Origin: a virus | Lineage: Duplodnaviria > Heunggongvirae > Uroviricota > Caudoviricetes | Strand: one strand, 5' to 3' | DNA: 46,907 nt | IMG/VR virus record: IMGVR_UViG_2651869724_000014 | Shown: one piece after another, positions 1 to 46,907 of the stretch | How the letters are laid out: the number at the start of each line of letters is the position of its first letter | How positions within the stretch are numbered: the stretch's first letter is position 1 | Translations under genes and position numbers: made by a program | Notes under the pieces: generated by a model | What the model was told of the DNA's origin: nothing | Databases searched by the model: none | What the model saw: the letters and a program-made list of their open reading frames with translations, nothing else

Positions 1-507
1 CAGCAGGATCCCCGCGTTATTCGGGATATACGGAAGCAGTTTTTTGGCAATATGTAAGCCCTGGCCGACACAGCCGTACTGCCCTTTGCTCAGGTCTGCC
101 TTCGGATGATTCAGCGTACTCATATCCTGCACATCATGCAGGCAGTGGTCGGCCGGAATAATATCGTTATATCTGCAGGCAGCCCCACCCGGCGTCACTG
201 TACTGCGGCGCGCCAGCTGTTTAATGCGCGGATCCGGAGCATCGTATGAATCCGGCAGCGGAAGCCCTTCACCGTAAGCCATGGCATTGGACTGCCCGGC
301 CAGTACGATGACGTAGTACCAATCCGGCTCAGTTGCACCACTGACCACCACATCACCTTCTGCTGTAATCGCCTGCATCAGGGTATAAGGGGTTATGGCC
401 ACCGGACTACCAAACGGCTGCCAGCCCTCTTTCAGTTTGTGTGTCAGCTTTTCCGCAAGGTCTGACGGCGACGCCGCCCTGACAACATCATAATGTTTAA
501 ATGTCAT
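1..507 (-). CDS. Prophage NanS-p-like sialate O-acetylesterase, 5' part only (runs off window start)
   Basis: Minus-strand ATG at 505-507; translation begins MTFKHYDVVRAASPSDLAEKL and contains LAGQSNA, the GQSN block of SGNH/SASA esterases. Position downstream of Q matches where nanS-p sits in lambdoid phages. Confidence 0.5.
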   Translation of the reverse strand, partial: MTFKHYDVVRAASPSDLAEKLTHKLKEGWQPFGSPVAITPYTLMQAITAEGDVVVSGATEPDWYYVIVLAGQSNAMAYGEGLPLPDSYDAPDPRIKQLARRSTVTPGGAACRYNDIIPADHCLHDVQDMSTLNHPKADLSKGQYGCVGQGLHIAKKLLPYIPNNAGILL

Positions 508-550
508 TATTCCTCCCGGCCGGGATAGTGTATTAAATCAGATATGGAGT

Positions 551-595
551 GGGCTGTAGTCCGGAAGCCTGAATGACACACGGGGACTACAGCCC
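551..595. other. Perfect 12-bp inverted repeat (gggctgtagtcc / ggactacagccc) with 21-nt loop
   Basis: Seen directly in sequence; function unknown. Confidence 0.5.
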
Positions 596-721
596 AAGAA
601 ATGAAGAAGGCCACGCAGTTGCGCAGCCTGATAAACCCTGGTTAAAATCCACACGATAACAACACAACAATATCAGTATCTCATGCTATTGCCCGAACCC
701 ATTCGGGCATTTTTTACCCAT

Positions 722-753
722 AAAAAATGCCCCTCCGGAGAGGGGCATTTTTG
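722..753. terminator. Bidirectional intrinsic terminator-like hairpin
   Basis: atgcccctc-cgga-gaggggcat stem-loop flanked by an A-run upstream and a T-run downstream. Confidence 0.45.
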
Positions 754-1077
754 CATGCACATTCTTTTTCTTGCATGGTGCCGGGTGCCTCCCGGTGAAT
801 TCAGTATCAGCACCTGAATCCGCGATTATCACATATACCTACTTGCTGATTGCCCCTCCGCACAGGGGGATTCACCATGCAGTAGTATTTTTAATAAACA
901 GCAAATAAAAAAATCAAGCATTATGCAGGCTGTTTCTTTTTATCACCGGCTACAGCAATACCACAATGCCGCAGACCAGCACCCCATCCGCCAGCACCGA
1001 CATGATTCTGCTGGTGAAATCCACCATCACCACCAGAAACAGCAGGAGTGCAGCCACAGCCAGGCGCAGTTTTACCG

Positions 1078-1571
1078 TCACAGGTGATTCTCCAGACGAA
1101 GACCCAGAACACCGGCAATCTCTTCCAGCACCTTGCGCTCTTCCGGCTCAATTTCGCCGTCTGCCTCCGCAATGGCCACCGCCACATCCAGCACATCTTC
1201 CGCTTCACGCGTATCGTGTTTCACATCCTCGATCTCACGTAACGCCGCACGACGACCAGTTTTAAAGTTCGTATCCAGCTGACCGATAATGGTTGCGCTA
1301 ATCGCATTAATTTCTGACGTAAACGCGGACAGCGCAGGCTGATTACGCAGTACCTGTTCGATCTTCGCTTTCTAGGAAGCCTCACATTCACCATCTGCAC
1401 AGGCCACCAGGTAGGCAGCATTAATAACCGCCTGTGCCAGATCGCGTTTCTCAAACTTTCCTTTTTCCGGTTAACGTGACACACCAATAACTCTTGTCGA
1501 AAAAGCCAGCAAGCTGAAAGACCGGTATTCACAACCACCAGCGCGTTTACTGTACTGGCGTGATTTCAGTC
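1078..1571 (-). pseudogene. Decayed TerB-domain gene (in-frame stops / frameshifts)
   Basis: Minus-strand translation ends ...AEDVLDVAVAIAEADGEIEPEERKVLEEIAGVLGLRLENHL* with a second ADGE block upstream, a TerB-like signature. The frame is broken by TAG at 1372-1374 and a TAA further upstream; the ATG at 1571 gives only 8 codons. Confidence 0.3.
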
Positions 1572-1572
1572 A
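1548..1572 (-). terminator. Candidate tR'-like terminator downstream of Q
   Basis: Minus-strand RNA CCCGUCGCCAGGCGGG followed by UUUUUUU, about 100 nt after the Q stop. Confidence 0.35.
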
Positions 1573-1677
1573 TAAAAAAACCCGCCTGGCGACGGGTGTA
1601 AAAAATCTTCTAACGTCAGGCATAAAACGCCCATCGTTAGGGCAAATTTACCACAGATTCGGGAAAAATCAACAAAG

Positions 1678-2499
1678 CTATCTGGTCACCTTTTTCAGTT
1701 GTTGTTCTGCCCATGCTTCTTCAATATCAAACTGCACCACCAGCGTATCGTAAAAACGTTTAACTGTTTTTTTCCATGTATCAAGAGATATGGCATCGGT
1801 TACATTACATATGGCATTAAATGCCTCCGTTGAAGGTAATCTTTCATAGCCACGACCACCACAACGCTGGCAGTCTCTGATAACAGGCATACCACGTTTT
1901 ACCGACTCTTCACGATGAATGGCAACACCGCGCCCACGACAATCTTTACAGGCAGTGGATACCTCTCCCTTCCCTCCACACTCCGGACAGGCAACTTTTA
2001 CCACCTCCCTGACTTTTTTCCATTCCTCCCAGTAAGACGGATACACGCCTTTTGTGCACTTTGCCCACACTGGCGGCTTACCATCCGGATACTGGATCTT
2101 GTTTGTAAAAACCTCGCTTTCAATAAATTTTTTTCCGTGACAACAGGGGCACTGTTTTTTGCTCGCCGCGCTACGGGCATAATCTTCAAACGCATACGAA
2201 GCCATAATACGCATCACTGCCGGTTTTATTTCTGCCGGGAGTTTTCTTAACGCCGCCACGCGATCACACCGACTGAGTGCATATTCTGTCAGCAATTCTG
2301 TTGCCCGCTCTCTGTCATTCATACTAATGCCCATTTTCCCAAGGAACGCAGAAAACCCCATCTCAGCCCAATTCTGTGTCATGCCCTGCGCGGCCATCAC
2401 ATCAGTGATACTCAGCGTATCTTTCGACGTTGAGGCCGATGCATCAGTCAGGCCGAGGGATTTTGGGGAGTAGTATTTCGGTAAATCTTCCAGTTTCAT
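1678..2499 (-). CDS. Putative late antiterminator Q (QuuQ/YdfT-like, CxxC zinc-finger rich)
   Basis: 273-aa ORF with several CxxC pairs (CPCCHG, CPECGG, CKDCRG, CQRCGG), directly downstream of rusA and ydfU-like genes as in Qin/DLP12. Confidence 0.5.
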   Translation of the reverse strand: MKLEDLPKYYSPKSLGLTDASASTSKDTLSITDVMAAQGMTQNWAEMGFSAFLGKMGISMNDRERATELLTEYALSRCDRVAALRKLPAEIKPAVMRIMASYAFEDYARSAASKKQCPCCHGKKFIESEVFTNKIQYPDGKPPVWAKCTKGVYPSYWEEWKKVREVVKVACPECGGKGEVSTACKDCRGRGVAIHREESVKRGMPVIRDCQRCGGRGYERLPSTEAFNAICNVTDAISLDTWKKTVKRFYDTLVVQFDIEEAWAEQQLKKVTR

Positions 2500-2870
2500 T
2501 TTTTGACCTGCCCTTCAAGCATTATGGGGTAAATCTTCACCCCCAGACGTCCACCAGATACTGGCTGACCACGAACGATATTGATTTCATCAAACTGCTC
2601 ATCGTCCATTAACACTCCCGCATGCGTCAGCGCATCCAGCGGTGCTTTCAGGATATTGTCCAGGTCGCGACGACGCTTATCCGGTGGCTCTGCAATCACC
2701 TTTATCGCCAGCCTTCCGGACAGGATTAATTTCAGCCGCTGCTGGCGAACAATAAGCGCCACAGCCCGGCGATAACGCTTTCCCTCCTCCGAGATAAAAT
2801 ATGTGCTGCCACGACGTCGCCAGTAGGTGTTCACCGTTGGCGGGTAAGGTAAAACCAAATCTATGAGCAT
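2496..2870 (-). CDS. rusA: Holliday junction resolvase RusA
   Basis: 124 aa; LPYPPTVNTYWRRRG and DKRRRDLDNILKAPLDALTHAGVLMDDEQF match the RusA family; 4-bp overlap with Q. Confidence 0.8.
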   Translation of the reverse strand: MLIDLVLPYPPTVNTYWRRRGSTYFISEEGKRYRRAVALIVRQQRLKLILSGRLAIKVIAEPPDKRRRDLDNILKAPLDALTHAGVLMDDEQFDEINIVRGQPVSGGRLGVKIYPIMLEGQVKK

Positions 2871-2882
2871 CAGTCACCTCTT

Positions 2883-3932
2883 TTACCCAAGCACGCCAGT
2901 TGCAAAGGCGTGATCAAGAAAACGAAAAATTAAATCAACCTGAGAGCCATGCTTTTCTTCGAACGCCAGCGGATCCGCATGAAGCTCGTTGTGATGCTCC
3001 CGACACAGCGGTAGCGTGAAAATATCGTGAGATTTTGTCCCCATTCCGCCCTGACCATGACCAATCAGGTGATGGGGATCGTCGGCTGGCTTACCACAAC
3101 ACGCACACGGCTGAGTCTTCACCCAGCGTGTGTATTTCTCGTTAACCCAGCGGCGACGTTTAGGTCGTTTCATGAAAGATTCCGGAGGCTCAGGATCAAC
3201 GGCAATGCTGACCACCGTCTTTTCCTGTGGTGGGTTCTGTTGCTGGTGGGCGTGAGGCAGCGGCGCAAGATTTTTTGTGCGCTGCTTCAGTATGCTGGTG
3301 GCGGTCTGCTCTCCCGGTACGATGTCGCTTTCACGGTACATTGAGCGGATTTTTTCCGCACGCAACCCCAGCGAACGACGTAATACCGCTTCCGGTAGCG
3401 CGTCCGCCACCTGATTGCGGACCGCCCACCAGGATAATTCAGCCAGAGATAATTCACGCTCCTGCGTACCGCTTATTGCGTGACCGATGACGTCAATCAT
3501 CCATGCTGACAGGTTTTGATGAGCAAGTTGCTCGAGTGATTCGGATGTCTGGTCACGCAGCTGGTTGTCGCAGTGCCAGCACAACACCATTGCGCCGGTA
3601 CCATAACGGTGAATGACGGTTTCGCTGTGATGATAATCGCCGTGTGGCCACTGGCAGGATTTAATATGGCGCAACAGCCAGTCAGACAATGCACCAGCAC
3701 CACCAGCAGCACGAATCACCCGTGCGTTACTGAAAAACGGCAGCAATGTTTTGTCTTCCACCAGCGGCTGGCGAACGGCAGGAACGACCCCGGACGGCAG
3801 ATTACGCATGCTTTTCGGTTCCGGCTCCACCAATACCCGGGTATTGTGGAATACCGGCATGGATTCACGGCCCGGCTTAACGATCACCAGCCCGAGTTCC
3901 GGTACCAGAACAGGTCGAAGTAATACCCGCAC
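2883..3932 (-). CDS. YdfU-like prophage protein (DUF968-type, Cys/His-rich C-terminus)
   Basis: 349 aa, the same length as Qin YdfU; C-terminal CACCGKPADDPHHLIGHGQGGMGTKSHD...CREHHNELH. Confidence 0.5.
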   Translation of the reverse strand: MRVLLRPVLVPELGLVIVKPGRESMPVFHNTRVLVEPEPKSMRNLPSGVVPAVRQPLVEDKTLLPFFSNARVIRAAGGAGALSDWLLRHIKSCQWPHGDYHHSETVIHRYGTGAMVLCWHCDNQLRDQTSESLEQLAHQNLSAWMIDVIGHAISGTQERELSLAELSWWAVRNQVADALPEAVLRRSLGLRAEKIRSMYRESDIVPGEQTATSILKQRTKNLAPLPHAHQQQNPPQEKTVVSIAVDPEPPESFMKRPKRRRWVNEKYTRWVKTQPCACCGKPADDPHHLIGHGQGGMGTKSHDIFTLPLCREHHNELHADPLAFEEKHGSQVDLIFRFLDHAFATGVLG

Positions 3933-3933
3933 G

Positions 3934-4212
3934 TTACCTCCAGATGCGTTGCTGGAATGTGCGGGACGGACGCGGTGGGCGTTCAGAGTAAGGAAGCCTG
4001 ACGGAGATTATCCAGTGACGATAATCGAGGCTGAGGGCTTTCTTAATCTCGTATCCGTGTCTGCGGTAGCACTGAATTAGCCACTCGGCCTGTTCTTCAG
4101 TGCATGGGTCATGCTGGAACCAGTCAGATTTGAAAGTGCGGGAACGCCGCCCGTGCCTGCTGGCAAAGACGGCAAAATCATCAGAATTGTGTAATTTGGT
4201 ATCGTGCGCCAT
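3934..4212 (-). CDS. Hypothetical prophage protein (nin-region)
   Basis: ORF packed against ydfU-like gene; internal Met at 4210-4212 chosen as start; no recognisable motif. Confidence 0.3.
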   Translation of the reverse strand: MAHDTKLHNSDDFAVFASRHGRRSRTFKSDWFQHDPCTEEQAEWLIQCYRRHGYEIKKALSLDYRHWIISVRLPYSERPPRPSRTFQQRIWR

Positions 4213-4283
4213 CGGTTGTCTCTGCTGGCGCAGCAGGTGCCAGTTGTTCAGGCTGGCGTGCGAATTGTAAACCAGAATGCCAG

Positions 4284-4310
4284 GAAAAAACAAAACCCGC
4301 CGAAGCGGGT
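4284..4310 (-). terminator. Intrinsic terminator-like hairpin
   Basis: acccgc-cgaa-gcgggt stem with an A-run on the plus strand (T-run on minus). Confidence 0.35.
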
Positions 4311-4508
4311 ATGCTAAAACAAACTGAAAGTAATATACCGGACTTGTAAAGGAACGATAGAAGAATTATTGGATTAAACCCTGACTCAATCCAGATTTCA
4401 TAGGCAACAACTACGGACTAATCATCACAGTCATGTTTGATAGGCTTAGTCCACATTGGGTGAGGGTTTACGGCGTTTTCACTAATAATTTATCGTCCAA
4501 GCTATACA

Positions 4509-4901
4509 CTACTGCCCTGTTTTAACGAAGTTTTTAAAGGAAACAACTGCCTGATAGGGGTTTGGTTGACAGCCAAACATATTATCGCAAAAAGGCTTGA
4601 TGAAAATTCTTGAGGATCCATCTTCATTTGGCATTTTACTCACTTGATAAGCGAGGAATGGACTATTTGGAGAGGGATTATAAGTGGAAATTAGCGTGTC
4701 TGTCGCCGTTTGAATTTTCCATGAGGAATTATTAGCCAACCAGAATTGCGCTCGTTTCCAATAAAAGTCACATTGCTTTTCATCATTACATGTTAGTGGC
4801 TTCATTGCTTCTGCTTTCAACGCTGGATCGACCTTTGCTGCACACCCTCCCAACATTACTGTTGCAATCATTACACCTGCGACTAAAACAAGTTTCTTCA
4901 T
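4509..4901 (-). CDS. Putative lipoprotein (prophage moron)
   Basis: N-terminus MKKLVLVAGVMIATVMLGGC is a lipobox signal peptide; lower GC than flanking phage genes. Confidence 0.5.
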   Translation of the reverse strand: MKKLVLVAGVMIATVMLGGCAAKVDPALKAEAMKPLTCNDEKQCDFYWKRAQFWLANNSSWKIQTATDTLISTYNPSPNSPFLAYQVSKMPNEDGSSRIFIKPFCDNMFGCQPNPYQAVVSFKNFVKTGQ

Positions 4902-5044
4902 CTCCCTGCCCCATCAATAAAAGTTCGGTTCTCTAATAACTAGAGTTAATCAACGGAAAAAACGCCGAAGCGGGTTAAGTGCGGGTGCGTTGAGGATGCC
5001 TGACACATCAGAGGTGGCGAGGGATTTCTCCCCCGCCAGGTCTC

Positions 5045-5200
5045 TTACTCCTCAGGTTCGTAAGCTGTGAAGACAGCGACCTCCGTCTGGCCGGTTCGGA
5101 TTCGTACCTCGCAGAGGTCTTTCCTCGTTACCAGTGCCGTCACAATGACGGTTAAACAGATGACGATCAGGGCGATTAACATCGCCTTTTGCTGCTTCAT
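5045..5200 (-). CDS. hokD: Hok/Gef family type I toxin HokD (RelF)
   Basis: 51-aa translation MKQQKAMLIALIVICLTVIVTALVTRKDLCEVRIRTGQTEVAVFTAYEPEE matches HokD as recalled; ATG at 5198-5200. Confidence 0.8.
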   Translation of the reverse strand: MKQQKAMLIALIVICLTVIVTALVTRKDLCEVRIRTGQTEVAVFTAYEPEE

Positions 5201-5994
5201 AGCCTGCTTCTCCTTGCCTTTCGGCACGTAAGAGGCTAACCTAGATTTGCCGTTCATAGATTGAGCCTCAGATTAATGTTAAGCGTCTTGCAGGACGCGT
5301 AATGTTAACTGGGGCTTTTCTCTATCTGCCTTTGGTGTTCATGCCTGAGACAGATAGCCTCAAGCACCCGCAGCCATTCTACTTAACTCCCGTTACCTCG
5401 CCAATATGAAATCAGTCAGAAAGGCGATCCATAAGAACAACAGCAAGGCAATAAATTGCCATTAAGGCAGCAATAGCCAGCGCACATTTGAGAACCAGCA
5501 CCACAACCTCCTGTATTGGACGTACATCAGTCCTGATAAATATGAGGCTGTCTCGTCAGTGATTCAATACAACTATTGGGTATAGTTTCTGTGATTTTGT
5601 TCTGTAGAAATGGAACACAATAACCAGTCACCACCAGCACTTCTTTAAATACGCCAAGTCCGACGCAAGCTAACCTTCTAGCCCACTTTGAGCGAGAAGC
5701 AGACATTTACTTAACTGGATAGCAAGAGACTTCATATATCATGGTTGATCCCGGAGTTTTCAATAATGGAAAGACATTGCCCGTATGATCGGGCCGTAAC
5801 CACATTAGAAGCAGGTGCCCTTTGTGAATTTTGATTGTGTCAACCTATCTGTTTTGAATTTTTTATAAAAAATATTCGCAAATTTGTGAATTATGAGAGA
5901 CAAACGAGCATGGACAACCAATGTTACTTTCATACACAATGAAGCAACATGATAAAAGTACACTGACTTTAGCAAGTAAATTTAGGAGATTGCG

Positions 5995-7329
5995 ATGTTT
6001 AGCTTAATCATGGCCGGAGAACCGGACGTTTTTGACCGCTGGCCGTGTATGGACCCAGGGCTTACAGAAGGCGAGGAAAGATTCTCGATGTCCCGCATGC
6101 TGGAAGGCACCCCAAGCGATATTTACAGTAAATTAACACCAATAAGACCCGATACCTTAAGAGAACTCGCCAAGCTACCAGTATTGTTCATGACCGAAAC
6201 TTATACAAAAGATGATGAATATGATACAAACAAGTACATCAGGATCAGACTTGGGGAAATAAGAAATTTACGTAAAGATGGTGGCGATATTTTATTTTCT
6301 TTCAAGATTAATCATAATTTTGGAGAAATAACGAATCCCCAAACGACATTATATAAAGAAACCCTAGGGCTAGGATCTTTCGGGTTAAGCCGTACACATT
6401 GGGCAGTAAAAAATAAGGATTTAAATATTGTTCTGGAATCACTTGGTTTAAACAAACAAAATAGTCACCTCAAAGGTACAATCAAATTAAAAAAACAAAC
6501 ATACCCAGTAGTCGAGAATATTATAGATTATCTTAATTTCATAAAGAAAAACTTTCGTGATGGTCTCATTACCTTTTATCGTGGACACTCTAAAAGCTCA
6601 TATGAGCTTGTCCCCTCTCTTTACAGAAAAAATCAAAACGGGACGTACAGGCATCTTGCTTCAGAATCTGATTTAGTACGTGAAATACTCAGCGCAAGAC
6701 CAAATGAATTTAAGGAGGATAAATTTACGATTGATAAACTTGTCCGCATGCAGCATTATGGCTTGCCTACAAGACTCTTAGACATTACATCTAACCCACT
6801 GATAGCATTATATTTTGCTTGCTGTTCGAACCCCAATGAAAACGGACAGGTGATTTCGTTTTCAACAAATAGAAAGAAAATTAAATATTTCGACTCAGAT
6901 ACAGTGAGCTGTATAGCAAACTTATCACTTTTATCTTACGAAGAGTTGGAAAAATTGTCCTCCTCTGATTCCAGAAAAGGTAATATGGAGTTATCTGAAC
7001 TCACTGATAAACTTGCAGACCTTATACAGAATGAAAAATCATATTTTAGAAACAGAATAATTCCTGATGACTTAAGGAAAGTTGTTTTCCTTAAGGCTAA
7101 AATAAATAATGAACGCATACAATCTCAGGCAGGAGCTTTTCTTCTGTTCGGACTTGATCCCATTTTACCGGAAACAGATGCTGAGTTTCCTCTTAACAGA
7201 GTGGAGATAGCGAACAAAAATAAAATTCTGGAAGAGCTGGCGCAGCTTAATATATCCGAAAGCACTGTATATCCCAGCATGGAGAAAACGGCAGCAGAAA
7301 TTAAAAAAAAGTTTTTATCGGTATCATAA
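5995..7329 (+). CDS. FRG-domain protein, candidate prophage-encoded defence/abortive-infection moron
   Basis: 444 aa with FYRGHSKSSYELVPSLYR and MQHYGLPTRLLDITSNPLIALYFAC, the FRG-domain core; opposite strand to surrounding phage genes and AT-rich. Confidence 0.55.
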   Translation: MFSLIMAGEPDVFDRWPCMDPGLTEGEERFSMSRMLEGTPSDIYSKLTPIRPDTLRELAKLPVLFMTETYTKDDEYDTNKYIRIRLGEIRNLRKDGGDILFSFKINHNFGEITNPQTTLYKETLGLGSFGLSRTHWAVKNKDLNIVLESLGLNKQNSHLKGTIKLKKQTYPVVENIIDYLNFIKKNFRDGLITFYRGHSKSSYELVPSLYRKNQNGTYRHLASESDLVREILSARPNEFKEDKFTIDKLVRMQHYGLPTRLLDITSNPLIALYFACCSNPNENGQVISFSTNRKKIKYFDSDTVSCIANLSLLSYEELEKLSSSDSRKGNMELSELTDKLADLIQNEKSYFRNRIIPDDLRKVVFLKAKINNERIQSQAGAFLLFGLDPILPETDAEFPLNRVEIANKNKILEELAQLNISESTVYPSMEKTAAEIKKKFLSVS

Positions 7330-7567
7330 AGGGATAAACTAAAGGCAACGAAAACTAAGACTGCGCAGTCTTCAGATGGAAGTGCTCATTGGGAACGGTT
7401 TCAGGGGCAAAAACTGGAAGTTCCAGTGGGCCTTGAGCTGCTCCCTATAAATTAACATATCTCAATGTTATCAATGTCTGCTTTTGGCACAAAGCGGACA
7501 ACCACGCTAGCTCTACCCTGTGCCACAAAATGTCAATTTACATCTGAACTAATGCACTTTAATCTCG

Positions 7568-7990
7568 TCACTTCAAAAAATACCGAACATCCCCCTGATA
7601 AAACGACAATATCCGCTGCATAACTTCGCTTTTACGACACTCAGTACAAATTATATTATGACGCCTGTCGTAACGACGTATTTCTCCATCAGGTAATGAC
7701 CAGATAAGGTCCGGATCAACCGCAGATGGTTTCTTCAGCTTTGCCCTTGAGAGCTTTTTACGGGCATTTTGCCAGTCCTTACGCGCCTGTTCAGACGGGA
7801 ATAACCCGTAACCAGAGTTGTATACATCGCCGCTGGCAACCAGCTCTCTTGCGAGAACGCTCATCAGATATCTTGTCGCACCTGTCTTGACTTCCAGTTG
7901 CCGTAACGTCTCACGCCCACTCTGGCGTACGAGTTCAACAACCTGCCCTTTAATTTTTTCTCGCTCTTCTTGTGTAAAAACTTTTGCCAC
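7568..7990 (-). CDS. Hypothetical prophage protein (replication region)
   Basis: 140-aa ORF directly downstream of O-like gene; no recognisable motif. Confidence 0.35.
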   Translation of the reverse strand: MAKVFTQEEREKIKGQVVELVRQSGRETLRQLEVKTGATRYLMSVLARELVASGDVYNSGYGLFPSEQARKDWQNARKKLSRAKLKKPSAVDPDLIWSLPDGEIRRYDRRHNIICTECRKSEVMQRILSFYQGDVRYFLK

Positions 7991-8030
7991 AAGTCCTCCT
8001 GAAAATTACCTCATGACCAGAAATCAACAC

Positions 8031-9107
8031 TTACCCCCTGAAGCCCGGTGGAATTTCGGTATCTGGTTCAGAAATGTGATTCACGCAACGCTGGTTATTC
8101 GTACCGCTTACCGGGAGCAACCAGGGGTTTTCAAAATTCCGGTCCGGTCCAAAAAACGTCGTCGCTCGCTGAACAAATTCCGTTCCCGCTTTCCCGGTAG
8201 CCGCCAGATATCTTGCGTAACGCCTCACGCCATCCAGCATGGCCTCTGGTGGCACCCCCTCGCGTAATCTGGCCTTCCAGGCACTGAAAGCGGATTTCTT
8301 CGGGTTTGCCCCAGCACGCAACGGGTACTCCCGCCAGACCTGTTCGAACACATCCGGATAATCCACTCGTCCCACAGACTGCCCGGTGTTTTCCGGAACT
8401 ACCCGATCGGCTTCCCGCTGAATGGCGGAATCGGCTTCAGGCTGCTGCAGTTGGTGTGATTGCTCCGGCCTTGCGGTCATCACCTGCTGCACAGCGCCCG
8501 AATCGGCTTTCAGCGCATACGCTGAATCGGCTTCCGGTGTCGTGCCTGCTGGCTGACCAGGATTGACGGCCTGAACATCCCCTGCCTGGTTCGTGGCGTT
8601 TTTTACGCCATGGACCATAGTATTTTGATCTTCTTGATCTGTATCTTTATCTGTATCTTTATCTGTCGTGACTCGTCGTGACATGTGCGTGACATTTCGT
8701 GACGCGCCGTGACAATCGCCATTTTGTTCCCGCTTTCTTTCCCTCTCTCGCTGCGCCCTCTTGCGCTCTGCAGGAGATTTTGCGGTTTGCGATATATTGC
8801 CGTTGTCCTCTTTAAGCACTTGGCGTTTTTCCCATCCAGTGATTAAATCACCATCAAGTACCCGCCCCTGCATCGTCTGCAAAATTGAATCAATTACCTC
8901 TTCTGTTACGTCGAGCGCACTTGCCAAATCTTCTGTCGTGACATCAATGTGACCTCGCGTGACATTTCGTGACGCGCTCACCAGGAGGTGGATATACACT
9001 GCCATCACTGTTGCAATTGGCTGCCCTGACACCCTGGCAATTGTTCGCCACTTAGGGTCATTTGGCATGTCATGCCATAATCTGAGCCAGGCGTTAGCCA
9101 TACTCAC
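8031..9107 (-). CDS. Phage replication initiator / replisome organiser (O-like)
   Basis: N-terminus MANAWLRLWHDMPNDPKWRTIARVSG...VYIHLLVSASRN resembles the replisome-organiser N-domain; follows cro/cII-like genes; contains internal iteron arrays. Confidence 0.5.
   Translation of the reverse strand: MSMANAWLRLWHDMPNDPKWRTIARVSGQPIATVMAVYIHLLVSASRNVTRGHIDVTTEDLASALDVTEEVIDSILQTMQGRVLDGDLITGWEKRQVLKEDNGNISQTAKSPAERKRAQRERERKREQNGDCHGASRNVTHMSRRVTTDKDTDKDTDQEDQNTMVHGVKNATNQAGDVQAVNPGQPAGTTPEADSAYALKADSGAVQQVMTARPEQSHQLQQPEADSAIQREADRVVPENTGQSVGRVDYPDVFEQVWREYPLRAGANPKKSAFSAWKARLREGVPPEAMLDGVRRYARYLAATGKAGTEFVQRATTFFGPDRNFENPWLLPVSGTNNQRCVNHISEPDTEIPPGFRG
8625..8975. repeat. Candidate prophage origin: helically phased CGTGAC iterons inside the O-like gene
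   Basis: CGTGAC at 8667, 8677, 8688, 8698, 8708 (10-11 bp spacing), a tandem repeat atctgtatcttt x2 at 8641-8666, and a second CGTGAC cluster at 8937-8972. Confidence 0.4.
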
Positions 9108-9172
9108 CTCTTCTGATACCGAATCTTTTTACTCACGAGTTGCCGGAAGCGATTCGATATGGCTATTGTCAG

Positions 9173-9598
9173 TCAATGTACTGCCACAGCATTTCCTGCC
9201 GGGCCACCACGGTTCATCTGATTGAAACCGGCGATTGCCACTGCGACAAAATCATCAGCGTCTCTCACCAATCGCTCCCGCGTCTCCACCAGCTCCCGAA
9301 AATAAGCTGAACTGTGGCTGCGCATTCTGGCCACCAGCAAAGGTGGCATTGCCTTTTCGATCGCTGGTAACAACGCCTGAATTTTTTCAACTGCATCAGG
9401 GGTGTCTTTCTCTACCCAGCGGAAAATTTTCTGGGTATTGCGAGCCAAGGCTTCCGGATGGCTGTCGTCATACAGTTCAGGAAACGTCATACCCAACTCA
9501 AAATAAGCCTGGGTTATTCCAGCTGCTGGAACTTTTTCGCCATCAGGACGCGCCCAGGCATTCATCGCCATGCGGATGTGTTCATGCTTGATTTTCAT
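9173..9598 (-). CDS. cII/YdaT-like early regulatory protein
   Basis: 141-aa ORF directly downstream of and overlapping the cro-like gene; size matches Rac YdaT; assignment by position. Confidence 0.3.
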   Translation of the reverse strand: MKIKHEHIRMAMNAWARPDGEKVPAAGITQAYFELGMTFPELYDDSHPEALARNTQKIFRWVEKDTPDAVEKIQALLPAIEKAMPPLLVARMRSHSSAYFRELVETRERLVRDADDFVAVAIAGFNQMNRGGPAGNAVAVH

Positions 9599-9825
9599 GA
9601 ATCCTCCCCTTGGTTAGAAGGCGGATTATGATCAGAACCGGGAATGACAACCGTCGGTATGTGTAACTCATATTTGAGCGCCCCGGCAGTGACTGCCTGA
9701 ATTAGCAACGCCCATTTCCACGGAACCTCTTCCCCCCACATGCTGACTGTGGTTTTTGACGTTCCTAGAGCTGCGGCTGTTTTAACAACTCCGCCAAAAT
9801 AGCCTAATACTTCTGATTTTTTCAT
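9595..9825 (-). CDS. Cro/DicC-like HTH regulator
   Basis: 76 aa from ATG at 9823-9825 with GGAG RBS; MKKSEVLGYFGGVVKTAAALGTSKTTVSMW is HTH-like; divergent from the cI-like gene. Confidence 0.5.
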   Translation of the reverse strand: MKKSEVLGYFGGVVKTAAALGTSKTTVSMWGEEVPWKWALLIQAVTAGALKYELHIPTVVIPGSDHNPPSNQGEDS

Positions 9826-9916
9826 GAGTCGCTCCATAAAACTGAACGCCAAAAGTTTAATAATCAAAACCAAAGAAAGTCAAGAAACAAAACCATCTGT
9901 GTTTTAAAATCAAAAC
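9826..9916. promoter_or_regulatory. Divergent immunity-region promoter/operator interval
   Basis: AT-rich 91-bp spacer between divergent cro-like and cI-like genes; operators not resolved. Confidence 0.35.
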
Positions 9917-10555
9917 ATGAGCAAGCAAACAATATCTGAACGCATAACCCAACGTATGCATGCGCTAAACCTGAAAGGCAAAGACCTTGTCAATGCCACT
10001 GGCGCATCAAAAGGCTCCGTAAGTCAATGGATGAACGGTGGAGGAGCGCCGTCCTCGCGTTACATAAGTTCACTGGCAAAGATATTGAAAGTAAACGAAA
10101 ATTGGCTTCTTAATGGAGGAGAGTTAAATACAGGTGATTCGCTTGATCTATCTTTACCGCCGATAAAAACGGTTCCGCTACTATCACTTCAGCAGGCAGC
10201 AAGCTGGAGTGATTATATGAAAAATTCCTCAATAACCTCTTGTGTGCAGCTTGTCGGAGAAATCCCGGCCAATACCTTTGCAGTTGTTCTAGAGAGTGAC
10301 AGTATGTCAACATCTGGTGGGGGAGTTTCCATCCCAAATGGTTCAACAGTTTTTGTTGATCCCGATCGAACCGTACAACCAGGAAATATTGTCCTTGCCT
10401 TACCCAAAGGGACCACAACACCTGTCATTCGTAAACTGGAGATAGAAGGGCCGGATATTCTTTTAGTCCCCACGAATCCTCGCTACCCTTCAATTATGCT
10501 GGATGATCTATCTTGCATATTGGGCGTATGCTTTAAAATTCAACAAGATATTTAA
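9917..10555 (+). CDS. cI-type prophage repressor (HTH + LexA-like S24 peptidase domain)
   Basis: N-terminal HTH (LNLKGKDLVNATGASKGSVSQWMNG) and C-terminal S24-like segment (VVLESDSMSTSGG...IRKLEIEG). Confidence 0.75.
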   Translation: MSKQTISERITQRMHALNLKGKDLVNATGASKGSVSQWMNGGGAPSSRYISSLAKILKVNENWLLNGGELNTGDSLDLSLPPIKTVPLLSLQQAASWSDYMKNSSITSCVQLVGEIPANTFAVVLESDSMSTSGGGVSIPNGSTVFVDPDRTVQPGNIVLALPKGTTTPVIRKLEIEGPDILLVPTNPRYPSIMLDDLSCILGVCFKIQQDI

Positions 10556-10852
10556 CCAACCTCATCTATTTGATTAACTGTATGCCATCGTGGCGATGGC
10601 TTAACAGCTGCCTGCTTAAAATGTTTTGATAAAAAAACATTGACCTAAAAAGTTCATTTTTCTAAACTTCATTCATTCCCTCACCCCACCCCACCCCACA
10701 GAATGCAGGGCAATACTTCGAGTTACCAGGCAGTGGTCAGGGGTTAAGTAGCCAGCCCGAGGCGTAAGAACATGACGGCAGGGTTCAACTTTAATAACTA
10801 TGCAGCAGGTTTTTGTTCCGCTACCCCGGCGTTAAGGGGAAATGAGGTCAAC

Positions 10853-11008
10853 ATGGATACTATCGATCTTGGCAACAACGAATCTCTGGTGTACGGCGTG
10901 TTTCCCAACCAGGACGGCACATTCACCGCGATGACGTATACCAAAAGCAAAACGTTTAAAACCGAAAATGGTGCCCGTCGCTGGCTGGAAAGAAACTCAG
11001 GTGAGTGA
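10853..11008 (+). CDS. ydfA: YdfA-like small prophage protein
   Basis: 51 aa from ATG 10853 with GAGG RBS; first gene of a ydfA-ydfB-ydfC-dicF-dicB-ydfD arrangement like Qin. Confidence 0.6.
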   Translation: MDTIDLGNNESLVYGVFPNQDGTFTAMTYTKSKTFKTENGARRWLERNSGE

Positions 11009-11009
11009 T

Positions 11010-11138
11010 ATGGATTTCGACACAATCATGGAAAAGACTTACGAAGAATACTTCGAAGGCCTTGCCGAAGGCGAAGAAGCTCTCAGCTTCAGTGAGTTTA
11101 AACAGGCGCTTTCCAGCTCGGCAAAATCTAACGGCTGA
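11010..11138 (+). CDS. ydfB: YdfB-like small prophage protein (42 aa)
   Basis: MDFDTIMEKTYEEYFEGLAEGEEALSFSEFKQALSSSAKSNG; below the 60-aa ORF-track cutoff, translated by hand; position between ydfA and ydfC. Confidence 0.55.
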   Translation: MDFDTIMEKTYEEYFEGLAEGEEALSFSEFKQALSSSAKSNG

Positions 11139-11167
11139 TAAGCGAAGCAGCACCGCGAGGAATCAGT

Positions 11168-11386
11168 ATGCAGAAACGAGAACCCGTCATCATCGCGCCA
11201 GACTATACCGATGATGAACTTTATGAGTGGATGCGCCAGAAAATTAATGCAGCGCAGGATCTGAAATGGGCCAATGAAGCCAGGGCTAAGCAGGCTGAAA
11301 ATCTGTCCGCTCTGGAGCAGGATATCACCAATCTGGAAAAAGCAGCGGCATTAAGCATTGCCAGAATGATTACATACCCGCGTTAA
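11168..11386 (+). CDS. ydfC: YdfC-like prophage protein
   Basis: 72 aa, same length and position as Qin YdfC. Confidence 0.6.
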   Translation: MQKREPVIIAPDYTDDELYEWMRQKINAAQDLKWANEARAKQAENLSALEQDITNLEKAAALSIARMITYPR

Positions 11387-11726
11387 TAGCTAACCAACGA
11401 AGCTAAGGTTGGTAATTAAGGAGTTCTCCACGGGTGAGGTGGAGTGCGTGCGCCGGACACGGGTGAGCATCCGGCACTGACAGTTTACTGAAAGGATATT
11501 TCCATGAAAAGTCAGACCATAACGCGAAAGCGCACGGCGAGGTAGCTGGTTCATAGATAGCCTGTCGTTAAATTTTCGTCGACCGTGCGCTTCCGGTTGT
11601 GGCACTCCGCGAAATGGCGCGGCGGTAAGTATGGCGGGGTTATTCCTTCCCCGTTGAGGACACCGGGTTGTCAGGTTGACCATACGCTTAAGTGACAACT
11701 CCGCTGCAACGCCCTCTGTTATCAAT

Positions 11727-11784
11727 TTTCTGGTGACGTTTGGCGGTATCAGTTTTACTCCGTGACTGCTCTGCCGCCCTTTTT
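11727..11784 (+). ncRNA. dicF: DicF small RNA (ftsZ-targeting sRNA of Qin-type prophages)
   Basis: tttctggtgacgtttggcggtatcagttttactccgtgactgctctgccgcccttttt matches DicF as recalled, with terminal hairpin and T-run, between ydfC and dicB. Confidence 0.7.
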
Positions 11785-11953
11785 AAAGTGAATTTTGTGA
11801 TGCGGTGAATGCGGCTAAGCGCACGCGGAACAGTTAAAACCAAAAACAGTGTTATGGGTGGATTCTCTGTATCCGGCGTTAATTGTTAACTGGTTAACGT
11901 CACCTGGAGGCACCAGGCACCGCATCACAAAACTCATTGTTGAGGGCGCGAAA

Positions 11954-12142
11954 ATGAAAACGTTATTACCAAACGTTAATACGTCTGAAGGTTGTTTTGA
12001 AATTGGTGTCACTATCAGTAATCCTGTATTTACTGAAGATGCCATTAACAAAAGAAAACACGAACGGGAGTTATTAAATAAAGTATGCATTGTTTCAATG
12101 CTGGCCCGTTTACGTCTGATGCCAAAAGGATGTGCACAATGA
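11954..12142 (+). CDS. dicB: Cell-division inhibitor DicB
   Basis: 62-aa translation MKTLLPNVNTSEGCFEIGVTISNPVFTEDAINKRKHERELLNKVCIVSMLARLRLMPKGCAQ. Confidence 0.85.
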   Translation: MKTLLPNVNTSEGCFEIGVTISNPVFTEDAINKRKHERELLNKVCIVSMLARLRLMPKGCAQ

Positions 12143-12330
12143 ATCCAGTATTTGCACTTATTCTGACGGTTTTTCTTGTTTCCGGAGAGCCAGTTGATAT
12201 TGCAGTCAGTGTTCACAGAACAATGCAGGAATGTATGGCAGCAGCAACCGAACAGAAAATTCCAGGCAACTGTTATCCGGTCGATAAAGTTATTCACCAG
12301 GATAATAACGAAATCCCGGCAGGATTTTAA
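12139..12330 (+). CDS. ydfD: YdfD-like lysis-associated small protein
   Basis: 63 aa starting MNPVFALILTVFLVSGEPVD; ATG overlaps the dicB stop (caATGA). Confidence 0.65.
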   Translation: MNPVFALILTVFLVSGEPVDIAVSVHRTMQECMAAATEQKIPGNCYPVDKVIHQDNNEIPAGF

Positions 12331-12423
12331 AACAGCACCGTAATAAATATCCAGTTTCATTCTTATATGTCAGCAATGGCAGAGATTTGTTCACACTTAA
12401 ATCTGTGATGAGGTTTACCAATA

Positions 12424-14865
12424 ATGAGCACTGATAAAGAAGAATTTGCACTATATTGCGAAGCAAAAAATGACAAAGTAAGAAAACGCCTAGGAATTAA
12501 AGGTGGTTTTTACTGGACTACAGCAAAAAAATTATCTGTTGCAATCTCCCGCTGCATTACCGCAATGGATGACAACGATTATGATGAAGACGACTTTAAA
12601 AAACCCGTCCGCGTCAATTTGCCCGTTGTTGACGACCTTCCGCCAGAAGGCGTGTTTGATACTGAATTCTGCAACCGCTATGAAAAAGGCGGGAAAGATG
12701 GCATCACAATGACATTTATCGGCCCTTCCCCCTCTGTTCAGGACAAACCAGCCAGCACTGACAATACCAACATCAACGGCGAAGACATGACTGAGATTGA
12801 GGAGAGCATGCTTCTGCCTGTCTCCGGTCAGGAACTGCCCATTCGTTGGCTTGCTCAACACGGCAGCGAAAAACCAGTAACGCACGTTTCACGCGACGAA
12901 CTCCAGGCATTACACATTGCACGGGCTGAAGAACTACCGGCTGTTACTGCCCTGGCTATTTCGCATAAAACCAGTCTGCTCGACTCGCTGGAGATTCGCG
13001 ACCTCCACAAACTGGTTCGTGACACTGACAAAGTTTTCCCTAATCCTGGTAATTCAGACCTGGGACTAATAACTGCTTTTTTCGAAGCATACCTGGACGC
13101 TGACTACACTGATCGGGGTCTGCTGACAAAAGAGTGGATGAAAGGAAATCGTGTTTCACGCATCACCCGCACGGCTTCCGGTGCTAATGCTGGCGGTGGG
13201 AACAAAACCGATCGCAATCCGAATTTAGTACACACCCTCGACACACTGGATGTGGAGATTGCAGCAGCCACACTTCCGATGGATTTTAATATTTATGAAA
13301 TTCCGGGCAGCGTTTATCGTCGCGCAAAAGAAGTAGTCCTGAACAAAGAAAGTCCGTTCAAAGAATGGTCCGCAGCACTTCGTGCAACCCCGGGTATTCT
13401 GGACTATTCCCGCGCCGCTATTTTTGCACTTATCCGAAGCGCACACCCTGAATTTTATCACTACCCGGGACGCCTTCAGGGGTATATCAACGCCTATTTG
13501 ACGGAAACTGATCACGAGAACCCCAGCAAGGAAACTCTCACAGCTGCCCGGCATACGCCGGAAAAAGATATCCTGGAAAAAATTAACCGCGAGGTGGTTA
13601 CTGAGCGTGAAACAGAAGAAGAAAAACCACAACCATCTGACGCAATGGCAGGTGAACAGGCAACAACTGAAACAATGGAACCGGATACAACTGAACATGG
13701 CCAGAACGCGCAGTCGCTGGATGCTCAGTCGCAGGTGAGTTCCGCTAACCAAGTAAAAGTCACCGCTGACGAAGTAAACAAAATTATGCAGGCAGCCAAT
13801 ATCAGCCAGCCTGACGCCGATAAGTTACTTGCTGTATCGCGTGGTGAATTTGTTGAGGGGATTAGCGACCCTAATGATCCGAAATGGGTCAAGGGGATCC
13901 AGACTCGCGATTCTGTGAACCAGAACCAGCATGAATCGGAACGGAACGACCAAAAAGCGGAACAAAACAGCCCAAATGCGTTACAAAACGAGCCAGAAAC
14001 GAAACAATCCGAACCAGTAGCGCAACAGGAACCGGAAAAAGTCTGCACCGCCTGCGGTCAGAGCGGTGGCGGCAACTGCCCTGATTGTGGCGCGGTGATG
14101 GGCGACGCAACATACCAGGAAACATTCGATGAAGAGAATCAGGTTGAAGTTCAGGAAAATGATCCGGAGGAAATGGAAGGCGCTGAACATCCACACAAGG
14201 AGAACCCTGGCGGCAATCAGCATCACGCCAGCGATAATAAAACTGGCGAGGCGACAGATCCCTTAATTAAGGTGAATGGTCATCATAAGCTCACATCCAC
14301 CAGCAGAGCGGGGATTCATCTGATGATCGACCTTGAAACCATGGGAAAAAATCCCGATGCCCCGATTATCTCAATAGGCGCAATATTTTTCGATCCACAA
14401 ACCGGAGATATGGGACCGGAATTTAGCAAGACCATCGATCTGGATACTGCTGGCGGAGTCATTGATCGTGACGTCATTAAATGGTGGCTGAAGCAATCAC
14501 GTGAAGCGCAGTCTGCCATTATGACCGATGAAATCCCGTTAGATGATGCACTACTGCAATTGCGGGAATTTATCGACGAAAACTCCGGTGAATTTTTTGT
14601 TCAGGTCTGGGGTAATGGGGCCAACTTCGACAACGTGATTTTACGCCGTTCATACGAACGACAGGGTATCCCCTGCCCATGGCGCTACTGCAACGATCGC
14701 GATGTACGCACAATCGTTGAGCTGGGGAAAGCCATAGACTTCGATGCCAGAACTGCTATCCCATTCGAAGGTGAGCGCCATAATGCACTTGATGACGCTC
14801 GTTACCAGGCAAAATACGTTTCAGCTATCTGGCAAAAACTGATCCCGAGTCAGGCTGATTTTTAA
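12424..14865 (+). CDS. Full-length YdfE-family protein with zinc ribbon and C-terminal DnaQ-like DEDDh 3'-5' exonuclease domain
   Basis: 813 aa; CTACGQSGGGNCPDCG zinc ribbon; exonuclease motifs IDLETMG, WGNGANFDNVIL and HNALDDARYQAKYV. Confidence 0.6.
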   Translation: MSTDKEEFALYCEAKNDKVRKRLGIKGGFYWTTAKKLSVAISRCITAMDDNDYDEDDFKKPVRVNLPVVDDLPPEGVFDTEFCNRYEKGGKDGITMTFIGPSPSVQDKPASTDNTNINGEDMTEIEESMLLPVSGQELPIRWLAQHGSEKPVTHVSRDELQALHIARAEELPAVTALAISHKTSLLDSLEIRDLHKLVRDTDKVFPNPGNSDLGLITAFFEAYLDADYTDRGLLTKEWMKGNRVSRITRTASGANAGGGNKTDRNPNLVHTLDTLDVEIAAATLPMDFNIYEIPGSVYRRAKEVVLNKESPFKEWSAALRATPGILDYSRAAIFALIRSAHPEFYHYPGRLQGYINAYLTETDHENPSKETLTAARHTPEKDILEKINREVVTERETEEEKPQPSDAMAGEQATTETMEPDTTEHGQNAQSLDAQSQVSSANQVKVTADEVNKIMQAANISQPDADKLLAVSRGEFVEGISDPNDPKWVKGIQTRDSVNQNQHESERNDQKAEQNSPNALQNEPETKQSEPVAQQEPEKVCTACGQSGGGNCPDCGAVMGDATYQETFDEENQVEVQENDPEEMEGAEHPHKENPGGNQHHASDNKTGEATDPLIKVNGHHKLTSTSRAGIHLMIDLETMGKNPDAPIISIGAIFFDPQTGDMGPEFSKTIDLDTAGGVIDRDVIKWWLKQSREAQSAIMTDEIPLDDALLQLREFIDENSGEFFVQVWGNGANFDNVILRRSYERQGIPCPWRYCNDRDVRTIVELGKAIDFDARTAIPFEGERHNALDDARYQAKYVSAIWQKLIPSQADF

Positions 14866-14923
14866 TGTTCAACCCTAATTGCCGCTAACCGTATATAGTT
14901 AGCGGCGGTTATGAGATATAGCT

Positions 14924-15127
14924 ATGAGCAGCTTATTTTTAACCGAAGATGAATTGCTAATATTAACGGGCTGCAAATATGCAAGCCACCAGCGAAAATG
15001 GTTAATGGAAAACGGGCTTCCGTTCTATACCAATCGTAGTGGCAAACCGATTGTCAGCCGGGATCTATTTACCTGCAATAAAACTTTACCACCACGCGAG
15101 GTAGAGCCGAATTTTGGTGCGATCTGA
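14924..15127 (+). CDS. Excisionase-like protein (DUF4224-type)
   Basis: 67 aa, LFLTEDELLILTGCKYASHQRKWLMENGLPF, immediately upstream of int. Confidence 0.5.
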   Translation: MSSLFLTEDELLILTGCKYASHQRKWLMENGLPFYTNRSGKPIVSRDLFTCNKTLPPREVEPNFGAI

Positions 15128-16209
15128 TGGGAAGACGAAGGAAAAATCCTGAACACGAAAAATTACCTCCAAATGTATACCCAAATAAATATAGTTATGT
15201 ATGGAAACCAACATCCAGAGAATCTGTCACACTAACCGCCATCAAGGATGGTTTAGCTGCTTTATGGAAAAAGTATGAGGAAACTGTAAATAATCGCGAT
15301 CGTGCAATGACATTCGGTCGCTTGTGGGAAAAATTCCTCGCCAGCGCCTATTACAGTGACCTTAGTCCAAGAACACAAAAAGATTATCTGCAACATCAAA
15401 AAAAGTTGCTTGCCGTATTCGGTAAGGTACCAGCGGATTCCATAAAACCAGAACACATCCGTCGATACATGGACAAAAGAGGGGAGCAGAGTAAAACGCA
15501 AGCCAACCATGAAAAAAGCAGTATGTCCCGTGTTTACAGTTGGGGGTATGAGCGAGGGTACGTCAAGGCTAACCCATGTGCAGGTGTAAGTAAATTCAAG
15601 GCCAAAAACCGCGAACGATATGTAACCGACAAAGAATACCAGGCAGTATTAAGCGTTGCACCTCTTCCTGTTTTTATCGCAATGGAAATTGCCTATCTGT
15701 GTGCAGCGAGGGTTTCCGATGTGTTATCGCTGAAATGGGAACAGATTGGAAACGACGGGATATTCATCCAGCAAGGGAAAACCGGAAAAAAACAGATAAA
15801 AGCATGGAGTCCACGATTACAGGCAGCGATCGAAAAAGCAAAACAGTTACCAAAATCTGCCTATGTGATCAGCAATCAATACGGCAACCGATATATGTAC
15901 AAAGGCTTTAACGAAATGTGGGTAGAAGCAAGAAATCGTGCTGGAAAAATTTCAGGTATTTTAACCGACTTCACCTTTCATGATCTGAAGGCGAAAGGAA
16001 TTTCAGACTATGAAGGAAGCAGCCGGGATAAGCAACTTTTCTCTGGTCACAAAACCGAAGGGCAAGTGCTAATCTATGACAGGAAGGTTAAAGTTTCACC
16101 AACACTTGATGTCCCGTTACCTGAAAATATTCCAAGAAAATATTCCAAGAAAATATTCCAAGTAATTCCAAGTGTGATTTTTGTCACTGACTTAATGATG
16201 TGTAAGTGA
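15127..16209 (+). CDS. Lambdoid prophage tyrosine integrase
   Basis: 360 aa with tyrosine-recombinase catalytic region; ends 8 bp before the tRNA-Ser 3' end. Confidence 0.85.
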   Translation: MGRRRKNPEHEKLPPNVYPNKYSYVWKPTSRESVTLTAIKDGLAALWKKYEETVNNRDRAMTFGRLWEKFLASAYYSDLSPRTQKDYLQHQKKLLAVFGKVPADSIKPEHIRRYMDKRGEQSKTQANHEKSSMSRVYSWGYERGYVKANPCAGVSKFKAKNRERYVTDKEYQAVLSVAPLPVFIAMEIAYLCAARVSDVLSLKWEQIGNDGIFIQQGKTGKKQIKAWSPRLQAAIEKAKQLPKSAYVISNQYGNRYMYKGFNEMWVEARNRAGKISGILTDFTFHDLKAKGISDYEGSSRDKQLFSGHKTEGQVLIYDRKVKVSPTLDVPLPENIPRKYSKKIFQVIPSVIFVTDLMMCK

Positions 16210-16217
16210 TTGAATTT

Positions 16218-16307
16218 TGGCGGAGAGAGGGGGATTTGAACCCCCGGTGGAGTTGCCCCCACTCCGGTTTTCGAGACCGGTCCGTTCAGCCGCTCCGGCA
16301 TCTCTCC
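16218..16307 (-). tRNA. serU: tRNA-Ser (anticodon CGA)
   Basis: Minus-strand sequence GGAGAGATGCCGGAGCGG...CTCGAAAACC...GGTTCAAATCCCCCTCTCTCCGCCA: long variable arm, CGA anticodon loop, CCA end. Confidence 0.85.
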
Positions 16308-16400
16308 GTTCAGATGGTTGCCATGATGCCAGGAAATTTGGCATTTTAACAGTCCCTGTCCGTGCAATTTTGTTCAAGTGACGAGTTTGCGAGCAAAACG

Positions 16401-17198
16401 ATGATTAAGTGGCCCTGGAAAGTACAAGAATCAGCACATCAAACTGCCCTTCCCTGGCAGGAAGCACTATCGATCCCCCTTTTAACGTGTCTGACAGAAC
16501 AGGAACAAAGCAAATTAGTCGCTCTTGCCGAACGTTTTTTACAACAAAAACGGCTTGTTCCTTTACAGGGCTTTGAGCTGAATTCATTAAGAAGCTGCCG
16601 GATAGCACTTCTATTTTGCCTGCCCGTTCTGGAGTTAGGACTGGAATGGCTGGATGGTTTTCATGAAGTCTTAATTTATCCTGCGCCATTTGTGGTCGAT
16701 GATGAATGGGAAGACGATGTCGGTCTGGTGCATAACCAACGTATTGTTCAGTCAGGTCAGAGCTGGCAGCAAGGGCCTATCGTTTTGAACTGGTTGGATA
16801 TACAAGATTCTTTTGATGCTTCTGGTTTTAACCTGATTATTCATGAAGTCGCTCATAAGCTGGACACCCGTAACGGCGATCGCGCCAGCGGAGTTCCCTT
16901 TATTCCGTTGCGTGAGGTTGCTGGCTGGGAACACGATCTTCATGCTGCAATGAACAACATTCAGGAAGAAATCGAATTGGTTGGCGAGAATGCGGCGAGC
17001 ATTGATGCTTATGCTGCCAGTGATCCTGCTGAATGTTTTGCCGTACTTTCTGAATATTTCTTTAGCGCCCCAGAACTTTTTGCTCCTCGTTTCCCTTCAT
17101 TGTGGCAACGTTTCTGCCAATTTTATCAACAAGATCCTTTGCAGAGACTGCATCGCACTAATAATACAGACTCGTTTTCGGCGACGAATGTTCATTAA
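16401..17198 (+). CDS. mtfA: Mlc titration factor MtfA (YeeI)
   Basis: [28 protein letters not shown]... matches MtfA as recalled, including IHEVAHKLD zinc-peptidase-like motif; chromosomal GC content. Confidence 0.85.
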
Positions 17199-17298
17199 TT
17201 AACAACTTTGCAGATTAATTAACCAATTGAAATGGCTTATGAAATTTAGTGTTGACAGACAAGGTACCGCTAAGTAATATGCGCCCCGTTCACACGAT

Positions 17299-17374
17299 TC
17301 CTCTGTAGTTCAGTCGGTAGAACGGCGGACTGTTAATCCGTATGTCACTGGTTCGAGTCCAGTCAGAGGAGCCA
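17299..17374 (+). tRNA. asnT: tRNA-Asn (anticodon GTT)
   Basis: TCCTCTGTAGTTCAGTCGGTAGAACGGCGGACTGTTAATCCG...GGTTCGAGTCCAGTCAGAGGAGCCA, 76 nt. Confidence 0.85.
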
Positions 17375-17375
17375 A
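17352..17375. repeat. Island attL: direct repeat formed by tRNA-Asn 3' end
   Basis: gttcgagtccagtcagaggagccaa recurs at 45796-45820. Confidence 0.6.
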
Positions 17376-17553
17376 TTTAAAGAAAGCAGACGTTCACTGA
17401 CGTCTGTTTTCTGCATTTATATCAACTGGTTATCCCCTTCTTCAGGTTCACCCTCGTTCGTTAAAAACCGCTCGAATCCACACTACTTTGCTGGTAAAAA
17501 TGCTGGTAAAGCTGGTTCGATTTGCGTTTTACCAGCACGCGGAGGGAACCGTC

Positions 17554-18822
17554 ATGTCACTTACTGATACTAAAGTAAAAAATGCCAGACCAGCGGAAAA
17601 AGCCGTCAAGCTCACTGATGGATTTGGTCTCTACCTTCTTTTGCATCCCAATGGTTCAAAATACTGGCAGTTAGGCTATCGCTTCGATGGTAAACAGAAA
17701 GTGTTTTCCATTGGTGTTTACCCTGCGGTTTCTCTTGCTGATGCCAGACAACGACGTGATGAAGCAAAAAAGCTGCTTGCTCAGGGAATCGATCCTAACG
17801 CTAAAAAACAGGCTGATGAAAAAACTCTGCAGGAAAAGCGGGATAAAACCCGTTCGTTCCGTGTCGTCGCCAGAAGCTGGTTTGCCACCAAAACAAAATG
17901 GTCTGAAGATTACGCCGATACGGTATGGAAGCGCCTTGAGACCTATGTATTCCCGGATATTGGTGACAGCAACGTTTCAGATCTGGATACGGGTGATCTG
18001 CTTGTTCCGGTAAAAAAAGCAGAAACGCTTGGCTATCTTGAAATTGCCATGCGGATCAAGCAATACATCACTGCCATCCTGCGTCACGCCGTCCAGCAAA
18101 AACTTATGCGCCATAATCCTGCTTACGATATGGAAGGTGCTGTGCAGAAACCAGAGACTGAGCACCGTCCCGCACTGGAGCTGGAAGAGATCCCCCTGCT
18201 ACTTGAACGTATTGATGCCTACAAAGGCCGTGGACTTACCACACTGGCGATTAAACTCAATCTGTTGATTTTCATTCGTTCCAGTGAACTCCGCTATGCA
18301 CGATGGTCAGAAATCGACTTCAACAGTAAGTTATGGGTGATACCAGAAAAGCGTGAAGTGATTGAGCGCGTCAAATATTCCACGCGTGGCGCAAAAATGA
18401 AACGCCAGCACTTTGTTCCCCTTTGCAGGCAGGCTCTTAAGATACTGAAAGAGATCCGTCAGCTTACCTATGAAGAAGGTAATGACGCCGGATTAATTTT
18501 TACTGGATGTTATGACTCATTCAAACCCATGAGTGAAAACACCATCAACAAGGCGCTGCGTAAGATGGGCTATGACACCACGCAGGACATCTGCGGTCAT
18601 GGTTTCCGAACACTGGCATGTAGTGCTCTGATTGAATCAGGGCTATGGTCTAAAGATGCGGTAGAACTTCAGATGAGCCACAAGGAAAGCAACAGTGTGC
18701 GTGCTGCCTATACCCATAAGGCCAAACATCTTGAACAGAGAAGATTGATGTTACAGTGGTGGGCAGATTATCTTGATGCAAATCGGGATGGGATGGTCAG
18801 GCCGTTTGAGTTTGCTCAATAA
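17554..18822 (+). CDS. P4-type tyrosine integrase adjacent to tRNA-Asn
   Basis: MSLTDTKVKNARPAEKAVKLTDGFGLYLLLHPNGSKYWQLGYRF is a P4-integrase N-terminus; ATG 17554 with GGAGGG RBS. Confidence 0.85.
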   Translation: MSLTDTKVKNARPAEKAVKLTDGFGLYLLLHPNGSKYWQLGYRFDGKQKVFSIGVYPAVSLADARQRRDEAKKLLAQGIDPNAKKQADEKTLQEKRDKTRSFRVVARSWFATKTKWSEDYADTVWKRLETYVFPDIGDSNVSDLDTGDLLVPVKKAETLGYLEIAMRIKQYITAILRHAVQQKLMRHNPAYDMEGAVQKPETEHRPALELEEIPLLLERIDAYKGRGLTTLAIKLNLLIFIRSSELRYARWSEIDFNSKLWVIPEKREVIERVKYSTRGAKMKRQHFVPLCRQALKILKEIRQLTYEEGNDAGLIFTGCYDSFKPMSENTINKALRKMGYDTTQDICGHGFRTLACSALIESGLWSKDAVELQMSHKESNSVRAAYTHKAKHLEQRRLMLQWWADYLDANRDGMVRPFEFAQ

Positions 18823-18888
18823 AAGTAAACATGGTGGTCAAAGGTTGCTTCAACTTCAATGCGGCTAAAGATATTAGCCGCATTAATA

Positions 18889-19605
18889 CTAAATCGCTAA
18901 CAGTTCTGTTTTCCAGTATTCACTACCACTTTTATCACAGACATGTGAATATAATATCCTATCCATAATCCTAACAATTTCTTTAACATTATTTAGCTTA
19001 TCAATAACAGTATCTTTTGAAAGATTAATTGAAGAATATGAATGGGCTAACTCCGTGCGGCTATCAGAGAAAGACTGGAGCATGAACTCATAATCTTTTT
19101 TACCTTTCGCAGTCATTGCTTTTAATATATCTTTGATACCAAATCTATTAAAAAGAAGTTTGATATTTTTTTTGGAAGGATATTTTTTATCCATTATCAG
19201 CTGTTTTGGGACAATAACAGGCTTTACAGGAGAATTAGGTGACGATAACGCCTGAAGTTTATCCTTACACTTATTTAAGTCACTCATCATTATTGACTCA
19301 GAACCATGAGAAACGTAATTTATAAAATTTTTCTCTTGGTTTTTGAATAAAGAAAACAAGATAATTTCATCAGGTAGATGCGAAAGGCATCCGTTATTTT
19401 GGTTCAGCATGTCAATCCAATCTTCCAAAACATCTTTAATATAATCTTCGAATGCAGCAGAAACTCGAAATATCGCGTTATTATAAACACTATGTATAAT
19501 ATCTGTTCTTAATTCTTTTATTTTTGAAACATAACGAACCTGTTCAAGCAAATTGGAATGAATCTGCTCGAATTGTTTTCTAGATGCGCTTTTAATATAT
19601 GCCAT
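18889..19605 (-). CDS. Hypothetical partner of DUF262 protein (has an Rx4H motif, possible HEPN-like)
   Basis: 238 aa; start overlaps stop of upstream DUF262 gene at 19605; contains SRTELAHSY (R-x4-H); no HNH/DUF1524 motif seen. Confidence 0.35.
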   Translation of the reverse strand: MAYIKSASRKQFEQIHSNLLEQVRYVSKIKELRTDIIHSVYNNAIFRVSAAFEDYIKDVLEDWIDMLNQNNGCLSHLPDEIILFSLFKNQEKNFINYVSHGSESIMMSDLNKCKDKLQALSSPNSPVKPVIVPKQLIMDKKYPSKKNIKLLFNRFGIKDILKAMTAKGKKDYEFMLQSFSDSRTELAHSYSSINLSKDTVIDKLNNVKEIVRIMDRILYSHVCDKSGSEYWKTELLAI

Positions 19606-20720
19606 CAGTTGAAATACCGTTCAATGAAATTTTTCATTGTGCTAATACGATAATGAACCGATTGCGTCGCCGAAGTGCCAGAAGTAATCGACTCATTAAA
19701 ACGCTCCTCTGATGTTATTCTTTGAAACTCTATTAAGAAATCCTTAAGTTTTGTTGCATCAAGTTCGTTTATCATATCCTGATTAAATTTTGATACCATA
19801 AACCCGACAATTAGAGCATCAAATAAAGCAGAATTGAAATTTCTTACTTGAGGCTCTAAGTTTTCATTTAGAATTCTAAATGCTTTTTTACCAAACAATT
19901 TATTAATACAGTTTAATGCACCAAGAAATCTACTACGCCACTCCAAGGCAACATCAGGTTCAATATTTTGTTTTTCAGAACTAAAATCATTAAGGAATTT
20001 CTTTAATGGTTTTTTATATGGTGTCACAGAATATGAAAGTGCGAATGCTCTCAATATGAGTTCATTATTCTTCATTCGTGTGTCATTTTTAATTCCTGTT
20101 AAGTCTCTCCATACTTTCTCCTCACTTATTTCGTCAATCATAGTAAATAATGGACCATGATAAACTCCATGACGTACCTCCTGAGGATTTAATTGTACTG
20201 CACCTGTATTTATTCTTTCAAAAACATCAATTTTAATTTGAGGGTGAGTTTCTTTTAATATGGTTATGCATCTCAATGTGCGATTTAAAATATGCCTACG
20301 GAATCTCGCGTCCAGTGATGAAAACGAATTCCCCTCCAATTCTGGATATGCTGTCAATCCCTGTAATTCAAAACCATCCTCAATAAATAGTTTAATTGAA
20401 GTCAACCGTTGATTACCATCAATAACAGATAAACTCTCATCTTTCTCTTGGTTTAAATAAATAACAGGGATAGGACACTGGATTATTAAAGACTCAATTA
20501 ATCTTGATGCCTGCCCTCTACTCCAAACATATTTCCTTTGAAAATCAGGAATAAACACAGTACCATTTTTCAAATAGTCGACGAGTGTTGATATTGAAAA
20601 ATCGTAAGTCTCGGTATGCAATCGACGCTGCTCAGGGGGAATATCAACGATAGAAATATCATCATCATCAAATATTGGGAAAAGTTTATCCGCAAGTTTT
20701 TTGGCATCATTAACAGACAT
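19605..20720 (-). CDS. DUF262 (ParB/Srx-like) domain protein, GmrS-like
   Basis: IPDFQRKYVWSRGQASRLIESLIIQCPIPVIYL and VIDGNQRLTSI are the DUF262 signature blocks. Confidence 0.6.
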   Translation of the reverse strand: MSVNDAKKLADKLFPIFDDDDISIVDIPPEQRRLHTETYDFSISTLVDYLKNGTVFIPDFQRKYVWSRGQASRLIESLIIQCPIPVIYLNQEKDESLSVIDGNQRLTSIKLFIEDGFELQGLTAYPELEGNSFSSLDARFRRHILNRTLRCITILKETHPQIKIDVFERINTGAVQLNPQEVRHGVYHGPLFTMIDEISEEKVWRDLTGIKNDTRMKNNELILRAFALSYSVTPYKKPLKKFLNDFSSEKQNIEPDVALEWRSRFLGALNCINKLFGKKAFRILNENLEPQVRNFNSALFDALIVGFMVSKFNQDMINELDATKLKDFLIEFQRITSEERFNESITSGTSATQSVHYRISTMKNFIERYFN

Positions 20721-20921
20721 AATAGAACCTCATAAAAATAATTTTAATATATATTACATTAATGATCATTAATAATAAACACCATCAGTAAAAGATAAAA
20801 ATTACCCGCAAACTATAAATGCGCTTATCATTGCATATGTTATATATATCACAATAACAATAAGTATTTCAATACCTTAGATTACCTTCTACATGCGAAA
20901 TTCTGATGTTGATAAAAAGTA

Positions 20922-22199
20922 ATGTTAAAGAATACCAAGGAATGTGCCAACTCTGTATCAAGTGTGACGAATGCCATTGAAAGGGCCAAGGAACTATCAG
21001 GACTCGTCGTATCACGATTAAAATCCGAAGGCATGTATGCGGTTGGTAATGTGGATGGTTTATACCTTCGCATCCGAAATCAGTCCCGTGCATGGGTTCT
21101 TTGCGTGGCTATGGGAACCCGAATCAACAATCTCGGTAGAACAGTTCCAAGACGTTTGAATATGGGGCTTGGCCCTTACCCGGAAGTCTCCTTAGCCGAA
21201 GCGCGTGACAAAGCGCGTGAGCTACGTAAACAAATCCGTAATGGTATTAATCCCCTTCAAGAAAAACACGAACAAAAAGCCCGGCAGGAAATACTGGCCC
21301 GGAAGAAAAAGACCTTTGCCGAATGTTGTGAAGAAGTGCTGGAGGTCAAAGACAGTGAGATGAAGAACAAAAAACATCTCGCGCAATGGCGTTCCACACT
21401 GGAAACCTATGCCTACCCTTTCATTGGCAAAAAGGCCGTTAGTGAAATCACCAAAGTCGATCTTCTGGCAATACTGGAACCTATCTGGTTAACCAAGAAT
21501 GAAACTGCCAGTCGTCTACGTGGACGTATTGAAACAGTGATCGATTACGCCAAGGCCAAAGAATACTTTGAAGGTGATAATCCTGCCGCATGGAAAGGTA
21601 TGCTGAAACCTCTGTTGCCTCAGCCAAGTAAAGTTCAGATCACCAAACACCATGCGGCCCTTCCCTATAACCAGATCGGCTCTTTTATGAAAGAACTACG
21701 TGAACGAAGCGGCGTTTCTCCTCGTGCGCTTGAGTTTGCCATACTGACCGCAGCACGCTCAGGTGAAATTCGTGGTGCCGAGTGGTCAGAGATCGATCTT
21801 GAAGGTAAAACGTGGACCATACCTGCAAGCCGAATGAAAGCAGCGAAGGAGCATCGAGTTCCTCTGTCTGATGCTGCTGTTGCCTTGTTAAAAGCTTTAC
21901 CACGCTTTAAGGGTATCAGTTTTGTATTCCCTGCCACTCGGAAGGGACAACTCTCGGATACGGCTTTACTGGCAGTCCTAAAGCGAATGGGATATACCGA
22001 TTTAACACAGCATGGGTTTAGATCGACATTCCGTGATTGGGCTGGTGAAACGACCAACTATCCGCGTGAGGTAATTGAACATGCGTTAGCTCACCAGTTG
22101 GCAGATAAGGCAGAGGCTGCGTATCAACGTGGGACGTTATGGCCTAAGCGGGTGGCGTTGATGGATGAGTGGTCGGGGTTTTGTCTTGCCAATGTTTAG
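20922..22199 (+). CDS. Second tyrosine integrase (int2) of the nested element
   Basis: GLYLRI...YPEVSLAEARDKAREL arm-binding N-domain and a recombinase C-domain; distinct from int1. Confidence 0.7.
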   Translation: MLKNTKECANSVSSVTNAIERAKELSGLVVSRLKSEGMYAVGNVDGLYLRIRNQSRAWVLCVAMGTRINNLGRTVPRRLNMGLGPYPEVSLAEARDKARELRKQIRNGINPLQEKHEQKARQEILARKKKTFAECCEEVLEVKDSEMKNKKHLAQWRSTLETYAYPFIGKKAVSEITKVDLLAILEPIWLTKNETASRLRGRIETVIDYAKAKEYFEGDNPAAWKGMLKPLLPQPSKVQITKHHAALPYNQIGSFMKELRERSGVSPRALEFAILTAARSGEIRGAEWSEIDLEGKTWTIPASRMKAAKEHRVPLSDAAVALLKALPRFKGISFVFPATRKGQLSDTALLAVLKRMGYTDLTQHGFRSTFRDWAGETTNYPREVIEHALAHQLADKAEAAYQRGTLWPKRVALMDEWSGFCLANV

Positions 22200-22208
22200 C
22201 GGTCTGAT

Positions 22209-22503
22209 TGAAAACATGATCAACAAGGCGCTGCGTAAGATGGGCTATGACACCACGCAGGATATTTGCGGTCATGGTTTCCGCACACTGGCATGTAGTG
22301 CTCTGATTGAATCAGGGCTATGGTCTGAAGATGCGGTGGAACTCCAGATGAACCACAAGGAAAGCAACAGTGTTCGTGCTGCCTATACACATAAGGCCAA
22401 ACATCTTGAGCAGCGAAGGTTGATGCTACAATGGTAGGCAGATTTTCTTGATGCTAACTGGGATGGGATGGTCAGGCCGTTTGAGTTTGCTCAGAAACAA
22501 TAA
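22209..22503 (+). pseudogene. Displaced 3' fragment of an int1-like integrase gene
   Basis: Encodes INKALRKMGYDTTQDICGHGFRTLACSALIESGLW...HLEQRRLMLQW*, paralogous to int1 C-terminus, with a premature stop. Confidence 0.6.
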
Positions 22504-22533
22504 TCGCCTTCCAGCAAGCAGACAATCGCAGTA

Positions 22534-22566
22534 AATAAAAAACGCAGGGAGGTTTTACTCTCCCTG
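22534..22566 (-). terminator. Intrinsic terminator-like hairpin
   Basis: cagggag / ctccctg stem followed on the minus strand by a T-run. Confidence 0.35.
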
Positions 22567-22573
22567 TTACTTA

Positions 22574-22825
22574 TCACTTACGCCCTTTGTTTGATTGTGC
22601 CAAAACAGAGGCTGCAAGTTGCTTCGTTAACTTGCTGGAACGTGGATTATCAAGAGCTGATGATGCCTTATGCTCCATTTGCCCACTTGTCTGGTTTGAT
22701 GTCCCACGTTGCGAAAGCGCAGAACCAGCGAGGCTTTTCTGGATGGCAGAAGCATTAGGATTAGCCAGCGTTTTTGCAGCAGTAGAAGCCACATTTTCAG
22801 AAGTCTGTTTTACGTTTTTACTCAT
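22574..22825 (-). CDS. Hypothetical Ala/Ser-rich small protein
   Basis: ORF only, MSKNVKQTSENVASTAAKTLANP...; low complexity. Confidence 0.25.
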   Translation of the reverse strand: MSKNVKQTSENVASTAAKTLANPNASAIQKSLAGSALSQRGTSNQTSGQMEHKASSALDNPRSSKLTKQLAASVLAQSNKGRK

Positions 22826-23176
22826 GAAACGAATCCCCAAGAAGTTATGAATATCCCTTATGTAGTACTTACATTCCTAAAGAAACACCACATACAGTGG
22901 CATCAACAGATTTTATAATCCTTTGTTTTCCTAAAAACAAGTCTAAAACTGTATAAAAACACAGTTATGATATAGTCTATTGTTTTTAATGAATAAAAAT
23001 AACTAATCGCGTTTAACGAAGAGAAACTAAAAGTTAGCCACTGCTATGAAAAAGAGCTCCTGACAGCAAATAACTTTCAGAAATCTATAGCGATCTTCAT
23101 CTTGAGAGAGGCTTGTACTTAACCCGCAAAAGGTATAGGTATATAATTATTATCAGCTTATACCAAATGGCTATCA

Positions 23177-24097
23177 ATGATAGGAATAAAAATGATTTTA
23201 GTTATAACATCTAGCTTTGATAAAACAATTGATTACATAGTAAAAAAACATAGCATTAACAATTTTTACAGGTTAGATGTTGATAATTTCTCTGAATATA
23301 AATTTTCTTACACTAAAAAAGGATTCAGTATTGTTAATAAAAATAATAATGAATTGCTCGAGAGTGAATGCAGATCCATCTATTATAGAAAACCAACTCC
23401 TGAGAATATTATCAATAAAATTGATTCAAAATATCATAATCATTGCTTTCGAGAAGTATTCGCTTTTGTTGAAGGGATTGCTGAGTCGTTTACTGGAAAA
23501 TGCTTATCCAAGCCATCAATTATAAAAAGAGCAGATAACAAAGTATTGCAAGCAAAAACTGCAATTGATATTGGATTCACAATTCCTGATTTTATATTGA
23601 CAAATAATTTCGATTGTTTCAAAAACACTTTGACAATCAATAGCATTGTCAAACCGTTATCAAGTGGATTGATAGAAAATCAGAAAGAAAAGGAATTTGT
23701 TCAAACAAATATGGTTGACATGAATAAAAACACAGAAACATTAAAATATTGTCCAGCTTATTTTCAATCGTATACAAAAAAAGAATTCGAGGTGAGATCA
23801 ACATTCATAAATGGTAAAGATTATTCGGTAAAAATAATATCTAAAAATAAAATTGACTGGAGAAAAGACAATAACGAAATATTCTATTCAACAATAAAAA
23901 TGCCTGATACTATAAAAGAAAAATGTCTGAGGTATATGTCAGTCATGAATATTTCTTTTGGATGTTTTGATTTTATAGTTTTTGATGGTGAATGGTTCTT
24001 CTTAGAGATGAATGCAAATGGTCAATGGGCATGGCTAGAAAATGAAACGAATATTAATGTGTCAAGTGAGTTAGTGAGGTTTTTAAATGAAGTATAA
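23177..24097 (+). CDS. ATP-grasp family ligase
   Basis: VKPLSSG and C-terminal FGCFDFIVFDGEWFFLEMNANGQWAWLE are ATP-grasp-like blocks. Confidence 0.55.
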   Translation: MIGIKMILVITSSFDKTIDYIVKKHSINNFYRLDVDNFSEYKFSYTKKGFSIVNKNNNELLESECRSIYYRKPTPENIINKIDSKYHNHCFREVFAFVEGIAESFTGKCLSKPSIIKRADNKVLQAKTAIDIGFTIPDFILTNNFDCFKNTLTINSIVKPLSSGLIENQKEKEFVQTNMVDMNKNTETLKYCPAYFQSYTKKEFEVRSTFINGKDYSVKIISKNKIDWRKDNNEIFYSTIKMPDTIKEKCLRYMSVMNISFGCFDFIVFDGEWFFLEMNANGQWAWLENETNINVSSELVRFLNEV

Positions 24098-24941
24098 TTT
24101 CATTTACTTTATTATAAAATTATTAAACTTTTCATTATTATTCCACACATCATTAGATGAGAATTTTGATACTATTGAAAAAAGAAATGTTATTAATTCC
24201 ACGTCATTAAGAGTATCTTTATTATGTTTTCCTGTGGGGAGTAAAATAATATATTTATTAACTTTCAATAAAAAATCAAACCGTATTTTGGATAAATCTA
24301 ACTTCCAGTTTTTTACGAGCATACACTATGATACACTTTGCCCAAGAATATCGGGCACAAAAATTGAAGAATATGTCATGGCGTATAGTCAATATATTAA
24401 ATCAATTCTACCTAAAAGAAGGAAGGAACAAGAAGATTTTTTAAAGCAGCGCCTTTCCGAAAATAACGATAGTTTATCTAATCTTCAAAGTAAGATAACA
24501 CATTATACTACTATCACTATTGCCCTCACAGGGGCAGTGGTTTATCTACAAACCATTCTACCATCCGCAAATACAAATTTTGCAATAAGATTTATTTCCT
24601 ATTATTTATTTTTTATATTGCTTGTTGATATAATTAATTTATTTCTTTTTCTAAGAAAAGGAATGATGGTAAGTAGTTTTTCTCAATCAAGTTTTAAATC
24701 ATTAAAATTTGATAACAGTAATTATGCCTTAACGAAGGCTATATATCGTGACTGGATAGCAAGAAAAGATGACGTCAGATATTTTGCAGGTATAGTTAGA
24801 AATGCCGAAAAATATCTATACAGATCGATTTTAGTTGGAATCACGCTATACATGTTTTCCATTTCACTGCAATATTATAGCGATAATCCAGTGAATGAAA
24901 TCATATTCACGCCGTCAGGCATGTTTTTAGCTGTAAATTAA
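24087..24941 (+). CDS. Polytopic membrane protein, translationally coupled to the ATP-grasp gene
   Basis: 11-bp overlap with the ATP-grasp gene; hydrophobic segments (TITIALTGAVVYLQTILP, FISYYLFFILLVDIINLFLFL, ILVGITLYMFSISLQYY). Confidence 0.45.
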   Translation: MKYNFIYFIIKLLNFSLLFHTSLDENFDTIEKRNVINSTSLRVSLLCFPVGSKIIYLLTFNKKSNRILDKSNFQFFTSIHYDTLCPRISGTKIEEYVMAYSQYIKSILPKRRKEQEDFLKQRLSENNDSLSNLQSKITHYTTITIALTGAVVYLQTILPSANTNFAIRFISYYLFFILLVDIINLFLFLRKGMMVSSFSQSSFKSLKFDNSNYALTKAIYRDWIARKDDVRYFAGIVRNAEKYLYRSILVGITLYMFSISLQYYSDNPVNEIIFTPSGMFLAVN

Positions 24942-24952
24942 AAGGATATAAT

Positions 24953-25297
24953 ATGAAACCGTATACTATGCTCTATAGTGAATCTTTCGAAATAAACGCA
25001 TCAACAATTTCAAGTAAAACAAACTCTACCGTAAAAACATTTACCACAGAACCTAATGATGAAGATTATCTCAACACTTGGACAACGCATACAAGAGTCA
25101 TAGAGAACCAAGATGAGGATTACAGTTTAGCCCCCAGCAACTGTGAAAGAAAATACGAAATATCTAATGAAAAGCAGTCTGCTATGGATACATTTTTTAC
25201 AGAATCTATTGAAAATAATGATGATGATTTTATAGTATGTAGAACATTTGTAACAAATGTCGTTGAATCAGGTGATGATGATTTCTATTTTAACTAA
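24953..25297 (+). CDS. Acidic Thr/Asp/Glu repeat peptide, candidate graspetide precursor
   Basis: 114 aa with repeated blocks TFTTEPNDEDY, ENQDEDY, TFFTESIENNDDDF, TFVTNVVESGDDDFYF; AAGGA-type RBS; terminator follows. Confidence 0.4.
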   Translation: MKPYTMLYSESFEINASTISSKTNSTVKTFTTEPNDEDYLNTWTTHTRVIENQDEDYSLAPSNCERKYEISNEKQSAMDTFFTESIENNDDDFIVCRTFVTNVVESGDDDFYFN

Positions 25298-25330
25298 ATA
25301 GATTCTGGTGAAACAAACGCCTTAATTATA

Positions 25331-25354
25331 AAGGGCCTTCTTGGCCCTTTTAAT
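25331..25354. terminator. Bidirectional intrinsic terminator
   Basis: aagggcc-ttct-tggccctt hairpin then T-rich tract, between convergent genes. Confidence 0.5.
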
Positions 25355-25411
25355 TTACCATGACATATGATAATGGCAATTATCACCATTTAAATAAAAT
25401 GGACAGAAACA

Positions 25412-26875
25412 TTATCTACACGCATATAACCTTCTTATATTACTATAACAGTGCTCGTTCTTACTACCACTACAACGTCGTTCATCGTATTCAGCGATTA
25501 AAGTTCCAGATATATAACCAAACTGAGGACTATACGTTGATCCCGGGCAGGCACATGTCCCAGTGTCACTATTCGGTATAACGCATTTATAACCAGAGAT
25601 TTGATCTGTTATTGTGATAAAAATACCTTTCAGACCATCACCACTTGCTGTCTGCCATTTACCACTGACACACGATAACATCCTACCCGCACTGTCTCGC
25701 CCCACCAGACCATTAGGCGTATATTTCGCATTTAACGTTGCCTGACCATTCAAATGAAGATATTCACCTGCTTTGATTCTGCCTGTTGATTCAATTGTTC
25801 CGTTGGATTTTATCGTTCCGGCAGTAAGATTACCTGAAGCATAAATATTACCCGCATTATTCATGTAAGCTTTAACTGTTTTCCCGGTTCCTACACCAAC
25901 AGTCCCTGACGCATATAAATCATAGGTGCGAACACCGCCAGCCCAGCCAGCAGGCAGATCGTTTGGATTAAGTCCATTCGTCGCGATACGACTACCAAAC
26001 TTCGCCAGACCTGTTGTTGAAAGCGTGTTCAGATAGGTATCGGATTTTACCCTCAGATTGTTGTTGATATTTACAGGACCATTAAGGGTCGAGGTTCCAC
26101 CCACACTCAGATCTGATGCAACAGACGCATTACCCGTTGTCTTAAGTGCTCCCGTTGTTGTTGTTCCTGATGCCGTCATATCTTTGATGTTTTTGATGCT
26201 CTTACCACCAAGATTCAGATCACCCGTCATCGGCAACGTCCCATCACGGCGCAGGTAAACAGAATACATTGAAGAGTTATACCCCACGCGGTAAGCCAGC
26301 AATCCACCACCCGTGATGTTATTGTAGCTGTTAGAGTTCTCACTCCACTGACCACCATAACCAGAAGCGATCTTGGTGCTTCTGCTCATACCACCATCAA
26401 CACCTGCCGCCTGAACCGCTTTACCTAACAGGTCATAACGAATACGACCACCTTCTTCCCACGGGCTGGCGGTTGTTATAAGGCCATTAATCACGTAATT
26501 AGGCGCGGTTCCTGAACGCTTTAACACAATTTTGTAAGATGCTTTTTGCGCGTTAGTTCCTGTATAGCCTACAGGCAACAAACCTTCATTAATTAACGTC
26601 TGGTAAGTGATTTCACAGCCATTAGACGTACAGGTTCTTGGCCCCGGATCGCTGCTTTGATTATTGGATGATGACAGTGTGGATATCTTGTCATAGCGAA
26701 TACTGATATAGCGGTTAACCGCTTCTCCAAGCTGTTTAATCTGTGTTCCGACATTATCAGCCAATACCGCTTCCTGATTGTTTCTCATATCCTGAAATTT
26801 CATAAAAGCGATAAGCGTTCCAATACCTAAAACAATACTGACTTCCAGTAAGGTAAATCCTTTATTCTTTATCAT
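25412..26875 (-). CDS. pilV: Type IVb minor pilin / tip adhesin PilV-like
   Basis: N-terminus MIKNKGFTLLEVSIVLGIG is a prepilin motif; 487-aa Gly/Thr/Ser/Asn-rich protein directly downstream of a pilS-like gene. Confidence 0.65.
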   Translation of the reverse strand: MIKNKGFTLLEVSIVLGIGTLIAFMKFQDMRNNQEAVLADNVGTQIKQLGEAVNRYISIRYDKISTLSSSNNQSSDPGPRTCTSNGCEITYQTLINEGLLPVGYTGTNAQKASYKIVLKRSGTAPNYVINGLITTASPWEEGGRIRYDLLGKAVQAAGVDGGMSRSTKIASGYGGQWSENSNSYNNITGGGLLAYRVGYNSSMYSVYLRRDGTLPMTGDLNLGGKSIKNIKDMTASGTTTTGALKTTGNASVASDLSVGGTSTLNGPVNINNNLRVKSDTYLNTLSTTGLAKFGSRIATNGLNPNDLPAGWAGGVRTYDLYASGTVGVGTGKTVKAYMNNAGNIYASGNLTAGTIKSNGTIESTGRIKAGEYLHLNGQATLNAKYTPNGLVGRDSAGRMLSCVSGKWQTASGDGLKGIFITITDQISGYKCVIPNSDTGTCACPGSTYSPQFGYISGTLIAEYDERRCSGSKNEHCYSNIRRLYACR

Positions 26876-26927
26876 AATTATCTCCCTGTTTTAGCAATAA
26901 GAAAGAAAAGGGCTTACGCCCTCTTCA

Positions 26928-27485
26928 TTAAATAGACGTGAAAACTAATGTATTACTTGTGGCATTCGTACATGCTGCTGCCGTAGCTGCCACATCGAGT
27001 GTTCCTCCTGCGGCTTTAACAACCTTGGTTCCAACCGTGGTAATGTAGAAATTACCTGCTGCCGCTGTTGCAATCTTCACACATTCCGCTGCTGGCACAT
27101 TATCGTAGGTGATAGTGAAAGAAGAGCCAGTCGCTGATGACGGACCAGTCGCTGCCGCAGCCAGCGTCACATTACCTTTAAAGGCATTGATGGGTTTAGC
27201 TGCCGTTCCTGACCCACTTAACATATTGTCAGGGAATATTTTTGCCTGAACAGCCACAGTATTTGTCAGGCCAGTAAAGCTTGATGCCGACGTGTATAAC
27301 GCTTTAACACCTGCCTGTATGGTGGCAATGTTATTGGATTCTGCCTGTGCTCTTTGTGAAGCCTGAACCTTGGGATACACAATAAAAGCCGCTACCACTA
27401 ATGCAGCAATGATGCCCAAAACAAGTAGTAGTTCGAGTAGTGAGAAACCTTTCTTGCTTTTTCTTTTGTTATTTAATAAAACCAT
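26928..27485 (-). CDS. pilS: Type IVb major prepilin PilS-like
   Basis: Long leader then KKGFSLLELLLVLGIIAALVVAAF prepilin motif; 185 aa. Confidence 0.65.
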   Translation of the reverse strand: MVLLNNKRKSKKGFSLLELLLVLGIIAALVVAAFIVYPKVQASQRAQAESNNIATIQAGVKALYTSASSFTGLTNTVAVQAKIFPDNMLSGSGTAAKPINAFKGNVTLAAAATGPSSATGSSFTITYDNVPAAECVKIATAAAGNFYITTVGTKVVKAAGGTLDVAATAAACTNATSNTLVFTSI

Positions 27486-27882
27486 TATTATCTCCTTTTT
27501 TGTTTTAATGATAACTTCTGTTATAACGCTTCTCTCATATCTGGCAATAGAAATAACAAGATATATTTAACTCTGTCTGACAGACGGATGAATTAAAAAA
27601 GGCAAAGATTTCTCTTTGCCTTCCGGGAGATTTAAAAACAACATTTGTTATCACTACTACTGTCATTATTACTTCCTCATGGGATATTTATCATATCTGA
27701 TAAAAAAGAAATAATAACGTTCACTACATAAAGATAAAAATTAACAGATTACTGGTCGAACAGAACGCATGATTGAAAAGGAAAAAATATTAATAAAGGA
27801 TTATCCTGCGTTCTGTTCTTTTATATAGATAACAGATAATAATCAGATATCAATACCTGACTCAAAATAAATTTAAAGATTT

Positions 27883-28197
27883 TTATTTTTGTCTTCCCTC
27901 CATTTGCGCGAGAAACTTCCTGCCTGCTTTTATATATGTTATTTTTTCAATATCATTCAGGTCAGATGCTGAAAGCAAAATCCCCATAACGAGTTCTTTA
28001 TCCACCTGTTCGATATCGCAATGCATAGCTTTAGCTACTTCCGCACCAAGTATAATCTTTAGCCTTGTTTCAACTTTCTTTCGCTCTGATTTCTCCAGAG
28101 ACTTAAGGCGATTAAGTTCAAGCTGAGCAAAAGCAACCTTTTGCTTTAATGTTTTTTCTGTTCTTGGTCTTTTTATATTATCATCCATAGTTATCAC
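27883..28197 (-). CDS. Hypothetical protein divergent from mobA (possible mobilisation accessory protein)
   Basis: Assignment by position only. Confidence 0.25.
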   Translation of the reverse strand: MITMDDNIKRPRTEKTLKQKVAFAQLELNRLKSLEKSERKKVETRLKIILGAEVAKAMHCDIEQVDKELVMGILLSASDLNDIEKITYIKAGRKFLAQMEGRQK

Positions 28198-28479
28198 CTC
28201 TTGTTGTTTACACGTATTTAATTATCACAAAGAGAAATAACGTCAAATTTACACCATTTTGTTAGAGAGAATGATTCTGATACATTTCTTTATAAATATG
28301 TGCAACGCATATGATAGTATTCACTAACCAAAAACATCTGGCACTCTCCGCGTTACTTATTTTTACGCATTTGTGCTTTTATTTTCACCTGTCAATTTTA
28401 AACTCTATTTTCCAATCTCAACCTGTAAATTGTGCAACACATAACACTCTCTGTTTTATTAGTTTTTTTTCATCAAATT

Positions 28480-28560
28480 TAGCTATCCCGCCTTACGGCG
28501 GGAATAATTAATACTTCTATTGCCCTTACGGGCCTTTTCTTTACTCTTTTTGTCCTGTGG
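28480..28560. promoter_or_regulatory. Candidate oriT region
   Basis: Inverted repeats cccgcc-ttac-ggcggg (28485-28502) and gccc-ttac-gggc (28531-28542) upstream of the relaxase gene. Confidence 0.25.
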
Positions 28561-28834
28561 ACGTGAAACCTACACCTTTAATCCAGTTTGCGCCGCTTAA
28601 CCCGGCGTATTATTTTACAACCATACATATATTTCGTATTAATTAATAAGAGGGGCATTTTACATTGGCTTATTTTCTTAAAGACAATGCCCACCTATAC
28701 ACTGCTACGCAGTGTGTGGGGTCTACCGACGGTTGCCTGCCGCAGGCTAAAAGCAAAACCAAGGTCAACGTCAACCCCGAAGTTTTTCTGGCGAAAAACT
28801 AACAGCAGCATTTTTATTTGAGGTTATATTTTTA

Positions 28835-30304
28835 ATGGCGATTTTCCATCTGGATTTTAAAATTGTGAAACGAAGCGAGGGCATGACTTCCGTTGCGAAA
28901 GCTGCCTACCATGCCCGTACACGTATTACAGATGATCGCATTGGCGAAACATTTGATTTCAGCCACAGAACAGATCTTCATGGTCATATTATATTAGCGC
29001 CCGTTTCCGCACCTGCTCATATTATTGAAAGCTCCTCAGCACTCTGGAATGAAGTTGAAAGAGTGGAACGCCAGAACAACGGTCAAACAGCCCGTTATTT
29101 TGATGTCGCTATTCCCGTAGAACTCAACAATGATGACAAGAAAAAATTGGTTGCCGAATACTGCCAGAAGAACTTTGTTGATAAAGGAATGATTGCTGAT
29201 ATCGCATTCCATGACTTAGACAGTAAGAACCCACACGCTCACGTCATGTTAACCCTGAAAACCATCGGGCCCGAAGGCTTCGGTAAAAAAGACAGAACTT
29301 GGAATGATAAGAAGATGGTTGTTCAGTGGCGTGAGTCGTGGGCCACGATGTCAAACAGCTACCTTGAAGCCGCAGGCAGTGAAGAACGTATCGATCACCG
29401 TTCTCTCAGAACTCAATGTGCTGATGCCCTTGCTCAGGCAGAAGAAGCATTCAGTGCTGAAGAGAAAGCATTCTGGCTTGCCAAAGCAACGGAAACAAAC
29501 CGCCCGGCAATGCAGCGTGTTCATCGTGCTAAATGGAATGATACCGAGTCTCAGGAACAACGAGCTGCTGAACAAGCTCAACGCGATCATCAAATTGAGG
29601 AAGCAAAGAAGGTCTACGCCACATTCAGTGAGCTACCACTGGAAATCGTTGTTGATGTTCGCTCTTACTCTGTTTACCAGCTTCCTGAACCGGAAGAGAT
29701 CGTTCTCCCTGACTACCCGGCAACAACAAAGCAGCAACCGATTCATGCAGAGTCAGAACCATACAGAAGACCAGCCGTAAAATCTTACCATGCCCCCAAT
29801 AAGGTCAGTAAAGTTGGTGCTGCAGCTAAGAAATCCCCTGTTCTGGTTGCACCTGAACCAAATAAATCCACTAAACTGAAAAACCCTTCTTCTCAAAACA
29901 CCAGAGCGATGAAGCGTGCTCCTGTGAGGAGTAGGAAACAGACCAAGCCCCGCCAGAATGGTTTGTTTAAACGTTTCACGCTACTGATAGTAGGATATAT
30001 AAGAGAGAAATTTATATGGGCCAGAATGAAACCCGATACCACTGATGCTGACCATGATAAGCGTATCGCAGAGAACTATGTCTATGATGAAGTGCTGGGT
30101 GTCAATGTTCCACGCTCAGAGTTTGAAAAACGTACCAAATTTAACGATAGTAACTATAAATTAACACCTAATGAGATCAAGCGTTTCCCAAGCCGTCCTA
30201 AGCGAGTTCAATTAGAGTCAGAGAGCGGTATGGATGTCCTCCCTAAAAATAATCAATTTAACTCGTCAAAAATAAACTTCGTCAAACCAAATTTTAGATC
30301 ATAA
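28835..30304 (+). CDS. mobA: MobA/MobL-family relaxase
   Basis: MAIFHLDFKIVKRS...AKAAYHAR (catalytic Tyr context) and NPHAHVMLTLK (His-rich motif) parallel RSF1010 MobA. Confidence 0.7.
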   Translation: MAIFHLDFKIVKRSEGMTSVAKAAYHARTRITDDRIGETFDFSHRTDLHGHIILAPVSAPAHIIESSSALWNEVERVERQNNGQTARYFDVAIPVELNNDDKKKLVAEYCQKNFVDKGMIADIAFHDLDSKNPHAHVMLTLKTIGPEGFGKKDRTWNDKKMVVQWRESWATMSNSYLEAAGSEERIDHRSLRTQCADALAQAEEAFSAEEKAFWLAKATETNRPAMQRVHRAKWNDTESQEQRAAEQAQRDHQIEEAKKVYATFSELPLEIVVDVRSYSVYQLPEPEEIVLPDYPATTKQQPIHAESEPYRRPAVKSYHAPNKVSKVGAAAKKSPVLVAPEPNKSTKLKNPSSQNTRAMKRAPVRSRKQTKPRQNGLFKRFTLLIVGYIREKFIWARMKPDTTDADHDKRIAENYVYDEVLGVNVPRSEFEKRTKFNDSNYKLTPNEIKRFPSRPKRVQLESESGMDVLPKNNQFNSSKINFVKPNFRS

Positions 30305-30412
30305 AATTACAGATGATTATCAATTGCAATATGAACAAGATTTTGTTATGTTTTATTTCACATGGATCTTGAATGCCCCCATCTTATTCAAAGATAGTAT
30401 CAAAGGAAAATT

Positions 30413-31933
30413 ATGATTAGTGAAATCACAACAAATGGCACTAAAATTAAACTAAGAAATAATAGTGCTAATGATATTAATATTTATGATATGGATTCTT
30501 TATCTTTACTTATTGGTATAAATGGTTCAGGGAAGACAAAATCCTTATGTAGCATAATTAACTATTTCTTTCCTAAAAATAACATGCAATTAACAGGCGA
30601 TTGTACAATATTAAACTCTAGCGGTGAAAGAATAGATCATACTGAAATTAGAAACTGGGGAGTTATATATTTCACCCCATTACCATTTAGACCAAAGTTG
30701 AATATTAGAGATAGTAGGTTTATTAACGCATCTCCAAGCTTGAATGGAAAAAATACTGTATTTGACCTTATCGAATACAAGGATTTAATATCTGACTTTG
30801 ATATTTATCCAAAAGTTGTTGCCATGAAGATGACAAACATTAGCAAAGTTGCAAGATTAATACTTAATATCGCTTTAAATAATAAAGATCTTAATCAGAA
30901 CAGCATACTACTGAATCACGGTCTCCTTGATATTTTGTCATTACGTGCAAAAATTGATGATAATATAGATAATGACGATTCAGACACTATAAAATATAGT
31001 ACCAATAAAAATATTCAAGCAGAAATTGATTCTATTATGCAGCGTTGCTCCGCGCATCTGATTGATGAAATACTTCATCGCGCAGGTGAAGAAAAACTCT
31101 TTTCCATATTTAGCATAATAGATTGGGCAAGTACAAAAAAACAGTTCAGTGATAACGTAGTAATTCCATTATTAAACAAACACTTAAATTTAAACATCCG
31201 TTCAAATAGAAAACTCAGAGAGACTAAATTATATTTAGAATGTGAAAGCAAAATAGATAGTTTACTTAATATTATAAAATATGAGGTAAAAAACCATGAA
31301 ATCATAAAGGATTCAAGACTTAATGAATCAACTTTAAGGTTAGAATTCGAAATAGACCCTTACGAAGGACAAAGGTTATTAACAAGATACAATTTGAATG
31401 ATATTTTTAAAATTGATTTTTCTGATATGAGTTCTGGGCAAATTGCTATTCTAGCTCAAATTGGCGCCATCTCTGACTCTATTACTAAACTGTCAGATAG
31501 AGGTATCAGATCAATACTACTATTAATAGATGAAGGGGACGCTTTTTTACATATCGATTGGCAAAGGAAATATATTTCTAATTTAAATAAAATGCTAGGC
31601 TCATTAAAAACATCTCTGGGCATAGATAATTTACAACTTATTCTAGCCTCGCACTCTCCATTGTTAGCCACAGACGTTCCCAAAGACTTTATAACTAGAC
31701 TACCAATTGAAAATGCTACGTTAAGTGGTTTTGCATCTCCTCTTTATATTTTACTAAATGAATCTTTTGGAACTAAAACCATTGGAGAATTTGCAACAAA
31801 TAAAATTGAAACCATCATCGACAAAATACCTAATAGAATACTGACTGAAAAAGATTATTACCTTATAAATAATATAGACAACCCTCTAATAAAAAGCGAA
31901 ATCGAACGCTTAATTATGCAGCATAAGGATTGA
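30413..31933 (+). CDS. ptuA: Septu PtuA-like ABC/SMC-type ATPase
   Basis: Walker A GINGSGKT, signature-like MSSGQ, Walker B LLLIDEGDAF, followed by H-loop ASHSP; 506 aa. Confidence 0.65.
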   Translation: MISEITTNGTKIKLRNNSANDINIYDMDSLSLLIGINGSGKTKSLCSIINYFFPKNNMQLTGDCTILNSSGERIDHTEIRNWGVIYFTPLPFRPKLNIRDSRFINASPSLNGKNTVFDLIEYKDLISDFDIYPKVVAMKMTNISKVARLILNIALNNKDLNQNSILLNHGLLDILSLRAKIDDNIDNDDSDTIKYSTNKNIQAEIDSIMQRCSAHLIDEILHRAGEEKLFSIFSIIDWASTKKQFSDNVVIPLLNKHLNLNIRSNRKLRETKLYLECESKIDSLLNIIKYEVKNHEIIKDSRLNESTLRLEFEIDPYEGQRLLTRYNLNDIFKIDFSDMSSGQIAILAQIGAISDSITKLSDRGIRSILLLIDEGDAFLHIDWQRKYISNLNKMLGSLKTSLGIDNLQLILASHSPLLATDVPKDFITRLPIENATLSGFASPLYILLNESFGTKTIGEFATNKIETIIDKIPNRILTEKDYYLINNIDNPLIKSEIERLIMQHKD

Positions 31934-31945
31934 AGGTCTTCATAT

Positions 31946-32878
31946 ATGATTATTTCAATTAAAAACAACTGGGAAAAAGCAATAAAATTACATACACATT
32001 ATTTAAATAATTTGATATGCAACTTTTTAAATAAATCCATTCCTAGTTCTGAAGGACGAGACGAAGCTAAAAAATTTATTCTAGATGTGCATCACCTATT
32101 AATACTTGCCGGTAAACAAGATATATTGGAGAGTATTGATATATATAGAGAGTACAAACACAGATTGTCAATAACGCCGGATATATCGAAGCAATTCGAC
32201 AAAGAAATAAGATCTATTTTTAATTACAATAAGTTTGTTAGGAAAACAGGATCATGGAATGCATATACTCTATGTAAAAAATCAATAAGCAGAACATGTC
32301 CGTATTGCAATCAAGCATATGCTTTTTCGATACAAAAAAAGAATCGCGGTTTTCGTCCTACATTAGATCATTTTTATAGTAAGGATGACTTTCCTCACCT
32401 TGCATTGGTAATTAACAATTTAATCCCAAGTTGTAGTTCATGTAACTCAAGCCTTAAAGGCACAATTGATTTCTTCGCAAATGAACATTTAAACCCACTG
32501 TGGGATGATGAAGTTATAAATTTCGTTTTAACTCATGAGGATGGTGTTTTAACATTAATAGACGGAATGATTTCATCACCAGAAAAAATAAAAATAAACA
32601 TATCTTACGATACTACAAATATTTCAATTAAAAACACAGTAAATACTTTTTTGATAAACGAAAGATATCAAGAAATGACAATAGAAGCAATAGAATTTGC
32701 AACTGCCAAATTAAATCTTGAATATGCCGTATCTACTGGAATATCATATTTCAAAAATAACTCAGAAAGTAGTATATTAAGATTTGACAAAAGAGAATAT
32801 AAAAAATATTTGCTCGGTAAATTATATTTAGATATATATAATAAAATGCCAAATGCAAATATAGTTAACACTCGTTAA
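31946..32878 (+). CDS. ptuB: Septu PtuB-like HNH endonuclease
   Basis: HNH-type motifs CPYCNQ, LDHFYSK, NNLIPSCSSCNSSLKG; 13 bp downstream of the ATPase gene. Confidence 0.65.
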   Translation: MIISIKNNWEKAIKLHTHYLNNLICNFLNKSIPSSEGRDEAKKFILDVHHLLILAGKQDILESIDIYREYKHRLSITPDISKQFDKEIRSIFNYNKFVRKTGSWNAYTLCKKSISRTCPYCNQAYAFSIQKKNRGFRPTLDHFYSKDDFPHLALVINNLIPSCSSCNSSLKGTIDFFANEHLNPLWDDEVINFVLTHEDGVLTLIDGMISSPEKIKINISYDTTNISIKNTVNTFLINERYQEMTIEAIEFATAKLNLEYAVSTGISYFKNNSESSILRFDKREYKKYLLGKLYLDIYNKMPNANIVNTR

Positions 32879-32910
32879 CTTCACGAATGAATAAGAAAAA
32901 ATTAAATTCA

Positions 32911-32936
32911 TATGAGGGCAGCAACTCGCCCTCATA
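32911..32936. terminator. Hairpin between convergent genes
   Basis: tatgagggc-agcaactc-gccctcata; weak T-run. Confidence 0.3.
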
Positions 32937-32977
32937 AGCCCCTAGCCATGCTCGTCACAGATCTTTAGAGGGAACTG

Positions 32978-33508
32978 TTAATTGGCTCTCCAGCCATTGC
33001 TGGTTTTAACAAGATTCATGGCACCATCAGCAGAATCATTCATTCCTTTAACGCTGGCGAAGGCTTTTTTGTCAATCCAGCCCGGAACGTCAACCAACTT
33101 CCATGTATAAGTCACGCGAACTACTTTCTGATTACCGTTTCCCGGCTCCGTCCATTCCTTAATCTCATCAACAGCACGACGACCAACACAGGCACCGTCT
33201 GCTGTGCTCCAGACTTTGGCTTTTTTGCCTTCCTCTGTTATCCCTAATACGTTCGAGTCATAGCCCTGTTCAAAAACCATCAGGCCCTGCTCAATAAAAC
33301 CGTCGAGGATCACTGAATTGGTCCCTGTGCCAGTCGAATCACGTAGTGGCTTGGCAAGACGGATGGGGAAGCTGGTGTTATTGTTATCCAGCGAGAAGCA
33401 GTATTTGCCCTGCCCAATCTTGGCATTAATCGCTTTCTCAAACTCACCTTTCTCACCACATCCCGCCAGTGCCAGAGCTGCGCCAGCAACGAGTAAAATC
33501 TTCTTCAT
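32978..33508 (-). CDS. Putative lipoprotein
   Basis: MKKILLVAGAALALAGC lipobox; higher GC than neighbours. Confidence 0.45.
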   Translation of the reverse strand: MKKILLVAGAALALAGCGEKGEFEKAINAKIGQGKYCFSLDNNNTSFPIRLAKPLRDSTGTGTNSVILDGFIEQGLMVFEQGYDSNVLGITEEGKKAKVWSTADGACVGRRAVDEIKEWTEPGNGNQKVVRVTYTWKLVDVPGWIDKKAFASVKGMNDSADGAMNLVKTSNGWRAN

Positions 33509-33925
33509 CTGCTTATCCATCCTGATAATCAAAGTGCCTAAATTTTTGACCTAATCCGGTCAGGGCTAGAGTTGTTGCGGGGTCCGGCTGATATCACATG
33601 GCAAAATCACCGCTTAACCAATTGATAGGATTCAATTCTTTTAGCGTCTCGTCATATCGTTTAAAACGATCAAAAACAACCTTATAATAGCTTCCATCTA
33701 TCATAAATAAATATTCGATCGATTATAACAATTAATCACCGATCGATATCGCACATTCAATCGCTATAATCTATCAATAACTCATTATCGATCTTTTATA
33801 TCGATCGTAATTTCAAGTTCTGATAGCCTTGCAACGCCGAGACCGATGCCATGAGTTTGGTGCTGTAGGACGTATAAAACGTAGCAAAGCTCTGTGAGCG
33901 GGTTCAGTCTCTTTAACTCATTAAC

Positions 33926-34414
33926 ATGGAGGAAGTAAGAGTGGAAGCAACAGGTATCGTATTTTTAGTAGTGCTCTTCGTCATTATCATGACCGCAGCG
34001 GATATACAAAAGAAAAAACACTACAACAGCTTCACGGAAGTTCTGGACGGCGACATTCTTTCGTATGAATGCCAGCAGACAGGTATTGTAATTGATACTC
34101 AAAAACATACTGTCCGTATTTTCAATAAAGATAAAGACAGCACATATACTTTTGATCAAATTCGAGAAATAAATTATACGCTTTCAGAGGGGGGTAAGTT
34201 TTATGGCAATGGAACATTACGAGGTATGAATAATGCGGCTATTGCTAACTGGAGAGAACAACTTTCAGCTAATAAACGGTCTGGCCTAAATATTTTAACC
34301 GATGATATTAAAAATCCCATGTGGAAAGTTAATGTCCCCTTGAAAAATAAAAGCACTTCAAATCACGAACTTTGCGAGCGATGGATGCTGGTATTTAAAA
34401 AGTATGTTTTCTGA
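33926..34414 (+). CDS. Membrane-anchored hypothetical protein
   Basis: N-terminal hydrophobic helix GIVFLVVLFVIIMTAA. Confidence 0.35.
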   Translation: MEEVRVEATGIVFLVVLFVIIMTAADIQKKKHYNSFTEVLDGDILSYECQQTGIVIDTQKHTVRIFNKDKDSTYTFDQIREINYTLSEGGKFYGNGTLRGMNNAAIANWREQLSANKRSGLNILTDDIKNPMWKVNVPLKNKSTSNHELCERWMLVFKKYVF

Positions 34415-34445
34415 GTCTCACCTTTCATCTATTTATGGAACAAAA

Positions 34446-34823
34446 ATGAAAAAATTATTACTTGCTATTTTTATCATATTACCACTTGGTGGCTGTACCG
34501 TTCATGGTAATAAATCCCTAACTGATGAAAATCATCAGACGGTTAAAGTTAAAATCGTCAATGGAAAAACAACCCAACAAGAAATTCTTGCTGCCTTGGG
34601 AGAGCCTCAGACACGCGCTACGAATGATGGACAGGAGATGTGGAACTACTCAAGTATGACGGGAGAAAGCCAACTATCTAACTACATACCGGGCCTTGCT
34701 CTGTTGACCAATAGCAGCACGGCACACATTAAATCACTGGATATCTGGTTTAAGGGTGATGTTGTGGAACGTTATGATTTTCGTCAGACCGCAAGTAAGA
34801 CTTCTCGCGGTTTGATGGATTAA
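34446..34823 (+). CDS. Putative lipoprotein
   Basis: MKKLLLAIFIILPLGGC lipobox. Confidence 0.4.
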   Translation: MKKLLLAIFIILPLGGCTVHGNKSLTDENHQTVKVKIVNGKTTQQEILAALGEPQTRATNDGQEMWNYSSMTGESQLSNYIPGLALLTNSSTAHIKSLDIWFKGDVVERYDFRQTASKTSRGLMD

Positions 34824-34907
34824 AAATACTATTACCATCATAACGTATTATGCGTTAATTATATATTCAGGAGTTAGACACTAACTCCTGCATTAAGTAA
34901 TCCTATT

Positions 34908-35930
34908 TTAATTCCCTGTTATTATTTTGCTTAGAATTTCGTCAATATATTCGGTTGTAACTATAAACGCATTTTTACCAATCTCACTTCGAAATATTTG
35001 GCATTCATCACTATGAAATTTACTAATGAAAAAATCAAATGAACACTGTGCTATAGCCTTATTAATACCATCCACGTTTGGTTTATCTTCTGGATTTGGC
35101 GTTGCATAAAGTAGCGAATATGAATCTAATGGAATATATATACATTTTAAATCATCATTACTTTCATAGAATGGCTTAAACTTTCGTTCCCCAGACACTT
35201 CAAAGATTACAATACTATCTCCTAAAATCAAAGATTGATTTGTTTTCAATACTTTGTAATGCATATTCTTATAAATATTACTTTTCTTATCCTCAGATGA
35301 AACCAAAACATCTAACTGAACCTTTTTTACTATTTCAGGTATTTTTGATATTATTTCTTGCTCAAACTTCGGAACTAATGTTGATAGCATCTTTTCTGCA
35401 GCATTTGGTAGCCATAATTGAACGTTATCAAAAAACATGGAGTTATATTGCTCATGTAGACTTGCTGGTATTGGTAGTTTATTTAACTCATTTTGAAGTA
35501 ATTCTTTGATTGTTTTTGGATTTCTTTGGAAATAATCAATAAGAGTTTCCTTGTCTAGCAATCTGTTTTTTAATTGCTCACCAAAATATGCCCATGAATC
35601 TATCATGTTTTCTCTTAAGTTTTTTGTTCTAATCTCCATATGATAAATAAACTCGGCTAAATCTTTCCTGTTGTCTAGGTTGTAAGTCCCATCGACTAAA
35701 CTATTAAGTATGCGTGAATAACTGTATGTTTCGTTTTCTGTTATTTTTTTATCAACGCTTGAATCGCCATAGTGAGAATAAAACTTGTTTTCCAAACCAA
35801 TATTCTCTACTATCATGTTTTCCTTGAAACAATCTTTTCTATACCAGTTAGTAAAATACTTCCCATTTTTTTCGTTAGAAAAACCTCTTTGTAAAAAACG
35901 TGGAATAAAATGTTGCCTATTCCCTGCCAT
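34908..35930 (-). CDS. DUF4238-like protein (candidate single-gene defence)
   Basis: N-terminus MAGNRQHFIPRFLQRGFS resembles the conserved DUF4238 block; GGAG RBS upstream of ATG at 35930; AT-rich. Confidence 0.45.
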   Translation of the reverse strand: MAGNRQHFIPRFLQRGFSNEKNGKYFTNWYRKDCFKENMIVENIGLENKFYSHYGDSSVDKKITENETYSYSRILNSLVDGTYNLDNRKDLAEFIYHMEIRTKNLRENMIDSWAYFGEQLKNRLLDKETLIDYFQRNPKTIKELLQNELNKLPIPASLHEQYNSMFFDNVQLWLPNAAEKMLSTLVPKFEQEIISKIPEIVKKVQLDVLVSSEDKKSNIYKNMHYKVLKTNQSLILGDSIVIFEVSGERKFKPFYESNDDLKCIYIPLDSYSLLYATPNPEDKPNVDGINKAIAQCSFDFFISKFHSDECQIFRSEIGKNAFIVTTEYIDEILSKIITGN

Positions 35931-36174
35931 TATCTTCTCCTCATAGCAAATAAATATGGACAATATATTACCAACATTCTAACTATCATCAATGATTAAA
36001 ACAGAGGAACAAAAGGATTCTCTCTCAGCGAATGGGAACAATGGAACAGCAGCGGTTTCTTCGTAATCGGACTGAAACCGTAGTATTGCATCGGAACAAA
36101 AAATTAACTTACCTTCCATCGCTCATCCTCCTCCTGTAGTTATCAGACTAAATATTTTACCAGAACATAGGTTG

Positions 36175-36597
36175 TTATCGCATTTTGATTTTTACTGATT
36201 CATATTCGTTGATGTGATCCTTAAAAGTGCTTATTGCTTTTAGCAATGACCTGTTAAGTAAACCATTAATCTCCTGTGATGTTTTCCCGTTTCTGACGAC
36301 CACTATATATCCAAGAGTCAGATCTTGTCTTATCATTGGATTCAATGGCTCTATACCTATGCTAATCCCCGTGTTTTTGTATTTAGCAACCGGATACCCA
36401 ACTGAACTATGGATAACAATATTGCCGCTATCTGCAAGCCTTGATAACATTCTGTCGCTGTATATCGTTTTTCTTAAATCCTGTAAAACAGGGATATAGT
36501 GTTTATCCATGTTTCCTGTCAAAGCTGTAGGCAAGTAGATTTTTGTTTTTATTTTTCGCATGATATTTTTCCTGTTATTGTTTTTATTTAATACCAT
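36175..36597 (-). CDS. Hypothetical protein
   Basis: ORF only. Confidence 0.25.
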   Translation of the reverse strand: MVLNKNNNRKNIMRKIKTKIYLPTALTGNMDKHYIPVLQDLRKTIYSDRMLSRLADSGNIVIHSSVGYPVAKYKNTGISIGIEPLNPMIRQDLTLGYIVVVRNGKTSQEINGLLNRSLLKAISTFKDHINEYESVKIKMR

Positions 36598-36989
36598 GCA
36601 ACTAATAATAATATCAAAAATATTTATTATATTTTATAGGTGTTTTATAACATCTGTGATTTTATAGTTTCTTCACTCATCTGTGTGAGTTCTGAAACCA
36701 GACGAATATAAATATTTTTCAACCTGTCTTTATCACAACGACGTACAGACTCTGATAACAGATAATGACTATAATTATTGACACAAATGTTGTTGCCGTT
36801 TTCAATAGTTAATTTCAATCCAAGTTCTGTATCTTCTACTTTTTTATAATACAGATCATAAATGGTGTTTTATCATGTGGATGGAAGAGTGTGATCATTT
36901 TGATATTGTTCATTATATTTTTCTTTTATTATTTTATTACTACTTAATACTCTATCGTAAGTGTAAAAATCAAATATATCTGTGTTTTC

Positions 36990-37930
36990 CTCATGCTTTT
37001 ACTTATTATTTTTAAACTACTTTTTGAAAAAATCTTTATCTCTGTGCTGACGCACGGCTACGCCCTGACACTGATATTTTTATTTTATTCATCTCCTGTC
37101 TTTTAAATAAAAAGAAAAGTACTCGATCATTGTTTGATCTCTTTTCCTCATGATGCTGAATTTAGATCCTATGTTTAAACATAGTTTTTCCCTTTAGACA
37201 TATAGCATTTGCTCTTAAACGTATAGGAAAACTATATCTTTGATAGCAGCACTTCGTGATTGTTGCGAACAATCACTCTGCTGAACAGGGCTTGTTCCTG
37301 TTAATGATGGATTTTTCAATTAATGATTTTTTCCATATAAATTACTGCCTGTAATCAATTACAAGCGTTTTAAGTATGAAGATAGTTATATGTGTCACCT
37401 TCATGCTTCCAACGTCTTAGCAAGCTTCCTGTGCGGTTTATTAACAGCTTATAGAAAACTATTACTTATATTTATTCTTACCTGATACATTCAATTATTT
37501 TTTTGAAAATACATACATTGTGCTGGCGCACGGCTACGCCCCTGATACTGGTATAAAAATATTTTCCTTGTTCATCTATAATGCATTAATGTTTTATCAG
37601 TGAAAAATAAATAGATCAGTATAAAGATTATTCCCTCCACCGAGTTAGAACTCAGATCTTATGCTTGAATATAACATCTTCCCTCTGACATATAGCATTT
37701 GCTCTTAAACACATAGGAAAACTATATCCTTAGTAGCAGCACTTCGTGATTGTTGCCAACAATCACTTTGCTGGACAGGGCTTGCCCCTGTTAATGATGG
37801 ATTTATCCAAAAAAAGATCGCGTCGAAGACGCATATAAATTAAAAGGAATATTAATTAAGCTCTCACACTTAAAGCAGCGGTTCGTGATTGTTCGAAACA
37901 ATCACTTCGCTGATAGCAGTTATTAAGGAA
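36990..37930. repeat. Tandem duplication of an about 480-bp noncoding unit with conserved imperfect hairpin
   Basis: 37022-37075 parallels 37502-37550; 37190-37320 parallels 37680-37810 (about 90 percent); hairpin core gtgattgttgcgaacaatcac recurs at about 37250, 37740 and 37880. Confidence 0.55.
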
Positions 37931-38060
37931 TACAATGCCCCCTGTAAAACCACTAAAACATAACGCAAAAGTAAAGCTGGACTCTCTTAACTTCTTACTA
38001 ATTATTTAATTATAAGCATAGTCCCGGACCAGTAAAATCGCGGCTTCACAACTTTTTTTC

Positions 38061-38144
38061 CTATGTTCGAACATAGCAAACTCCTATGTTCAAACATAGA
38101 TCCGTCCTATGTTCGAACATAGCAAGATCTATGTTCGAACATAG
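38061..38144. repeat. Four tandem 16-bp palindromes CTATGTTCGAACATAG at 22-23 bp periodicity (iteron/operator array)
   Basis: Copies at 38061-38076, 38084-38099 (one mismatch), 38107-38122, 38129-38144; a related copy at 37169-37184. Confidence 0.6.
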
Positions 38145-38268
38145 TTTTTTTAACATATAACATTGTCATAAGAATATACTTTCTATTTTATTTATAGTTC
38201 TACTATTGACTTTCACTTTTTTGCATAGTATTAAAATAGATATAACAAAAATAATAAGAGGGAATAAT

Positions 38269-39003
38269 ATGAATACACCAGATGCTGATCTATTACACTT
38301 ATTTGAATCATTAACTACCGAGCAAAAGATTGATATCGCAAGACGCTTACTACAAAACAAAGAAATAAAATCAACGACAGTTATTTCTTCTGAGGAAGAT
38401 AAAGCTATTTCGTTTTCACAACCTTATGTATTTGCTTTTACTTCCAACTTTCGTGTGTTCTCTGATCTTGACATATCCAAGAATGAATTCCGTGTATTAA
38501 CCTATATTTTGGAGTATATGGAGTTTGGAAATCTGATCAATCTTTCACAATCATCGCTGTGTAAAGCACTGAATATCGCCTCCGGTAATATGTCTAACAT
38601 TTTTAAAAAACTCAGACAGAAAGGAATACTTGTAGAGCATCATGGTCATCTCTATATCAACTCTAACATTTTCGCAAAAGGGATGAGTCATCAACTGGAT
38701 CAGAAACGTAAAGAACAGTTGAGCAACGCTCGCAATCTTTGCGCAGAAATAGAACAGTATCCAGAAAGTTATTCAGCTATGTCAAAAAGTGAAAGAAGAA
38801 CCCTATCCTTAGAAACTGAGACCAAAGAAATCTATACTGACGCATTTGTTTTCAGTAAGAAGAAAAAGAATAACGCTGTTCCTAATCCCAATAACAGCAT
38901 ACATATTGATAAACCACGAAAAGTATATAAAAGAACAAAGGAAAACGAGGAAGCAAGGAGGAACTCTGTTGACGCAGACTCTCATATGCAGAAAGTATCC
39001 TGA
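38269..39003 (+). CDS. Winged-helix DNA-binding protein, possible Rep-like initiator or repressor acting on the upstream palindrome array
   Basis: FRVLTYILEYMEFGNLINLSQSSLCKALNIASGNMSNIFKKLRQKGIL is wHTH-like; ATG 38269 with AGAGGG RBS. Confidence 0.35.
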   Translation: MNTPDADLLHLFESLTTEQKIDIARRLLQNKEIKSTTVISSEEDKAISFSQPYVFAFTSNFRVFSDLDISKNEFRVLTYILEYMEFGNLINLSQSSLCKALNIASGNMSNIFKKLRQKGILVEHHGHLYINSNIFAKGMSHQLDQKRKEQLSNARNLCAEIEQYPESYSAMSKSERRTLSLETETKEIYTDAFVFSKKKKNNAVPNPNNSIHIDKPRKVYKRTKENEEARRNSVDADSHMQKVS

Positions 39004-39030
39004 TAAAATAACAACAACAAGGAAATAACA

Positions 39031-46907: not shown

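Follow-up and report, generated by a model that had tools for sequence, protein, structure and literature searches.

What occupies the interval between the late antiterminator gene Q and the nanS-p gene of this phage, at the position where Stx phages carry their toxin genes? A first-pass annotation, made from the sequence alone, had placed here a tR'-like terminator, a decayed TerB-like gene, several hairpins and an esterase gene. In the window, by which we mean the whole 46,907-nt stretch of the IMG/VR record IMGVR_UViG_2651869724_000014, all of these elements were found where they had been placed. They lie on the minus strand in the order Q, lambda-like late promoter with pause element, tR', tciA remnant (tciA'), tciB and start of nanS-p (Table 1). 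We consider it very probable (roughly 0.88) that this stretch constitutes the leader and cargo ("moron") slot in the late operon of a lambda-like E. coli prophage integrated at tRNA-Ser(CGA), in which the protein-coding pair tciA-tciB is dead and a pair of small RNA (sRNA) genes is intact. This architecture is already known from Tree et al. 2014 (PMC4104026); the region is an ordinary one and leaves the current understanding of these phages unchanged. Its practical value lies in correct annotation: what seems to be dead cargo and terminators actually encodes AgvB and STnc100.

Table 1. Features located in and around the interval between Q and nanS-p, with window coordinates, strand and supporting evidence.
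Feature	Position	Strand	Evidence
Q late antiterminator gene, 273 aa	1678-2499	-	PF03589, E=4.7e-50; 32% identity to lambda Q, E=3e-39
PR'-like late promoter with qut-like pause element	1633-1672	-	homology to lambda PR' and position
tR' intrinsic terminator, ACCCGTCGCCAGGCGGGT followed by seven T	1574-1597	-	terminator scan
Leader remnant, holding the TAA mistaken for a stop in the TerB frame	1459-1573	-	alignment to relatives
Deletion junction, A/G-rich microhomology (GGAAA...AAAG)	1456-1466	-	flank alignments
tciA' remnant, TerB-family pseudogene, codons 18-143, no start codon	1078-1458	-	alignment to intact 143-aa TciA; PF05099
tciB, DUF3927 small membrane protein	950-1081	-	PF13064, E=6.8e-12; phrog_1470, E=1.6e-21
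STnc100-family small RNA gene	716-906	-	Rfam RF02076, 146.2 bits (gathering 47), full model 1-206
AgvB anti-GcvB small RNA gene, convergent with STnc100	654-715	+	Rfam RF02702, 96.5 bits (gathering 56), model 1-62
Probable sigma-70 promoter of AgvB: TTGCGC, 18-nt spacer, TAAAAT	619-648	+	read by eye
Second terminator-like hairpin, late strand	608-629	-	terminator scan
Perfect 13-bp stem with 21-nt loop, nanS-p 5' leader	550-596	-	inverted-repeat search
nanS-p, Shine-Dalgarno GGGAGGA (517-511) and first 169 codons (ATG at 507)	1-517	-	DUF1737, E=1.9e-16

Protein identities were assigned by domain and family scans and from existing annotation. Q is of the lambda type, lambda Q being likewise a member of PF03589, and has an extra insertion of about 66 aa with CxxCxGxG zinc-finger repeats. 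A generic consensus promoter scan of the interval gave nothing usable, with PR' remaining under the threshold, and the assignment of the late promoter therefore rests on homology and position. The motifs GGTAAATTTG and AACGATGGG are common to PR' of the window and of lambda and are separated by 4 bp in both, with a C at the second of these four positions also in common. They are invariant in the four phages compared (window, phage Evi, the stx2 phage L073 and lambda). In the alignment with lambda PR', the -10 element TAAATT is followed by a 7-nt spacer and then by AACGATGGG; the extended -10 reads TGGTAAATT (1653-1645). A candidate -35 element, TTGATT (1672-1667), is not positionally conserved with lambda. 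The -10-like AACGAT at 1638-1633 has the sequence and place of a sigma-70-dependent pause element in the initially transcribed region. Behind it follows the tR'-like terminator that had been noted downstream of Q, with a GC-rich stem of 7 bp (1597-1580) running into the seven T. The segment 1640-1565 is predicted to fold as a two-hairpin RNA (z = -3.8), and the PR'-tR' segment, tR' included, is kept in 80 loci of the same Q type.

The way in which such a leader would work can be borrowed from phage lambda and the Stx phages. RNA polymerase would initiate at PR', for which we infer a start near 1638, and would then pause on AACGAT, where Q could load. Without Q, transcription would terminate at tR' and leave a transcript about 65 nt long. 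If Q is present, neither tR' nor the terminator of STnc100 nor the 629-608 hairpin would halt the polymerase, which would go on to transcribe nanS-p and the lysis genes.

The view of this interval as a moron slot, equivalent in position to the stx site, is borne out by gene orders in Stx phages. BP-4795 carries stx1AB between Q and a block homologous to window positions 882-508, and L073, whose Q is of the same type as that of the window (96% identity), shows the succession Q, PR'/tR', three tRNAs, stx2AB, STnc100 and nanS-p; both have stxAB at the place of tciA'B. The toxin itself is indeed missing, as tblastn with the A and B subunits of Stx1 and Stx2 against the whole window returned chance matches only (E of 0.9 or more). 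Genes for tRNAs, sought in the slot by analogy with Stx phages, were not found in the window either; fuller relatives carry them within a stretch that is deleted here. An intact TerB-like gene, for which the first-pass annotation had suggested a search in related prophages, is present in the slot of Sakai Sp10, phage Evi, PPyecE_EH1910 and JLK-2012 and at several IMG/VR loci.

That the TerB-like gene of the window is decayed holds true. Codon 46 of the 143-aa TciA is here a TAG amber (1374-1372) and codons 1-17 are deleted, so that no uninterrupted 143-aa frame with a start codon exists. PF05099 still matches the remnant after the amber (E=1.3e-7), compared with E=1.8e-16 in intact relatives, one of which matches phrog_632 with E=1.7e-69. 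The NCBI genome annotation (PGAP) labels copies of 100% and 99.6% identity as pseudogenes with 'internal stop'. The earlier wording, a frame "broken by in-frame stops", applies to the amber; the second stop, a TAA at about 1473-1471, lies outside the tciA-derived sequence and sits in the leader of another gene that a deletion has joined to tciA. The wording also understates the damage, as the start and the first 17 codons were lost together through this deletion of about 1.9 kb. We had considered 1459-1520, upstream of the KFEK motif, as a diverged and frameshifted N-terminus of tciA and rejected this, since in 40 loci with the same Q type the sequence runs into orf65 and a methylase. The whole leader remnant is 94-100% identical to the segment behind tR' in loci where these two genes follow; orf65 is a 65-aa frame (phrog_331), with the DNA methylase next to it in the fuller relatives.

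The junction was mapped by alignments of the left and right flanks to L075, L025, L061, L080 and L082. Relative to L075, which retains the fuller, ancestral layout of Q, orf65, methylase, three tRNAs, tciA with the amber, tciB, STnc100, AgvB and nanS-p, the missing stretch comprises orf65, the N6/N4 methylase, tRNA-Met(CAT), tRNA-Arg(TCG), tRNA-Arg(TCT) and tciA codons 1-17; the lost tRNA genes are of the ileZ-argN-argO type. By pattern scan, the junction occurs in 48 of 85 amber copies and in none of 101 sense copies; among Q-matched loci, a set that overlaps the former, the counts are 38 amber and 0 sense. Since all junction-bearing copies carry the amber and four amber copies retain the full 5' end, the amber preceded the deletion. 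The protein cargo would thus have been inactivated by an amber in tciA, later by the deletion of about 1.9 kb, and by a second amber in tciB.

Could the stops be errors of sequencing or assembly in a gene that is really intact, as a corrected frame would reveal? This is hardly conceivable. The 1170 nt of the interval are 100% identical in eight complete genomes of different strains (dog, cattle and human isolates), and the amber allele is found in 89 IMG/VR contigs, which together exclude a sequencing error. The interval is also at least 99% identical in 154 records, PGAP itself calls the gene a pseudogene, and a start codon with the N-terminus can be obtained in no frame because those codons are deleted.

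A small gene between the tciA remnant and the hairpins, tciB, had been missed. It is translationally coupled to tciA and begins with a GTG that overlaps the stop codon of that gene (GTGA, 1081-1078). A change of TGG to TAG at 952-950 removes the last 12 codons and leaves 43 aa, short of the full-length range of 53-55 aa, with 55 aa as the most frequent value among the loci surveyed. RefSeq lists the 43-aa version as a normal protein (WP_001344632.1); we assume that the shortened tciB is non-functional. Names such as 'tellurite/colicin resistance' or 'inhibition of cell division', which are attached to tciA and tciB, derive from homology-based annotation. A search for TciA/TciB among known defence systems with PADLOC gave just a sub-threshold match (E=0.0035), and against NCBIfam there was weak DjlA-like similarity and nothing else.

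The amber allele makes up 89 of the 191 tciA-bearing IMG/VR contigs and is found in three different 5' contexts, which might also suggest that the tciA'-tciB allele is functional and kept by selection, for example through expression of a C-terminal TerB fragment (a 48-aa ORF, 1224-1078) or of the short TciB. In line with this, 79 of 85 amber copies have no further stop after the amber, the 48-aa remnant has a PHROG family of its own (phrog_3920), and tciB retains its start and both hydrophobic segments. However, the copies are nearly identical, so that missing stops may just reflect youth and recombinational spread, and PHROG families group annotated ORFs, which need not exist as proteins. Moreover, the GAGGA in front of the GTG at 1224 is only 1 nt away, a poor spacing for a ribosome-binding site, and the coupling of tciB to tciA is interrupted 98 codons upstream. 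Selection for a functional allele is therefore improbable, and we regard tciA-tciB as dead.

The RNA cargo, in contrast to the protein cargo, is intact and consists of a convergent pair of sRNA genes with their terminators back-to-back. AgvB abuts STnc100, is antisense to the late operon and lies between the moron coding sequence and nanS-p. It matches the RF02702 consensus at 62 of 62 positions and is identical (62/62) to the Sakai Sp10 copy, AgvB1. Its 5' variable region, CGAUAACAACACAACAAUAUC (654-674), includes CACAACA, a mimic of GcvB R1 targets (PMC4104026), and its terminator stem is located at 690-709. In Sakai, AgvB is an abundant, Hfq-bound 60-nt primary transcript with a demonstrated phenotype: it relieves repression by GcvB and improved growth in bovine rectal mucus (PMC4104026). 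By analogy with this identical copy, for which it was shown, AgvB of the window would be expressed from its own promoter in lysogens and would sponge the core sRNA GcvB via CACAACA. The candidate promoter stops 6 nt short of the Rfam 5' end and was not detected by the consensus scan; for AgvB as for STnc100, promoters were read by eye only.

STnc100 has its own terminator, a stem at 743-730 followed by a T run. Its position is unchanged in L073 (after stx2B), L075 and L005, where it always follows the moron coding sequence and precedes the sialate esterase gene. It corresponds to EcOnc27, the PasD-related partner of the convergent pair (PMC4104026, PMC12711010, bioRxiv 10.64898/2026.05.13.724894); the relation of EcOnc27/STnc100 to PasD1 and PasD2 is given in the last of these, and an RNA of about 235-247 nt has been detected (PMC4104026). 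It would be the Hfq-bound partner of AgvB (Hfq being the sRNA chaperone), with targets that are poorly defined. Further Rfam matches to AsxR, Phe_leader, STnc370 and suhB were discarded as noise; none of them reaches its gathering score, and they fall on PR' or on the two genuine sRNAs.

The "several hairpins" of the earlier description are thus present, and the "bidirectional terminator" is found at 723-752 with 690-709 and 705-732, yet these are not anonymous terminators but the back-to-back 3' ends of STnc100 and AgvB. As two of the hairpins are 3' ends of known sRNA genes, the slot still holds functional, characterised cargo. One could object that the hairpins between tciB and nanS-p are mere insulating terminators of the late operon, considering that canonical intrinsic terminators exist on both strands and that Q-modified polymerase has to read through them. 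The full-length, high-scoring matches to two Rfam families, and the detection of both AgvB (identical in Sakai) and EcOnc27/STnc100 as RNAs (PMC4104026), make this very improbable.

Downstream of the sRNA pair, the esterase identity proposed for the nanS-p-like gene agrees with the N-terminal DUF1737 domain in the window. The gene extends past the window edge, with the catalytic (SASA/SGNH) domain outside. In RM14723, which is 100% identical over the interval and the 507 nt of the 5' gene end, nanS-p encodes a 616-aa carbohydrate esterase of the SASA family. Two further hairpins precede it. The one at 608-629 is kept in all but one of the nanS-p upstream types examined (U4, U9 and U36), and relatives show a cleaner T run (TTTTTCG) behind it. 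The other, reported as a "strong 12-bp inverted repeat", is present with a length of 13 bp; its arms (550-562 and 584-596) are 100% complementary over 13 nt and no T run follows. The stem belongs to the minimum-free-energy fold (z = -3.05). In a set of 10 variants, of which L179 is misaligned, pairing holds for 90% of cells and compensatory changes occur in 4 pairs, compared with a mean of 0.7 in shuffled and 0-1 in slid controls. Judged by these sequence comparisons, the nanS-p leader has at 550-596 an RNA stem-loop that is conserved and covaries.

Being a perfect palindrome-like repeat directly ahead of a gene start, the sequence also has a layout common among operators and might act as DNA, as a protein operator or recombination site. 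Against this, the variants stay paired through G.U wobbles, which are workable only in late-strand RNA, the arms change in sequence without losing their pairing (in L080 and, judged by eye, L179), and a spacer varying from 21 to 33 nt is atypical of a dimer operator. We therefore hold a DNA site to be quite improbable. As an RNA stem-loop, 550-596 would most likely stabilise the late transcript or mark a processing site.

A more far-reaching and rather doubtful proposal is that this stem-loop, together with the hairpin at 629-608, forms an undescribed cis-regulatory leader for nanS-p expression or late-transcript processing. If true, the leader could be, for example, an RNase III or stabiliser site, or a gate that silences nanS-p until Q-modified polymerase arrives. 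In addition, the PR'-tR' RNA of about 65 nt might act in trans in the manner of StxS, a regulatory RNA that Stx phages produce when transcription ends at tR' (Sy et al. 2020, PMC7547250). Neither the leader nor this RNA is mentioned in the literature searched, and a search for an earlier description of the nanS-p leader hairpin found none.

Beyond annotation, the locus provides a clean, datable example of moron-slot turnover, with stxAB, intact tciAB or decayed tciAB between the same flanks in different phages. Of the IMG/VR tciA copies that match the scan pattern, nearly one in two carries one and the same amber allele. The RNA cargo includes, with AgvB, a phage-borne anti-sRNA that rewires the GcvB regulon of the host (PMC4104026).

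Compared with known systems, the late leader resembles the Q/PR'/qut/6S RNA/tR' module of lambda in its Q family, in the -10 TAAATT with the AACGATGGG pause element and in the intrinsic terminator downstream. However, Q of the window is just 32% identical and carries the 66-aa zinc-finger insertion, the -35/Q-binding region is not conserved, and the terminated RNA is predicted to have about 65 nt, whereas that of lambda has 194 nt. By analogy with StxS, the lysogen would constitutively produce a short RNA that starts at PR' and stops at tR'; StxS itself, however, is processed from a 258-nt transcript to 74 nt and belongs to phages of another Q type (PMC7547250). The overlapping genes tciA and tciB are homologous to the TciA/TciB moron genes of P1-like and lambdoid phages (phrog_632, phrog_1470), from which they differ by the 5'-truncated amber pseudogene and the shortened tciB.

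With the stx loci (stx1 of BP-4795, stx2 of L073, 933W/Sp5 type) the window shares Q, PR' and tR' (with tRNAs) upstream of the cargo and STnc100/EcOnc27, an anti-sRNA and nanS-p downstream of it. The cargo is tciA'B instead of stxAB, and the anti-sRNA is AgvB and not AsxR (43 bits for AsxR against a gathering score of 63). The closest counterpart is the AgvB1 locus of O157:H7 Sakai Sp10 (Tree et al. 2014, PMC4104026), which likewise has Q, PR', a moron coding sequence, an STnc100-like sRNA converging with the anti-sRNA, and nanS-p, and to which window positions 1459-1 are 94.7% identical. Sp10 has a different Q and keeps the ileZ/argO tRNAs and intact genes for TciA (143 aa) and TciB (55 aa), whereas the window combines a lambda-type Q of 273 aa with the 1.9 kb deletion and two amber codons.

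The interval between Q and the nanS-p-type esterase gene has a fully known architecture: a lambda-type PR'/tR' region, a pseudogene of the TerB-like gene tciA, a truncated tciB, two characterised small RNA genes and the nanS-p leader. All genes concerned are located on the minus strand of the window. The first-pass annotation, which saw here the moron slot of Stx phages occupied by a decayed TerB-like gene, was confirmed in its observation, and its interpretation is correct within its limits. All elements that it listed are present, but the tciB gene was missed.

Positions of the features in the window, in 5' to 3' order of the minus strand for the Q region, followed by the small RNA and tRNA genes
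Feature	Position	Strand	Remark
DUF968 gene	3932-2883	-	first in 5' to 3' order
rusA	2870-2496	-	next after the DUF968 gene
Q	2499-1678	-	next after rusA
Interval in question	1677-508	-	between Q and the nanS-p-type esterase gene
nanS-p-type esterase gene	ATG at 507	-	leaves the window at its edge
STnc100	906-716	-	Rfam 146.2 bits, gathering score 47
AgvB	654-715	+	Rfam 96.5 bits, gathering score 56; 62 of 62 positions as consensus
sok antitoxin RNA	5195-5369	-	110 bits
DicF	11728-11779	+	76.7 bits
tRNA-Ser(CGA)	16218-16307	-	integrase end of the prophage
tRNA-Asn	17299-17374	+	follows tRNA-Ser(CGA)

Q was identified by its match to PF03589 (E=4.7e-50), the Pfam family that also includes lambda Q (32% identity, E=3e-39). 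In the region of residues about 120-215 it has an insertion of about 66 aa relative to lambda Q, by which CxxCxGxG zinc-finger repeats like those of the DnaJ central domain are added. Directly 3' of Q, TGGTAAATTTGCCCTAACGATGGGC aligns with lambda PR' GGGTAAATTTGACTCAACGATGGGT, and both have the -10 hexamer TAAATT and the AACGATGGG element in common. In lambda, Q loads at AACGAT, the sigma-70-dependent pause signal. A weaker terminator-like match at 1644-1628 is therefore assigned to PR'/qut, and the real tR', already suspected in the first-pass annotation, is the GC-rich hairpin followed by seven T at 1597-1574, which begins some 80 nt beyond the stop codon of Q. Without Q, a transcript of about 65 nt would be formed, which is predicted to fold as two hairpins (z = -3.8). 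Such an RNA would be an analogue of the 6S RNA of lambda and of StxS, known from Stx phages (PMC7547250).

Downstream of tR', a TerB-family frame (PF05099) contains an amber codon at 1374-1372, where codon 46 of tciA is changed from GAG to TAG. Of the in-frame stops described previously only this one belongs to the gene; a TAA taken for a second one sits in the leader of orf65. Sequencing errors as the origin of the stops are ruled out, since eight complete genomes, which come from different hosts, share the 1170-nt interval at 100% identity; 397 genomes contain 80% or more of it. NCBI PGAP likewise labels the TerB gene a pseudogene with an internal stop. Intact homologues, the presence of which in this slot of related prophages was proposed as a check in the first-pass annotation, comprise 143 aa (phrog_632, annotated as TciA or TerB-like) and are found in phages PPyecE_EH1910 and Evi, in JLK-2012 and in Sakai Sp10. 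The window aligns with them from codon 18 only (AAG TTT GAG, 1458 onward), and the sequence upstream of this codon does not derive from tciA. The Q type of the window recurs (95-100% identity) in 80 IMG/VR loci; there the 104 nt following tR' run into orf65, a 65-aa ORF (phrog_331) with a weak TrmB-like winged-helix, and an N6/N4 DNA methylase gene. A fuller layout is seen in the comparison locus L075: Q, PR'/tR', orf65, methylase, tRNA-Met(CAT), tRNA-Arg(TCG), tRNA-Arg(TCT), tciA, tciB, STnc100, AgvB and nanS-p. Together with the alignment limit at codon 18, this layout indicates a deletion of about 1.9 kb from the window, with its junction in A/G-rich microhomology at about 1466-1456. The absent stretch (L075 5548-7244; also in L061 and L080) comprises orf65, the methylase gene and the three tRNA genes, which are the ileZ-argN-argO set typical of Stx phages.

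The tciA pseudogene is thus damaged twice. In L075 tciA has its full 5' end, yet the same amber. Within IMG/VR, 89 contigs carry the amber allele and 102 the sense allele. All copies with the deletion junction carry the amber (48 in a pattern scan and 38 in Q-matched loci, two overlapping sets that are not additive), none in either set has the sense codon, and four amber copies retain a complete 5' end. It follows that the amber arose first and the deletion second. The 48-aa remnant ORF (1078-1224, minus strand, MKHDTREAEDV...) matches phrog_3920 over its full length; with a PHROG family of its own, the decayed allele is evidently often annotated as a gene in phage records. Apart from this, 48 of 229 tciA copies (e.g. 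in IMG/VR loci L088 and L174) have one extra A in the GGT AAA AAA run of codons 7-8, so that the ATG is shifted out of frame and a TTG alone remains in frame. Such copies could represent a second class of pseudogene, the use of an alternative start or a tract prone to slippage.

The gene tciB starts with a GTG at 1081, which shares the sequence GTGA with the stop codon of tciA; its ORF of 43 aa matches DUF3927 (E=6.8e-12) and phrog_1470 ('TciB-like'). In most relatives TciB has 55 aa; here TGG to TAG at 952-950 drops the last 12 residues. None of the known defence-system models matches TciA or TciB, names that come from homology and not from experiments.

An Rfam search gave two full-length matches well above threshold, STnc100 and AgvB, whose 3' ends abut. 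Terminators are present on both strands at 690-752, and what had been read as one bidirectional terminator is thus the back-to-back terminators of two small RNA genes. Exactly this convergent arrangement was published by Tree et al. (PMC4104026). AgvB1 is located in Sp10 of Sakai, which is 94.7% identical to window 1459..1 and has an identical AgvB sequence. In the same study AgvB is described as an abundant RNA of about 60 nt that is bound by Hfq and imitates GcvB R1 targets with its CACAACA motif; it lifts the repression of DppA by GcvB and promotes growth in bovine rectal mucus (PMC4104026). STnc100 is the equivalent of EcOnc27, which is located downstream of stx2B as the partner of AsxR (PMC12711010; PMC12370729), and is related to PasD small RNAs according to a 2026 preprint (bioRxiv 10.64898/2026.05.13.724894).

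The following gene probably encodes a nanS-p-like esterase: its N-terminus carries DUF1737, and in a genome 100% identical over the interval and the 507 nt of the 5' end of the gene present in the window it extends to a 616-aa SASA family carbohydrate esterase. A terminator-like hairpin of the late strand (629-608) is kept upstream of nanS-p in all upstream sequence types examined but one (U4, U9, U36); in relatives the T run after it is usually cleaner. The strong inverted repeat reported as 12 bp is a perfect one of 13 bp (arms 550-562/584-596); it has no T run and belongs to the leader of nanS-p, some 40 nt ahead of the ATG. When 10 sequence variants were compared, 90% of the cells were paired and four pairs showed compensatory double changes, while shuffled alignments gave an expectation of 0.7 and slid controls 0-1; some of the pairs, being G.U, fit late-strand RNA only. 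With this small sample, in which locus L179 is misaligned, the covariation is suggestive and not conclusive. The repeat may form an RNA stem-loop stabilising or processing the late transcript. No description of it was found in the searched literature, and it is the sole element not previously described, a minor lead. In the segment 508-549 (minus strand), GGGAGGA, the Shine-Dalgarno sequence of nanS-p, overlaps a short CCCGG/CCGGG palindrome, a predicted 4-bp hairpin kept in most variants, which could cover part of the ribosome-binding site.

As a whole, the element is a lambdoid prophage of the Qin/Rac-like kind. Its early region contains sok and DicF and ends next to tRNA-Ser(CGA), the probable attachment site. 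Similarity to an annotated relative places hokD, dicB, ydfB/C and an FRG-domain gene in this region as well. A second integrase beyond tRNA-Asn in a related genome suggests another island. No whole-prophage match to window 1-24000 was found among complete E. coli genomes, the best place reaching 57% coverage. Several strains have the Q-to-nanS-p block at 100% identity, whereas the best match of the early region (97.6%) is in other strains with a different Q. This pattern suggests a mosaic recombinant that was joined near 2541.

No stx was found in the window, so that the view of a slot with a pseudogene and no toxin stands. In phage BP-4795, stx1AB lies between Q and a block homologous to window 882-508. 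The stx2 phage locus L073, the Q of which is 96% identical to that of the window, has the order Q, PR'/tR', three tRNAs, stx2A, stx2B, STnc100 and nanS-p. From these layouts, tciAB and stxAB are alternative occupants of a single cargo position, which has the tRNA genes on one side and the pair of small RNA genes on the other.

Follow-up and report, generated by a model that had tools for sequence, protein, structure and literature searches.

An FRG-domain gene forms a single-gene moron cassette in lambdoid and P2-like prophages and is a candidate for anti-phage defense

What is the role of a single gene that lies against the direction of a prophage's early-right operon? In the window, the 46,907-nucleotide stretch of phage DNA analyzed here, such a gene (5995..7329, plus strand) is placed between the minus-strand replication genes and hokD/nin/Q. 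An earlier note on this DNA had described it as an AT-rich FRG-domain gene with a flanking hairpin of its own, and had suggested that it was acquired later and possibly acts in superinfection exclusion or abortive infection. Our best reading, to which we give a probability of about 0.6, is that positions 5686-7556 form a self-contained accessory moron cassette and that its gene is a candidate single-gene anti-phage defense system.

An intact FRG-domain gene in a variable prophage slot

The open reading frame begins with ATG, downstream of a Shine-Dalgarno sequence (AGGAG, 5984-5988), and encodes a protein of 444 aa. A Pfam match to FRG (PF08867; 79.9 bits with a cut-off of 25, E = 2.7e-22, aa 193-282) confirms the FRG-domain identity, and the protein belongs to phrog_4962. 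By profile it is also a direct member of the PADLOC family PDC-S15 (E = 2.7e-99, aa 166-440), with 14 PDC-S15 profiles and no other PADLOC family matching. PDC-S15 was derived by PADLOC from defense-island association and has the status of a single-gene phage-defense candidate only. The gene is AT-rich, as had been noted, with a GC content of 0.32-0.37 (∼35% over the whole ORF) compared with ∼0.45-0.6 in the flanks. All copies are intact, with dN/dS values of 0.25-0.29 (about 0.27); the gene is functional and under purifying selection.

The neighbors are uniformly found on the minus strand, so the gene is indeed a single reversed insertion. To its right lies a DUF977/Ren-like gene (7568..7990, −; Pfam DUF977, E = 4e-29; also phrog_142, 'Ren-like exclusion protein'), the last gene of the replication module, followed by the replisome organizer (8031-9107, −), YdaT (9173-9598, −) and Cro (9595-9873, −). 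The conserved left border is a hokD/sok type I toxin-antitoxin locus (5045..5369, −), composed of hokD (5045-5257, −; Pfam HOK_GEF, E = 3e-23) and sok (5195-5369; Rfam, 110 bits, E = 2e-25), with a DUF968/HNH gene (2883-3932, −) further left. The host prophage is of the lambdoid Qin/Tritos type.

The slot between these borders is highly variable. The FRG gene occupies it in 28 of 5,426 E. coli genomes (0.5%), most of which have the flanks, and 41 of the genomes carry the gene anywhere. When related prophages lacking the FRG gene are compared, a check proposed in the earlier note, near-identical sister prophages are found to hold unrelated genes in the same slot, for which we count at least 34 alternative cargo arrangements. 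Along with the presence of the cassette in unrelated P2-like prophages, these alternative cargoes and the 0.5% occupancy bear out a later acquisition. The gene is thus extra in some close relatives and deviates in base composition (0.32-0.37 versus about 0.5), as is characteristic of morons in the sense of Juhala and Hendrix. It adjoins the replication module, as might a gene for replication or recombination conserved among lambdoid phages, but its distribution excludes such a conserved gene, the scenario which the earlier note had set against its own reading: the site is occupied by FRG far less often than its flanks occur, and unrelated genes substitute for it in sister prophages. A decaying remnant is at odds with an intact gene under purifying selection, and we attach almost no credence to either possibility.

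The 76 slot loci from IMG/VR fall into 54 cargo protein clusters, and the slot bounded by hokD and a hairpin on one side and by a hairpin and DUF977 on the other may serve as a cheap bioinformatic beacon for new defense genes, because about half of these clusters are without annotation. Annotated cargo includes PD-T7-1 (E = 4e-157), AbiH, PDC-S39 and PDC-S33/RelA_SpoT, and in K-12 Qin the slot holds relBE. Cargo outside defense includes a BCCT-type transporter, an MFS protein and a LysR regulator, and none of the annotated cargo in the census was identified as a transposase. Like the FRG gene, PD-T7-1 and AbiH are single-gene, low-GC cargo, mostly in the same orientation, but their proteins are unrelated to FRG. 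Both are said to have anti-phage activity, PD-T7-1 from the work of Vassallo et al. in 2022 and AbiH from the lactococcal Abi literature. None of the 5,426 genomes has a truly empty slot, and one near-empty site represents an internal deletion of an AbiH cassette.

Slot hairpins and a cassette shared by two phage families

A blastn comparison with two otherwise unrelated P2-like prophages (L001 and L002) defines the limits of the mobile cassette (5686..7556), which corresponds to positions 8001-9879 in L001 with 94.7% identity. The FRG gene is the sole gene in its 1.87 kb. The LF82/Tritos and P2-borne copies share 97.9% identity, and identities between lambdoid and P2-like cassettes amount to 95-98%. 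In the P2-like prophages the cassette is inserted between the tail-sheath gene FI and gene G (the Z/fun slot), antisense to its neighbors. P2 itself holds fun(Z) in this G-FI slot, with the annotation 'blocks growth of T5; lysogenic conversion'. Both fun(Z) and the FRG cassette are single genes of low GC in antisense orientation; Fun(Z) is a 528-aa product without FRG annotation, and the two are set apart by annotations alone.

Further homologs are found in other settings. Phage P2_2H1 has a 46% paralog behind gpA at its right end, the gpA-gpQ hotspot that houses old and tin in P2. In a P2-like prophage of Klebsiella, a 51% homolog is surrounded by tail genes, and the copies from Klebsiella are accompanied by an unknown gene in the same orientation. 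In a third context the FRG gene adjoins Septu PtuA/PtuB, with only degraded prophage genes nearby, and some family members occur in plain chromosomal settings. The family extends to soil and plant bacteria, many of them non-pathogens. Comparing five contexts (lambdoid, P2 Z/fun, Septu island, Bradyrhizobium and Agrobacterium), we find that the neighbors differ throughout and that no partner gene is conserved, in line with the PDC-S15 definition of a gene that acts alone.

The cassette is bracketed by hairpins. The right one (7476..7499; GTCTGCTTT-TGGCAC-AAAGCGGAC) folds with −12.5 kcal/mol (z = −3.6), whereas the left one (5681..5704; GCCCACTTTGAGCGAGAAGCAGAC) is degenerate in the window and folds weakly (−3.8/−7.2 kcal/mol) compared with the perfect stem of the P2-like copy (−13.5 kcal/mol). 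These are the only two sites of the motif in the 46.9-kb window, with 0.05 expected by chance. The same ∼24-nt element borders the slot in both lambdoid and P2-like phages, and it is found at the left end regardless of the cargo. Its exact right-hand pattern occurs in at least 120 IMG/VR contigs, adjoining DUF977 in 72 and P2 gene G in 29. The flanking hairpin of the earlier note is therefore real and present on both sides, but it belongs to the slot rather than to the gene: the copies in the Septu island, in Klebsiella and in P2_2H1 lack it, so it cannot be integral to the FRG gene, and it is not a canonical terminator, because no T-run follows it. It matched no Rfam family. A 40-nt 'inverted repeat' (I1), considered as transposon-type terminal repeats, is better explained by the two copies of the palindromic hairpin, and we treat small 'MSA...' ORFs at both hairpins (5527-5706, −, and 7465-7623, +) as by-products of the repeated element, not as genes.

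To the right of the gene, a breakpoint comparison defines an end segment (7473..7556) common to the window prophage, to lambdoid prophages with other cargo and to P2-like prophages. The two backbones have at least three cargoes in common (FRG, an unknown protein of 269 aa and a membrane-protein/transporter pair), and the FRG and 269-aa cargoes keep a single orientation relative to the hairpin throughout the census. We propose that the cassette probably moves when the hairpin-bearing ends that it shares with other slots recombine; according to a 2026 study of P2/P4 hotspots, it is not known how such exchange comes about.

Transcription of the cassette in lysogens

The 5' non-coding region of the cassette (5705..5994, +) contains, besides the Shine-Dalgarno sequence, three TTGTGAATTTT-like direct repeats (at 5822, 5852 and 5884, with a spacing of ∼31 nt) and a weak sigma-70-like site (5911-5940). 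We regard the latter as a putative promoter only, because the consensus scan performs no better than chance. The 3' non-coding region (7330..7472, +) has small hairpins (for example AGACTGCGCAGTCT at 7358-7372) and folds somewhat better than shuffled sequences (z = −2.85). From the stop codon (7329) to the end of the cassette, no intrinsic-terminator-like site was found on the plus strand, scan counts being no higher than in shuffled sequence.

Published RNA-seq data allowed us to assess the cassette in a repressed prophage. Its 97%-identical ortholog LF82_282, from the plaque-forming phage Tritos, is transcribed in lysogens with log2 FPKM values of 4.7-9.3, compared with 2.3-4.8 for the adjacent DUF977, replication and Cro genes (PMC9928086). 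Independent transcription of the cassette, as expected of a moron, is thus supported by a transcript of this ortholog in the lysogenic state. In stationary-phase LB cultures of LF82, expression of the ortholog is below the 5-fold threshold which the authors set for morons, and it rises ∼16-fold from there (log2 ∼5) to the B6 condition (log2 ∼9.25) (PMC9928086).

This induction, and the transporters and regulators among the slot cargo, could indicate a lysogenic conversion of host physiology or virulence instead of phage resistance. We consider this very unlikely, as the window protein matched no transmembrane or secretion-related family in a Pfam profile search, its family is common in non-pathogens from soil and plants, and its domain partners and neighbors are of the immune type.

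Domain architecture and candidate function of the FRG protein

An AlphaFold2 model of the 444-aa protein (pLDDT 83.9) suggests two parts. The N-terminal domain (aa 1-160; 5995..6474, +) is predicted to form a PUA-like β-barrel and is a putative sensor, and the C-terminal FRG half (aa 161-444; 6475..7326, +) is modeled with an ADP-ribosyltransferase (ART)-like fold and is a putative effector. PDC-S15 profiles reach only aa 166-440, and the N-terminal domain, which lies outside these models, has no name and returned no match in a Pfam search. Sequence searches of the PDB with the whole protein and with the N-terminal domain returned no matches, and Foldseek found no significant match in the PDB.

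In structural comparisons of the model, the FRG half matches ART-fold toxins and enzymes and has the ART core fold. Its likeness to DarT, RES/ParT/MbcT, Tpt1/KptA and diphtheria-type toxins appears to be at the fold level: the FRG half has the aromatic-R-G motif and one resembling STS, but there is no detectable sequence similarity, no E-x-E motif and no antitoxin such as DarG or Xre. Three motifs stand out (FYRGH, 194-198; LLDITSNP, 261-268; IQSQAGAF, 375-382). FYRG(H) and the ITS motif are invariant; the third reads Q-S-Q378, not E-x-E, and is located in a loop with pLDDT <50, and no canonical ART catalytic glutamate is evident in the FRG half. Aravind's group assigns Frg to the ART superfamily and predicts that it is an antiviral effector, possibly an NADase (PMC9503650).

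The ART-fold toxins among these structural neighbors, and the true toxin-antitoxin loci that lie in the slot or at its border (relBE in Qin, hokD/sok), raise the question of whether the FRG gene is a selfish stabilization or toxin module, causing post-segregational killing or stress-induced growth arrest. We find this improbable. No antitoxin gene adjoins it in any of four contexts, the cassette has no second gene, and the sole Rfam match is sok of the neighboring hokD locus. In addition, a two-domain sensor-effector build is atypical of toxin-antitoxin toxins, and the partners of the N-terminal domain are immune effectors.

The best structural matches of the modeled N-terminal half are PUA-like reader domains, namely the EVE/YTH/ASCH/SRA-type modified-base readers of McrB-N, VcaM4I, SauUSI and PD-T4-3, and by analogy the protein may resemble type IV restriction enzymes in its reader-plus-effector build. 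Conserved residues (Arg-34, Glu-37, Thr-39, Glu-68 and R133-T-H135-W136-x-x-K139) would be compatible with a polar/aromatic pocket formed by Arg-34, Glu-37, Thr-39, Glu-68, Arg-133, His-135, Trp-136 and Lys-139. The domain occurs in at least 840 protein clusters, alongside a wide variety of effectors, and is elsewhere fused to CAP12/Pycsar-type TIR, TIR_2, Abi_C, kinases, KAP NTPase, Schlafen and a PNP-type CBASS effector domain; a Cap12/PycTIR-type TIR is the partner in 16 of 68 proteins. A suspected link to PD-T4-6 was discarded: in proteins that combine the N-terminal domain with a kinase, the PD-T4-6 profiles cover the kinase (aa 223-482 and 342-603) but not the N-terminal domain.

In a rare fusion (P0178/P0269), the N-terminal domain has a CD-NTase cyclase (E = 1e-112) on one side and FRG on the other. 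We detect no cyclase in or near the cassette in the lambdoid, P2-like (E. coli and Klebsiella), Septu-island, Bradyrhizobium and Agrobacterium contexts. Since no separate cyclase was found beside close relatives of the cyclase fusion, we reject membership of the window gene among CBASS effectors. The proposed combination of a sensor and an NAD+-directed effector in one chain is found in TIR-STING/Cap12, PycTIR, ThsA, DSR2 and CBASS effectors. The FRG protein differs from the TIR and SIR2 NADases in that its effector has the ART/FRG fold, and its putative sensor is none of the STING, SAVED, SLOG or cNMP-binding domains, in a gene without a cyclase partner.

An ART-fold half and an N-terminal domain which may bind nucleotide ligands would also suit a protein that serves the phage during infection, be it in counter-defense, as a host-takeover ART similar to T4 Alt/ModA/ModB or by enzymatic action on the nucleotide signals of immunity, and NAD+- and ADPr-processing enzymes are known from phages (PMC9503650). 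Such a role is unlikely, as in both phage families the gene runs against the lytic operon and its ortholog is transcribed in the lysogen when lytic genes are silent. Its occurrence beside Septu and in plain chromosomal settings, and the origin of PDC-S15 in defense islands, likewise argue against it.

We favor a defense function, which both association and architecture suggest: the PDC-S15 match, slot-mates known from defense, the Septu neighbor, the ART-fold half and an N-terminal domain shared with TIR and Abi_C effectors. Against it we count the missing canonical glutamate, the lack of a nearby cyclase, the non-defense slot cargo, the sub-threshold expression in LF82, and the failure of consensus scanning to locate a promoter or terminator. 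We found no published defense phenotype for any FRG or PDC-S15 protein in the searchable literature. In the mechanism that we propose, the gene's own promoter would be active in the lysogen and drive transcription antisense to the early-right lytic operon, and the product would be a one-chain immune sensor-effector. The PUA-like domain probably binds a nucleotide-type ligand, either a signaling nucleotide or a modified base, and the FRG domain, once triggered, probably consumes NAD+ or ADP-ribosylates a target. Most likely, the lysogen, and with it the prophage, would be protected from superinfecting phages by abortive infection or by direct blocking, in agreement with the roles suggested in the earlier note. 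The mechanism of the candidate is directly testable, because of its two-part build of sensor-like and ADP-ribosyltransferase-like modules.

A broader and more tentative proposal, possible rather than probable in our judgment, links two ideas. The 'RTHW' N-terminal domain may be a new immune ligand sensor that gates interchangeable FRG, TIR, Abi_C, kinase and PNP effectors in response to a nucleotide second messenger or a modified base, with FRG as an NAD+-consuming or ADP-ribosylating killing domain of ART fold in a new single-protein abortive-infection system. The hairpins at the ren-hok (lambdoid) and G-FI (P2-like) slots may be inter-family recombination handles that let defense cassettes hop.

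Should the gene act in defense, it would be the first characterized FRG-domain immune effector, and current models, dominated by TIR and SIR2 NADases, would gain an enzyme of ART fold. Its N-terminal domain would then represent a new sensor module, common to the many protein clusters described above. The cassette provides a concrete, testable example of the movement of defense genes between unrelated temperate phages.

An antisense FRG gene in the early-right region

The FRG gene (window 5995-7329, plus strand) encodes a 444-residue protein; it begins at an ATG with AGGAG six bases upstream, and its match to Pfam FRG (PF08867, E=2.7e-22) is well over the curated cut-off. It is a single plus-strand gene opposing minus-strand neighbours and AT-rich, both as an earlier note had described it (GC content is 0.32-0.37 over the gene versus about 0.45-0.6 in the flanks). 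To its right lie the minus-strand genes for DUF977/'Ren-like' (7568-7990), a replisome organiser (8031-9107), YdaT (9173-9598) and a P22-type Cro (9595-9873), followed beyond Cro by a plus-strand LexA-like CI repressor. On the left, also on the minus strand, we find hokD (5045-5257) and its sok RNA, a pair of small ORFs without known function, a DUF968/HNH gene (2883-3932) and two ORFs (2496-2870 and 1678-2499) that, from synteny with related prophages, probably encode RusA and antiterminator Q. The best E. coli matches span only window 2541-17378, and not 17400-46907. This prophage arm ends near an integrase-sized ORF (15127-16209) whose counterpart in the matching genomes is annotated as a tyrosine recombinase, and the rest of the first 25 kb of the window is not collinear with them. 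Entries with a protein 100% identical to the FRG protein come from both E. coli and Escherichia albertii, so the host may be E. albertii or an E. coli lineage not yet sampled.

The hokD/mokD toxin gene is complete with its sok antisense RNA (5045-5369, minus strand; Rfam RF01794, 110 bits), and its ortholog exceeds all other prophage transcripts of strain LF82 by a wide margin (log2 FPKM about 15-17). A second variable slot extends from hokD to the DUF968 gene (window 4300-5045, compared with 5923-7679 in the LF82/Tritos locus L003). It holds a 130-residue ORF (4509-4901; phrog_16082, function unknown) and a 119-residue ORF (3934-4293) in the window, and in LF82/Tritos instead a lysogen-expressed RmrT/RmrA-like pair (ImmA/IrrE-HTH; PADLOC E=5.5e-102). 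Inside the FRG cassette, upstream of the gene, three direct repeats with ~31-nt spacing (TTGTGAATTTT, TTTTGAATTTT and TTGTGAATTAT; 5822-5894, plus strand) may serve as operators or represent phased A/T tracts.

A hairpin-bordered cargo slot shared by lambdoid and P2-like prophages

Our survey covered 5,426 complete E. coli genomes. Most have the hokD and DUF977 flanks, only 28 have the whole arrangement of flanks and FRG gene, and only 41 have the FRG gene anywhere. In two genomes window 5686-7556 stands alone (about 95% identical), inside a P2-like prophage adjoining yegQ, between tail-sheath gene FI and tail-fibre assembly gene G, and other prophages with near-identical flanks carry other cargo; the gene is a later-acquired accessory, as had been suspected. 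Its dN/dS is 0.25-0.29 relative to 97%-identical copies and all copies compared are intact; on sequence grounds, the gene is functional. The opposite scenario, in which it serves a conserved core function in replication or recombination, or is a remnant, is excluded by the distribution and selection data, and we give it almost no weight.

At the FI/G position reference P2 carries fun(Z), likewise antisense and annotated as a lysogenic-conversion gene blocking T5; the Z/fun locus is counted among the P2 defence loci (PMC13586616). The P2-borne FRG copy is 97.9% identical to that of the lambdoid LF82 prophage, and the exchange is therefore fairly recent. A 94%-identical copy in 11 further genomes lies at one edge of a decayed prophage, immediately beside a Septu system (PtuA E=1e-170, PtuB E=2e-32). 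More distant relatives are a 46% paralog that follows gpA at the right end of phage P2_2H1, in the gpA-gpQ hotspot of Rousset et al., whose hotspot tables also contain arrangements with FRG, and a 51% homolog within the tail-gene set of Klebsiella P2-like prophages. In the latter (L012-L015, 6432-7829) a co-oriented gene of 439-465 residues without Pfam or PADLOC match precedes the FRG homolog and could be its partner or separate cargo.

The earlier note had assigned the gene a flanking hairpin of its own. Hairpins do exist, but they are not canonical terminators, none of which was found downstream of the FRG gene, and they belong to the slot. A stable 10-bp hairpin (7476-7499) marks the right slot end and a degenerate copy (5681-5704) the left, and these are the only two motif matches in 46.9 kb (0.05 expected by chance). 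Both follow the ~24-nt consensus GTCYGCTTT-N6-AAAGCGGAC, for which an Rfam scan returned no family. The element also occurs in the P2-like prophage (L001, 7996-8019 and 9797-9820) and at loci L017 (836-859) and L008 (5982-6005). In reference P2 it is found just downstream of gene G, in Qin upstream of relB. Breakpoint mapping places the variable part at 5705-7472; the ends 5686-5704 and 7473-7556 are shared by the window prophage with lambdoid prophages that carry other cargo and with P2-like ones. The exact right-hand motif is present in at least 120 IMG/VR contigs, adjoining DUF977 in 72 and P2 gene G in 29, with a partner hairpin 1.0-6.7 kb away in 76. Since the hairpins are missing from the Septu-island, Klebsiella and P2_2H1 copies, they mark the two slots and not the FRG gene. 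We infer that they may act as boundary 'handles' in recombinational cargo exchange, and perhaps as transcript insulators too. A 2026 P2/P4 study explicitly left open the mechanism of cross-element exchange. Two small ORFs that start inside the hairpin elements (5527-5706, minus strand, and 7465-7623, plus strand), both beginning 'MSA...', are probably incidental to the repeated element.

Between the hairpin pairs of the 76 contigs we find 34 arrangements and 54 protein clusters, mostly of 33-39% GC, about half of the clusters without annotation. Identified cargo includes PD-T7-1, AbiH (with a partner gene), PDC-S39, PDC-S33 (RelA/SpoT-like) and FRG, besides weak HEPN-like and GNAT-like matches, transporters and regulators. 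In lambdoid prophages with near-identical flanks, the stretch from hokD to DUF977 holds PD-T7-1 in phage mEp460_ev081 (E=4e-157), an acetyltransferase and an HTH regulator in phage Evi, relBE, ydfV and flxA in K-12 Qin, and a 269-residue unknown protein in UMNK88 and many pig isolates. Lambdoid and P2 backbones have three cargo types in common: FRG, the 269-residue protein and a membrane-protein/BCCT-transporter pair. The 269-residue protein (UMNK88 locus L006, 3781-4590; IMG/VR cluster c0) is the commonest alternative cargo; Cys-rich with CxxC...HxxPxC motifs, labelled 'chaperonin' in some genomes and lacking a Pfam or PADLOC match, it is a defence candidate. No empty slot was found among the 5,426 genomes. 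A single near-empty case in E. coli A20 (L009, 1690-1930) was rejected as empty: 86 bp of the left end and 155 bp of the right end of an AbiH-type cassette are joined by internal deletion, so cargo loss by deletion is possible, though empty slots are almost never seen.

A shared N-terminal module in front of the FRG domain

The two-domain form of about 450 residues is found with 41-100% identity across Enterobacterales, Aeromonas, Rhizobiales and Sphingomonas, with invariant residues clustered in both halves. Phrog_4962 (unknown function) matches over the whole length, and the PADLOC candidate PDC-S15 only over residues 166-440 (E=2.7e-99). No solved structure related by sequence was detected for the protein, and its N-domain (residues 1-160) has neither a Pfam family nor a sequence relative in the PDB. 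Structure models point to a putative PUA-like fold for the N-domain and an ART-like fold for the FRG half, both with moderate confidence. Foldseek gave no significant match; the best-probability, non-significant matches were Lon N-domains and McrB-N, which are likewise PUA-like folds. In the FRG half, the invariant F-Y-R-G-H (194-198) resembles ART motif I and the invariant I-T-S (264-266) the S-T-S motif of ARTs. The expected E-x-E is replaced by Q-S-Q inside a low-confidence loop, so the chemistry may be non-canonical.

A profile search of 1.84 billion proteins with the N-domain returned 840 cluster representatives, in proteins of about 80 to 1,061 residues and sometimes in mid-protein. Among 68 of the longer matches, partner domains are FRG (17), CAP12/Pycsar-type TIR (16), Abi_C (6), TIR_2 (5), TIR (4) and protein kinase (4), with AbiJ_NTD3, KAP NTPase, Schlafen/AlbA_2, PNP phosphorylase, DncV-like nucleotidyltransferase, SEFIR, EAD2 and FGE-sulfatase each found once. 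PADLOC labels these proteins as PDC-S15, PDC-S35, PDC-S66, CBASS 'Effector' models, PycTIR and ThsB-like TIR, and in all of them residues R, E, T, E and R-x-H-W are nearly invariant. Two 84%-identical proteins from independent assemblies (P0178 and P0269) join a CD-NTase cyclase (residues 1-307, E=1e-112), the N-domain (313-444) and FRG (478-750) in a single chain and look like a one-protein CBASS-type system; one further protein pairs the N-domain with a PNP-type CBASS effector domain. The fusion lies at L144 6001-8283, and the metagenomic contigs carry flanking transposase genes. In the fusions the N-domain takes the position of the signal-binding domain and FRG that of the killing domain of CBASS/Pycsar effectors, and by this analogy we read the window protein as a putative sensor plus effector. 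No cyclase lies near the window's FRG gene or its close alphaproteobacterial relatives; any ligand would have to be supplied by the phage or by some other part of the cell.

Expression and proposed function

Phage Tritos, the LF82 prophage that shares this arrangement, makes virions and was plaque-purified (PMC9928086); the antisense 1.9-kb insert in the early-right operon is therefore no block to lytic growth. Transcripts of the FRG ortholog (LF82_282/TRITO_38) reach log2 FPKM of about 5 in LB stationary phase, about 7 in B1 and about 9.25 in B6 (conditions apparently DMEM) and about 6.8 in macrophages, whereas the neighbouring DUF977, replication and Cro genes stay at 2.3-4.8 (CI, 7.7-11.7) (PMC9928086). 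Transcription is therefore independent of the lytic operon. In LB the ortholog did not reach the 5-fold threshold set by the authors, whose moron list leaves it out (PMC9928086).

We propose, with a probability of about 0.6, that the cassette is a single-gene defence against phages, borne by the prophage and expressed in the lysogen. The N-domain would sense a nucleotide-type cue of infection, and the FRG/ART domain would then deplete NAD+ or ADP-ribosylate a target, stopping the infection; once the prophage turns lytic, the early-right transcript would oppose antisense FRG expression. An ART or counter-defence enzyme serving the phage itself is unlikely given the gene's orientation, its expression in the lysogen and its non-phage contexts. 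We similarly doubt a toxin or stabilisation module, as no antitoxin is present, and a physiological conversion gene seems quite improbable.

The FRG family is already catalogued (Pfam FRG, PADLOC candidate PDC-S15), and prophage morons at defence hotspots are well known, with fun(Z), old/tin and PD-T7-1 as examples. In the literature searched we found no description of the PUA-like N-terminal sensor-type domain with its wide set of effector partners, of the cyclase-N-domain-FRG fusion or of a hairpin-bordered slot with shared cargo common to lambdoid and P2-like phages.

Follow-up and report, generated by a model that had tools for sequence, protein, structure and literature searches.

The window analysed here, by which is meant the whole 46.9-kb stretch of DNA (46,907 nucleotides), carries in its early-right operon region a minus-strand gene for a replication initiator. 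Two clusters of a short direct repeat and a tract of low GC content lie inside this gene, and the features of the locus are the following.

9917-10555, plus strand: cI-like gene, in the early-right operon region of the initiator
9595-9873, minus strand: Cro gene, in the early-right operon with the initiator
9173-9598, minus strand: YdaT/cII-like gene, just upstream of the initiator
8031-9107, minus strand: initiator ('phage replisome organizer') gene, an ORF of 358 aa counted from the GTG at 9107
8817-9101, minus strand: coding region of the N-terminal winged-helix domain (residues 1-95), the presumed iteron-binding module
8937-8973, minus strand: iteron array A, with GTCACG at 8968-8973, 8958-8963 and 8937-8942 and a degenerate GTCACA at 8948-8953; spacing 10, 10 and 11
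8905-8910, plus strand: degenerate inverted iteron copy, GTTACG on the plus strand, 32 nt downstream of array A
8667-8713, minus strand: iteron array B, with five GTCACG at 8708-8713, 8698-8703, 8688-8693, 8677-8682 and 8667-8672; spacing 10, 10, 11 and 10
8617-8666, minus strand: purine/AT-rich tract abutting the last iteron of array B, coding strand ACAGATAAAGATACAGATAAAGATACAGATCAAGAAGATCAAAATAC; candidate DNA-unwinding element
8587-8617, no strand assigned: imperfect inverted repeat beyond the AT-rich tract, 13 pairs (including two G-T) around a loop of 5 nt
8034-8372, minus strand: coding region of the C-terminal module, a helical core plus the tail SEPDTEIPPGFRG; presumed helicase/primosome-recruitment module

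The initiator gene and its two modules

The ORF at 8031-9107 is matched over residues 3-358 by PHROG 3729, 'replication initiation protein' (E = 8e-257), and bears the NCBI name 'phage replisome organizer', under which its cluster holds 5786 sequences. Near-identical initiators are found in the deposited genome records of phages Tritos, Evi and vB_EcoM-606R7. Its true start is likely the ATG at 9101 (MANAWLRLWHDMPNDPKW...), where the homologues begin. Both CGTGAC clusters and a neighbouring tandem repeat are enclosed in this single minus-strand ORF, and the original prediction was therefore right to place the motifs within the coding sequence of a replication initiator. Its description of the gene as 'O-like' holds in function only, as there is no sequence match to lambda O: the Pfam profile Phage_rep_O does not match the initiator at E <= 0.01 or even at E <= 1. 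The whole initiator retrieved no Pfam family above threshold, and a Pfam search found no RepA_N domain in its N-terminal part.

The N-terminal domain is modelled as a DnaD-like winged helix, closest to the N-terminal domain of DnaD and to a RepA_N initiator. The profile PF09681 aligns weakly with it from end to end (protein 5-123 to profile 1-119 of 121 positions), with a sub-threshold score (E = 0.016, 15.6 bits, below the cutoff of 23.3). The C-terminal module is about 65% identical to that of phages POCJ13 and 75/02 Stx. Its tail aligns with the C-terminal end of E. coli DnaT (6aep, 2ru8, 9zbt; E = 0.004-0.016), the match being restricted to the last ~25 residues of DnaT (NCBIfam E = 0.0015). 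The ssDNA-binding domain of DnaT, PF17948, was not found in the C-terminal part of the initiator, and an Aeromonas relative carries this domain in full (E = 1.6e-16); a fold search with the C-terminal model was uninformative. The gene downstream of the initiator is DUF977/Ren-like and no P-type helicase loader is encoded there, whereas in relatives a DnaC-like loader or a primase-helicase accompanies other C-terminal modules.

Repeat arrays selected at the DNA level

CGTGAC, which the coding (minus) strand reads as GTCACG, occurs 20 times on both strands of the window, versus 10.4 ± 3.3 times in shuffles. Eight of these copies, all on the plus strand, start at 8667, 8677, 8688, 8698 and 8708 and at 8937, 8958 and 8968. 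Against a Poisson background of 0.13 CGTGAC per kb per strand, taken outside this stretch of 310 bp, only 0.04 same-strand copies would be expected in it (P(>=8) = 1.5e-16). The other 12 copies in the window are all isolated, and no further cluster of the kind of an oriR-like second origin was seen. The five motifs at 10-11 bp spacing that had been announced are indeed present (8667-8713; 10, 11, 10 and 10 bp in plus-strand order), as is the second cluster about 270 bp away, which is offset by 270 bp (8667 to 8937) and consists of three exact copies and a degenerate fourth, TGTGAC (8948-8953), that restores a spacing of 10/10/11. The two clusters are identical over 19 nt (GCGTCACGAAATGTCACGC). 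Copies of GTCACG are direct, with a 6-bp core, a period of 10-11 bp and no dyad symmetry, and across the class of loci that carry this core the unit period is 10 bp in 103 intervals and 11 bp in 31. The tandem atctgtatcttt-type repeat expected beside the motifs was likewise recovered as three units of 12 nt at 8632-8667. These 12-mers coincide with the lowest GC content of the gene (0.32-0.34 at 8600-8674), and the purine/AT-rich tract holds two GATC sites (8627 and 8636).

The motif occupies all three reading frames (2,0,1,0 in one array; 1,2,0,2,0 in the other), in which it encodes C-H, S-R or V-T depending on the frame, and the iteron period of 10-11 nt is not a multiple of 3. Among 21 diverged loci, the mean codon entropy is 0.29 bits for 10 conserved residues in array A and 1.48 bits for 42 conserved residues outside it (Mann-Whitney p = 1.2e-5). 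The codons V47 GTC, T48 ACG, G50 GGT, H51 CAC, V54 GTC and T55 ACG are fixed in 21/21 loci and the third position of the spacer codon R49 is free to vary; conserved residues elsewhere use 3-6 codons, synonymous sites outside the motif being saturated. Because the motif is found in three frames and synonymous sites are frozen inside it, the repeats work at the level of DNA and not of peptide. A peptide-repeat explanation of the motifs is ruled out by their reading frames together with the test of codon entropy, and the original prediction's own caveat, a repetitive peptide linker as sole cause, is thus contradicted by the three frames, by the period and by the codons invariant in 21 loci.

The chance that the repeats are nonetheless a by-product of a peptide such as SRNVT, or of an antisense gene, and have no function as DNA, is negligible. 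SRNVT is encoded in both arrays, and an antisense ORF of 88 aa at 8959-9225 begins within array A, with a similar ORF in Pseudomonas phage phi1; however, the motif yields three different dipeptides in its three frames, and other clades swap the loop peptide entirely (SNATERGRTQ, CNAVKRGETQ) and keep the two-array, 10-bp-period layout. Furthermore, the synonymous freeze is found only in the 6-bp cores, the rest of the conserved domain being saturated, including the part covered by the antisense ORF, and this limitation of the constraint to the cores rules out the antisense ORF as its source. The frame of this ORF coincides with the sense frame in its third positions, an arrangement in which long ORFs arise as a by-product.

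Both arrays fall in permissive coding segments. Array A encodes the H1-H2 loop of the winged helix in the structure model (residues S44-T55, SRNVTRGHIDVT), which precedes the helix-turn-helix, and array B falls in the linker that joins the two modules and is disordered in the model (pLDDT < 50). E. albertii L006 and P0003/P0022 carry 7 additional residues in the loop (21 nt, two units), and close E. coli variants differ in array B by whole units (an 11-aa, 33-nt insertion in P0003). Such dual coding would mean that a presumably protein-binding array constrains coding sequence inside a folded domain, and not in a linker alone.

Conservation of the two arrays among relatives

Of the 52 loci with the N-terminal domain that were fetched from Gamma- and Betaproteobacteria, 42 carry a class-specific core in both arrays, namely GTCACG (26 loci), CGAACG(C) (11 loci) or GTAACG(C) (5 loci). 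Cores number 18-28 per kb within array A and 13-17 within array B, versus 0.1-0.4 per kb in the flanks, and cores of the other classes are absent. The core is identical between arrays A and B of the same locus, though it differs between clades, and it varies with the clade of the N-terminal domain and not with the swappable C-terminal domain. Since clade and iteron class are confounded, the co-variation of protein and iteron could partly reflect shared descent; shared descent does not explain the match between the A and B cores within each locus. Phages and prophages of Escherichia, Aeromonas, Pseudomonas, Bordetella, Serratia, Acidovorax and others have both arrays, and have them at the same two places, which disposes of the concern, voiced with the original prediction, that the repeats might be absent from homologues. 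In nearly all loci and in all three iteron classes, the last iteron is followed by a (C/T)AGATAAAGATA... tract, the reading frame of which varies between loci. The inverted repeat on the far side of this tract in the window (8587-8617) may mark a boundary of the origin; in many other loci the AT tract is succeeded by C-runs or by short palindromes rich in GC, and a conserved hairpin at this place scores only modestly above shuffles across loci.

Aeromonas phage pAEv1818 and Pseudomonas phage phi1 have only residues 1-140 in common with the initiator (~70% identity), their C-terminal domains, partners and immunity genes all being different, and both possess the two arrays. POCJ13, which has only the C-terminal half in common, and 75/02 Stx contain a different N-terminal half and no copy of GTCACG. 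The iterons thus travel with the N-terminal module. These comparisons also bear on whether the motifs could be bound instead by a host factor or by a Cro/CI/YdaT-like regulator, or could act in mRNA (as GUCACG) for translational control, all of which is very unlikely. All copies lie on the coding strand and are therefore present in the transcript too, and a YdaT/cII-like gene stands just upstream both in the window and in the Aeromonas phage. Yet the N-terminal domain is the sole gene part common to all examined iteron-bearing loci, the window, pAEv1818 and phi1 each have other immunity and cII-like genes, and the core changes with the clade of the N-terminal domain. As to a role in mRNA, the 10-11-nt period fits the helical repeat of duplex DNA and no known RNA feature, direct repeats give no RNA pairing, and an Rfam scan of the gene returned no family match.

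The arrays also have exceptions. In seven family members (L031, L033, L045, L046, L049, L050 and L054) no iterons were detected within the gene, and L040 has array B and the tract without array A; the protein family can thus do without the arrays, and array A is, to judge from L040, dispensable in at least one lineage. The gap between arrays A and B ranges from 195 to 340 bp (median 229), that is 18.6-32.4 helical turns, a non-integral number that lends no support to strict helical phasing between the arrays or to strict phasing of an A-B loop. The inverted copy at 8905-8910 has one mismatch in the window, the consensus of the relatives being GTCACG, or CGTGAC in the sense of the gene. A reverse-oriented copy occurs in at least 14 loci of the GTCACG class at an offset of +191 (or +179 where the match starts 12 nt later), and Val65, which is encoded there, uses GTG in 18 of 19 loci, in contrast to the other conserved valines.

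A candidate origin and its relation to known systems

The stretch is quite probably the replication origin of a lambdoid prophage, lying inside the gene of its own initiator, of the iteron type and bound by that initiator. It displays the features of an iteron-type theta origin, i.e., at least three phased direct repeats selected as DNA and an adjoining tract of low stability. That the initiator binds the cores, that the tract unwinds, that a helicase is recruited and what array A does are inferred from sequence comparison. The DnaD-like winged helix would bind the 6-bp core GTCACG, and, as the directly repeated cores return every 10-11 bp, four to five protomers could align head-to-tail along a single face of the helix. 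Array B (8667-8713) would be the origin core, nucleating a nucleoprotein filament that ends at the tract 8617-8666, and the duplex would open at the purine/AT-rich (GATAAA/GATACA)n sequence, which is predicted to be the least stable DNA of the gene. The variable C-terminal module would recruit the helicase machinery, presumably using host DnaB/DnaC or primosome factors since its tail is DnaT-like and the phage has no helicase loader gene after it. This recruitment is the weakest part of the mechanism, because no helicase loader gene follows the initiator and no DnaA box (TTATCCACA, at most one mismatch) was found between 7000 and 10500. Array A, ~230 bp upstream of array B, is most likely a second initiator-binding array, which may loop to or stabilise the array B complex and/or throttle transcription through the gene.

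Replication might also start elsewhere in the prophage, the arrays serving as initiator-binding sites mainly for control, either as an autoregulatory roadblock on transcription of the initiator gene or by titration/handcuffing, an explanation that is distinctly unlikely. Array A is located ~135 nt into the ORF with no AT-rich tract beside it, L040 keeps array B and its tract in the absence of array A, and control arrays have precedents in the plasmids P1 and F, two established two-array iteron systems with a control array each (incA of P1, incC of F). On the other hand, array B runs, in every iteron class, straight into an AT/purine-rich tract such as serves for unwinding, the 46.9-kb window has no other motif cluster, and lambda, SPP1 oriL and pSK41 initiate at in-gene repeats (PMC7466680, PMC6316719, PMC5703833). 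A control function would be most credible if confined to array A, and would then not conflict with an origin at this locus.

An origin that is obligatorily bipartite and self-referential, with array A as the functional partner of array B, is rather doubtful. Array A could in such an origin loop to array B for open complex formation, or act in cis as a roadblock or handcuff, which would couple initiator synthesis to origin occupancy. The loop peptide is set by the iteron sequence (SRNVTRGH with GTCACG, SNATERGRTQ with CGAACGC), so that a change of specificity would rewrite part of the DNA-binding domain. The loop encoded by array A might contribute to binding specificity, and in a bipartite origin the sites and the protein would co-evolve via one shared stretch of DNA.

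Arrangements in two clusters are known from other replicons. Satellite phage P4 has short octamer-class iterons at approximately helical periodicity in two clusters, ori and crr, ~4.5 kb apart, which are bound by one initiator domain and are both needed in cis. The candidate origin resembles P4 in its short iterons at about the helical period in two separate clusters; in contrast, the ori and crr of P4 lie outside the coding region of the DNA-binding domain of the initiator, and its alpha protein is a primase-helicase with a DNA-binding domain unrelated to that of the initiator described here. In P1 (incC/incA) and F (incB/incC), arrays of 19-bp units flank rep, one joined to an unwinding element and the other exerting control. 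The likeness to these plasmids is that one iteron is repeated in two arrays, the first adjoining the (here presumed) unwinding element and the second standing apart, whereas both arrays of the window are intragenic and have 10-bp units, and control by array A is hypothetical.

Lambda iterons are ~19 bp long, have dyad symmetry and are bound by dimers, whereas the repeats of the window are direct copies of a 6-bp core with a period of 10-11 bp. Moreover, the initiator is here a DnaD-like 'replisome organizer' and not a homologue of lambda O, a second array is found inside the coding region of the DNA-binding domain, and no P-like loader gene follows. [quoted passage not shown] In both systems the order is iterons, AT-rich tract, inverted repeat, and the locus belongs to an early-right operon downstream of cro and cII-like genes. 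The ori of lambda and Stx phages is located within gene O, with Stx variants that possess 6 iterons; as in the window, the origin lies in the initiator gene at the junction between an N-terminal DNA-binding and a C-terminal recruitment domain, and extra iterons add in-frame residues to the linker (PMC7466680). Set against this known in-gene origin design, units of 10 bp and a second array are new variations.

Gram-positive replisome organizers (SPP1 G38P/oriL; the rep of lactococcal phages TP901-1 and Tuc2009; PF09681) share with the initiator a DnaD-like winged-helix N-terminal domain, and direct repeats with an AT-rich unwinding element inside their own gene, and differ from it in that its hosts are Proteobacteria, its repeat unit is much shorter and its PF09681 match is sub-threshold. 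The oriL of SPP1 lies within gene 38 and G38P binds two separate repeat regions (PMC6316719), oriL and oriR being 13 kb apart whereas the repeat regions of the window are ~230 bp apart in one gene. The four Rep boxes of plasmid pSK41 lie inside rep and code for a linker peptide that can be dispensed with (PMC5703833); unlike this RepA_N system, the replicon considered here is a phage, with a second array, shorter units and no RepA_N Pfam match.

No description of an origin for this initiator family was found in the literature searched, which was open-access only and possibly misses older subscription papers, so the two-array form is undescribed within that literature. If the candidate origin is genuine, its definition at the sequence level (10-bp units with a clade-specific core, arranged in two arrays, and after them a (GATAAA)n tract) would allow annotation in thousands of prophages, among them relatives from the O157 and Stx-phage lineages, and the iteron class would predict replication incompatibility or cross-activation between co-resident prophages. 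GTCACG, CGAACGC and GTAACGC would likewise constitute a natural specificity set for how a DnaD-like winged helix reads a 6-bp site. The prophage is a very common one in E. coli: the initiator gene or parts of it occur in 2968 of 5426 complete E. coli genomes, at least 80% of the gene being present in 1647, and the family of its N-terminal domain comprises ~2000 clusters at 50% identity.

The initiator gene and its iteron arrays

The iteron arrays and the elements beside them lie inside one minus-strand gene. NCBI names its product 'phage replisome organizer', and at E = 8e-257 it corresponds to PHROG 3729, the 'replication initiation protein' family; a Pfam search of the protein gave no match above threshold. 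The ATG at 9101 is the start in homologues and in the PHROG alignment. The surrounding gene set makes up a lambdoid prophage's early-right operon, in which the initiator gene occupies the same place as O in lambda.

Features of the initiator gene and its surroundings in the window
9917-10555, plus strand: cI-like S24 repressor gene
9595-9873, minus strand: P22-Cro-like gene
9173-9598, minus strand: YdaT/cII-like gene
8031-9107, minus strand: initiator ORF, 358 aa from GTG, containing the whole finding
8973 to 8937, minus strand: array A, four units, first in gene direction
8905-8910: inverted iteron copy, degenerate, one mismatch
8713 to 8667, minus strand: array B, five units
8666 to ~8620, minus strand: tract ACAGATAAAGATACAGATAAAGATACAGATCAAGAAGATCAAAATAC, directly after array B in gene direction
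8587-8617: imperfect inverted repeat, 13 pairs, across the tract from the iterons
7568-7990, minus strand: DUF977/Ren-like gene

CGTGAC occurs 20 times in the window (10.4 +/- 3.3 in shuffles), and eight of the copies, all on the plus strand, stand at 8667, 8677, 8688, 8698 and 8708 and at 8937, 8958 and 8968. With the window outside the iteron stretch as background, the probability of at least eight copies in 310 bp is 1.5e-16, which bears out the five-copy cluster and the second cluster of the original prediction; a degenerate copy (8948-8953, GTCACA in gene sense) completes the latter. About 230 bp of coding sequence separate the two arrays. The tandem repeat noted near the iterons was also found, as three 12-nt repeats within the tract, which contains the GC minimum of the initiator gene (0.32-0.34) as well. 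The inverted repeat flanks this tract in the manner of the ori-lambda palindrome. In many relatives the AT tract is closely followed (+430 to +600 from the gene start) by a C-run (CCCCCC...GGGGGG) or a short GC-rich palindrome, elements that score only slightly above shuffles. Two of the three GATC (Dam/SeqA) sites in 8000-9200 lie inside the tract, 9 bp apart at 8627 and 8636, a possible tie to methylation-dependent control of origin opening.

Iteron classes and selection on the hexamer

A scan with the N-terminal domain, using one genome per species, yielded 52 loci, mostly from Gamma- and Betaproteobacteria. All loci of at least ~57% identity bear GTCACG, the core in gene sense, at two fixed offsets from the gene start (~+128 to +159 and ~+386 to +430), and the hexamer is almost absent from the rest of each 5-kb locus. 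More distant loci have another core at the same two positions, either CGAACG(C) (n=11) or GTAACG(C) (n=5). Cores of a locus's own class reach 18-28/kb in region A and 13-17/kb in region B against 0.1-0.4/kb in the flanks, and cores of the other classes are absent; within a locus the two arrays therefore change core together, and the core also follows the N-terminal-domain clade. Of the unit intervals in the GTCACG class, 103 are 10 bp and 31 are 11 bp long; the CGAACGC class has 10-bp units. Directly after the last array-B unit, nearly all loci of all classes carry a purine/AT-rich (C/T)AGATAAAGATA... tract, usually read D-K-D-K or D-K-D-T and in some loci in the other two frames (Q-I-R-E-E, R-E-E-E-R). 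Most GTCACG-class loci (at least 14) have an inverted fifth iteron copy 32 nt past array A (offset +191), where the Val65 codon is GTG in 18/19 loci. Seven of the 52 loci are without detectable in-gene arrays, and one, L040, has array B and the tract with array A missing.

The period of 10-11 nt means that the iterons are no codon repeat: GTCACG falls in frames 2,0,1,0 in array A and 1,2,0,2,0 in array B of the window, encoding C-H, S-R or V-T. Codon use was compared across 21 diverged GTCACG-class loci (window, L001, L002, L007-L027), in which the N-terminal 100 codons align without gaps, scoring residues conserved in at least 85%. Within array A, V47 (GTC), T48 (ACG), G50 (GGT), H51 (CAC), V54 (GTC) and T55 (ACG) each use a single codon in 21/21 loci and S44 uses TCA in 20/21, whereas outside it 3-6 codons occur at conserved residues; codon entropy averages 0.29 bits inside (n=10) vs 1.48 bits outside (n=42; Mann-Whitney p = 1.2e-5). 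R49 (CGN), the sole conserved residue with its third base in a spacer, is free to vary there. This pattern marks selection that acts on the hexamer as such. The original prediction would have failed had a repetitive peptide linker alone explained the iterons and had homologues with functional origins lacked them; the iterons are read in three frames with codons frozen in array A, and recur at the same two positions across relatives. That the arrays are a by-product of peptide or antisense coding is scarcely credible, being ruled out by the codon-entropy test. An antisense ORF (8959-9225, plus strand) starts at a GTG within array A (MTFRDA...), and the Pseudomonas phage phi1 locus has a similar one (L002 2287-2643, minus strand); its codons and those of the sense gene have their third positions in common, so that conservation of the sense strand probably gave rise to it as a side effect.

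A modular initiator

Comparison with phage genomes by tblastn revealed a modular protein. On the one hand, Aeromonas phage pAEv1818 and D3-like Pseudomonas phages encode proteins with ~70% identity to residues 1-140, relatives whose C-terminal domains, downstream partners (a DnaC-like loader in pAEv1818, a 609-aa primase-helicase in phi1) and immunity genes all differ from those of the window; pAEv1818 and phi1 each have two GTCACG clusters 250-260 bp apart. On the other hand, POCJ13 and 75/02 Stx encode proteins with ~65% identity to residues 160-358, and POCJ13, which has only the C-terminal half in common, contains no GTCACG copy. Four in-frame GAAGCCGATTC copies (window 8405-8537, spacing 24/96 nt; also L003 2600-2713) encode (P)EADSA in the linker ahead of the C-terminal domain. 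Their presence in POCJ13 as well shows that these copies, which may act as a peptide repeat, recombination substrate or binding site, go with the C-terminal module; deletions of 8, 24 and 32 aa between copies occur among close E. coli variants.

Residues 1-163 were modelled with AlphaFold2 on an alignment of 100 sequences (pLDDT 75.5 overall, >90 at residues 11-90). The model places helices at 4-11, 16-25 and 29-45, a loop at 46-55, helices at 56-63 and 67-77 and a beta hairpin at 78-88, so that the N-terminal domain is predicted to be a winged helix; the remainder is modelled as disordered except for a basic helix at 110-126. By these segment positions, array A specifies the last part of helix 1 together with the loop that leads into the helix-turn-helix, and array B a disordered linker. 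Both segments tolerate length change: array A by a 7-aa (21-nt, two-unit) insertion in the E. albertii locus L006 and protein variants P0003 and P0022, array B by an 11-aa (33-nt) insertion in P0003, and the number of DKDT units differs among variants. The helix-turn-helix and wing are highly conserved across iteron classes; residues that discriminate the classes lie in the array-A loop (45-55), at 65-67, the start of the presumed recognition helix, and at 100-110. An E. coli variant of 302 aa, P0020, is without the stretch from the second array-B unit through the tract (vs window 8520-8700), and this may mark a replication-dead prophage.

A candidate origin within the gene

Taken together, the stretch is quite probably an iteron-type origin to which its own initiator binds. 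Winged-helix protomers would fill successive cores, all on one helix face; the array-B filament would adjoin the (GATAAA)n tract, which would melt, and the swappable C-terminal module would bring in a helicase system. The window's C-terminal tail SEPDTEIPPGFRG matches that of E. coli DnaT (E = 0.004-0.016) and no loader gene lies downstream of the initiator gene, so that host DnaB/DnaC or primosome proteins are presumably used, the weakest step of the mechanism. An Aeromonas relative has a complete DnaT domain, and where the helicase is loaded, the C-terminal domain of DnaT is known to form ssDNA-bound filaments (PMC13377028).

Array B with the tract is probably the core origin, because L040 shows that array A can be lost. 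Array A is most simply a putative second binding array, which would act as an auxiliary or control element through looping, stabilisation or a transcriptional roadblock. An unlikely alternative makes both arrays control sites only, with the origin elsewhere; plausible for array A, it is implausible for array B with the tract fused to it, and the window has no other iteron cluster. Still less probable is binding by another factor or action at the RNA level: the N-terminal domain is the sole gene part common to the examined iteron-bearing loci, the period matches duplex DNA, and the region has no Rfam match.

An origin within the initiator gene is of a known kind, which a specialist would expect. 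Satellite phage P4 has two clusters of short iterons at ori/crr, a likeness shared by the window. The lambda-like layout of the original prediction holds. The initiator is not a member of the lambda O family: there is no homology, the units differ and no P gene is present. The window origin would work like ori-in-O of lambda, with iterons, AT-rich tract and palindrome at a domain junction, where extra iterons add linker residues (PMC7466680); like SPP1 oriL inside gene 38 (PMC6316719); and like the pSK41 Rep boxes inside rep, whose ori-encoded peptide is a dispensable linker beside a DnaD-like N-terminal domain (PMC5703833). The initiator is a probable distant member of the replisome-organizer/DnaD-NTD class: its modelled fold agrees with that class, and its match to the family profile lies below threshold. 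Unlike lambda, SPP1, pSK41 and P4, the window has a 6-bp core with a 10-bp period, two same-core, clade-specific arrays in one gene, and one array within the part of the gene that encodes the folded DNA-binding domain. What is new is this bipartite, co-varying, domain-embedded layout with its three natural specificity classes, both of which are directly testable; in the open-access literature, no description of an origin in this family was found. The initiator gene is very widespread, with a match in 2968 of 5426 complete E. coli genomes and in >580 IMG/VR contigs, and the family forms ~2000 clusters at 50% identity.

Just past the replication module and on the opposite strand, a 444-aa ORF (5995-7329, plus strand) contains an FRG domain (E = 3e-22), matches the PADLOC candidate defence family PDC-S15 (E = 3e-99) and is likely a defence moron; an ORF of equal size (1335 nt, opposite strand) occupies that location in phage Tritos. 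An 813-aa protein (12424-14865, plus strand) joins a RecE (Exonuc_VIII) N-terminal region to a Rv2179c-like 3'-5' exonuclease domain, which replaces the usual RecE nuclease domain. Rfam matches in the window comprise DicF sRNA (11728-11779, plus strand; Qin/Kim-type immunity-left region), the sok antitoxin RNA of a hok/sok locus (5195-5369, minus strand), STnc100 and AgvB sRNAs (654-906) and two tRNA genes (16221-16307, minus strand; 17299-17371, plus strand).

Follow-up and report, generated by a model that had tools for sequence, protein, structure and literature searches.

A predicted PD-T4-2-type anti-phage gene pair (DUF262 and HEPN) in an asn-tRNA mobilizable island of Escherichia coli

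The stretch of DNA considered here (46,907 nucleotides, IMG/VR record IMGVR_UViG_2651869724_000014; called the window below) is E. coli DNA: tRNA-Ser, mtfA, and tRNA-Asn (17299-17374), followed by a 28.4-kb island whose ends are marked by a direct repeat of the 3' end of tRNA-Asn (17351-17378 and 45796-45823). The island contains two adjacent genes on the minus strand. One (19605..20720), recognized from the list of open reading frames and by Pfam, encodes a DUF262 protein of 371 aa, and the other (18889..19605) encodes a HEPN protein of 238 aa, a member of the RiboL-PSP family and a predicted RNase effector by virtue of R183-x4-H188. The same island also carries a Septu-like PDC-M62 pair.

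The DUF262 and HEPN genes have one base in common. The letters TGATG (19603..19607, minus strand) contain both the TGA of the former and the ATG of the latter, and this overlap suggests that their translation is coupled. GAGG lies 8 nt ahead of the ATG of the DUF262 gene, and the AT-rich region of 201 nt 5' to that gene (20721..20921, minus strand, divergent from the integrase gene int2) presumably contains the promoter; matches found within it by a promoter scan were no more common than expected from shuffled sequence. At the other end of the pair, between the convergent int1 and HEPN genes, is a hairpin, GCGGCTAA-tatct-TTAGCCGC (18861..18881, assigned to no strand), with a stem of 8 bp and a loop of 5 nt. 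It may possibly serve as a bidirectional terminator, an assignment made with low confidence. A terminator scan, whose counts overall were no higher than the shuffled expectation, did not call the hairpin, because it has no run of T's. No third gene, tandem repeats, or Rfam match was found from 18700 to 21000 by means of the list of open reading frames, a repeat search, and an Rfam search. The GC content of the pair is 32.6%, as opposed to 47-48% in both flanking integrase genes, a difference that fits horizontal acquisition.

The window differs from an otherwise similar island, that of strain KBN10P04869 (locus L015: mtfA, tRNA-Asn, int, a hypothetical gene, and MvdC), by an insertion of 3,675 bp at a site that is empty in the latter. 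The pair and int2 are the only genes of the insertion, and int2 encodes a second tyrosine integrase (20922..22199, plus strand; 425 aa, with Pfam domains Arm-DNA-bind_3, Phage_int_M, and Phage_integrase). On either side of the insertion lies one copy of a 299-bp duplication (91% identical) of the 3' end of the integrase gene, both copies on the plus strand. The left copy of the 3' end of int1 (direct repeat D1, 18530..18828) forms one border, and the right copy (22205..22503), a displaced fragment corresponding to aa 345-444, forms the other. A three-way comparison with the KBN10P04869 island, made with respect to which copy is the original 3' end of int1, had an ambiguous outcome.

The initial annotation of this DNA had described the pair as the sole cargo of a nested element. 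That description is sound insofar as the pair and int2 are all that the insertion contains, but the insertion may be either an autonomous element or a mosaic. Among complete E. coli genomes, the junction between int and MvdC is found in 92 and the pair in 28, as would fit a nested element. Three observations, on the other side, point to a mosaic produced by recombination: integrase genes about 96% identical to int2 at the DNA level are found in 421 E. coli genomes, CFT073 and Nissle 1917 among them; int2 is absent from a Phytobacter contig, where the pair lies with int1 on one side and a fragment of int1 on the other; and in strain BS90R-A int2 is followed by other cargo. No intermediate att site lies between the pair and int2; the 3' end of tRNA-Asn has no copies other than those at 17358-17374 and 45803-45819. 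The insertion is no less likely to reflect a variable hotspot close to the integrase than an autonomous mini-element.

The DUF262 protein matches the Pfam family GmrSD_N/DUF262 with an e-value of 3.9e-27 (96.1 bits, where the gathering threshold is 33.2). It consists of an N-terminal ParB/Srx-like DUF262 domain of the NTPase type and a C-terminal helical domain resembling ParBDB, with no nuclease domain and no match in Pfam to DUF1524/His-Me at E<=1. The blocks FQRKYVW and DGNQR, called canonical in the initial annotation, lie at aa 60-66 and 101-105. QRxxxW (61-66), DGxQR (101-105), and FxxxN (167-171), the three DUF262 motifs according to Li et al. (PMC12065111), are invariant across an alignment of 50 homologues with identities down to 50%. 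Amongst the models of PADLOC, the best match of the protein is to NsnA (5.6e-83, 277 bits, profile positions 38-382 of 385), and it also matches PD-T4-2_A (9.2e-44, 148 bits, profile positions 48-359 of 363). NCBIfam has a model for neither protein of the pair. Confident structure models were obtained for both, and the best structural matches of the DUF262 protein are BrxU and SspE; a search of PDB by sequence gave only a weak match to BrxU.

The partner had been said to lack the His-Me/HNH motifs and, on the strength of an R-x4-H motif, to be perhaps a HEPN-like RNase. The absence of a His-Me/HNH match and the HEPN identity were borne out by the profile search and the structure prediction. 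The 238-aa protein has no match to DUF1524 at E<=1 and passes the threshold of HEPN_RiboL-PSP (PF18735) with 46.2 bits against a gathering threshold of 28.4, over profile positions 4-189 of 191. It also matches weakly the related family HEPN_MAE_28990. Its AlphaFold model (pLDDT 94) is entirely alpha-helical and has the all-alpha HEPN fold; the best structural matches are HEPN domains, the closest being the HEPN toxins of toxin-antitoxin (TA) systems 5yep, 8xdj, and 7ae2. The evidence on the partner also names HI0074, TT1696, and AF0298, as well as sacsin HEPN, AbiA, HepS, Csx1, LsoA, and Csm6. A search of PDB by sequence with the HEPN profile found nothing.

The motif SRTELAHSY occupies aa 182-190, giving R183-TELA-H188. 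The pattern R-x4-6-H is by itself weak evidence, since it occurs four times in the protein, but R183 and H188 are the only residues among these sites that are 100% conserved in the alignment of the family (125 sequences). N147 and D215 are likewise 100% conserved and E53 99%. The alignment thus supports R183-x4-H188 as an invariant motif of the catalytic type. When 1.84 billion representative proteins were scanned in full with HMMER (E<=1e-3), matches to the HEPN protein fell into 186 clusters at 50% identity, the best 150 of which are mostly proteins of 225-245 aa matching from end to end.

The association of the two genes is constant. In all 82 informative loci, which come from several phyla, a HEPN gene of the same family lies directly 3' to the DUF262 gene. 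Nine of these come from genomes or assemblies (Phytobacter, Alteromonas, Sodalis, Mesorhizobium, Hymenobacter, and metagenome-assembled genomes of Bacteroidota and of delta- and beta-proteobacteria), and in all nine the HEPN gene begins from -14 to +3 nt relative to the end of the DUF262 gene, whose product is 44-91% identical to that of the E. coli island. The Sodalis homologues adjoin a P2-like prophage integrase. A scan of metagenomes with the DUF262 alignment as query produced 80 loci (47-100% identity), and DUF262 is followed by HEPN in every one of the 73 with at least 300 nt downstream. On viral contigs, DUF262 genes of more remote kinship also have a HEPN gene next downstream, of either the RiboL-PSP or the MAE_28990 family (10 of 10 tested). 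In every distant pair, the HEPN partner is less conserved than the DUF262 protein (e.g., 36% vs 64% identity, 43% vs 72%). Comparison of the E. coli genes with those of Phytobacter shows strong purifying selection on both (dN/dS ratios of 0.075 and 0.063). The pair is carried by 28 of 5426 complete E. coli genomes, in copies that are 99.7-99.9% identical, and is present in the well-studied strain E2348/69. The Pfam thresholds, the carriage by E. coli, the synteny, and the dN/dS ratios establish that these are genuine genes rather than chance open reading frames. RefSeq already names their products "DUF262 domain-containing" and "HEPN domain-containing".

The architecture is not new. Operons combining ParB/DUF262 with HEPN of the RiboL-PSP or MAE_28990 family were described in 2013 by Anantharaman et al. 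(Biol Direct 8:15, PMC3710099), the former being the same association as that of the island pair. Theirs was a computational prediction at the level of families, in which the clade of HEPN proteins of about 235 aa was not singled out. An experimentally studied example is PD-T4-2, found in E. coli ECOR65 by Vassallo et al. in 2022 and annotated as "DUF262, HEPN", its B protein placed by HHpred in PF18735 (PMC9519451). Cloned PD-T4-2 protects against phage T4, and its deletion sensitizes ECOR65 (PMC9519451). The same authors built a plasmid carrying PD-T4-2B with its HEPN histidine changed (H127A), and they reported that four systems ceased to protect when key conserved residues were mutated (PMC9519451).

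A genuine PD-T4-2 locus (L016, strain 2009C-3133), recovered by means of the sequence of a lambda-red primer of Vassallo et al., permits direct comparison. Its proteins score 538 bits and 213 bits on the PADLOC models PD-T4-2_A and PD-T4-2_B, and the B protein passes PF18735 (31.4 bits). In both PD-T4-2 and the island pair, a DUF262 gene is followed by an adjacent, co-oriented HEPN gene of PF18735 with R-x4-H. The A proteins (about 365-371 aa) share the architecture of ParB-DUF262 plus a helical C-terminal domain and are homologous (29% identity over 330 aa, E 1e-33 by BLASTP), and in E. coli each pair has an integrase as neighbor on its mobile element. The carriers differ: PD-T4-2 lies at ssrA, in a P4-like satellite where psu and int flank it, whereas the island pair is part of a mobilizable island at asn-tRNA. 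The DUF262 protein of the island also scores higher on NsnA (277 bits) than on PD-T4-2_A (148 bits).

The HEPN proteins differ as well, with 238 aa in the island pair but 167 aa in PD-T4-2B. The two show no pairwise similarity by BLASTP (E 0.67), and hhalign aligned only 50 columns around R-x4-H, with a probability of 2%. None of the three PADLOC models for PD-T4-2_B matches the island protein; indeed, the island protein has no PADLOC match at all at E<=1, nor do four further members of the clade of about 235 aa. Shorter matches in the HMMER scan (130-185 aa) were considered as possible counterparts of PD-T4-2B and dropped. Seven were looked up, and the clusters of five also hold a member of about 235 aa, so the five are truncated fragments; the remaining two are singletons on contigs of less than 1 kb. 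The pair therefore possesses a homologue of the A protein and an adjacent PF18735 partner but no match to PD-T4-2_B at the level of sequence, and any transfer of function from PD-T4-2 must rest on the common Pfam family and the common architecture. On these grounds, the pair is best regarded as divergent within an established class, the DUF262 plus HEPN systems of the PD-T4-2 type. The architecture is already known, recurrent, and borne on mobile elements, and the novelty implied by the initial annotation does not hold. Its proposal of a candidate defence pair, in contrast, gains support from the homology of architecture to the experimentally validated PD-T4-2, with which the location on a mobile element agrees. 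Anti-phage activity may be expected by this analogy, and the pair is probably an anti-phage module of two genes, like PD-T4-2 in type, situated in the variable region beside the integrase of a mobilizable island at asn-tRNA.

Other identities may be considered in light of the relatives of each protein. The match of the upstream gene to GmrSD_N raises the question of whether the pair is an ordinary GmrSD type IV restriction system, split in two, with a diverged DUF1524 His-Me nuclease as partner. GmrSD, BrxU, and SspE do have, like the island protein, an N-terminal DUF262 domain with the nucleotide-binding motif DGxQR, followed by a helical DNA-binding middle domain (PMC10952713, PMC12065111). 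However, BrxU and SspE are considerably longer (560-590 aa, compared to 371 aa), and in the island pair DUF1524 is neither fused nor adjacent. The partner has no match to DUF1524/HNH at E<=1, and its confident, entirely alpha-helical model and its Pfam and structural matches are those of HEPN, results that exclude a diverged DUF1524. A split GmrSD system is accordingly out of the running, its probability next to nil. With a separate HEPN protein as the predicted effector in place of the His-Me DNase, it is RNA, not DNA, that would be the target. Nor is it at all probable that the pair is a degenerate Menshen system (NsnABC; Millman et al. 2022; Li et al. 2025) from which NsnB and NsnC were lost. 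The best PADLOC match of the DUF262 protein is admittedly the full-length match to NsnA, with the same architecture of ParB-DUF262 plus ParBDB. But the NsnA model is broad, since it gives 197 bits even to the genuine PD-T4-2A. Moreover, no gene for the NsnB ABC ATPase or for the inPIN effector NsnC is adjacent (the neighbors are integrase genes), and HEPN lies directly downstream instead. The two-gene arrangement in 82 of 82 related loci shows that the pair is not a Menshen remnant, and with neither NsnB nor NsnC at hand that candidate was rejected.

The structural neighbors of the HEPN protein raise a different prospect, that the pair is a TA or addiction module stabilizing the island, with HEPN as a constitutive RNase toxin, DUF262 as a sequestering antitoxin, and defence absent or incidental. 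In its favor are the close overlap of the genes and their constant linkage, the toxins of TA systems as the closest structural neighbors of the HEPN model, and the proximity to integrases on mobile elements. The antitoxins known for HEPN, however, are either MNT nucleotidyltransferases or RNAs, and neither kind occurs here. In contrast to type VII HEPN-MNT systems (e.g., SO_3166/SO_3165, PDB 5yep), the partner here is a DUF262 protein, and the island HEPN exceeds theirs by about 100 residues and falls in another Pfam family. An RNA antitoxin, as in type III TA, was rejected as well, there being no tandem repeats or Rfam match from 18700 to 21000. A protein of 371 aa with three invariant nucleotide-binding motifs exceeds the needs of a passive inhibitor, and PD-T4-2, homologous at the level of architecture, protects against phage (PMC9519451). 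An addiction module therefore seems unlikely, and it would not be exclusive of defence, as abortive-infection systems often resemble TA pairs. Since there are nucleases among ParB-like and DUF262 proteins, the one encoded here might be the effector rather than the sensor. It would then target DNA as a ParB-like nuclease or in the manner of type IV enzymes, perhaps modified phage DNA, with HEPN reduced to a regulatory or nucleotide-binding subunit. The ParB fold includes nucleases, and ParB is listed among the endoDNase domains fused to HEPN (PMC3710099). Also, the DUF262 domain most resembles those of the type IV enzymes BrxU and SspE, and T4, the phage on which PD-T4-2 was selected, has modified DNA (PMC9519451). 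Against this, the complete invariance of R183 and H188 is the pattern of catalytically active HEPN domains, the residue chosen for mutation in PD-T4-2B was the HEPN histidine, in a study where point mutants are reported to lose protection (PMC9519451), and in GmrSD, BrxU, and SspE the cleavage of DNA is attributed to DUF1524, not DUF262 (PMC10952713). A DNA-cutting DUF262 protein is thus quite unlikely.

If the pair is a defence module of the PD-T4-2 type, the DUF262 protein would serve as both sensor and switch, endowed with a nucleotide-binding domain of the ParB/sulfiredoxin fold and a helical, ParBDB-like domain that would bind DNA. By analogy with GmrSD, BrxU, and SspE, it would sense some feature of invading DNA, and the binding or hydrolysis of NTP would change its state. 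In those systems the switch drives a fused His-Me DNase. In the island pair it would be coupled instead to the translationally linked partner, a RiboL-PSP-family HEPN protein. This predicted RNase would cleave RNA through R183 and H188, translation would be arrested, and phage multiplication would be blocked, possibly at the cost of the infected cell. The roles of sensor and effector, the RNase activity, its RNA target, and the trigger are all proposed by analogy with related systems. Nothing that would keep the toxicity of HEPN in check was found in the region searched (18700-21000).

What is gained is one more, divergent member of a class already known, and no new principle. It may nonetheless be useful. 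The mechanism of DUF262 plus HEPN systems appears to be unsolved in the literature searched, which yielded no mechanistic study of PD-T4-2 itself. Since the clade is widespread (186 clusters), the structure models are confident, and E2348/69 carries the pair, it offers a convenient second model in which to ask how a ParB-like NTPase licenses an RNase instead of a DNase. Also, PADLOC 2.0.0 lacks a model for the clade of about 235 aa, so the variant may be under-counted in censuses of defence systems. Perhaps the HEPN of about 235 aa and the NsnA-like DUF262 constitute a functionally distinct system, with another trigger or RNA target, but this is doubtful. Doubtful too, and a separate matter, is the notion that the 3,675-bp unit is a minimal integrative element; if true, its targets would be the integrase genes of other asn-tRNA islands, and its only cargo a defence cassette.

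A third variant of the architecture, besides those of PD-T4-2 and the island, consists of DUF262 with a HEPN protein of the MAE_28990 family, with or without a cytosine methyltransferase. It is found in a P2 prophage hotspot of E. coli and is common on viral contigs.

The DUF262 and HEPN genes lie, together with the gene encoding a second tyrosine integrase (int2), on a 3,675-bp insertion that is bracketed by a direct duplication of the 3' end of int1, the integrase gene of the asn-tRNA island (299 bp, 91%; window positions 18530-18828 and 22205-22503). The island of E. coli KBN10P04869 does without the insertion and is otherwise collinear with that of the window. The insertion could be a mini integrative element aimed at an integrase gene, or it could be a recombination mosaic.

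The int2 gene (20922-22199, plus strand) is about 96% identical in DNA sequence to integrase genes of 421 complete E. coli genomes, CFT073 and Nissle 1917 among them. Since the similarity begins only some 50-60 nt inside the called ORF, the 5' end of int2 and the region upstream from it differ in the context of the window. In strain E2348/69 (NC_011601, positions 22073-23654 of the extracted locus), RefSeq represents int2 as two pseudogene fragments. A tblastn comparison, however, gives an unbroken match of 425 amino acids, 100% identical to int2 of the window, and the pseudogene call is possibly an artefact of annotation.

P2-like prophages hold a relative of the pair that has three genes. 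In E. coli GN04592 (positions 3788-6664 of the locus) and Peduovirus P2_4B2, the hotspot flanked by the portal gene and the replication-endonuclease gene carries a DUF262 gene, a HEPN gene of the MAE_28990 family, and a gene encoding a DNA cytosine methyltransferase.

The island with the insertion extends over 28.4 kb between direct repeats of the tRNA-Asn 3' end (17351-17378 and 45796-45823), and it carries genes for a MobQ relaxase, a PilV shufflon pilus, TraD, and RepL, as assigned through similarity to the annotation of E2348/69. Directly past the insertion come a gene of the MvdC/MvdD ATP-grasp type, whose product matches the pre-ATP-grasp domain (1.5e-08), and two hypothetical genes (23177-25297, plus strand); the three may constitute a small RiPP-like cluster. 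In a sister island, that of E. coli BS90R-A (10558-12261 of that locus), the MvdC genes past int2 are replaced by a gene encoding a 567-aa "dsDNA nuclease domain-containing protein," which suggests that the integrase-proximal region is a hotspot for variable cargo.

The island likely carries a second defence pair, to go by profile matches: at 30413-32878 (plus strand), an ATPase of the AAA_15/AAA_21 type (506 aa) is encoded ahead of an HNH-like protein of 310 aa. PADLOC matches the two to components A (5e-23) and B (1.5e-41) of the candidate system PDC-M62, and more weakly to PtuA/PtuB of Septu. None of three other island proteins, DUF4238 (34908-35963, minus strand), PIN_12 (41934-42644, plus strand), and DUF6387 (44565-45440, minus strand), gave a PADLOC match.

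The counterpart of the RepL-annotated gene of E2348/69 is the ORF at 38206-39003. Just 5' of it lies a repeat region (37158-37913 and 38059-38147) comprising a 160-nt repeat (84%), 40-nt units that contain inverted repeats, and five iteron-like direct repeats of 21-23 nt (TCCTATGTTCGAACATAG...).

Follow-up and report, generated by a model that had tools for sequence, protein, structure and literature searches.

The three-gene cassette at positions 23177-25297 of the window (the whole 46,907-nucleotide stretch of DNA analysed here) is most probably a thuringinin-type (Lee group 3) graspetide biosynthetic locus, carried as cargo by a mobilisable island at tRNA-Asn; we put the probability of this reading at roughly 80%. 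The preliminary description had proposed a multi-core graspetide locus with an ATP-grasp ligase, and this is supported by the family identity of the ligase and the conserved repeats of the peptide. This E. coli locus is not new, having been catalogued before as a thuringinin-type graspetide. In the part of Table S1 of Makarova et al. 2022 that covers the E. coli loci, E. coli O127:H6 E2348/69 and YD786 are entered as Branch_Thuringinin / cluster13 / gr_03, in a block that also holds B. thuringiensis huazhongensis; dozens of E. coli strains are tabulated there as thuringinin-branch, group-3 loci, the gr_03 label marking loci that fit the group-3 motif perfectly (PMC8939145). The precursor sequence of the E. 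coli locus is printed in the same paper (PMC8939145). The call is thus correct without being a discovery, because the locus already stands in published genome-mining tables.

The genes lie on one strand and are tightly packed, bearing out to the nucleotide the compact, co-directional arrangement first described. An ORF scan of the plus strand gave 23177-24097 (306 aa, the ligase), 24087-24941 (284 aa, the membrane protein) and 24953-25297 (114 aa, the peptide). For the ligase, a start at 23192 (301 aa) is more likely than one at 23177, since it is the RefSeq start and gives the usual length of the orthologues, with a GGA 8 nt upstream. The last 11 nt of the ligase gene belong also to the membrane protein gene, whose ATG follows a GAGG at a distance of 7 nt, and an 11-nt gap separates the membrane protein gene from the peptide gene, which has AGGA 5' of its ATG. 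The features are as follows.

23119..23147, plus strand: sigma-70-like promoter candidate, TTAACC-17-TATAAT (consensus scan, 10/12 match)
23192..24097, plus strand: graspetide ATP-grasp macrocyclase, 301 aa (longest ORF 306 aa from 23177; family scans, PDB matches, AF2/Foldseek)
24087..24941, plus strand: conserved membrane protein, 284 aa (homology to the middle gene of orthologous cassettes)
24953..25027, plus strand: precursor leader, residues 1-25, with KPYTMLYSE (KPYxxxYxE; motif conserved in orthologues)
25028..25066, plus strand: core 1, TVKTFTTEPNDED, residues 26-38 (perfect TxxTxxxExxDxD match)
25082..25120, plus strand: core 2, TTHTRVIENQDED, residues 44-56 (perfect motif match)
25136..25189, plus strand: unit 3, degenerate, SNCERKYEISNEKQSAMD, residues 62-79 (register comparison)
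25190..25228, plus strand: core 4, TFFTESIENNDDD, residues 80-92 (perfect motif match)
25244..25282, plus strand: core 5, TFVTNVVESGDDD, residues 98-110 (perfect motif match)
25330..25350, no strand assigned: hairpin AAAGGGCC-UUCUU-GGCCCUUU with a U-rich tail (RNA fold of 25298-25365)

Placing the cassette in the most AT-rich part of the island was also accurate: GC content across 23001-25000 is 28.5% and 29.2%, the lowest values in the window, and at 28-29% GC the cassette may be silenced in E. coli. The description of the operon as terminator-bounded holds on the downstream side, where a GC-rich, 8-bp hairpin separates the peptide gene from the convergent pilV. The 68-nt stretch 25298-25365 folds at -18.8 kcal/mol (z = -3.44), with one of 200 shuffles as stable; the hairpin is absent from the list of a simple terminator scan and is likely to be a bidirectional terminator for the peptide gene and pilV. 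On the upstream side the description fails, the only good terminator being assigned to a small divergent minus-strand gene. What lies there is the promoter candidate, some 45 nt 5' of the likely ligase start, which was picked out by consensus match only; the AT-rich region holds 22 such sites against 16.9 expected from shuffles, a number near chance.

The first gene encodes a graspetide macrocyclase and not a RimK-type enzyme. Family scans matched the ligase to TIGR04187 (2.9e-50, 171 bits), MvdD (5.9e-41) and MvdC (7.6e-41); the TIGR04187, TIGR04184 and TIGR04185 matches ran from 1e-41 to 3e-50, all under the equivalog cut-offs, and 171 bits against a curated NCBIfam cut-off of 350 marks a divergent member of the family. 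Scores for RimK fell below the curated cut-offs, both for TIGR00768 (1.3e-9, 37.8 bits; cut-off 143.4) and for the Pfam model (12.4 bits, E = 0.12; cut-off 21). The profile-HMM check suggested beforehand thus favours the graspetide families, at 171 against 37.8 bits, and does not group the ligase with the RimK/glutathionylspermidine-type enzymes. As expected of an MvdC/MvdD-type ligase, the protein carries an N-terminal pre-ATP-grasp (leader-binding) domain (Pfam MvdD PF21068, 35.2 bits; cut-off 27), and RefSeq labels it an MvdC/MvdD family ATP grasp protein. Sequence matches in the PDB were MdnB (8.6e-32), CdnC, AMdnB and MdnC, with PsnB weak at 6e-5. A confident AF2 model (pLDDT 90.3) was searched against the PDB with Foldseek, and the best 32 matches were graspetide macrocyclases in 32 of 32 cases: MdnB, CdnC, AMdnB, MdnC, PruB and PsnB (2.5e-22 for CdnC and ~1e-17 for PsnB) rank above RimK, LysX and ArgX, RimK structures falling below all graspetide ligases. 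Residues unchanged in 15 orthologues include K154, E200, R202, D260, E272 and N274, the last two forming part of the LEMN motif. By look-up in the E. coli part of the published Table S1, the ligase belongs to the thuringinin branch (PMC8939145).

The 114-aa product has the features of a graspetide precursor, being small, encoded in the ligase operon two genes further 3' and having Thr before Asp/Glu in its cores. Its N-terminal KPYTMLYSE begins at residue 2 and conforms to KPYxxxYxE, which is found at residue 2-3 in 11 of 11 orthologues; K2, P3, Y4, Y8, S9 and E10 are invariant in close homologues. The [KR]PYxxxYxE leader motif is putatively the element recognised by the enzyme. The Thr-rich and acidic repeats already remarked on are real and more regular than had been claimed, with units beginning every 18 aa without exception, at residues 26, 44, 62, 80 and 98. 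Four of the five (at residues 26, 44, 80 and 98) are perfect tandem TxxTxxxExxDxD cores of the group-3 type; 20,000 residue shuffles gave a mean of 0.001 such cores, and none contained four. The unit first noted as ENQDEDY is the acidic half of one of these, the whole perfect core 2 at residues 44-56 having been overlooked. The position that unit 3 holds in the repeat register is occupied in Salmonella and Dickeya by an intact core, TIETREIENSDQD; the degeneracy of the unit is common to close E. coli and Salmonella variants. TRF detected no DNA-level tandem repeat in the precursor gene, so recent duplication does not account for the conservation of the motif residues. Pairwise BLASTP of the precursor against the thuringinin precursor TgnA gave E = 0.001. 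The cassette has no protease gene, and the leader no GG cleavage site. A full-text literature search on the TxxTxxxExxDxD core and KPY leader in graspetides returned nothing relevant.

A word-indexed search with the precursor recovered only near-identical E. coli and Salmonella fragments, and orthologous precursors were collected via synteny with the ligase. The linkage of the three genes is obligate: the order ligase, membrane protein, multi-core precursor is kept in 15 of 15 loci examined, always with a conserved 3-TM protein between ligase and precursor. The 11 orthologous precursors, from loci with ligase identities of 45-63%, share the leader and core motifs and, together with TgnA, hold three to seven perfect cores each, so that the repeats are kept in homologues of the 114-aa ORF, and more cleanly than in E. 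coli. The cassette is present in 92 of 5426 complete E. coli genomes (~1.7%), with a precursor gene at least 99% identical across all carriers; given these and the dozens of strains already tabulated, the earlier statement that such loci are not expected in Escherichia islands was too strong. No match to the cassette was found among PLSDB plasmids, nor by tblastn in 50,697 deposited phage genomes.

The membrane protein, with its longer orthologues included, gave no match in profile searches of Pfam, NCBIfam, PADLOC and the PDB. By hmmsearch it is homologous to the middle genes of the orthologous cassettes compared (3e-49 to 1.5e-4), and its family comprises 110 representative clusters among 1.84 billion proteins. 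Hydropathy and the positive-inside rule predict that the N-terminal ~140 aa are cytoplasmic and are followed by a TM1-TM2 hairpin at ~141-190, a K/R-rich cytoplasmic loop and TM3 at ~243-264, placing most of the protein on the cytoplasmic side. Its single-sequence AF2 model (pLDDT 43) was left out of the fold search. In one lineage, P0211, ligase and membrane protein are naturally fused as a single polypeptide, the fusion gene being followed by a five-core precursor and found in two independent sequencing runs, which suggests that the two proteins form a complex. Makarova et al. describe 'cluster 18' uncharacterised membrane proteins as specific to thuringinin loci and propose peptide transport (PMC8939145); for the protein studied here export is a guess, because it lacks a transporter signature and spans the membrane just three times.

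From these elements a pathway can be proposed. The 114-aa precursor would be translated with its N-terminal KPYxxxYxE leader, which would activate the ligase by docking on its pre-ATP-grasp (leader-binding) domain. With ATP, the ligase would phosphorylate Glu/Asp side-chain carboxylates in each TxxTxxxExxDxD core, and attack by Thr hydroxyls would then close side-chain-to-side-chain omega-ester (macrolactone) rings, the connectivity being likewise predicted. Each repeat of the trivalent thuringinin carries two esters (PMC12291112); two rings per core by this analogy would amount to about eight dehydrations (~-144 Da) over the four intact cores, and the product would be a tetravalent string of small bicyclic hairpins. 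The ligase may act as a membrane-bound complex with the 3-TM protein, whose part would be to scaffold, export or localise the product. By analogy with other characterised graspetides, that product is probably a multivalent protease inhibitor; the literature searched contained no thuringinin-specific bioactivity data.

The genomic context is compatible with a conflict-related role for the graspetide. It could serve, inside the cell or at the envelope, a conflict function that mobile elements carry (defence against phages, superinfection exclusion or rivalry among mobile elements, for example) instead of being a secreted natural product, a reading that we consider unlikely. A membrane-anchored ligase complex might then yield a multivalent inhibitor of, for instance, a phage maturation protease, or gate the cassette's membrane protein, which would then serve as effector. 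In the window, the cassette is flanked at 2.5 kb on its upstream side by a DUF262/NsnA / PD-T4-2_A + HEPN pair and at 5 kb on its downstream side by a Septu-like PDC-M62A/B pair. Defence-type neighbours occur at ~11 of 15 loci: one orthologous cassette adjoins CBASS (CD-NTase + Cap15) and ApeA-HEPN, others adjoin SIR2, SIR2 + HerA, a TIR protein, AbiH + UvrD or AbiEii, a prophage copy has RES + SRA-HNH neighbours, and CTD1-MComp1-SMC stands beside another. One cassette occupies the moron slot of a lambdoid prophage, between DUF968 and the lysis/terminase genes. The lack of an exporter or protease gene and the mostly cytoplasmic-facing membrane protein fit such a role, and a 2024 PNAS paper speculates that graspetides may naturally protect against proteases or bacteriophages (PMC11626197). 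Adjacency is, however, weak evidence, because bacteriocins, biosynthetic clusters and other accessory cargo gather at these integration hot spots too. In PADLOC-DB 2.0 no model matches any of the three proteins at E <= 1, although the neighbouring genes do have matches, leaving the 'uncharacterised conflict system' of the preliminary description without direct support. The literature searched likewise contained no link between graspetides and phage defence or between ATP-grasp enzymes and defence islands, and the absence of the cassette from deposited phage genomes also counts against the idea. It is doubtful that the thuringinin-type cassettes of enterobacteria and gammaproteobacteria are, as a class, mobile-element-borne conflict modules and not classical producers of secreted natural products, and equally so that a ligase held by the 3-TM protein makes a multivalent bicyclic peptide to shield host or island from phages or rival elements. 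Such a module, if real, would explain why the cassettes have defence systems as neighbours and occupy moron slots of prophages.

Somewhat less likely still is that E. coli carries a decaying, silent remnant of a cluster gained by horizontal transfer, one from which no functional product is made. Unit 3 is degenerate, and GC content is 28-29% in a ~50% GC genome; the E. coli part of Table S1 lists truncated ligases of 94-285 aa in several strains (PMC8939145), and in one strain (H5) an IS1 insertion underlies the match. The conjugative-element genes around the cassette are themselves a remnant, with mobQ and an integrase as pseudogenes in E2348/69. In the window, however, each of the three ORFs is complete and has a good ribosome-binding site, the precursor gene is near-invariant in all 92 carriers and every motif residue is kept in four cores. 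The degeneracy of unit 3 recurs in diverged Salmonella variants whose other cores stay intact, making it old and tolerated as opposed to a sign of ongoing decay. We can dismiss the idea that the ligase is a RimK/glutathione-synthetase-type housekeeping amidoligase next to a coincidental acidic peptide: the weak RimK domain matches (Pfam E = 0.12, TIGR00768 1.3e-9) and the JGI auto-annotation of some homologues as 'glutathione synthase/RimK-type ligase-like' are outweighed by graspetide maturase models that score better by 40 orders of magnitude, by six solved macrocyclases that outrank RimK, LysX and ArgX by fold, by the MvdD-type domain above cut-off, and by the joint inheritance of ligase and repeat-bearing peptide at 15 of 15 loci.

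The assignment to the graspetides confirms that a reader can recognise their residue logic from sequence alone. It adds little that is new, because published graspetide censuses (the data sets of 2009, 2020 and 2022) include the locus, for which RefSeq already has a family name. Its value lies in a predicted native multivalent graspetide that could be studied in its own host, in the EPEC prototype E2348/69 and ~1.7% of complete E. coli genomes. The natural fusion makes the suggested complex of ligase and membrane partner testable. The repeated occurrence of the cassette in defence islands and in moron slots of prophages, which Makarova et al. do not discuss (PMC8939145), raises a possible link to phage or mobile-element conflict that is testable as well.

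Among known systems, the microviridin (MdnA/MdnB/MdnC) and chryseoviridin (CdnC) ligases are the best relatives of the E. coli ligase with solved structures, and by analogy it would share their leader-dependent, ATP-driven side-chain esterification chemistry. In microviridins, by contrast, one ligase forms esters and a second forms amides, the leader is PFFARFL, the core is TxKxPSD, and an ABC transporter is accompanied by an acetyltransferase; the E. coli cassette has none of these features. Plesiocin (PsnA2/PsnB, group 2) is also multivalent, with one ligase and two nested esters per repeat, and PsnB is a clear fold match; its TTxxxxEE core and LFIEDL leader are different, and the sequence match to PsnB is weak. 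The closest parallel is with thuringinin of Bacillus thuringiensis serovar huazhongensis (group 3). Here the host is Gram-negative, the locus is island or prophage cargo, the leader is shorter (~25 residues in enterobacteria versus ~47 in TgnA), the 'GPD/GPE' linker that precedes each core in TgnA is absent, and there are four intact cores and one degenerate unit against three cores in TgnA. Both loci nonetheless have a single ATP-grasp ligase, assigned in both cases to the thuringinin branch in the relevant part of the published table, and a membrane protein, the likeness of which lies in its presence in the locus. Their precursors share the [KR]PYxxxYxE leader (RPYIAKYVE at residue 3 of TgnA, KPYTMLYSE here) and tandem TxxTxxxExxDxD cores, often of the form ...IEN.D.D[EYF].

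The three co-directional genes that the preliminary description had drawn together were found, all on the plus strand, at exactly the coordinates it had assigned to them, and they are flanked by two candidate signals.

Genes and signals of the cassette (window coordinates)
23119-23147, promoter-like site, a candidate by sequence
23177-24097, +, ligase (306 aa as the longest ORF)
24087-24941, +, membrane protein (284 aa)
24953-25297, +, precursor peptide (114 aa)
25330-25350, GC-rich 8-bp hairpin with a U-rich tail (z = -3.4), in the gap that separates the peptide gene from the convergent pilV

For the ligase, 23192 (301 aa) is a more probable start than 23177: it is the one given in RefSeq, the resulting length is that of most orthologues (approximately 301 aa), and it is preceded by a GGA at a distance of 8 nt. 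The ligase and membrane protein genes overlap by 11 nt, with a GAGG 7 nt ahead of the second ATG, and a gap of 11 nt separates the membrane protein gene from the peptide gene, which is preceded by an AGGA ribosome-binding site. The GC minimum of the window falls in the cassette's 2 kb (28.5% and 29.2%). The earlier view of the operon as terminator-bounded holds downstream, where the hairpin lies, and fails upstream, as the only good terminator there is that of a divergent small gene. This 88-aa ORF (22574-22840, minus strand; terminator 22545-22566) separates the integrase from the promoter region of the cassette; its product is rich in Ser, Ala, Lys and Asn, and a Pfam search with it gave no match.

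The ligase is a member of the graspetide macrocyclase family. Among NCBIfam models it matched TIGR04187 (graspetide maturase, E = 2.9e-50), MvdD (5.9e-41), MvdC (7.6e-41), grasp-with-spasm (1.6e-23) and RimK (1.3e-9); all scores fall below the curated equivalog cut-offs, which marks it as a divergent member. In Pfam, the MvdD pre-ATP-grasp domain scored above its cut-off, and searches of PDB sequences returned MdnB (8.6e-32), CdnC, AMdnB, MdnC, PruB and PsnB. An AlphaFold model built from an alignment of 15 orthologues (pLDDT 90.3) was compared with the PDB using Foldseek: the best 32 matches, at E = 2.5e-22 to 1.5e-13, were graspetide macrocyclases without exception, followed by ArgX, LysX and RimK at 1e-12 or weaker. 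The residues invariant across orthologues include K154, D260 and E272-x-N274, which we take to be typical of ATP-grasp catalysis. A RimK-type ligase, the alternative raised in the preliminary description, can be dismissed, as graspetide models and structures outscore RimK in the NCBIfam, PDB sequence and Foldseek comparisons alike.

The Thr and Asp/Glu repeats of the 114-aa peptide proved more regular than first described. A 25-residue N-terminal segment, beginning MKPYTMLYSE (KPYxxxYxE), is followed by units starting at residues 26, 44, 62, 80 and 98, a period of exactly 18 residues. Units 1, 2, 4 and 5 (TVKTFTTEPNDED, TTHTRVIENQDED, TFFTESIENNDDD and TFVTNVVESGDDD, respectively) match T-x-x-T-x-x-x-E-x-x-D-x-D perfectly and keep every motif residue; residue shuffles yielded a mean of 0.001 perfect matches, and none of 20 000 reached four. 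The motif is gone from unit 3, SNCERKYEISNEKQSAMD (residues 62-79, window 25136-25189): E. coli and close Salmonella variants have kept neither its two Thr nor its acidic residues; the same position holds an intact core in Salmonella and a perfect core in Dickeya. The degenerate unit may serve as a linker. The units are old and diverged, with constancy limited to the motif residues, and TRF detected no tandem repeat in the precursor-gene DNA.

A word-indexed search with the peptide returned near-identical E. coli and Salmonella fragments only. The ligase family is broad (45-63% identity across Gammaproteobacteria and Burkholderiales), and 15 loci were compared: the window, ten genome loci taken from the context of ten ligases, and four IMG/VR contigs.

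Orthologous cassette loci compared with the window, and their neighbours where noted
L002, Salmonella
L005, Dickeya
L006, Providencia: CTD1-MComp1-SMC
L008, Vibrio: AbiH and UvrD
L009, Paraburkholderia
L010, Pseudomonas: SIR2
L011, Shewanella: CBASS (CD-NTase and Cap15), ApeA-HEPN and HipA
L012, Aeromonas, prophage (L012:9705-14909): RES, methylase, SRA-HNH and holin/lysozyme genes
L013, Serratia
L014, Pseudoalteromonas: TIR protein
L015, IMG/VR contig: SIR2 and HerA
L017, IMG/VR contig, lambdoid prophage (L017:4360-9576): DUF968 on one side, lysis/terminase genes (DUF2514/terminase) on the other
L018, IMG/VR contig
L019, IMG/VR contig: AbiEii

The linkage of the three genes is obligate: the order ligase, membrane protein (273-353 aa), peptide (108-156 aa) is kept in 15 of 15 loci. 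The substrate grammar is likewise conserved. The peptides encoded by the window and by the ten genome loci open with [KR]PYxxxYS and have between 3 and 7 perfect TxxTxxxExxDxD cores, and the four IMG/VR peptides start MKPY and carry 4 to 6, so that the loss of repeats among homologues, which would have spoken against a graspetide, is not seen. The L015 locus (L015:6001-8136) represents a second, diverged cassette variant, present in three of 5426 complete E. coli genomes (PA45B, 400625 and MLI104K1). Its ligase is approximately 60% identical, and its precursor, 127 aa long, is of the upec-36 type; RefSeq is blind to this ligase, the annotation reading 'hypothetical protein' for each of the three genes.

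Searches of Pfam, NCBIfam, PADLOC and PDB profiles gave no match to the membrane protein, nor to its longer orthologues. Homology was seen with the middle genes of all four orthologous cassettes to which it was compared (Providencia 3e-49, Vibrio 1.5e-30, Paraburkholderia 1.3e-13 and Pseudomonas 1.5e-4, calculated for a nominal database size of 10^6). It belongs to a small family, represented by 110 clusters in a collection of 1.84 billion proteins. Hydropathy and the positive-inside rule suggest that the first approximately 140 aa are cytoplasmic and are followed by TM1 and TM2 as a tight hairpin, a cytoplasmic loop rich in K/R, TM3 and a short outside tail, predicted at approximately 95 aa in Vibrio-type proteins; a single-sequence model (pLDDT 43) was not usable. 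More informative is a natural fusion protein, P0211 (548 aa), in which a graspetide ligase (TIGR04187, 4.1e-55) occupies residues 4-298 and the membrane family residues 314-543. It is encoded on contigs from two independent sequencing runs (L022 and L023), and the gene directly after it specifies a 134-aa precursor in which five TxxTxxxExxDxD cores are accompanied by GP linkers; fusion and precursor together take up L022:579-2225 and 2227-2631. This 'Rosetta-stone' arrangement argues that the ligase and the membrane protein would form one complex at the inner membrane face, as would suit a part in scaffolding or export. Export itself is a guess, given three TM helices and no recognisable transporter.

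By analogy with thuringinin, plesiocin and microviridin, the KPYxxxYxE leader would bind the leader-binding domain of the ligase and activate it. The ligase would then use ATP to phosphorylate Glu/Asp side chains, and Thr hydroxyls would displace the phosphate to give macrolactones. Two esters per intact core would amount to approximately 8 dehydrations (-144 Da). In thuringinin the two rings are reportedly nested, the inner one joining Thr4 to Glu8 and the outer one Thr1 to one Asp. The leader has no GG site and the cassette genes encode no protease.

Of 5426 complete E. coli genomes, 92 carry the cassette, on the chromosome, and its precursor gene is at least 99% identical in every one of them; it was not found in PLSDB plasmids or deposited phage genomes. 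Its island adjoins tRNA-Asn (17299-17374); to one side of the cassette lie integrase genes and to the other what is left of a conjugative element, with pilV, a type 4 pilin gene, traD and mobQ. The integrase ORF directly upstream (425 aa; 20922-22437 region), whose end is overlapped by a 90-aa integrase-like fragment (22165-22437), is intact in the window and split into pseudogene pieces in E. coli E2348/69; mobQ (28835-30304, 489 aa) reads through in the window and has an internal stop in that strain. Upstream of tRNA-Asn, window 1-17378 is not collinear with E2348/69, 2541-17378 matches prophage-like DNA of other strains (exonuclease, FRG, DUF968, integrase), and ARAGORN also called a tRNA-Ser(CGA) (16218-16307, minus strand). 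None of the complete E. coli genomes covers at least 80% of window 1-24000.

Defence-type and related genes around the cassette (window coordinates)
18889-20720, -, DUF262/GmrSD_N protein (PADLOC NsnA 5.6e-83, PD-T4-2_A 9e-44) and adjacent HEPN (RiboL-PSP type) partner
30413-32878, +, Septu-like pair, AAA_15/AAA_21 ATPase then HNH protein
34908-35963, DUF4238 protein
41934-42644, PIN_12 protein

The DUF262/GmrSD_N-HEPN module lies 2.5 kb upstream of the cassette; the Septu-like ATPase matches PDC-M62A (5e-23) and PtuA (approx. 1e-11), and its HNH partner PDC-M62B (1.5e-41) and PtuB (7e-10). The surroundings are a defence island. Defence-type neighbours occur at approximately 11 of the 15 loci, all 15 lie in variable or mobile regions, and the L017 cassette occupies a typical moron position. 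This is suggestive of a conflict role for the graspetide product, but the argument is one of adjacency, the same hot spots also gather accessory biosynthetic clusters and bacteriocins, and PADLOC models matched none of the three cassette proteins. We consider such a role unlikely; it would in any case be compatible with the biosynthetic mechanism, differing only in the purpose of the product.

The graspetide interpretation is right, and the same E. coli locus already stands in the survey of Makarova et al. 2022 (Biol Direct 17:7, PMC8939145). E. coli is represented in its Table S1 by dozens of ATP-grasp proteins, 301 or 306 aa long, among them those of O127:H6 E2348/69 (GCA_000026545.1) and YD786, labelled 'Branch_Thuringinin', 'Iyer_Lee', 'Lee', precursor 'cluster13' and 'gr_03', in one block with the thuringinin producer B. 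thuringiensis serovar huazhongensis BGSC 4BD1. According to its Methods, the labels denote ligases clustering at 80% identity or above with members of both earlier sets (Iyer et al. 2009; Lee et al. 2020), and a precursor perfectly matching Lee's group-3 motif. The precursor of the window itself appears in the supplementary FASTA. Cluster-13 precursors have several repeats of the group 3/5/6 core and a shared leader, and 'cluster 18' comprises uncharacterised membrane proteins confined to thuringinin loci, for which peptide transport is considered probable. In RefSeq the ligase of E. coli goes under 'MvdC/MvdD family ATP grasp protein', and the other two genes are listed as 'hypothetical'. The catalogue entry from genome mining and the RefSeq name make this a locus already known in silico. 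The literature searched yielded no experiments on the product of the E. coli locus. What the locus still offers is a native graspetide of E. coli that apparently nobody has made, an orphan membrane partner now tied to the ligase through the fusion, and a defence-island and prophage-moron context; the census paper makes no mention of defence or mobile elements.

The closest known system is thuringinin itself. Its precursor TgnA, taken from the PMC8939145 supplement, has the leader motif RPYIAKYVE where the E. coli peptide has KPYxxxYxE, and carries three cores (e.g. TIVTETIENADPD) against the four perfect units of the E. coli peptide, the two aligning by pairwise BLASTP with E = 0.001.

Follow-up and report, generated by a model that had tools for sequence, protein, structure and literature searches.

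The window analysed here was the whole 46,907 nt of IMG/VR record IMGVR_UViG_2651869724_000014, in which the genes pilV, pilS, traD and mobQ lie together as a four-gene module at 25412-30304 (Table 1). None of them was truncated, and their family assignments were far beyond chance. The first-pass annotation had described this region as a pilS-pilV pair without pilus assembly genes, adjoining a MobA relaxase with inverted repeats and a candidate oriT upstream. The open reading frames were indeed present where it had placed them, with the pilin genes beside a relaxase, and the inverted repeats lie between traD and mobQ, where the block at 28682-28812 was strongly constrained.

Table 1. Features of the island and of the four-gene module (positions of the whole window)
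Feature	Position	Strand	Evidence or remark
tRNA-Asn (GTT)	17299-17374	+	ARAGORN
attL	17351-17375		Last 24 bases of tRNA-Asn plus one more base; perfect 25-bp direct repeat
P4-type tyrosine integrase 1, adjoins attL	17488-18822	+	Pfam Arm-DNA-bind_3, Phage_int_M, Phage_integrase
Second P4-type integrase	20922-22199	+	26% identical to integrase 1
pilV, prepilin-type minor pilin/tip-adhesin homologue, 487 aa	25412-26875	-	Pfam Shufflon_N 2.2e-12
Terminator-like hairpin between pilS and pilV	26905-26926	-	Consensus scan: 9-bp stem, 5 GC pairs, then T-rich tail
pilS, type IVb-like major pilin, 185 aa	26928-27485	-	PF08805 PilS 1.7e-28; Bundlin 1.3e-8; N_methyl 3e-6
Perfect 10-bp inverted repeat, then minus-strand T-run	27599-27622	-	Repeat search and sequence reading
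traD-like, small Ti-plasmid-type relaxosome accessory protein, 104 aa	27883-28197	-	PF06412 1e-10
Three GC-rich hairpins	28484-28499, 28522-28533, 28589-28609	+	Sequence; terminator scan
Sigma-70-like mobQ promoter, TTTACA-18-GACAAT	28659-28688	+	Consensus scan
Candidate oriT core, structured block of about 130 bp	28682-28812	+	Conservation, folding
mobQ, MOBQ-family (MobA/MobL) relaxase, 489 aa	28835-30304	+	PF03389 5.4e-55
Putative RDF, AlpA-like, 72 aa, adjoins attR	44196-44414	-	ORF
DUF6387 gene, RDF companion in EARL islands	44565-45440	-	PF19924 9.6e-77
attR	45796-45820	+	Second copy of the 25-bp repeat

The 25-bp perfect direct repeat GTTCGAGTCCAGTCAGAGGAGCCAA was found only at 17351 and 45796 (0 expected by chance), and bounds an island of 28.4 kb inserted at tRNA-Asn. 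The island showed 99.8-99.9% nucleotide identity with IE3 of EPEC E2348/69 over 17275-39309 and 41936-45823, and the E2348/69 annotation has the same genes. It differs from IE3 in its Asn-tRNA copy, which is beside mtfA here and beside yeeO in E2348/69, in an extra 2.6 kb carrying DUF4756 and a full-length H-NS paralogue, and in a C385Y change in PilV. Its mobQ is intact, whereas in E2348/69 the gene is interrupted by a stop at codon 25, the catalytic Tyr25. This kind of element is already known: it belongs with the excisable, mobilisable islands of the EARL family (Enterobacteriaceae- or Enterobacterales-associated ROD21-like). Like ROD21 of S. Enteritidis, IE3 and ICEKp258.2 of K. pneumoniae ST258, it is inserted at tRNA-Asn between direct repeats, ends in a P4-type integrase on one side and in the RDF with the DUF6387 gene on the other, and carries a type IV pilin, a PilV-like gene, TraD, a MOBQ relaxase, H-NS/H-NST homologues and a RepL-like gene. 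Of the features that mark the EARL family, the Asn-tRNA with repeats, the ends with integrase and putative RDF, and the set of pilin, relaxase and TraD were found. The EARL backbone, namely pilin and pilus protein, MobA/MobL with TraD, and P4 integrase with RDF but no T4SS, was reported in 52 of 56 islands including IE3 (PMC6035254).

In most related loci a homologue of integrase 1 (74-90% identity) is found downstream of pilV. The second integrase is directly followed by 289 bp (22205-22493) that duplicate the 3' end of integrase 1, and RefSeq labels the second-integrase stretch of E2348/69 as two integrase pseudogene fragments. The putative RDF had no Pfam or NCBIfam match, and was assigned only by its position and by the helix-turn-helix regulator annotation in E2348/69. 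EARL islands have a gene of about 843 bp, whose function is not known, beside the RDF (PMC6035254), and the DUF6387 gene has the same placement here. Excision of IE3 as a circle was demonstrated in E2348/69 by nested PCR (PMC6035254). Judging from the parts alone, the P4-type integrase and the small RDF of the present island would likewise recombine the 25-bp attL and attR and free a circle.

MobQ reached 252 bits on the NCBIfam MobQ equivalog model (cut-off 200), and the identical protein is on record in 82 contigs. Its relaxase domain covers residues 1 to about 200. Absence of catalytic residues was one defect that the first-pass annotation had named as fatal to its view, and all of them are present: Tyr25, His126, His134 and His136 line up with the catalytic positions in NES (PDB 4HT4, 3.5e-24) and R1162 MobA (2NS6, 4e-8). 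The N-terminal HUH-type domain, Tyr25 and the H...NPHxH motif are shared with the MOBQ relaxases MobA of RSF1010/R1162 and NES of pSK41/pLW1043. Unlike RSF1010 it has no primase domain and unlike Ti TraA no helicase domain, and no known domain was found in the C-terminal 280 residues. The dN/dS was 0.30 for mobQ and 0.12 for traD. The traD gene is divergent from mobQ, as the small TraD (PF06412) of the Ti Dtr module is divergent across the presumed oriT; in Ti plasmids traCDG and traAFB are divergent across oriT. The MOBQ relaxase, aided by the Ti-type TraD, would bind and nick an oriT in the traD-mobQ spacer. Deletion of the ROD21 relaxase gene SEN1980 (mobA) left the transfer frequency of that island unchanged (PMC3976249), so relaxase-dependent mobilisation is unproven for the EARL family.

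Upstream of mobQ, the structured block had 63 invariant columns across 33 loci of about 20 genera; compared with this near-invariant DNA, the N-terminal domain of MobQ was only 56-80% identical in most of the same loci. The block contains H1 (28690-28720), H2, H3, a GTCAAC direct repeat and the invariant H4 (28781-28800) followed by CTAACAGCAGCA. The stems varied in a compensatory way, with three self-complementary variants at the H1 apex and GTC/GAC versus CCC/GGG in H2, and the DNA fold had z = -2.6. It is this block, overlapping the mobQ promoter and leader, that is the best candidate and the most likely site for the oriT proposed beside the relaxase. A competing explanation is that it is the mobQ promoter with a structured 5'-UTR or operator for relaxase expression, and that oriT lies elsewhere, for example in the hairpin at 28589-28609. 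Both promoter hexamers fall in conserved alignment columns and end at 28688, so H1-H4 would be inside the mobQ transcript. Moreover, the canonical MOBQ nick core GTGCGCC(/CT) is absent from the conserved block, and the terminator-like hairpin 90 bp upstream contains TTGCGCC, which we take to resemble that core. The three upstream hairpins are partly conserved in the alignments. However, close relatives (L010, L004 and L020 among them) have kept the block but not the TTGCGCC hairpin. No Rfam family matched the block. Small MOBQ oriTs commonly overlap the relaxase promoter, as established for R1162, and the roles of oriT and promoter are therefore compatible. We consider a promoter-only role rather unlikely.

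Both pilin genes are full length. The PilS signal consists of the 13-residue leader MVLLNNKRKSKKG followed by FSLLE, with a G/F cleavage site and E5, and the protein has cysteines at 135 and 172. PilS was 33-34% identical to R64 PilS and matched bundlin 1ZWT at 3e-4. PilV begins with the prepilin N-terminus MIKNKG/FTLLE and has a constant region (residues 1-407) and a Cys-rich variable tip domain (408-487). The match with the R64 PilV constant region (27% identity) stopped at the C..SG.W junction, and in the family alignment the hypervariable tail starts exactly there, where the R64 shufflon swaps tips. There were 48 tail types among 108 homologues. All 108 carry Cys at residue 385, and the Tyr found here is a lineage-specific change. 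The first-pass annotation would have been undone by truncated or non-functional pilins; truncation was not seen, and only the loss of this invariant Cys, a caveat for the function of PilV, counts in part against that view. AlphaFold gave a PilV model of too low quality for use.

The inverted repeat upstream of pilS is likely the traD terminator, in which case pilS-pilV would form a separate transcription unit. The hairpin between the two pilin genes may act as an attenuator and so set how much major pilin is made relative to minor pilin.

When the R64 Pil proteins were searched with tblastn against the 46.9-kb window, PilS and PilV alone were matched and PilL, M, N, O, P, Q, R, T and U were not, which agrees with the earlier description of a pair without assembly genes. 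The search for pilL-R, pilT and pilU homologues proposed in that description, run on the 46.9-kb window, found none. A complete pil operon is not present in the window, and an R64-type type IVb pilus system was rejected. Compared with the R64 (IncI1) thin pilus, the island shares PilS/PilV homology, the C..SG.W start of the variable C-terminus and the class-III signal with E5, but has no pilI-pilR, pilT or pilU, and its cleavage site is G/F instead of G/W. Its genes sit on the chromosome, and the relaxase to which they are linked is of the MOBQ and not the MOBP kind. R64 carries sfx in 7 copies. In the island the junction departs from it at 8 of 18 positions, neither Rci nor a further sfx-like site near pilV was found, and the tip is a single fixed one. 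Since the island lacks genes for a peptidase, ATPase, platform or secretin, PilS and PilV could be processed and assembled only by machinery encoded elsewhere.

Pfam, NCBIfam or PADLOC scans of 38 island ORFs revealed no T4SS or T4CP domain. With no self-encoded T4SS or coupling protein among the island ORFs, the island does not qualify as an ICE. It has its own integrase, att sites, and a relaxase with candidate oriT, which is the make-up of an IME. In the absence of a coupling protein and T4SS, the relaxase-DNA complex would have to leave via a co-resident conjugative plasmid or ICE, and ROD21 transfer needed a pSLT-type plasmid.

Among 5,426 complete E. coli genomes, 522 carried the module, always on the chromosome. 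Among 33 full-flank loci from other Enterobacterales species of about 20 genera, TraD was found in 27, MobQ in 27, integrase in 24 and an assembly gene within 10 kb in 0; none of 54 related loci had pil assembly genes within 10 kb of pilV. In nine loci pilV follows traD at 92-700 bp in the same orientation, and in 27 of 33 the two are no more than 6 kb apart. This linkage holds even without pilS, and about half of the relatives have pilV without pilS. Clusters of 2,036, 856 and 843 sequences from E. coli, Salmonella and Klebsiella had full-length representatives. The dN/dS of pilV and pilS was about 0.07, a sign of strong purifying selection; values of 0.06-0.07 for pilV and 0.07-0.12 for pilS lie within an overall span of 0.06-0.14, and no stop codons were seen in pilS or pilV of the other alleles examined.

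These data bear on whether pilS-pilV and the relaxase are what is left, and now decaying, of an R64/SPI-7-like ICE after the loss of pilL-R, pilT, pilU and the T4SS. The homology of PilS and PilV with the R64 thin-pilus proteins and the missing assembly genes fit such an origin, and lesions do occur in single lineages (MobQ Y25stop in E2348/69, PilV C385Y in the window, and a reported pilV pseudogene in S. Enteritidis P125109). However, the same minimal set recurs across the genera with no fuller version in the full-flank loci, the clusters are large with full-length representatives, selection is purifying, and sfx site and Rci are absent. Plasmid PilVs were only about 25% identical to that of the island, which argues against a recent ICE or plasmid donor. 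Decay is thus very improbable. From the first-pass view of a degraded ICE or mobilisable element, the mobilisable element was retained, and the degraded ICE was given up in view of the EARL backbone, the recurrence and the low dN/dS.

Another explanation is that PilS and PilV are host-benefit cargo, an adhesin or colonisation factor displayed via a chromosomal T4P or T2SS and unrelated to DNA transfer. Their short signal peptides with G/F and E5 are of a kind usual in T4a pilins and in T2SS pseudopilins, and the hypervariable tails, some with phage tail-fibre domains, are in line with this. A host benefit was favoured by the authors of the EARL papers (PMC10763509), and SEN1976 transposon mutants were reported attenuated in mice, as cited in PMC6968874. 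The plasmid used in ROD21 transfer was of IncF type and itself without type IV pilus. On the other hand, pilV and traD are linked more tightly than free cargo would be, PilS and PilV of R64, the closest homologues with a characterised role, serve mating, and assembly by host systems is hypothetical. We regard pure cargo as possible but somewhat doubtful.

The region is very probably the transfer-related backbone of an EARL-family integrative mobilisable element, a close variant of IE3 that would rely on a helper for export. SGI1 with IncC plasmids is a known case of an IME remodelling the mating apparatus of its helper, in which the substituted subunits are TraN, TraH and TraG homologues. IMEs of this type likewise have no own T4SS, yet encode surface-exposed subunits of an apparatus they could not build alone; the subunits and helper of SGI1 are known experimentally, whereas the PilS/PilV case is known from genes alone. 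After excision and nicking, export of the relaxase-DNA complex of the island would fall to such a helper plasmid or ICE, and PilS and PilV may be built into a filament by the host T4P/T2SS or by the type IVb pilus of the helper.

Since the same gene set is recurrent and under purifying selection, it represents a stable design and not decay. PilV, which has a class-III signal peptide, a constant region and a hypervariable tip, appears to be a maintained part of this backbone, joined by PilS in about half of the family. The two proteins would serve as a portable filament subunit and tip adhesin, which may determine what the cell sticks to.

Four intact open reading frames with strong Pfam matches occupy window 25412-30304: pilV, pilS and a relaxase gene then called MobA, as the first-pass annotation had proposed, and a traD-like gene. 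The relaxase scored 252 bits against the curated NCBIfam MobQ model and passed its cut-off of 200, and we name it MobQ here. Its residues 1-200 are similar to the Ti-type TraA relaxase domain (NCBIfam comparison), and it matched the solved structures of NES of pLW1043 (4HT4, 3.5e-24) and MobA of R1162 (2NS6, 4e-8). The catalytic residues are in place: Tyr25 and His126/134/136 fall in the catalytic columns of the structure-sequence alignment. Both PilS and PilV have class-III signal peptides (G-1, F+1, E+5), and the usual C-terminal cysteine pair is present in PilS. Using tblastn with PilL, M, N, O, P, Q, R, T and U of R64, an IncI1 plasmid with a type IVb thin pilus, we identified no homologues in the window, and homologues of pilus-assembly proteins were found in 0 of 33 related loci with full 10-kb flanks, which is congruent with the earlier remark that the pilin genes stand without assembly genes.

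Features of the island and its neighbourhood (window coordinates)
Feature	Coordinates	Strand	Description
Lambdoid prophage	1-16209		at tRNA-Ser; integrase 15127-16209
tRNA-Ser (serU)	16218-16307		
tRNA-Asn	17299-17374		3' end repeated at right end of island
Low-GC (29%) cluster	23177-25297		MvdC/MvdD-type ATP-grasp protein; 284-aa membrane-like protein; 114-aa very acidic protein
pilV	25412-26875	-	487 aa; Shufflon_N 2.2e-12; intact
pilS	26928-27485	-	185 aa; PF08805 1.7e-28, Bundlin 1.3e-8; intact
traD-like	27883-28197	-	104 aa; PF06412 1e-10; intact
Conserved block, candidate oriT	28682-28810		also GCCTG-CCG-CAGGC; GTCAAC direct repeat
H1 (hairpin in block)	28690-28720		outer stem CCCAC/GTGGG, 4-nt bulge, inner 7-8-bp stem
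Invariant hairpin in block	28781-28800		AGTTTTTC-N4-GAAAAACT, then CTAA.A.CAGCA
mobQ	28835-30304	+	489 aa; MobA_MobL 5.4e-55; intact
ATPase-HNH pair	30413-32878		AAA ATPase (AAA_21/AAA_15) and HNH protein
Segment missing from IE3 of E2348/69	39310-41935		2.6 kb; DUF4756 (39908-40387), full-length H-NS paralogue (40545-40949), 212-aa ORF
H-NST	43167-43409		80 aa
Perfect 25-bp tRNA-Asn repeat	45796-45820		

The module is 99.9% identical to that of E. coli O127:H6 E2348/69 (6 SNPs in 5.5 kb), and the whole island shares 99.8-99.9% identity with the E2348/69 locus, except for the extra 2.6 kb. Pina-Iturbe et al. 2018 (PMC6035254) described the E2348/69 island as IE3, a member of the EARL family (Enterobacterales-associated ROD21-like genomic islands). 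Their PCR assays showed that IE3 and ICEKp258.2 excise, and they considered EARL islands to be without T4SS and probably mobilisable, and a 2023 paper on ICEKp258.2 repeats this account. So the element is already described, and the module is already known as EARL/IE3 backbone.

The 25-bp repeat of the tRNA-Asn 3' end occurs nowhere else in the window, and the island bounded by these two copies is therefore 28.4 kb. The flanks belong to E. coli (99.3%); serU and mtfA lie beside the island here, and yeeO in E2348/69. It means that the island sits at another Asn-tRNA gene copy in another E. coli strain. The exact arrangement of island and flanks was found in no complete E. coli genome of our collection. 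In the left 16 kb, Rfam models matched DicF (11728-11779), sok (5195-5369), STnc100 (716-906) and AgvB (654-715).

Two point changes stand out between this copy and the reference strain. Codon 25 of mobQ (window 28909) is TAC here, encoding the catalytic tyrosine, and TAG in E2348/69; because of this internal stop, RefSeq lists mobQ there as a pseudogene. The IE3 copy in that EPEC reference strain can thus excise but probably cannot nick its own oriT. Codon 385 of pilV (window 25722) encodes Tyr here and Cys in E2348/69, and Cys is also the residue in 108 of 108 homologues; the likely disulphide partner of Cys385 is the invariant Cys402. We take C385Y to mark a lineage and perhaps to abolish PilV function. 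Proteins exactly as in the window were found on 49 (PilV), 82 (MobQ) and 209 (PilS) contigs, so they are natural lineage alleles and not errors. MobQ Y25stop of E2348/69 and PilV C385Y of the window, a possible knock-out, are ready-made controls.

The first-pass annotation took the island for a degraded ICE or mobilisable element and the module for a remnant. The mobilisable element still stands; the remnant does not, because four independent lines argue for design. A search of 5,426 complete E. coli genomes recovered the 5.5-kb module in 828 (522 at ≥80% coverage), always on the chromosome, and B2-type strains have it in a serU island with about 94% identity and all four genes annotated intact. 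Scanning other species with the PilV profile, one genome per species, we obtained 54 loci, spread over about 20 genera of Enterobacterales. In the 33 loci with full 10-kb flanks, TraD was located upstream on the same strand in 27, divergent MobQ was present in 27, a P4-type integrase lay downstream in 24, and a PilS-type pilin was found in 17. Purifying selection is indicated by dN/dS against the serU-island alleles: 0.06-0.07 for the constant part of pilV, 0.08-0.14 for its tail, 0.07-0.12 for pilS, 0.12-0.13 for traD and 0.30 for mobQ, with no stop codons in the four genes compared. PilV clusters with full-length representatives were large in E. coli (2,036 sequences), Salmonella (856) and Klebsiella (843). 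Relatives with a fuller pil operon were not found, plasmids included, and plasmid PilVs (IncI and related) showed only about 25% identity over full length. These data do not support a recent origin from a decaying ICE or plasmid. The only close plasmid match, a near-full module (CP088875.1, 127427-134455; H16/H32), belongs to a 393-kb E. coli record typed non-mobilisable. That record may in fact be a piece of chromosome or an island that has integrated, and not a genuine plasmid setting.

The rest of the island encodes integrases, candidate defence genes and regulators. Its two different P4-type integrases share 26% identity. The second is full-length, and behind it lies a 289-bp duplicate (92%) of the integrase 1 3' end (22205-22493 vs 18530-18818), so that tandem accretion or a replacement may have taken place at this end of the island; in the E2348/69 RefSeq annotation, the stretch matching 20922-22493 is two integrase pseudogene fragments. 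No internal att copy within 3 mismatches was detected between the integrases. The slot between them (18889-20720) encodes a HEPN (RiboL-PSP) protein and a DUF262/GmrSD_N protein (PADLOC NsnA 5.6e-83, PD-T4-2_A 9e-44), and in serU islands an HNH and AAA ATPase pair instead. Different pairs in one slot therefore mark an integrase-proximal defence hot spot. The low-GC cluster directly downstream of pilV, found in the same place in serU islands, had no PADLOC match and may be a graspetide-like or defence cassette. Right after mobQ, the ATPase-HNH pair matched PADLOC candidate PDC-M62 (A 5e-23, B 1.5e-41), with weaker matches to Septu PtuA/PtuB. There is also a RepL-like gene; next to attR, the right-hand 25-bp repeat, lie a small ORF resembling AlpA and a DUF6387 gene. 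The 2.6-kb segment completes an ORF truncated in E2348/69, and with it the island holds a full H-NS homologue in addition to H-NST. No T4SS or coupling-protein domains were found in the 38 island ORFs scanned. One serU-island variant (E. coli FDAARGOS_1373; L057 25521-28169 / L059 2206-4854) has an extra 882-aa protein of the DotA/TraY family, a component of IncI/Dot-Icm-type T4SS; other T4SS genes were not found near it, and the gene is absent from the window and the 54 related loci.

PilV residues 1-407 are well conserved in the family alignment, with G6, F7 and E11 invariant, and similarity collapses right after C402-x-x-G405-x-W407, the same junction where PilV tips are exchanged in the R64 shufflon. 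The tails contain 18-166 residues and fall into 48 distinct types among 108 homologues, some with phage tail-fibre collar domains. The constant parts of two E. coli homologues (P0007 and P0008) are about 90% identical with unrelated tails, and dS rises threefold from about 0.2 in the constant part of pilV to 0.66 in its tail, which points to tail exchange by recombination. No sfx sites, shufflon remnants or Rci were identified in the island, and the window's three weak sfx-like matches, with 5 mismatches each, lie far from pilV, so each island has one fixed PilV tip. In about half of the species-level loci pilV occurs without pilS, and in Yersinia aleksiciae pilV directly follows traD with nothing pilin-like between relaxase and integrase. 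It means that PilV, not the major pilin, is the constant partner of TraD and MobQ. Four loci have a second prepilin-type gene (about 370-400 aa) downstream of pilV (L013 13170-14387, L024 12005-13231, L042 14485-15633, L050 11806-13020), and Pluralibacter has a duplicated pilS (L047 8164-8892). PilV had no match among PDB sequences at E ≤ 1, and its AlphaFold2 model from a 20-sequence alignment (mean pLDDT 49, pTM 0.27) was unusable for fold search.

The proposed oriT beside the relaxase gained a candidate in the traD-mobQ spacer. Alignment of the 260 bp preceding mobQ in 33 loci revealed a block with 63 invariant columns, the relaxase domain being just 56-80% identical in most. Three variants of the H1 apex exist, all self-complementary (CTGC/GCAG, CTCAC/GTGAG and TTGC/GCAA), and a short stem is CCC...GGG in four loci and GTC...GAC in most. 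Stem variants were listed per sequence in place of formal pair counting, since the aligner had misregistered the H1 apex. The DNA fold of the block was better than that of shuffled sequence (z = -2.6), and no Rfam family matched the spacer in scans of the window and of 27400-28900. Conserved -35/-10 hexamers upstream of mobQ end at 28688, so the block would double as the mobQ leader. We consider this block the best oriT candidate, and the comparative map offers oriT mapping a defined target of 130 bp. Searching for a nick site by likeness to the oriTs of RSF1010, pSK41 and Ti was not convincing. A less conserved terminator-like hairpin (28589-28609) contains TTGCGCC, which we take to resemble the MOBQ nick core. 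Another terminator-like hairpin lies between pilS and pilV (26926-26905), and an inverted repeat with a T-run between traD and pilS, which suggests graded expression of traD, pilS and pilV.

We adopt the integrative mobilisable element model for the island, to which the present sequences contribute a parts list and its conservation. Integrase and recombination directionality factor would excise the island, as the literature on excision indicates; MobQ and TraD would nick oriT in the spacer, and export would go through the coupling protein and T4SS of a helper. The maintained PilV adhesin module, sometimes with PilS, would rely on outside assembly machinery. The main counter-evidence is from ROD21 of S. 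Enteritidis, in which deletion of the relaxase gene left transfer frequency unchanged (PMC3976249), and transfer required a pSLT-type plasmid.

For the pilin genes, the strongest rival explanation is a role as cargo that benefits the host, with assembly by chromosomal T4P or T2SS. The EARL authors favour cargo (PMC10763509), and attenuation of a SEN1976 transposon mutant in mice, cited second-hand from PMC6968874, supports it. The close linkage of traD and pilV and the precedent of R64 leave room for a role in transfer. PilV, with PilS where present, would then serve island transfer as tip adhesin, and sometimes major pilin, of a foreign-built type IV pilus, either the thin pilus of a helper plasmid or host T4P, and would redirect mating-pair formation to chosen recipients. 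We think this improbable. If it is true, the hypervariable PilV tail would be a recipient-specificity determinant, diversified by inter-island recombination instead of a shufflon. SGI1 replaces mating-apparatus subunits of IncC plasmids, and the module would be its type IV pilus counterpart.

EARL islands occur in major pathogens, including EPEC, B2 E. coli, S. Enteritidis, S. Typhi and K. pneumoniae ST258, with defence systems, H-NS antagonists and virulence genes as cargo. Reading the region as family backbone keeps it from being misfiled as junk, and the useful outputs are an unexplained orphan adhesin gene, a mapped oriT candidate and two natural point changes. An adhesin-type orphan pilin kept under selection beside DNA-processing genes in about 20 genera bears on how EARL islands spread or help their hosts.

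Follow-up and report, generated by a model that had tools for sequence, protein, structure and literature searches.

Two adjacent genes at positions 30413-32878 of the window (the whole 46,907-nt stretch of DNA that was analyzed, recorded as the Caudoviricetes virus IMGVR_UViG_2651869724_000014) probably form a stand-alone, Septu-type two-gene anti-phage module, with a PtuA-like ABC/SMC-type ATPase followed by a PtuB-like zinc-finger HNH nuclease. The most likely function of the pair appears to be that of a stand-alone Septu-type abortive-infection module. This reading draws on the integrity of both genes, the conservation of their catalytic motifs, fold-level homology to PtuA and PtuB, the pairing and co-divergence of the partners, the mobility of the cassette, and the recurrence of defense systems among its neighbors.

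Organization of the gene pair and its cassette

The ATPase is encoded by an ORF of 506 aa (30413-31933, + strand) and the nuclease by one of 310 aa (31946-32878, + strand); both were called with ATG starts, and both are intact and in the same orientation. The original prediction had described each ORF exactly but had separated them by 13 bp, where direct reading of the sequence gives an intergenic spacer of 12 nt (AGGTCTTCATAT; 31934-31945, + strand). The copy in Morganella has an identical 12-nt gap, while in more distant relatives the two genes overlap by 4 nt instead. An AAGGA-type Shine-Dalgarno sequence precedes both ATG codons; that of the ATPase gene lies 7 nt upstream of its start, and that of the HNH gene overlaps the 3' end of the ATPase gene. 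Both starts are consistent with the N-terminal consensus of the respective homologs (MIxxI… for the ATPase and MIISIxxNW… for the nuclease). On sequence grounds, the two ORFs are not the product of chance: the DNA they occupy has a GC content of 28-30%, and homologs were found at E = 0 and 1.6e-203.

The region immediately upstream (30107-30412, + strand) is a probable promoter and 5' UTR, which, judging from its nucleotide identity to Morganella morganii, travels together with the gene pair. It overlaps the final ~200 nt of the preceding relaxase ORF, and the entire segment 30107-33047 is 89% identical in nucleotide sequence to the M. morganii copy. The position of the promoter is only putative, since a promoter scan did no better than background (22 found vs. 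16.8±4.2 expected from shuffled sequence). Downstream, where the HNH gene and the lipoprotein gene converge, a hairpin with a 9-bp stem and an 8-nt loop (TATGAGGGC…GCCCTCATA; 32911-32936) was read directly from the intervening sequence. It is possibly a terminator shared by the two, a function that is only presumptive because a consensus terminator scan missed the hairpin.

Both genes reside on a mobile E. coli island of 28.4 kb, a tRNA-Asn integrative mobilizable element composed mostly of mobility and maintenance genes, and the region of the pair is 99.9% identical to that of EPEC E2348/69. A MobQ relaxase gene (28835-30304; NCBIfam NF041496, 252 bits vs. a cutoff of 200) is located on the same strand and ends 108 nt upstream of the ATPase start. 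Alignment by blastn with a sister island (92%) revealed that homology stops at 30201 and restarts at 32978. The intervening segment, 30202-32977, is variable cargo, with unrelated DNA occupying the same slot in the sister island of E. coli CP088875.1, where the relaxase and lipoprotein genes are retained with different cargo between them. The GC contents of the ATPase and HNH genes are 0.30 and 0.28, compared to 0.45 and 0.48 for the relaxase and lipoprotein genes, respectively. The pair is a low-GC cargo cassette within a variable slot of the island. The location beside the relaxase gene had been noted correctly in the original prediction, but this adjacency is incidental because no relaxase was found next to the pair in any of 10 other loci.

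The same observations bear on the proposal that the pair serves as an accessory of conjugative mobilization, acting with the MobQ relaxase in DNA processing. The close, co-oriented placement downstream of mobQ is what one would expect from such a role, but the lack of a relaxase at the other loci, the replacement of the cargo in the sister island, the change in GC at the junction (0.45 before it, 0.30 after), and the finding that the pair is intact in E2348/69 where mobQ is a pseudogene leave it with hardly any credibility. A relaxase-linked function is thus effectively refuted by comparative context.

Predicted features of the ATPase and the nuclease

The ATPase possesses a Walker A motif (GINGSGKT, residues 35-42), an ABC signature (MSSGQ, 339-343) and a Walker B motif (LLLIDE, 369-374), the last followed by a D-loop (GD) and an H-loop (SHS, 413-415). 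Residues G35, N37, G38, G40, K41, S340, G342, D373, E374, G375, D376, and H414 are invariant among 58 homologs with identities down to 26%, in agreement with the Walker and signature motifs first ascribed to the protein. Pfam AAA_21 and AAA_15 were matched above their gathering scores, and a Pfam scan of the insert and the C-terminal domain found no domain. In an AlphaFold2 model (pLDDT 80.3), the protein is organized as an N-lobe (~1-142), a helical insert (~143-295), a C-lobe (~296-430), a flexible linker (~431-458) and a three-helix domain (459-505).

A Foldseek search of the PDB with this model returned PtuA chains (Retron-Eco7/Ec78/Ec83 and Septu) as its first 29 matches, the best at 3.4e-8, followed by AriA, Rad50, RecF, and OLD; the TM-scores with PtuA are low (0.26-0.30). 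A profile search of the PDB gave the same ranking (Ec83 PtuA, 4e-9; Septu PtuA, 2e-8), and matches to the single sequence were marginal (E 0.02-0.04). The Septu PtuA/PtuB-type architecture that had been proposed was hence borne out, with HMM, profile and fold searches each placing the ATPase nearest PtuA rather than outside its kin.

The nuclease has a zinc-finger HNH core of the form CxxC…DH…N…CxxCN, comprising CPYC (118-121), DH (141-142), N158 and CSSCN (163-167). Its residues C118, C121, D141, H142, N158, C163, C166, and N167 are all invariant in 55 homologs, down to 28% identity, which upholds the earlier assignment of an HNH endonuclease. The spacing between H142 and N158 is 16, equal to that between H75 and N91 of the tested PtuB of Septu EcB88 (PMC13096335). 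Preceding the core is an additional four-helix region (helices within 13-91), an N-terminal extension of ~75-100 residues that is missing from all solved PtuBs and contains the invariant residues W9 and H16; the C-terminal region (226-300) is helical. No domain was found by a Pfam scan of either of these regions, and neither a Foldseek search with the nuclease model nor a single-sequence search of the PDB returned a match. The family itself is large, with 794 clusters (50% identity) at E ≤ 1e-30.

By fold, the ATPase resembles Rad50, RecF, SMC, and OLD as well, and it has a weak match (7.3e-7) to TIGR04435, 'restriction system-associated AAA family ATPase'. Coupled with the nicking of supercoiled plasmid DNA in vitro by stand-alone and retron PtuAB (PMC12819146), these similarities could point to a DNA-targeting, restriction-like or anti-plasmid system, in which an SMC/Rad50-like ATPase senses the ends or topology of foreign DNA and the HNH nuclease cuts the invader such that the host survives. 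This alternative is considered unlikely: the two E. coli PtuAB systems that have been studied cleave tRNA-Tyr in vivo and display abortive-infection behavior (PMC13096335, PMC11555353), the sequence bears no sign of self/non-self discrimination, and no conserved methyltransferase partner was found among the other loci examined.

Conservation of the pair and its proposed function

The ATPase gene is directly followed by the HNH gene in 10 of 10 sampled loci of other genera, within unrelated flanks, and the divergence of the two partners is correlated (Mantel r 0.94, with 0 of 2000 permutations as high). The pair is a self-contained unit whose members are obligately paired and have diverged together. 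It is also carried by Pantoea and Bacillus plasmids, and other copies are integrase-adjacent or situated at the smpB locus. A tblastn search of phage genomes returned no full-length copy, and a single-protein scan of genome contigs returned only two distant Firmicute loci.

Such carriage on mobile DNA, including the integrative mobilizable island itself, might reflect an addiction or stabilization module, with the ATPase holding a toxic HNH nuclease in check much as an antitoxin would, loss of the island killing or arresting the cell, and phage defense being secondary or absent. The maintenance genes RepL, H-NS and PIN that surround the pair, and the cytotoxicity of retron PtuAB once released (PMC12819146), would accord with this view. 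However, some copies (as at locus L004) occupy a plain chromosomal setting without defense neighbors and with no mobile element nearby, and the characterized homologs are triggered by phage rather than by loss (PMC13096335). The neighbors at other loci, moreover, are consistent with defense islands: Gabija-like genes and a restriction-modification-like pair at L013, and a Lamassu-like gene with AbiH at L005. An addiction function is accordingly rated as quite improbable. Addiction and defense roles can coexist.

Regarding the island of the window, the original prediction had taken the pair to confirm a defense island. The pair does not do so by itself, the island being largely one of mobility and maintenance genes, though a second defense-type pair (NsnA/PD-T4-2_A-like DUF262 and HEPN) is present.

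For the abortive-infection module favored here, a mechanism can be proposed in which complex formation, trigger, substrate and outcome are extrapolated from the homologs. The ATPase heads and the helical insert of the PtuA-like protein would probably mediate its oligomerization, and its three-helix C-terminal domain would probably clamp the helical C-terminal part of the nuclease, holding it inactive. Matching helical elements in both models and the co-divergence of the partners are what speaks for such a putative complex. Activation of the zinc-finger HNH site would await a phage cue; for characterized Septu, either a structural protein of the phage or an altered ATP state has been proposed to serve as this signal. 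Once active, the nuclease would cut nucleic acid, arresting growth of the infected cell and blocking the spread of the phage. Among characterized relatives, the variable loop of host tRNA-Tyr is cleaved in vivo, and supercoiled DNA is nicked in vitro.

The finding provides a function-level annotation for two genes of E2348/69 that are labeled 'AAA family ATPase' and 'hypothetical protein' in RefSeq. It also delineates a compact, directly clonable cassette of ~2.9 kb with its native upstream region, common to Escherichia and Morganella, and singles out the relaxase-lipoprotein junction as a place where cargo is exchanged in this family of tRNA-Asn islands. Practical uses lie in the prediction of phage host range and in the comparison of phage sensing among PtuAB branches; no concept is altered.

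Relationship to Septu and other known systems

Classification of the pair as a known system holds for its kind and not for its clade, because the NCBIfam equivalogs fail and PDC-M62 provides the best model. The ATPase scored 30.8 bits with the PtuA equivalog NF041760 (cutoff 500) and the nuclease 23 bits with the PtuB equivalog NF041761 (cutoff 150). Among the PADLOC models, those of the candidate system PDC-M62A/B scored best, with PtuA and PtuB ranking lower: the ATPase matched PDC-M62A at 5.2e-23 and PtuA models at 1e-11 to 1e-8 (top 8.7e-12), and the nuclease matched PDC-M62B at 1.5e-41 and PtuB at 6.8e-10. PDC-M62 was the top-scoring PADLOC family for both proteins and for all relatives tested. 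The PDC-M62B match covers nuclease residues 13-244 (model positions 11-257 of 328), thereby including the N-terminal extension. That to PDC-M62A involves only ATPase residues 191-503 (positions 262-600 of 633). The PDC-M62A models span 597-746 positions and are matched over their full length only by long Firmicute ATPases, such as a 688-aa Ruminococcus protein; proteobacterial ATPases of ~500 aa, this one included, align only through their C-terminal ~170-310 residues.

No experiment on this clade was found in the papers searched, one of which mentions PDC-M62, as a bioinformatic label only, and in the Bacillus cereus group, PADLOC calls of PDC-M62 mostly duplicate Septu calls at the same loci (PMC11811056). 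The predicted models show PDC-M62 to be fold-homologous to Septu PtuAB. Given the failure of the equivalogs and the precedence of the PDC-M62A/B models, the pair is, by model-based assignment, a divergent sister branch of Septu PtuA/PtuB and not a canonical member, with predicted folds that match PtuA/PtuB.

In type I-A retrons (Retron-Eco7/Ec78, Ec83; PDB 9KJX, 9NNK, 9N6B, 9E8Z), PtuA/PtuB are accompanied by a reverse transcriptase and msr/msd, whereas the genes flanking the present pair encode a relaxase and a lipoprotein. An Rfam scan of the window found no retron RNA, and no reverse transcriptase was present among the island ORFs scanned; a retron association was consequently rejected. The N-terminal extension specific to retron PtuA likewise has no detectable match in the ATPase, profile alignments beginning at retron PtuA residue 85-88. 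PARIS AriA/AriB, Gabija GajA and OLD share with the ATPase the ABC ATPase superfamily (AAA_15/AAA_21) and a helical insert, and AriA is its next neighbor after PtuA (5.8e-4 by structure and 1.5e-4 by profile). Their nuclease, however, is a TOPRIM domain, which in PARIS is a protein of its own, AriB, and is fused in the case of GajA and OLD. Neither protein of the present pair had a TOPRIM match in Pfam or PADLOC; the partner here is a zinc-finger HNH protein of the PtuB fold.

With Septu, the pair shares a two-gene operon in which the ATPase gene lies directly upstream of the HNH gene. PtuA is an ABC-type ATPase whose Walker A and Walker B motifs are essential in the systems tested; the present ATPase carries these motifs, the signature and the H-loop with their key residues invariant. 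The split ATPase head, helical insert, linker and C-terminal helices of PtuA are recognizable in the model, despite the low TM-scores noted above, and the nuclease has the four-Cys zinc finger and helical C-terminus of PtuB. The predicted domain order agrees with that published for PtuA/PtuB, including the three-helix C-terminus of the ATPase and the helical C-terminus of the nuclease (PMC12673091, PMC12819146).

Compared to stand-alone Septu (E. coli ATCC 25922, PDB 8EE4/8EE7/8EEA; Septu EcB88), structure-aligned identity is only ~12-16%, and the N-terminus of the nuclease extends ~75-100 aa further. The ABC signature retains Gln (MSSGQ), where the PtuA of stand-alone E. coli Septu is reported to have Leu and to be without ATPase activity (PMC12819146). 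A more specific proposal, put forward tentatively and judged rather doubtful, is that the short-ATPase proteobacterial PDC-M62 branch is a sister clade of Septu in which the N-terminal region of the nuclease acts as a phage sensor or substrate selector. Because the signature Gln is retained, its ATPase may be competent for hydrolysis, and, were the N-terminal region a separate sensor or selector, its trigger or its RNA/DNA target would differ from the tRNA-Tyr cleavage of E. coli Septu and Retron-Eco7.

Organization and conservation of the gene pair

The ATPase gene (30413-31933) and the HNH nuclease gene (31946-32878) are intact open reading frames on the plus strand, encoding proteins of 506 and 310 amino acids, respectively. 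Both start codons are preceded by an AAGGA-type ribosome-binding site and fit the N-terminal consensus of the homologs. The original prediction placed the HNH gene correctly behind the ATPase gene but miscounted the gap by one base, the spacer being 12 nt (31934-31945) rather than 13 bp. Its reading of the ATPase was borne out; the protein carries Walker A (GINGSGKT, residues 35-42), an ABC signature (MSSGQ, 339-343), Walker B with the D-loop (LLLIDEGD, 369-376) and an H-loop (SHS, 413-415), and G35, N37, G38, G40, K41, S340, G342, D373, E374, G375, D376 and H414 were invariant among 58 homologs with identities down to 26%. The expected conservation of the HNH residues was likewise observed, with CPYC (118-121), DH (141-142), N158 and CSSCN (163-167) of the nuclease invariant across 55 homologs (identity down to 28%). 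As judged by these motifs, the site is of the four-Cys zinc-finger ββα-Me (HNH) type.

The two genes form a unit. At each of ten further loci compared, the ATPase gene directly precedes the nuclease gene, most often overlapping it by 4 nt; these loci are those of Pseudomonas (L004), Ralstonia (L005), Stenotrophomonas (L007), a metagenomic contig (L009), Providencia (L012), Phytobacter (L013), a Yersiniaceae contig (L014), Morganella (L015/L016) and Firmicutes (L002 and L003), and in each the flanks are unrelated. Distance matrices of 30 ATPase-nuclease pairs, matched through same-size source contigs in both match lists, were strongly correlated (Mantel r = 0.94; 0 of 2000 permutations as high). 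The pair was also found on Pantoea plasmids and Bacillus cereus-group megaplasmids; among 5,426 complete E. coli genomes it occurs in 10, chromosomally every time.

Relationship to PtuA and PtuB

The original prediction assigned the pair to the Septu PtuA/PtuB architecture. Against PADLOC-DB, the best model for the ATPase was PDC-M62A, the ATPase of a candidate system (5.2e-23, aligning residues 191-503 only), followed by many PtuA models at 1e-11 to 1e-8; that for the nuclease was its HNH partner PDC-M62B (1.5e-41, residues 13-244), followed by PDC-M01B (~1e-13) and PtuB (6.8e-10). The ATPase lies near PtuA, as predicted, but both proteins fall far under the cutoffs of the NCBIfam PtuA and PtuB equivalogs (30.8 vs 500 and 23 vs 150). 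Pfam AAA_21 and AAA_15 pass for the ATPase, while HNH is slightly below threshold for the nuclease (20.5 vs 21.4). In the Bacillus cereus group, PDC-M62 calls by PADLOC mostly coincide with Septu calls at identical loci (PMC11811056).

With single sequences as queries, PDB sequences yielded borderline matches for the ATPase (E 0.02-0.04; PtuA, Ec78 ATPase and AriA) and no match for the nuclease; family profiles performed better. The ATPase profile matched Ec83 PtuA (4e-9), Septu PtuA (2e-8) and retron I-A PtuA (5e-8), then AriA (1.5e-4), and the sole match of the nuclease profile was retron I-A PtuB (TIGR02646 protein 9n69_F; E 0.003), over the CxxC…H…N core. With the ATPase structure model (pLDDT 80.3), the best 29 Foldseek matches were all PtuA chains (top 3.4e-8), with AriA, Rad50, RecF and OLD afterwards; TM-scores were low (0.26-0.30), as expected because the protein is a flexible, multi-domain one. 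In the ATPase, the N-lobe is predicted to be followed by a helical insert of ~150 residues, then by the C-lobe, a linker of low confidence and finally three helices at the C-terminus; in the nuclease, C-terminal helices come after the HNH/Zn core. Both orders are those of published PtuA and PtuB (PMC12673091, PMC12819146). The "Septu-like" reading is supported at the level of fold and architecture, whereas by curated sequence models the proteins are not strict members of PtuA/PtuB.

The nuclease differs from Retron-Eco7 PtuB in that its first zinc-finger Cys is residue 118 rather than 43 (PMC12673091), and it therefore has ~75 additional N-terminal residues. This extension, predicted to form four helices (13-91) and containing invariant W9 and H16, matched no Pfam domain; it is also spanned by the PDC-M62B model. 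When 1.84 billion representatives were searched with the nuclease profile, 794 clusters were returned at E ≤ 1e-30, and most of the best 150 matches were ~295-335 aa and aligned from position 1; the extension is thus integral to the family. Six homologs (P0057, P0085, P0086, P0088, P0244 and P0252; for example, L009 8001-9374) are 408-458 aa, and the family profile aligns with them in two stretches, hence their ~120-170 additional N-terminal residues, possibly a duplicated helical region.

PDC-M62A models derive from long ATPases of ~600-750 aa, and a 688-aa Ruminococcus relative aligns with them end to end, whereas the ~500-aa proteobacterial ATPases align over the C-terminal part only. This partial match places the window pair in a short-ATPase proteobacterial branch of PDC-M62.

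The island and its cargo

Two identical 24-nt copies of the tRNA-Asn 3' end in direct orientation (attL/attR; 17351-17374 and 45796-45819) bound the ~28.4-kb element holding the pair. Given these repeats and its genes (two P4-type integrases, a PilV/pilin remnant, TraD-like, MobQ relaxase, RepL, H-NS, PIN_12, DUF4238 and DUF6387), the element is an integrative mobilizable island. E. coli O127:H6 E2348/69 carries the pair region at 99.9% identity, with the products annotated there as "AAA family ATPase" (WP_000622558.1) and "hypothetical protein" (WP_000587168.1). The island occupies the mtfA-proximal tRNA-Asn in the window and the yeeO-proximal one in E2348/69. The relaxase and second integrase (20922-22199) genes are intact in the window and annotated pseudogenes in E2348/69 (internal stop; frameshift), where the pair is intact; the window copy may still be mobilizable. 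Two PLSDB entries filed as E. coli "plasmids," NZ_OL790696.1 (4.80 Mb, clearly the size of a chromosome) and CP088875.1 (393 kb), nevertheless carry the chromosomal-type tRNA-Asn island, and matches to it in plasmid databases are not to be taken for plasmid carriage.

As predicted, a relaxase gene adjoins the pair: the MobQ gene (28835-30304; NCBIfam 252 bits vs cutoff 200) lies upstream of the ATPase gene. The sister island on CP088875.1 is 92% identical to the window up to 30201 and again from 32978, retaining the relaxase and lipoprotein genes; between them, an unrelated gene for a 380-aa protein (no Pfam or PADLOC match) and a small ORF (7403-9094) take the place of window 30202-32977. The GC content of the pair genes (0.30 and 0.28) contrasts with that of the flanking relaxase (0.45) and lipoprotein (0.48) genes, and the junction looks like a cargo-exchange slot. 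A Morganella morganii copy is 89% identical in nucleotide sequence across window 30107-33047, which defines a ~2.9-kb mobile module including 306 nt upstream. This cassette adjoins smpB and still contains short stretches of the E. coli island backbone, matching the 3' ends of the relaxase (~95 nt) and lipoprotein (~70 nt) genes, which suggests acquisition from an island of this tRNA-Asn family. A role as a conjugation accessory, to which the neighboring relaxase might point, is effectively excluded by this comparative context: no relaxase lies beside the pair at any of the ten other loci, and the pair is swapped-in cargo rather than a relaxase partner.

Other features of the window include its GC minimum (0.285-0.29) at 23177-25297, comprising a gene for an MvdD-like pre-ATP-grasp protein (23177-24097) and co-directional ORFs without Pfam match (24087-24941 and 24953-25297). 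Possible conflict or toxin-type genes encode a DUF4238 protein [34908-35963 (-), in 0.30-GC DNA], a PIN_12 protein [41292-42644 (+), after an unannotated ORF of 212 aa] and an FRG-domain protein [5995-7329 (+), within the prophage region]; those tested had no PADLOC match. Left of tRNA-Ser, positions 1-16300 are a lambdoid (Rac/Qin-like) prophage with Q antiterminator, DUF968, S24 repressor, RecE-like exonuclease VIII, integrase, sok RNA (5195-5369), DicF (11728-11779), STnc100 and AgvB.

Proposed function and known systems

Elsewhere, the pair neighbors a Gabija-like OLD-TOPRIM ATPase with UvrD helicase and a ResIII/methyltransferase pair (Phytobacter), a Lamassu-like LmuB_C protein and AbiH (Ralstonia), Vsr, WYL and DUF6361 genes (Stenotrophomonas), prophage or island integrases (Providencia and Yersiniaceae), the smpB locus (Morganella L016) or housekeeping genes only (Pseudomonas). 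In the window, a second defence-type pair (18889-20720, minus strand) directly follows a P4-type integrase; it encodes a DUF262/GmrSD_N protein (19605-20720) matching PADLOC NsnA (Menshen) over its full length (5.7e-83) and PD-T4-2_A (9.4e-44), and next a RiboL-PSP HEPN protein (18889-19605) with no PADLOC match. The ATPase-nuclease pair had been taken to confirm a defence island; it supports defence cargo without alone proving it, and the second pair adds to that case.

A stand-alone Septu-type module is the best-supported reading. In this model, the PtuB-like HNH nuclease would be held in check by an oligomer of the PtuA-like ATPase, and phage infection would release or activate it, leading to growth arrest; for this clade, we infer the complex, trigger, substrate and outcome from homologs. 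A literature search found no experimental test of PDC-M62. In published PtuAB structures, the three-helix C-terminal domain of PtuB is clamped by paired PtuA C-terminal domains (PMC12673091, PMC12819146). Septu EcB88 and Retron-Eco7 cut the tRNA-Tyr variable loop upon infection, with the Walker and HNH residues required (PMC13096335, PMC11555353). PtuAB nicks supercoiled DNA in vitro (PMC12819146), and a DNA-targeting, restriction-like system is a rival reading, as is an addiction module of the mobile element. Stand-alone PtuAB is inhibited by ATP, and the stand-alone E. coli Septu PtuA reportedly has Leu at the signature Gln position and no ATPase activity (PMC12819146), whereas the window ATPase retains this Gln, which aligns with Q361 of Ec78 PtuA. 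The pair is best regarded as a divergent variant that belongs to the short-ATPase branch of the PADLOC candidate system PDC-M62 and has an N-terminally extended PtuB-like nuclease.
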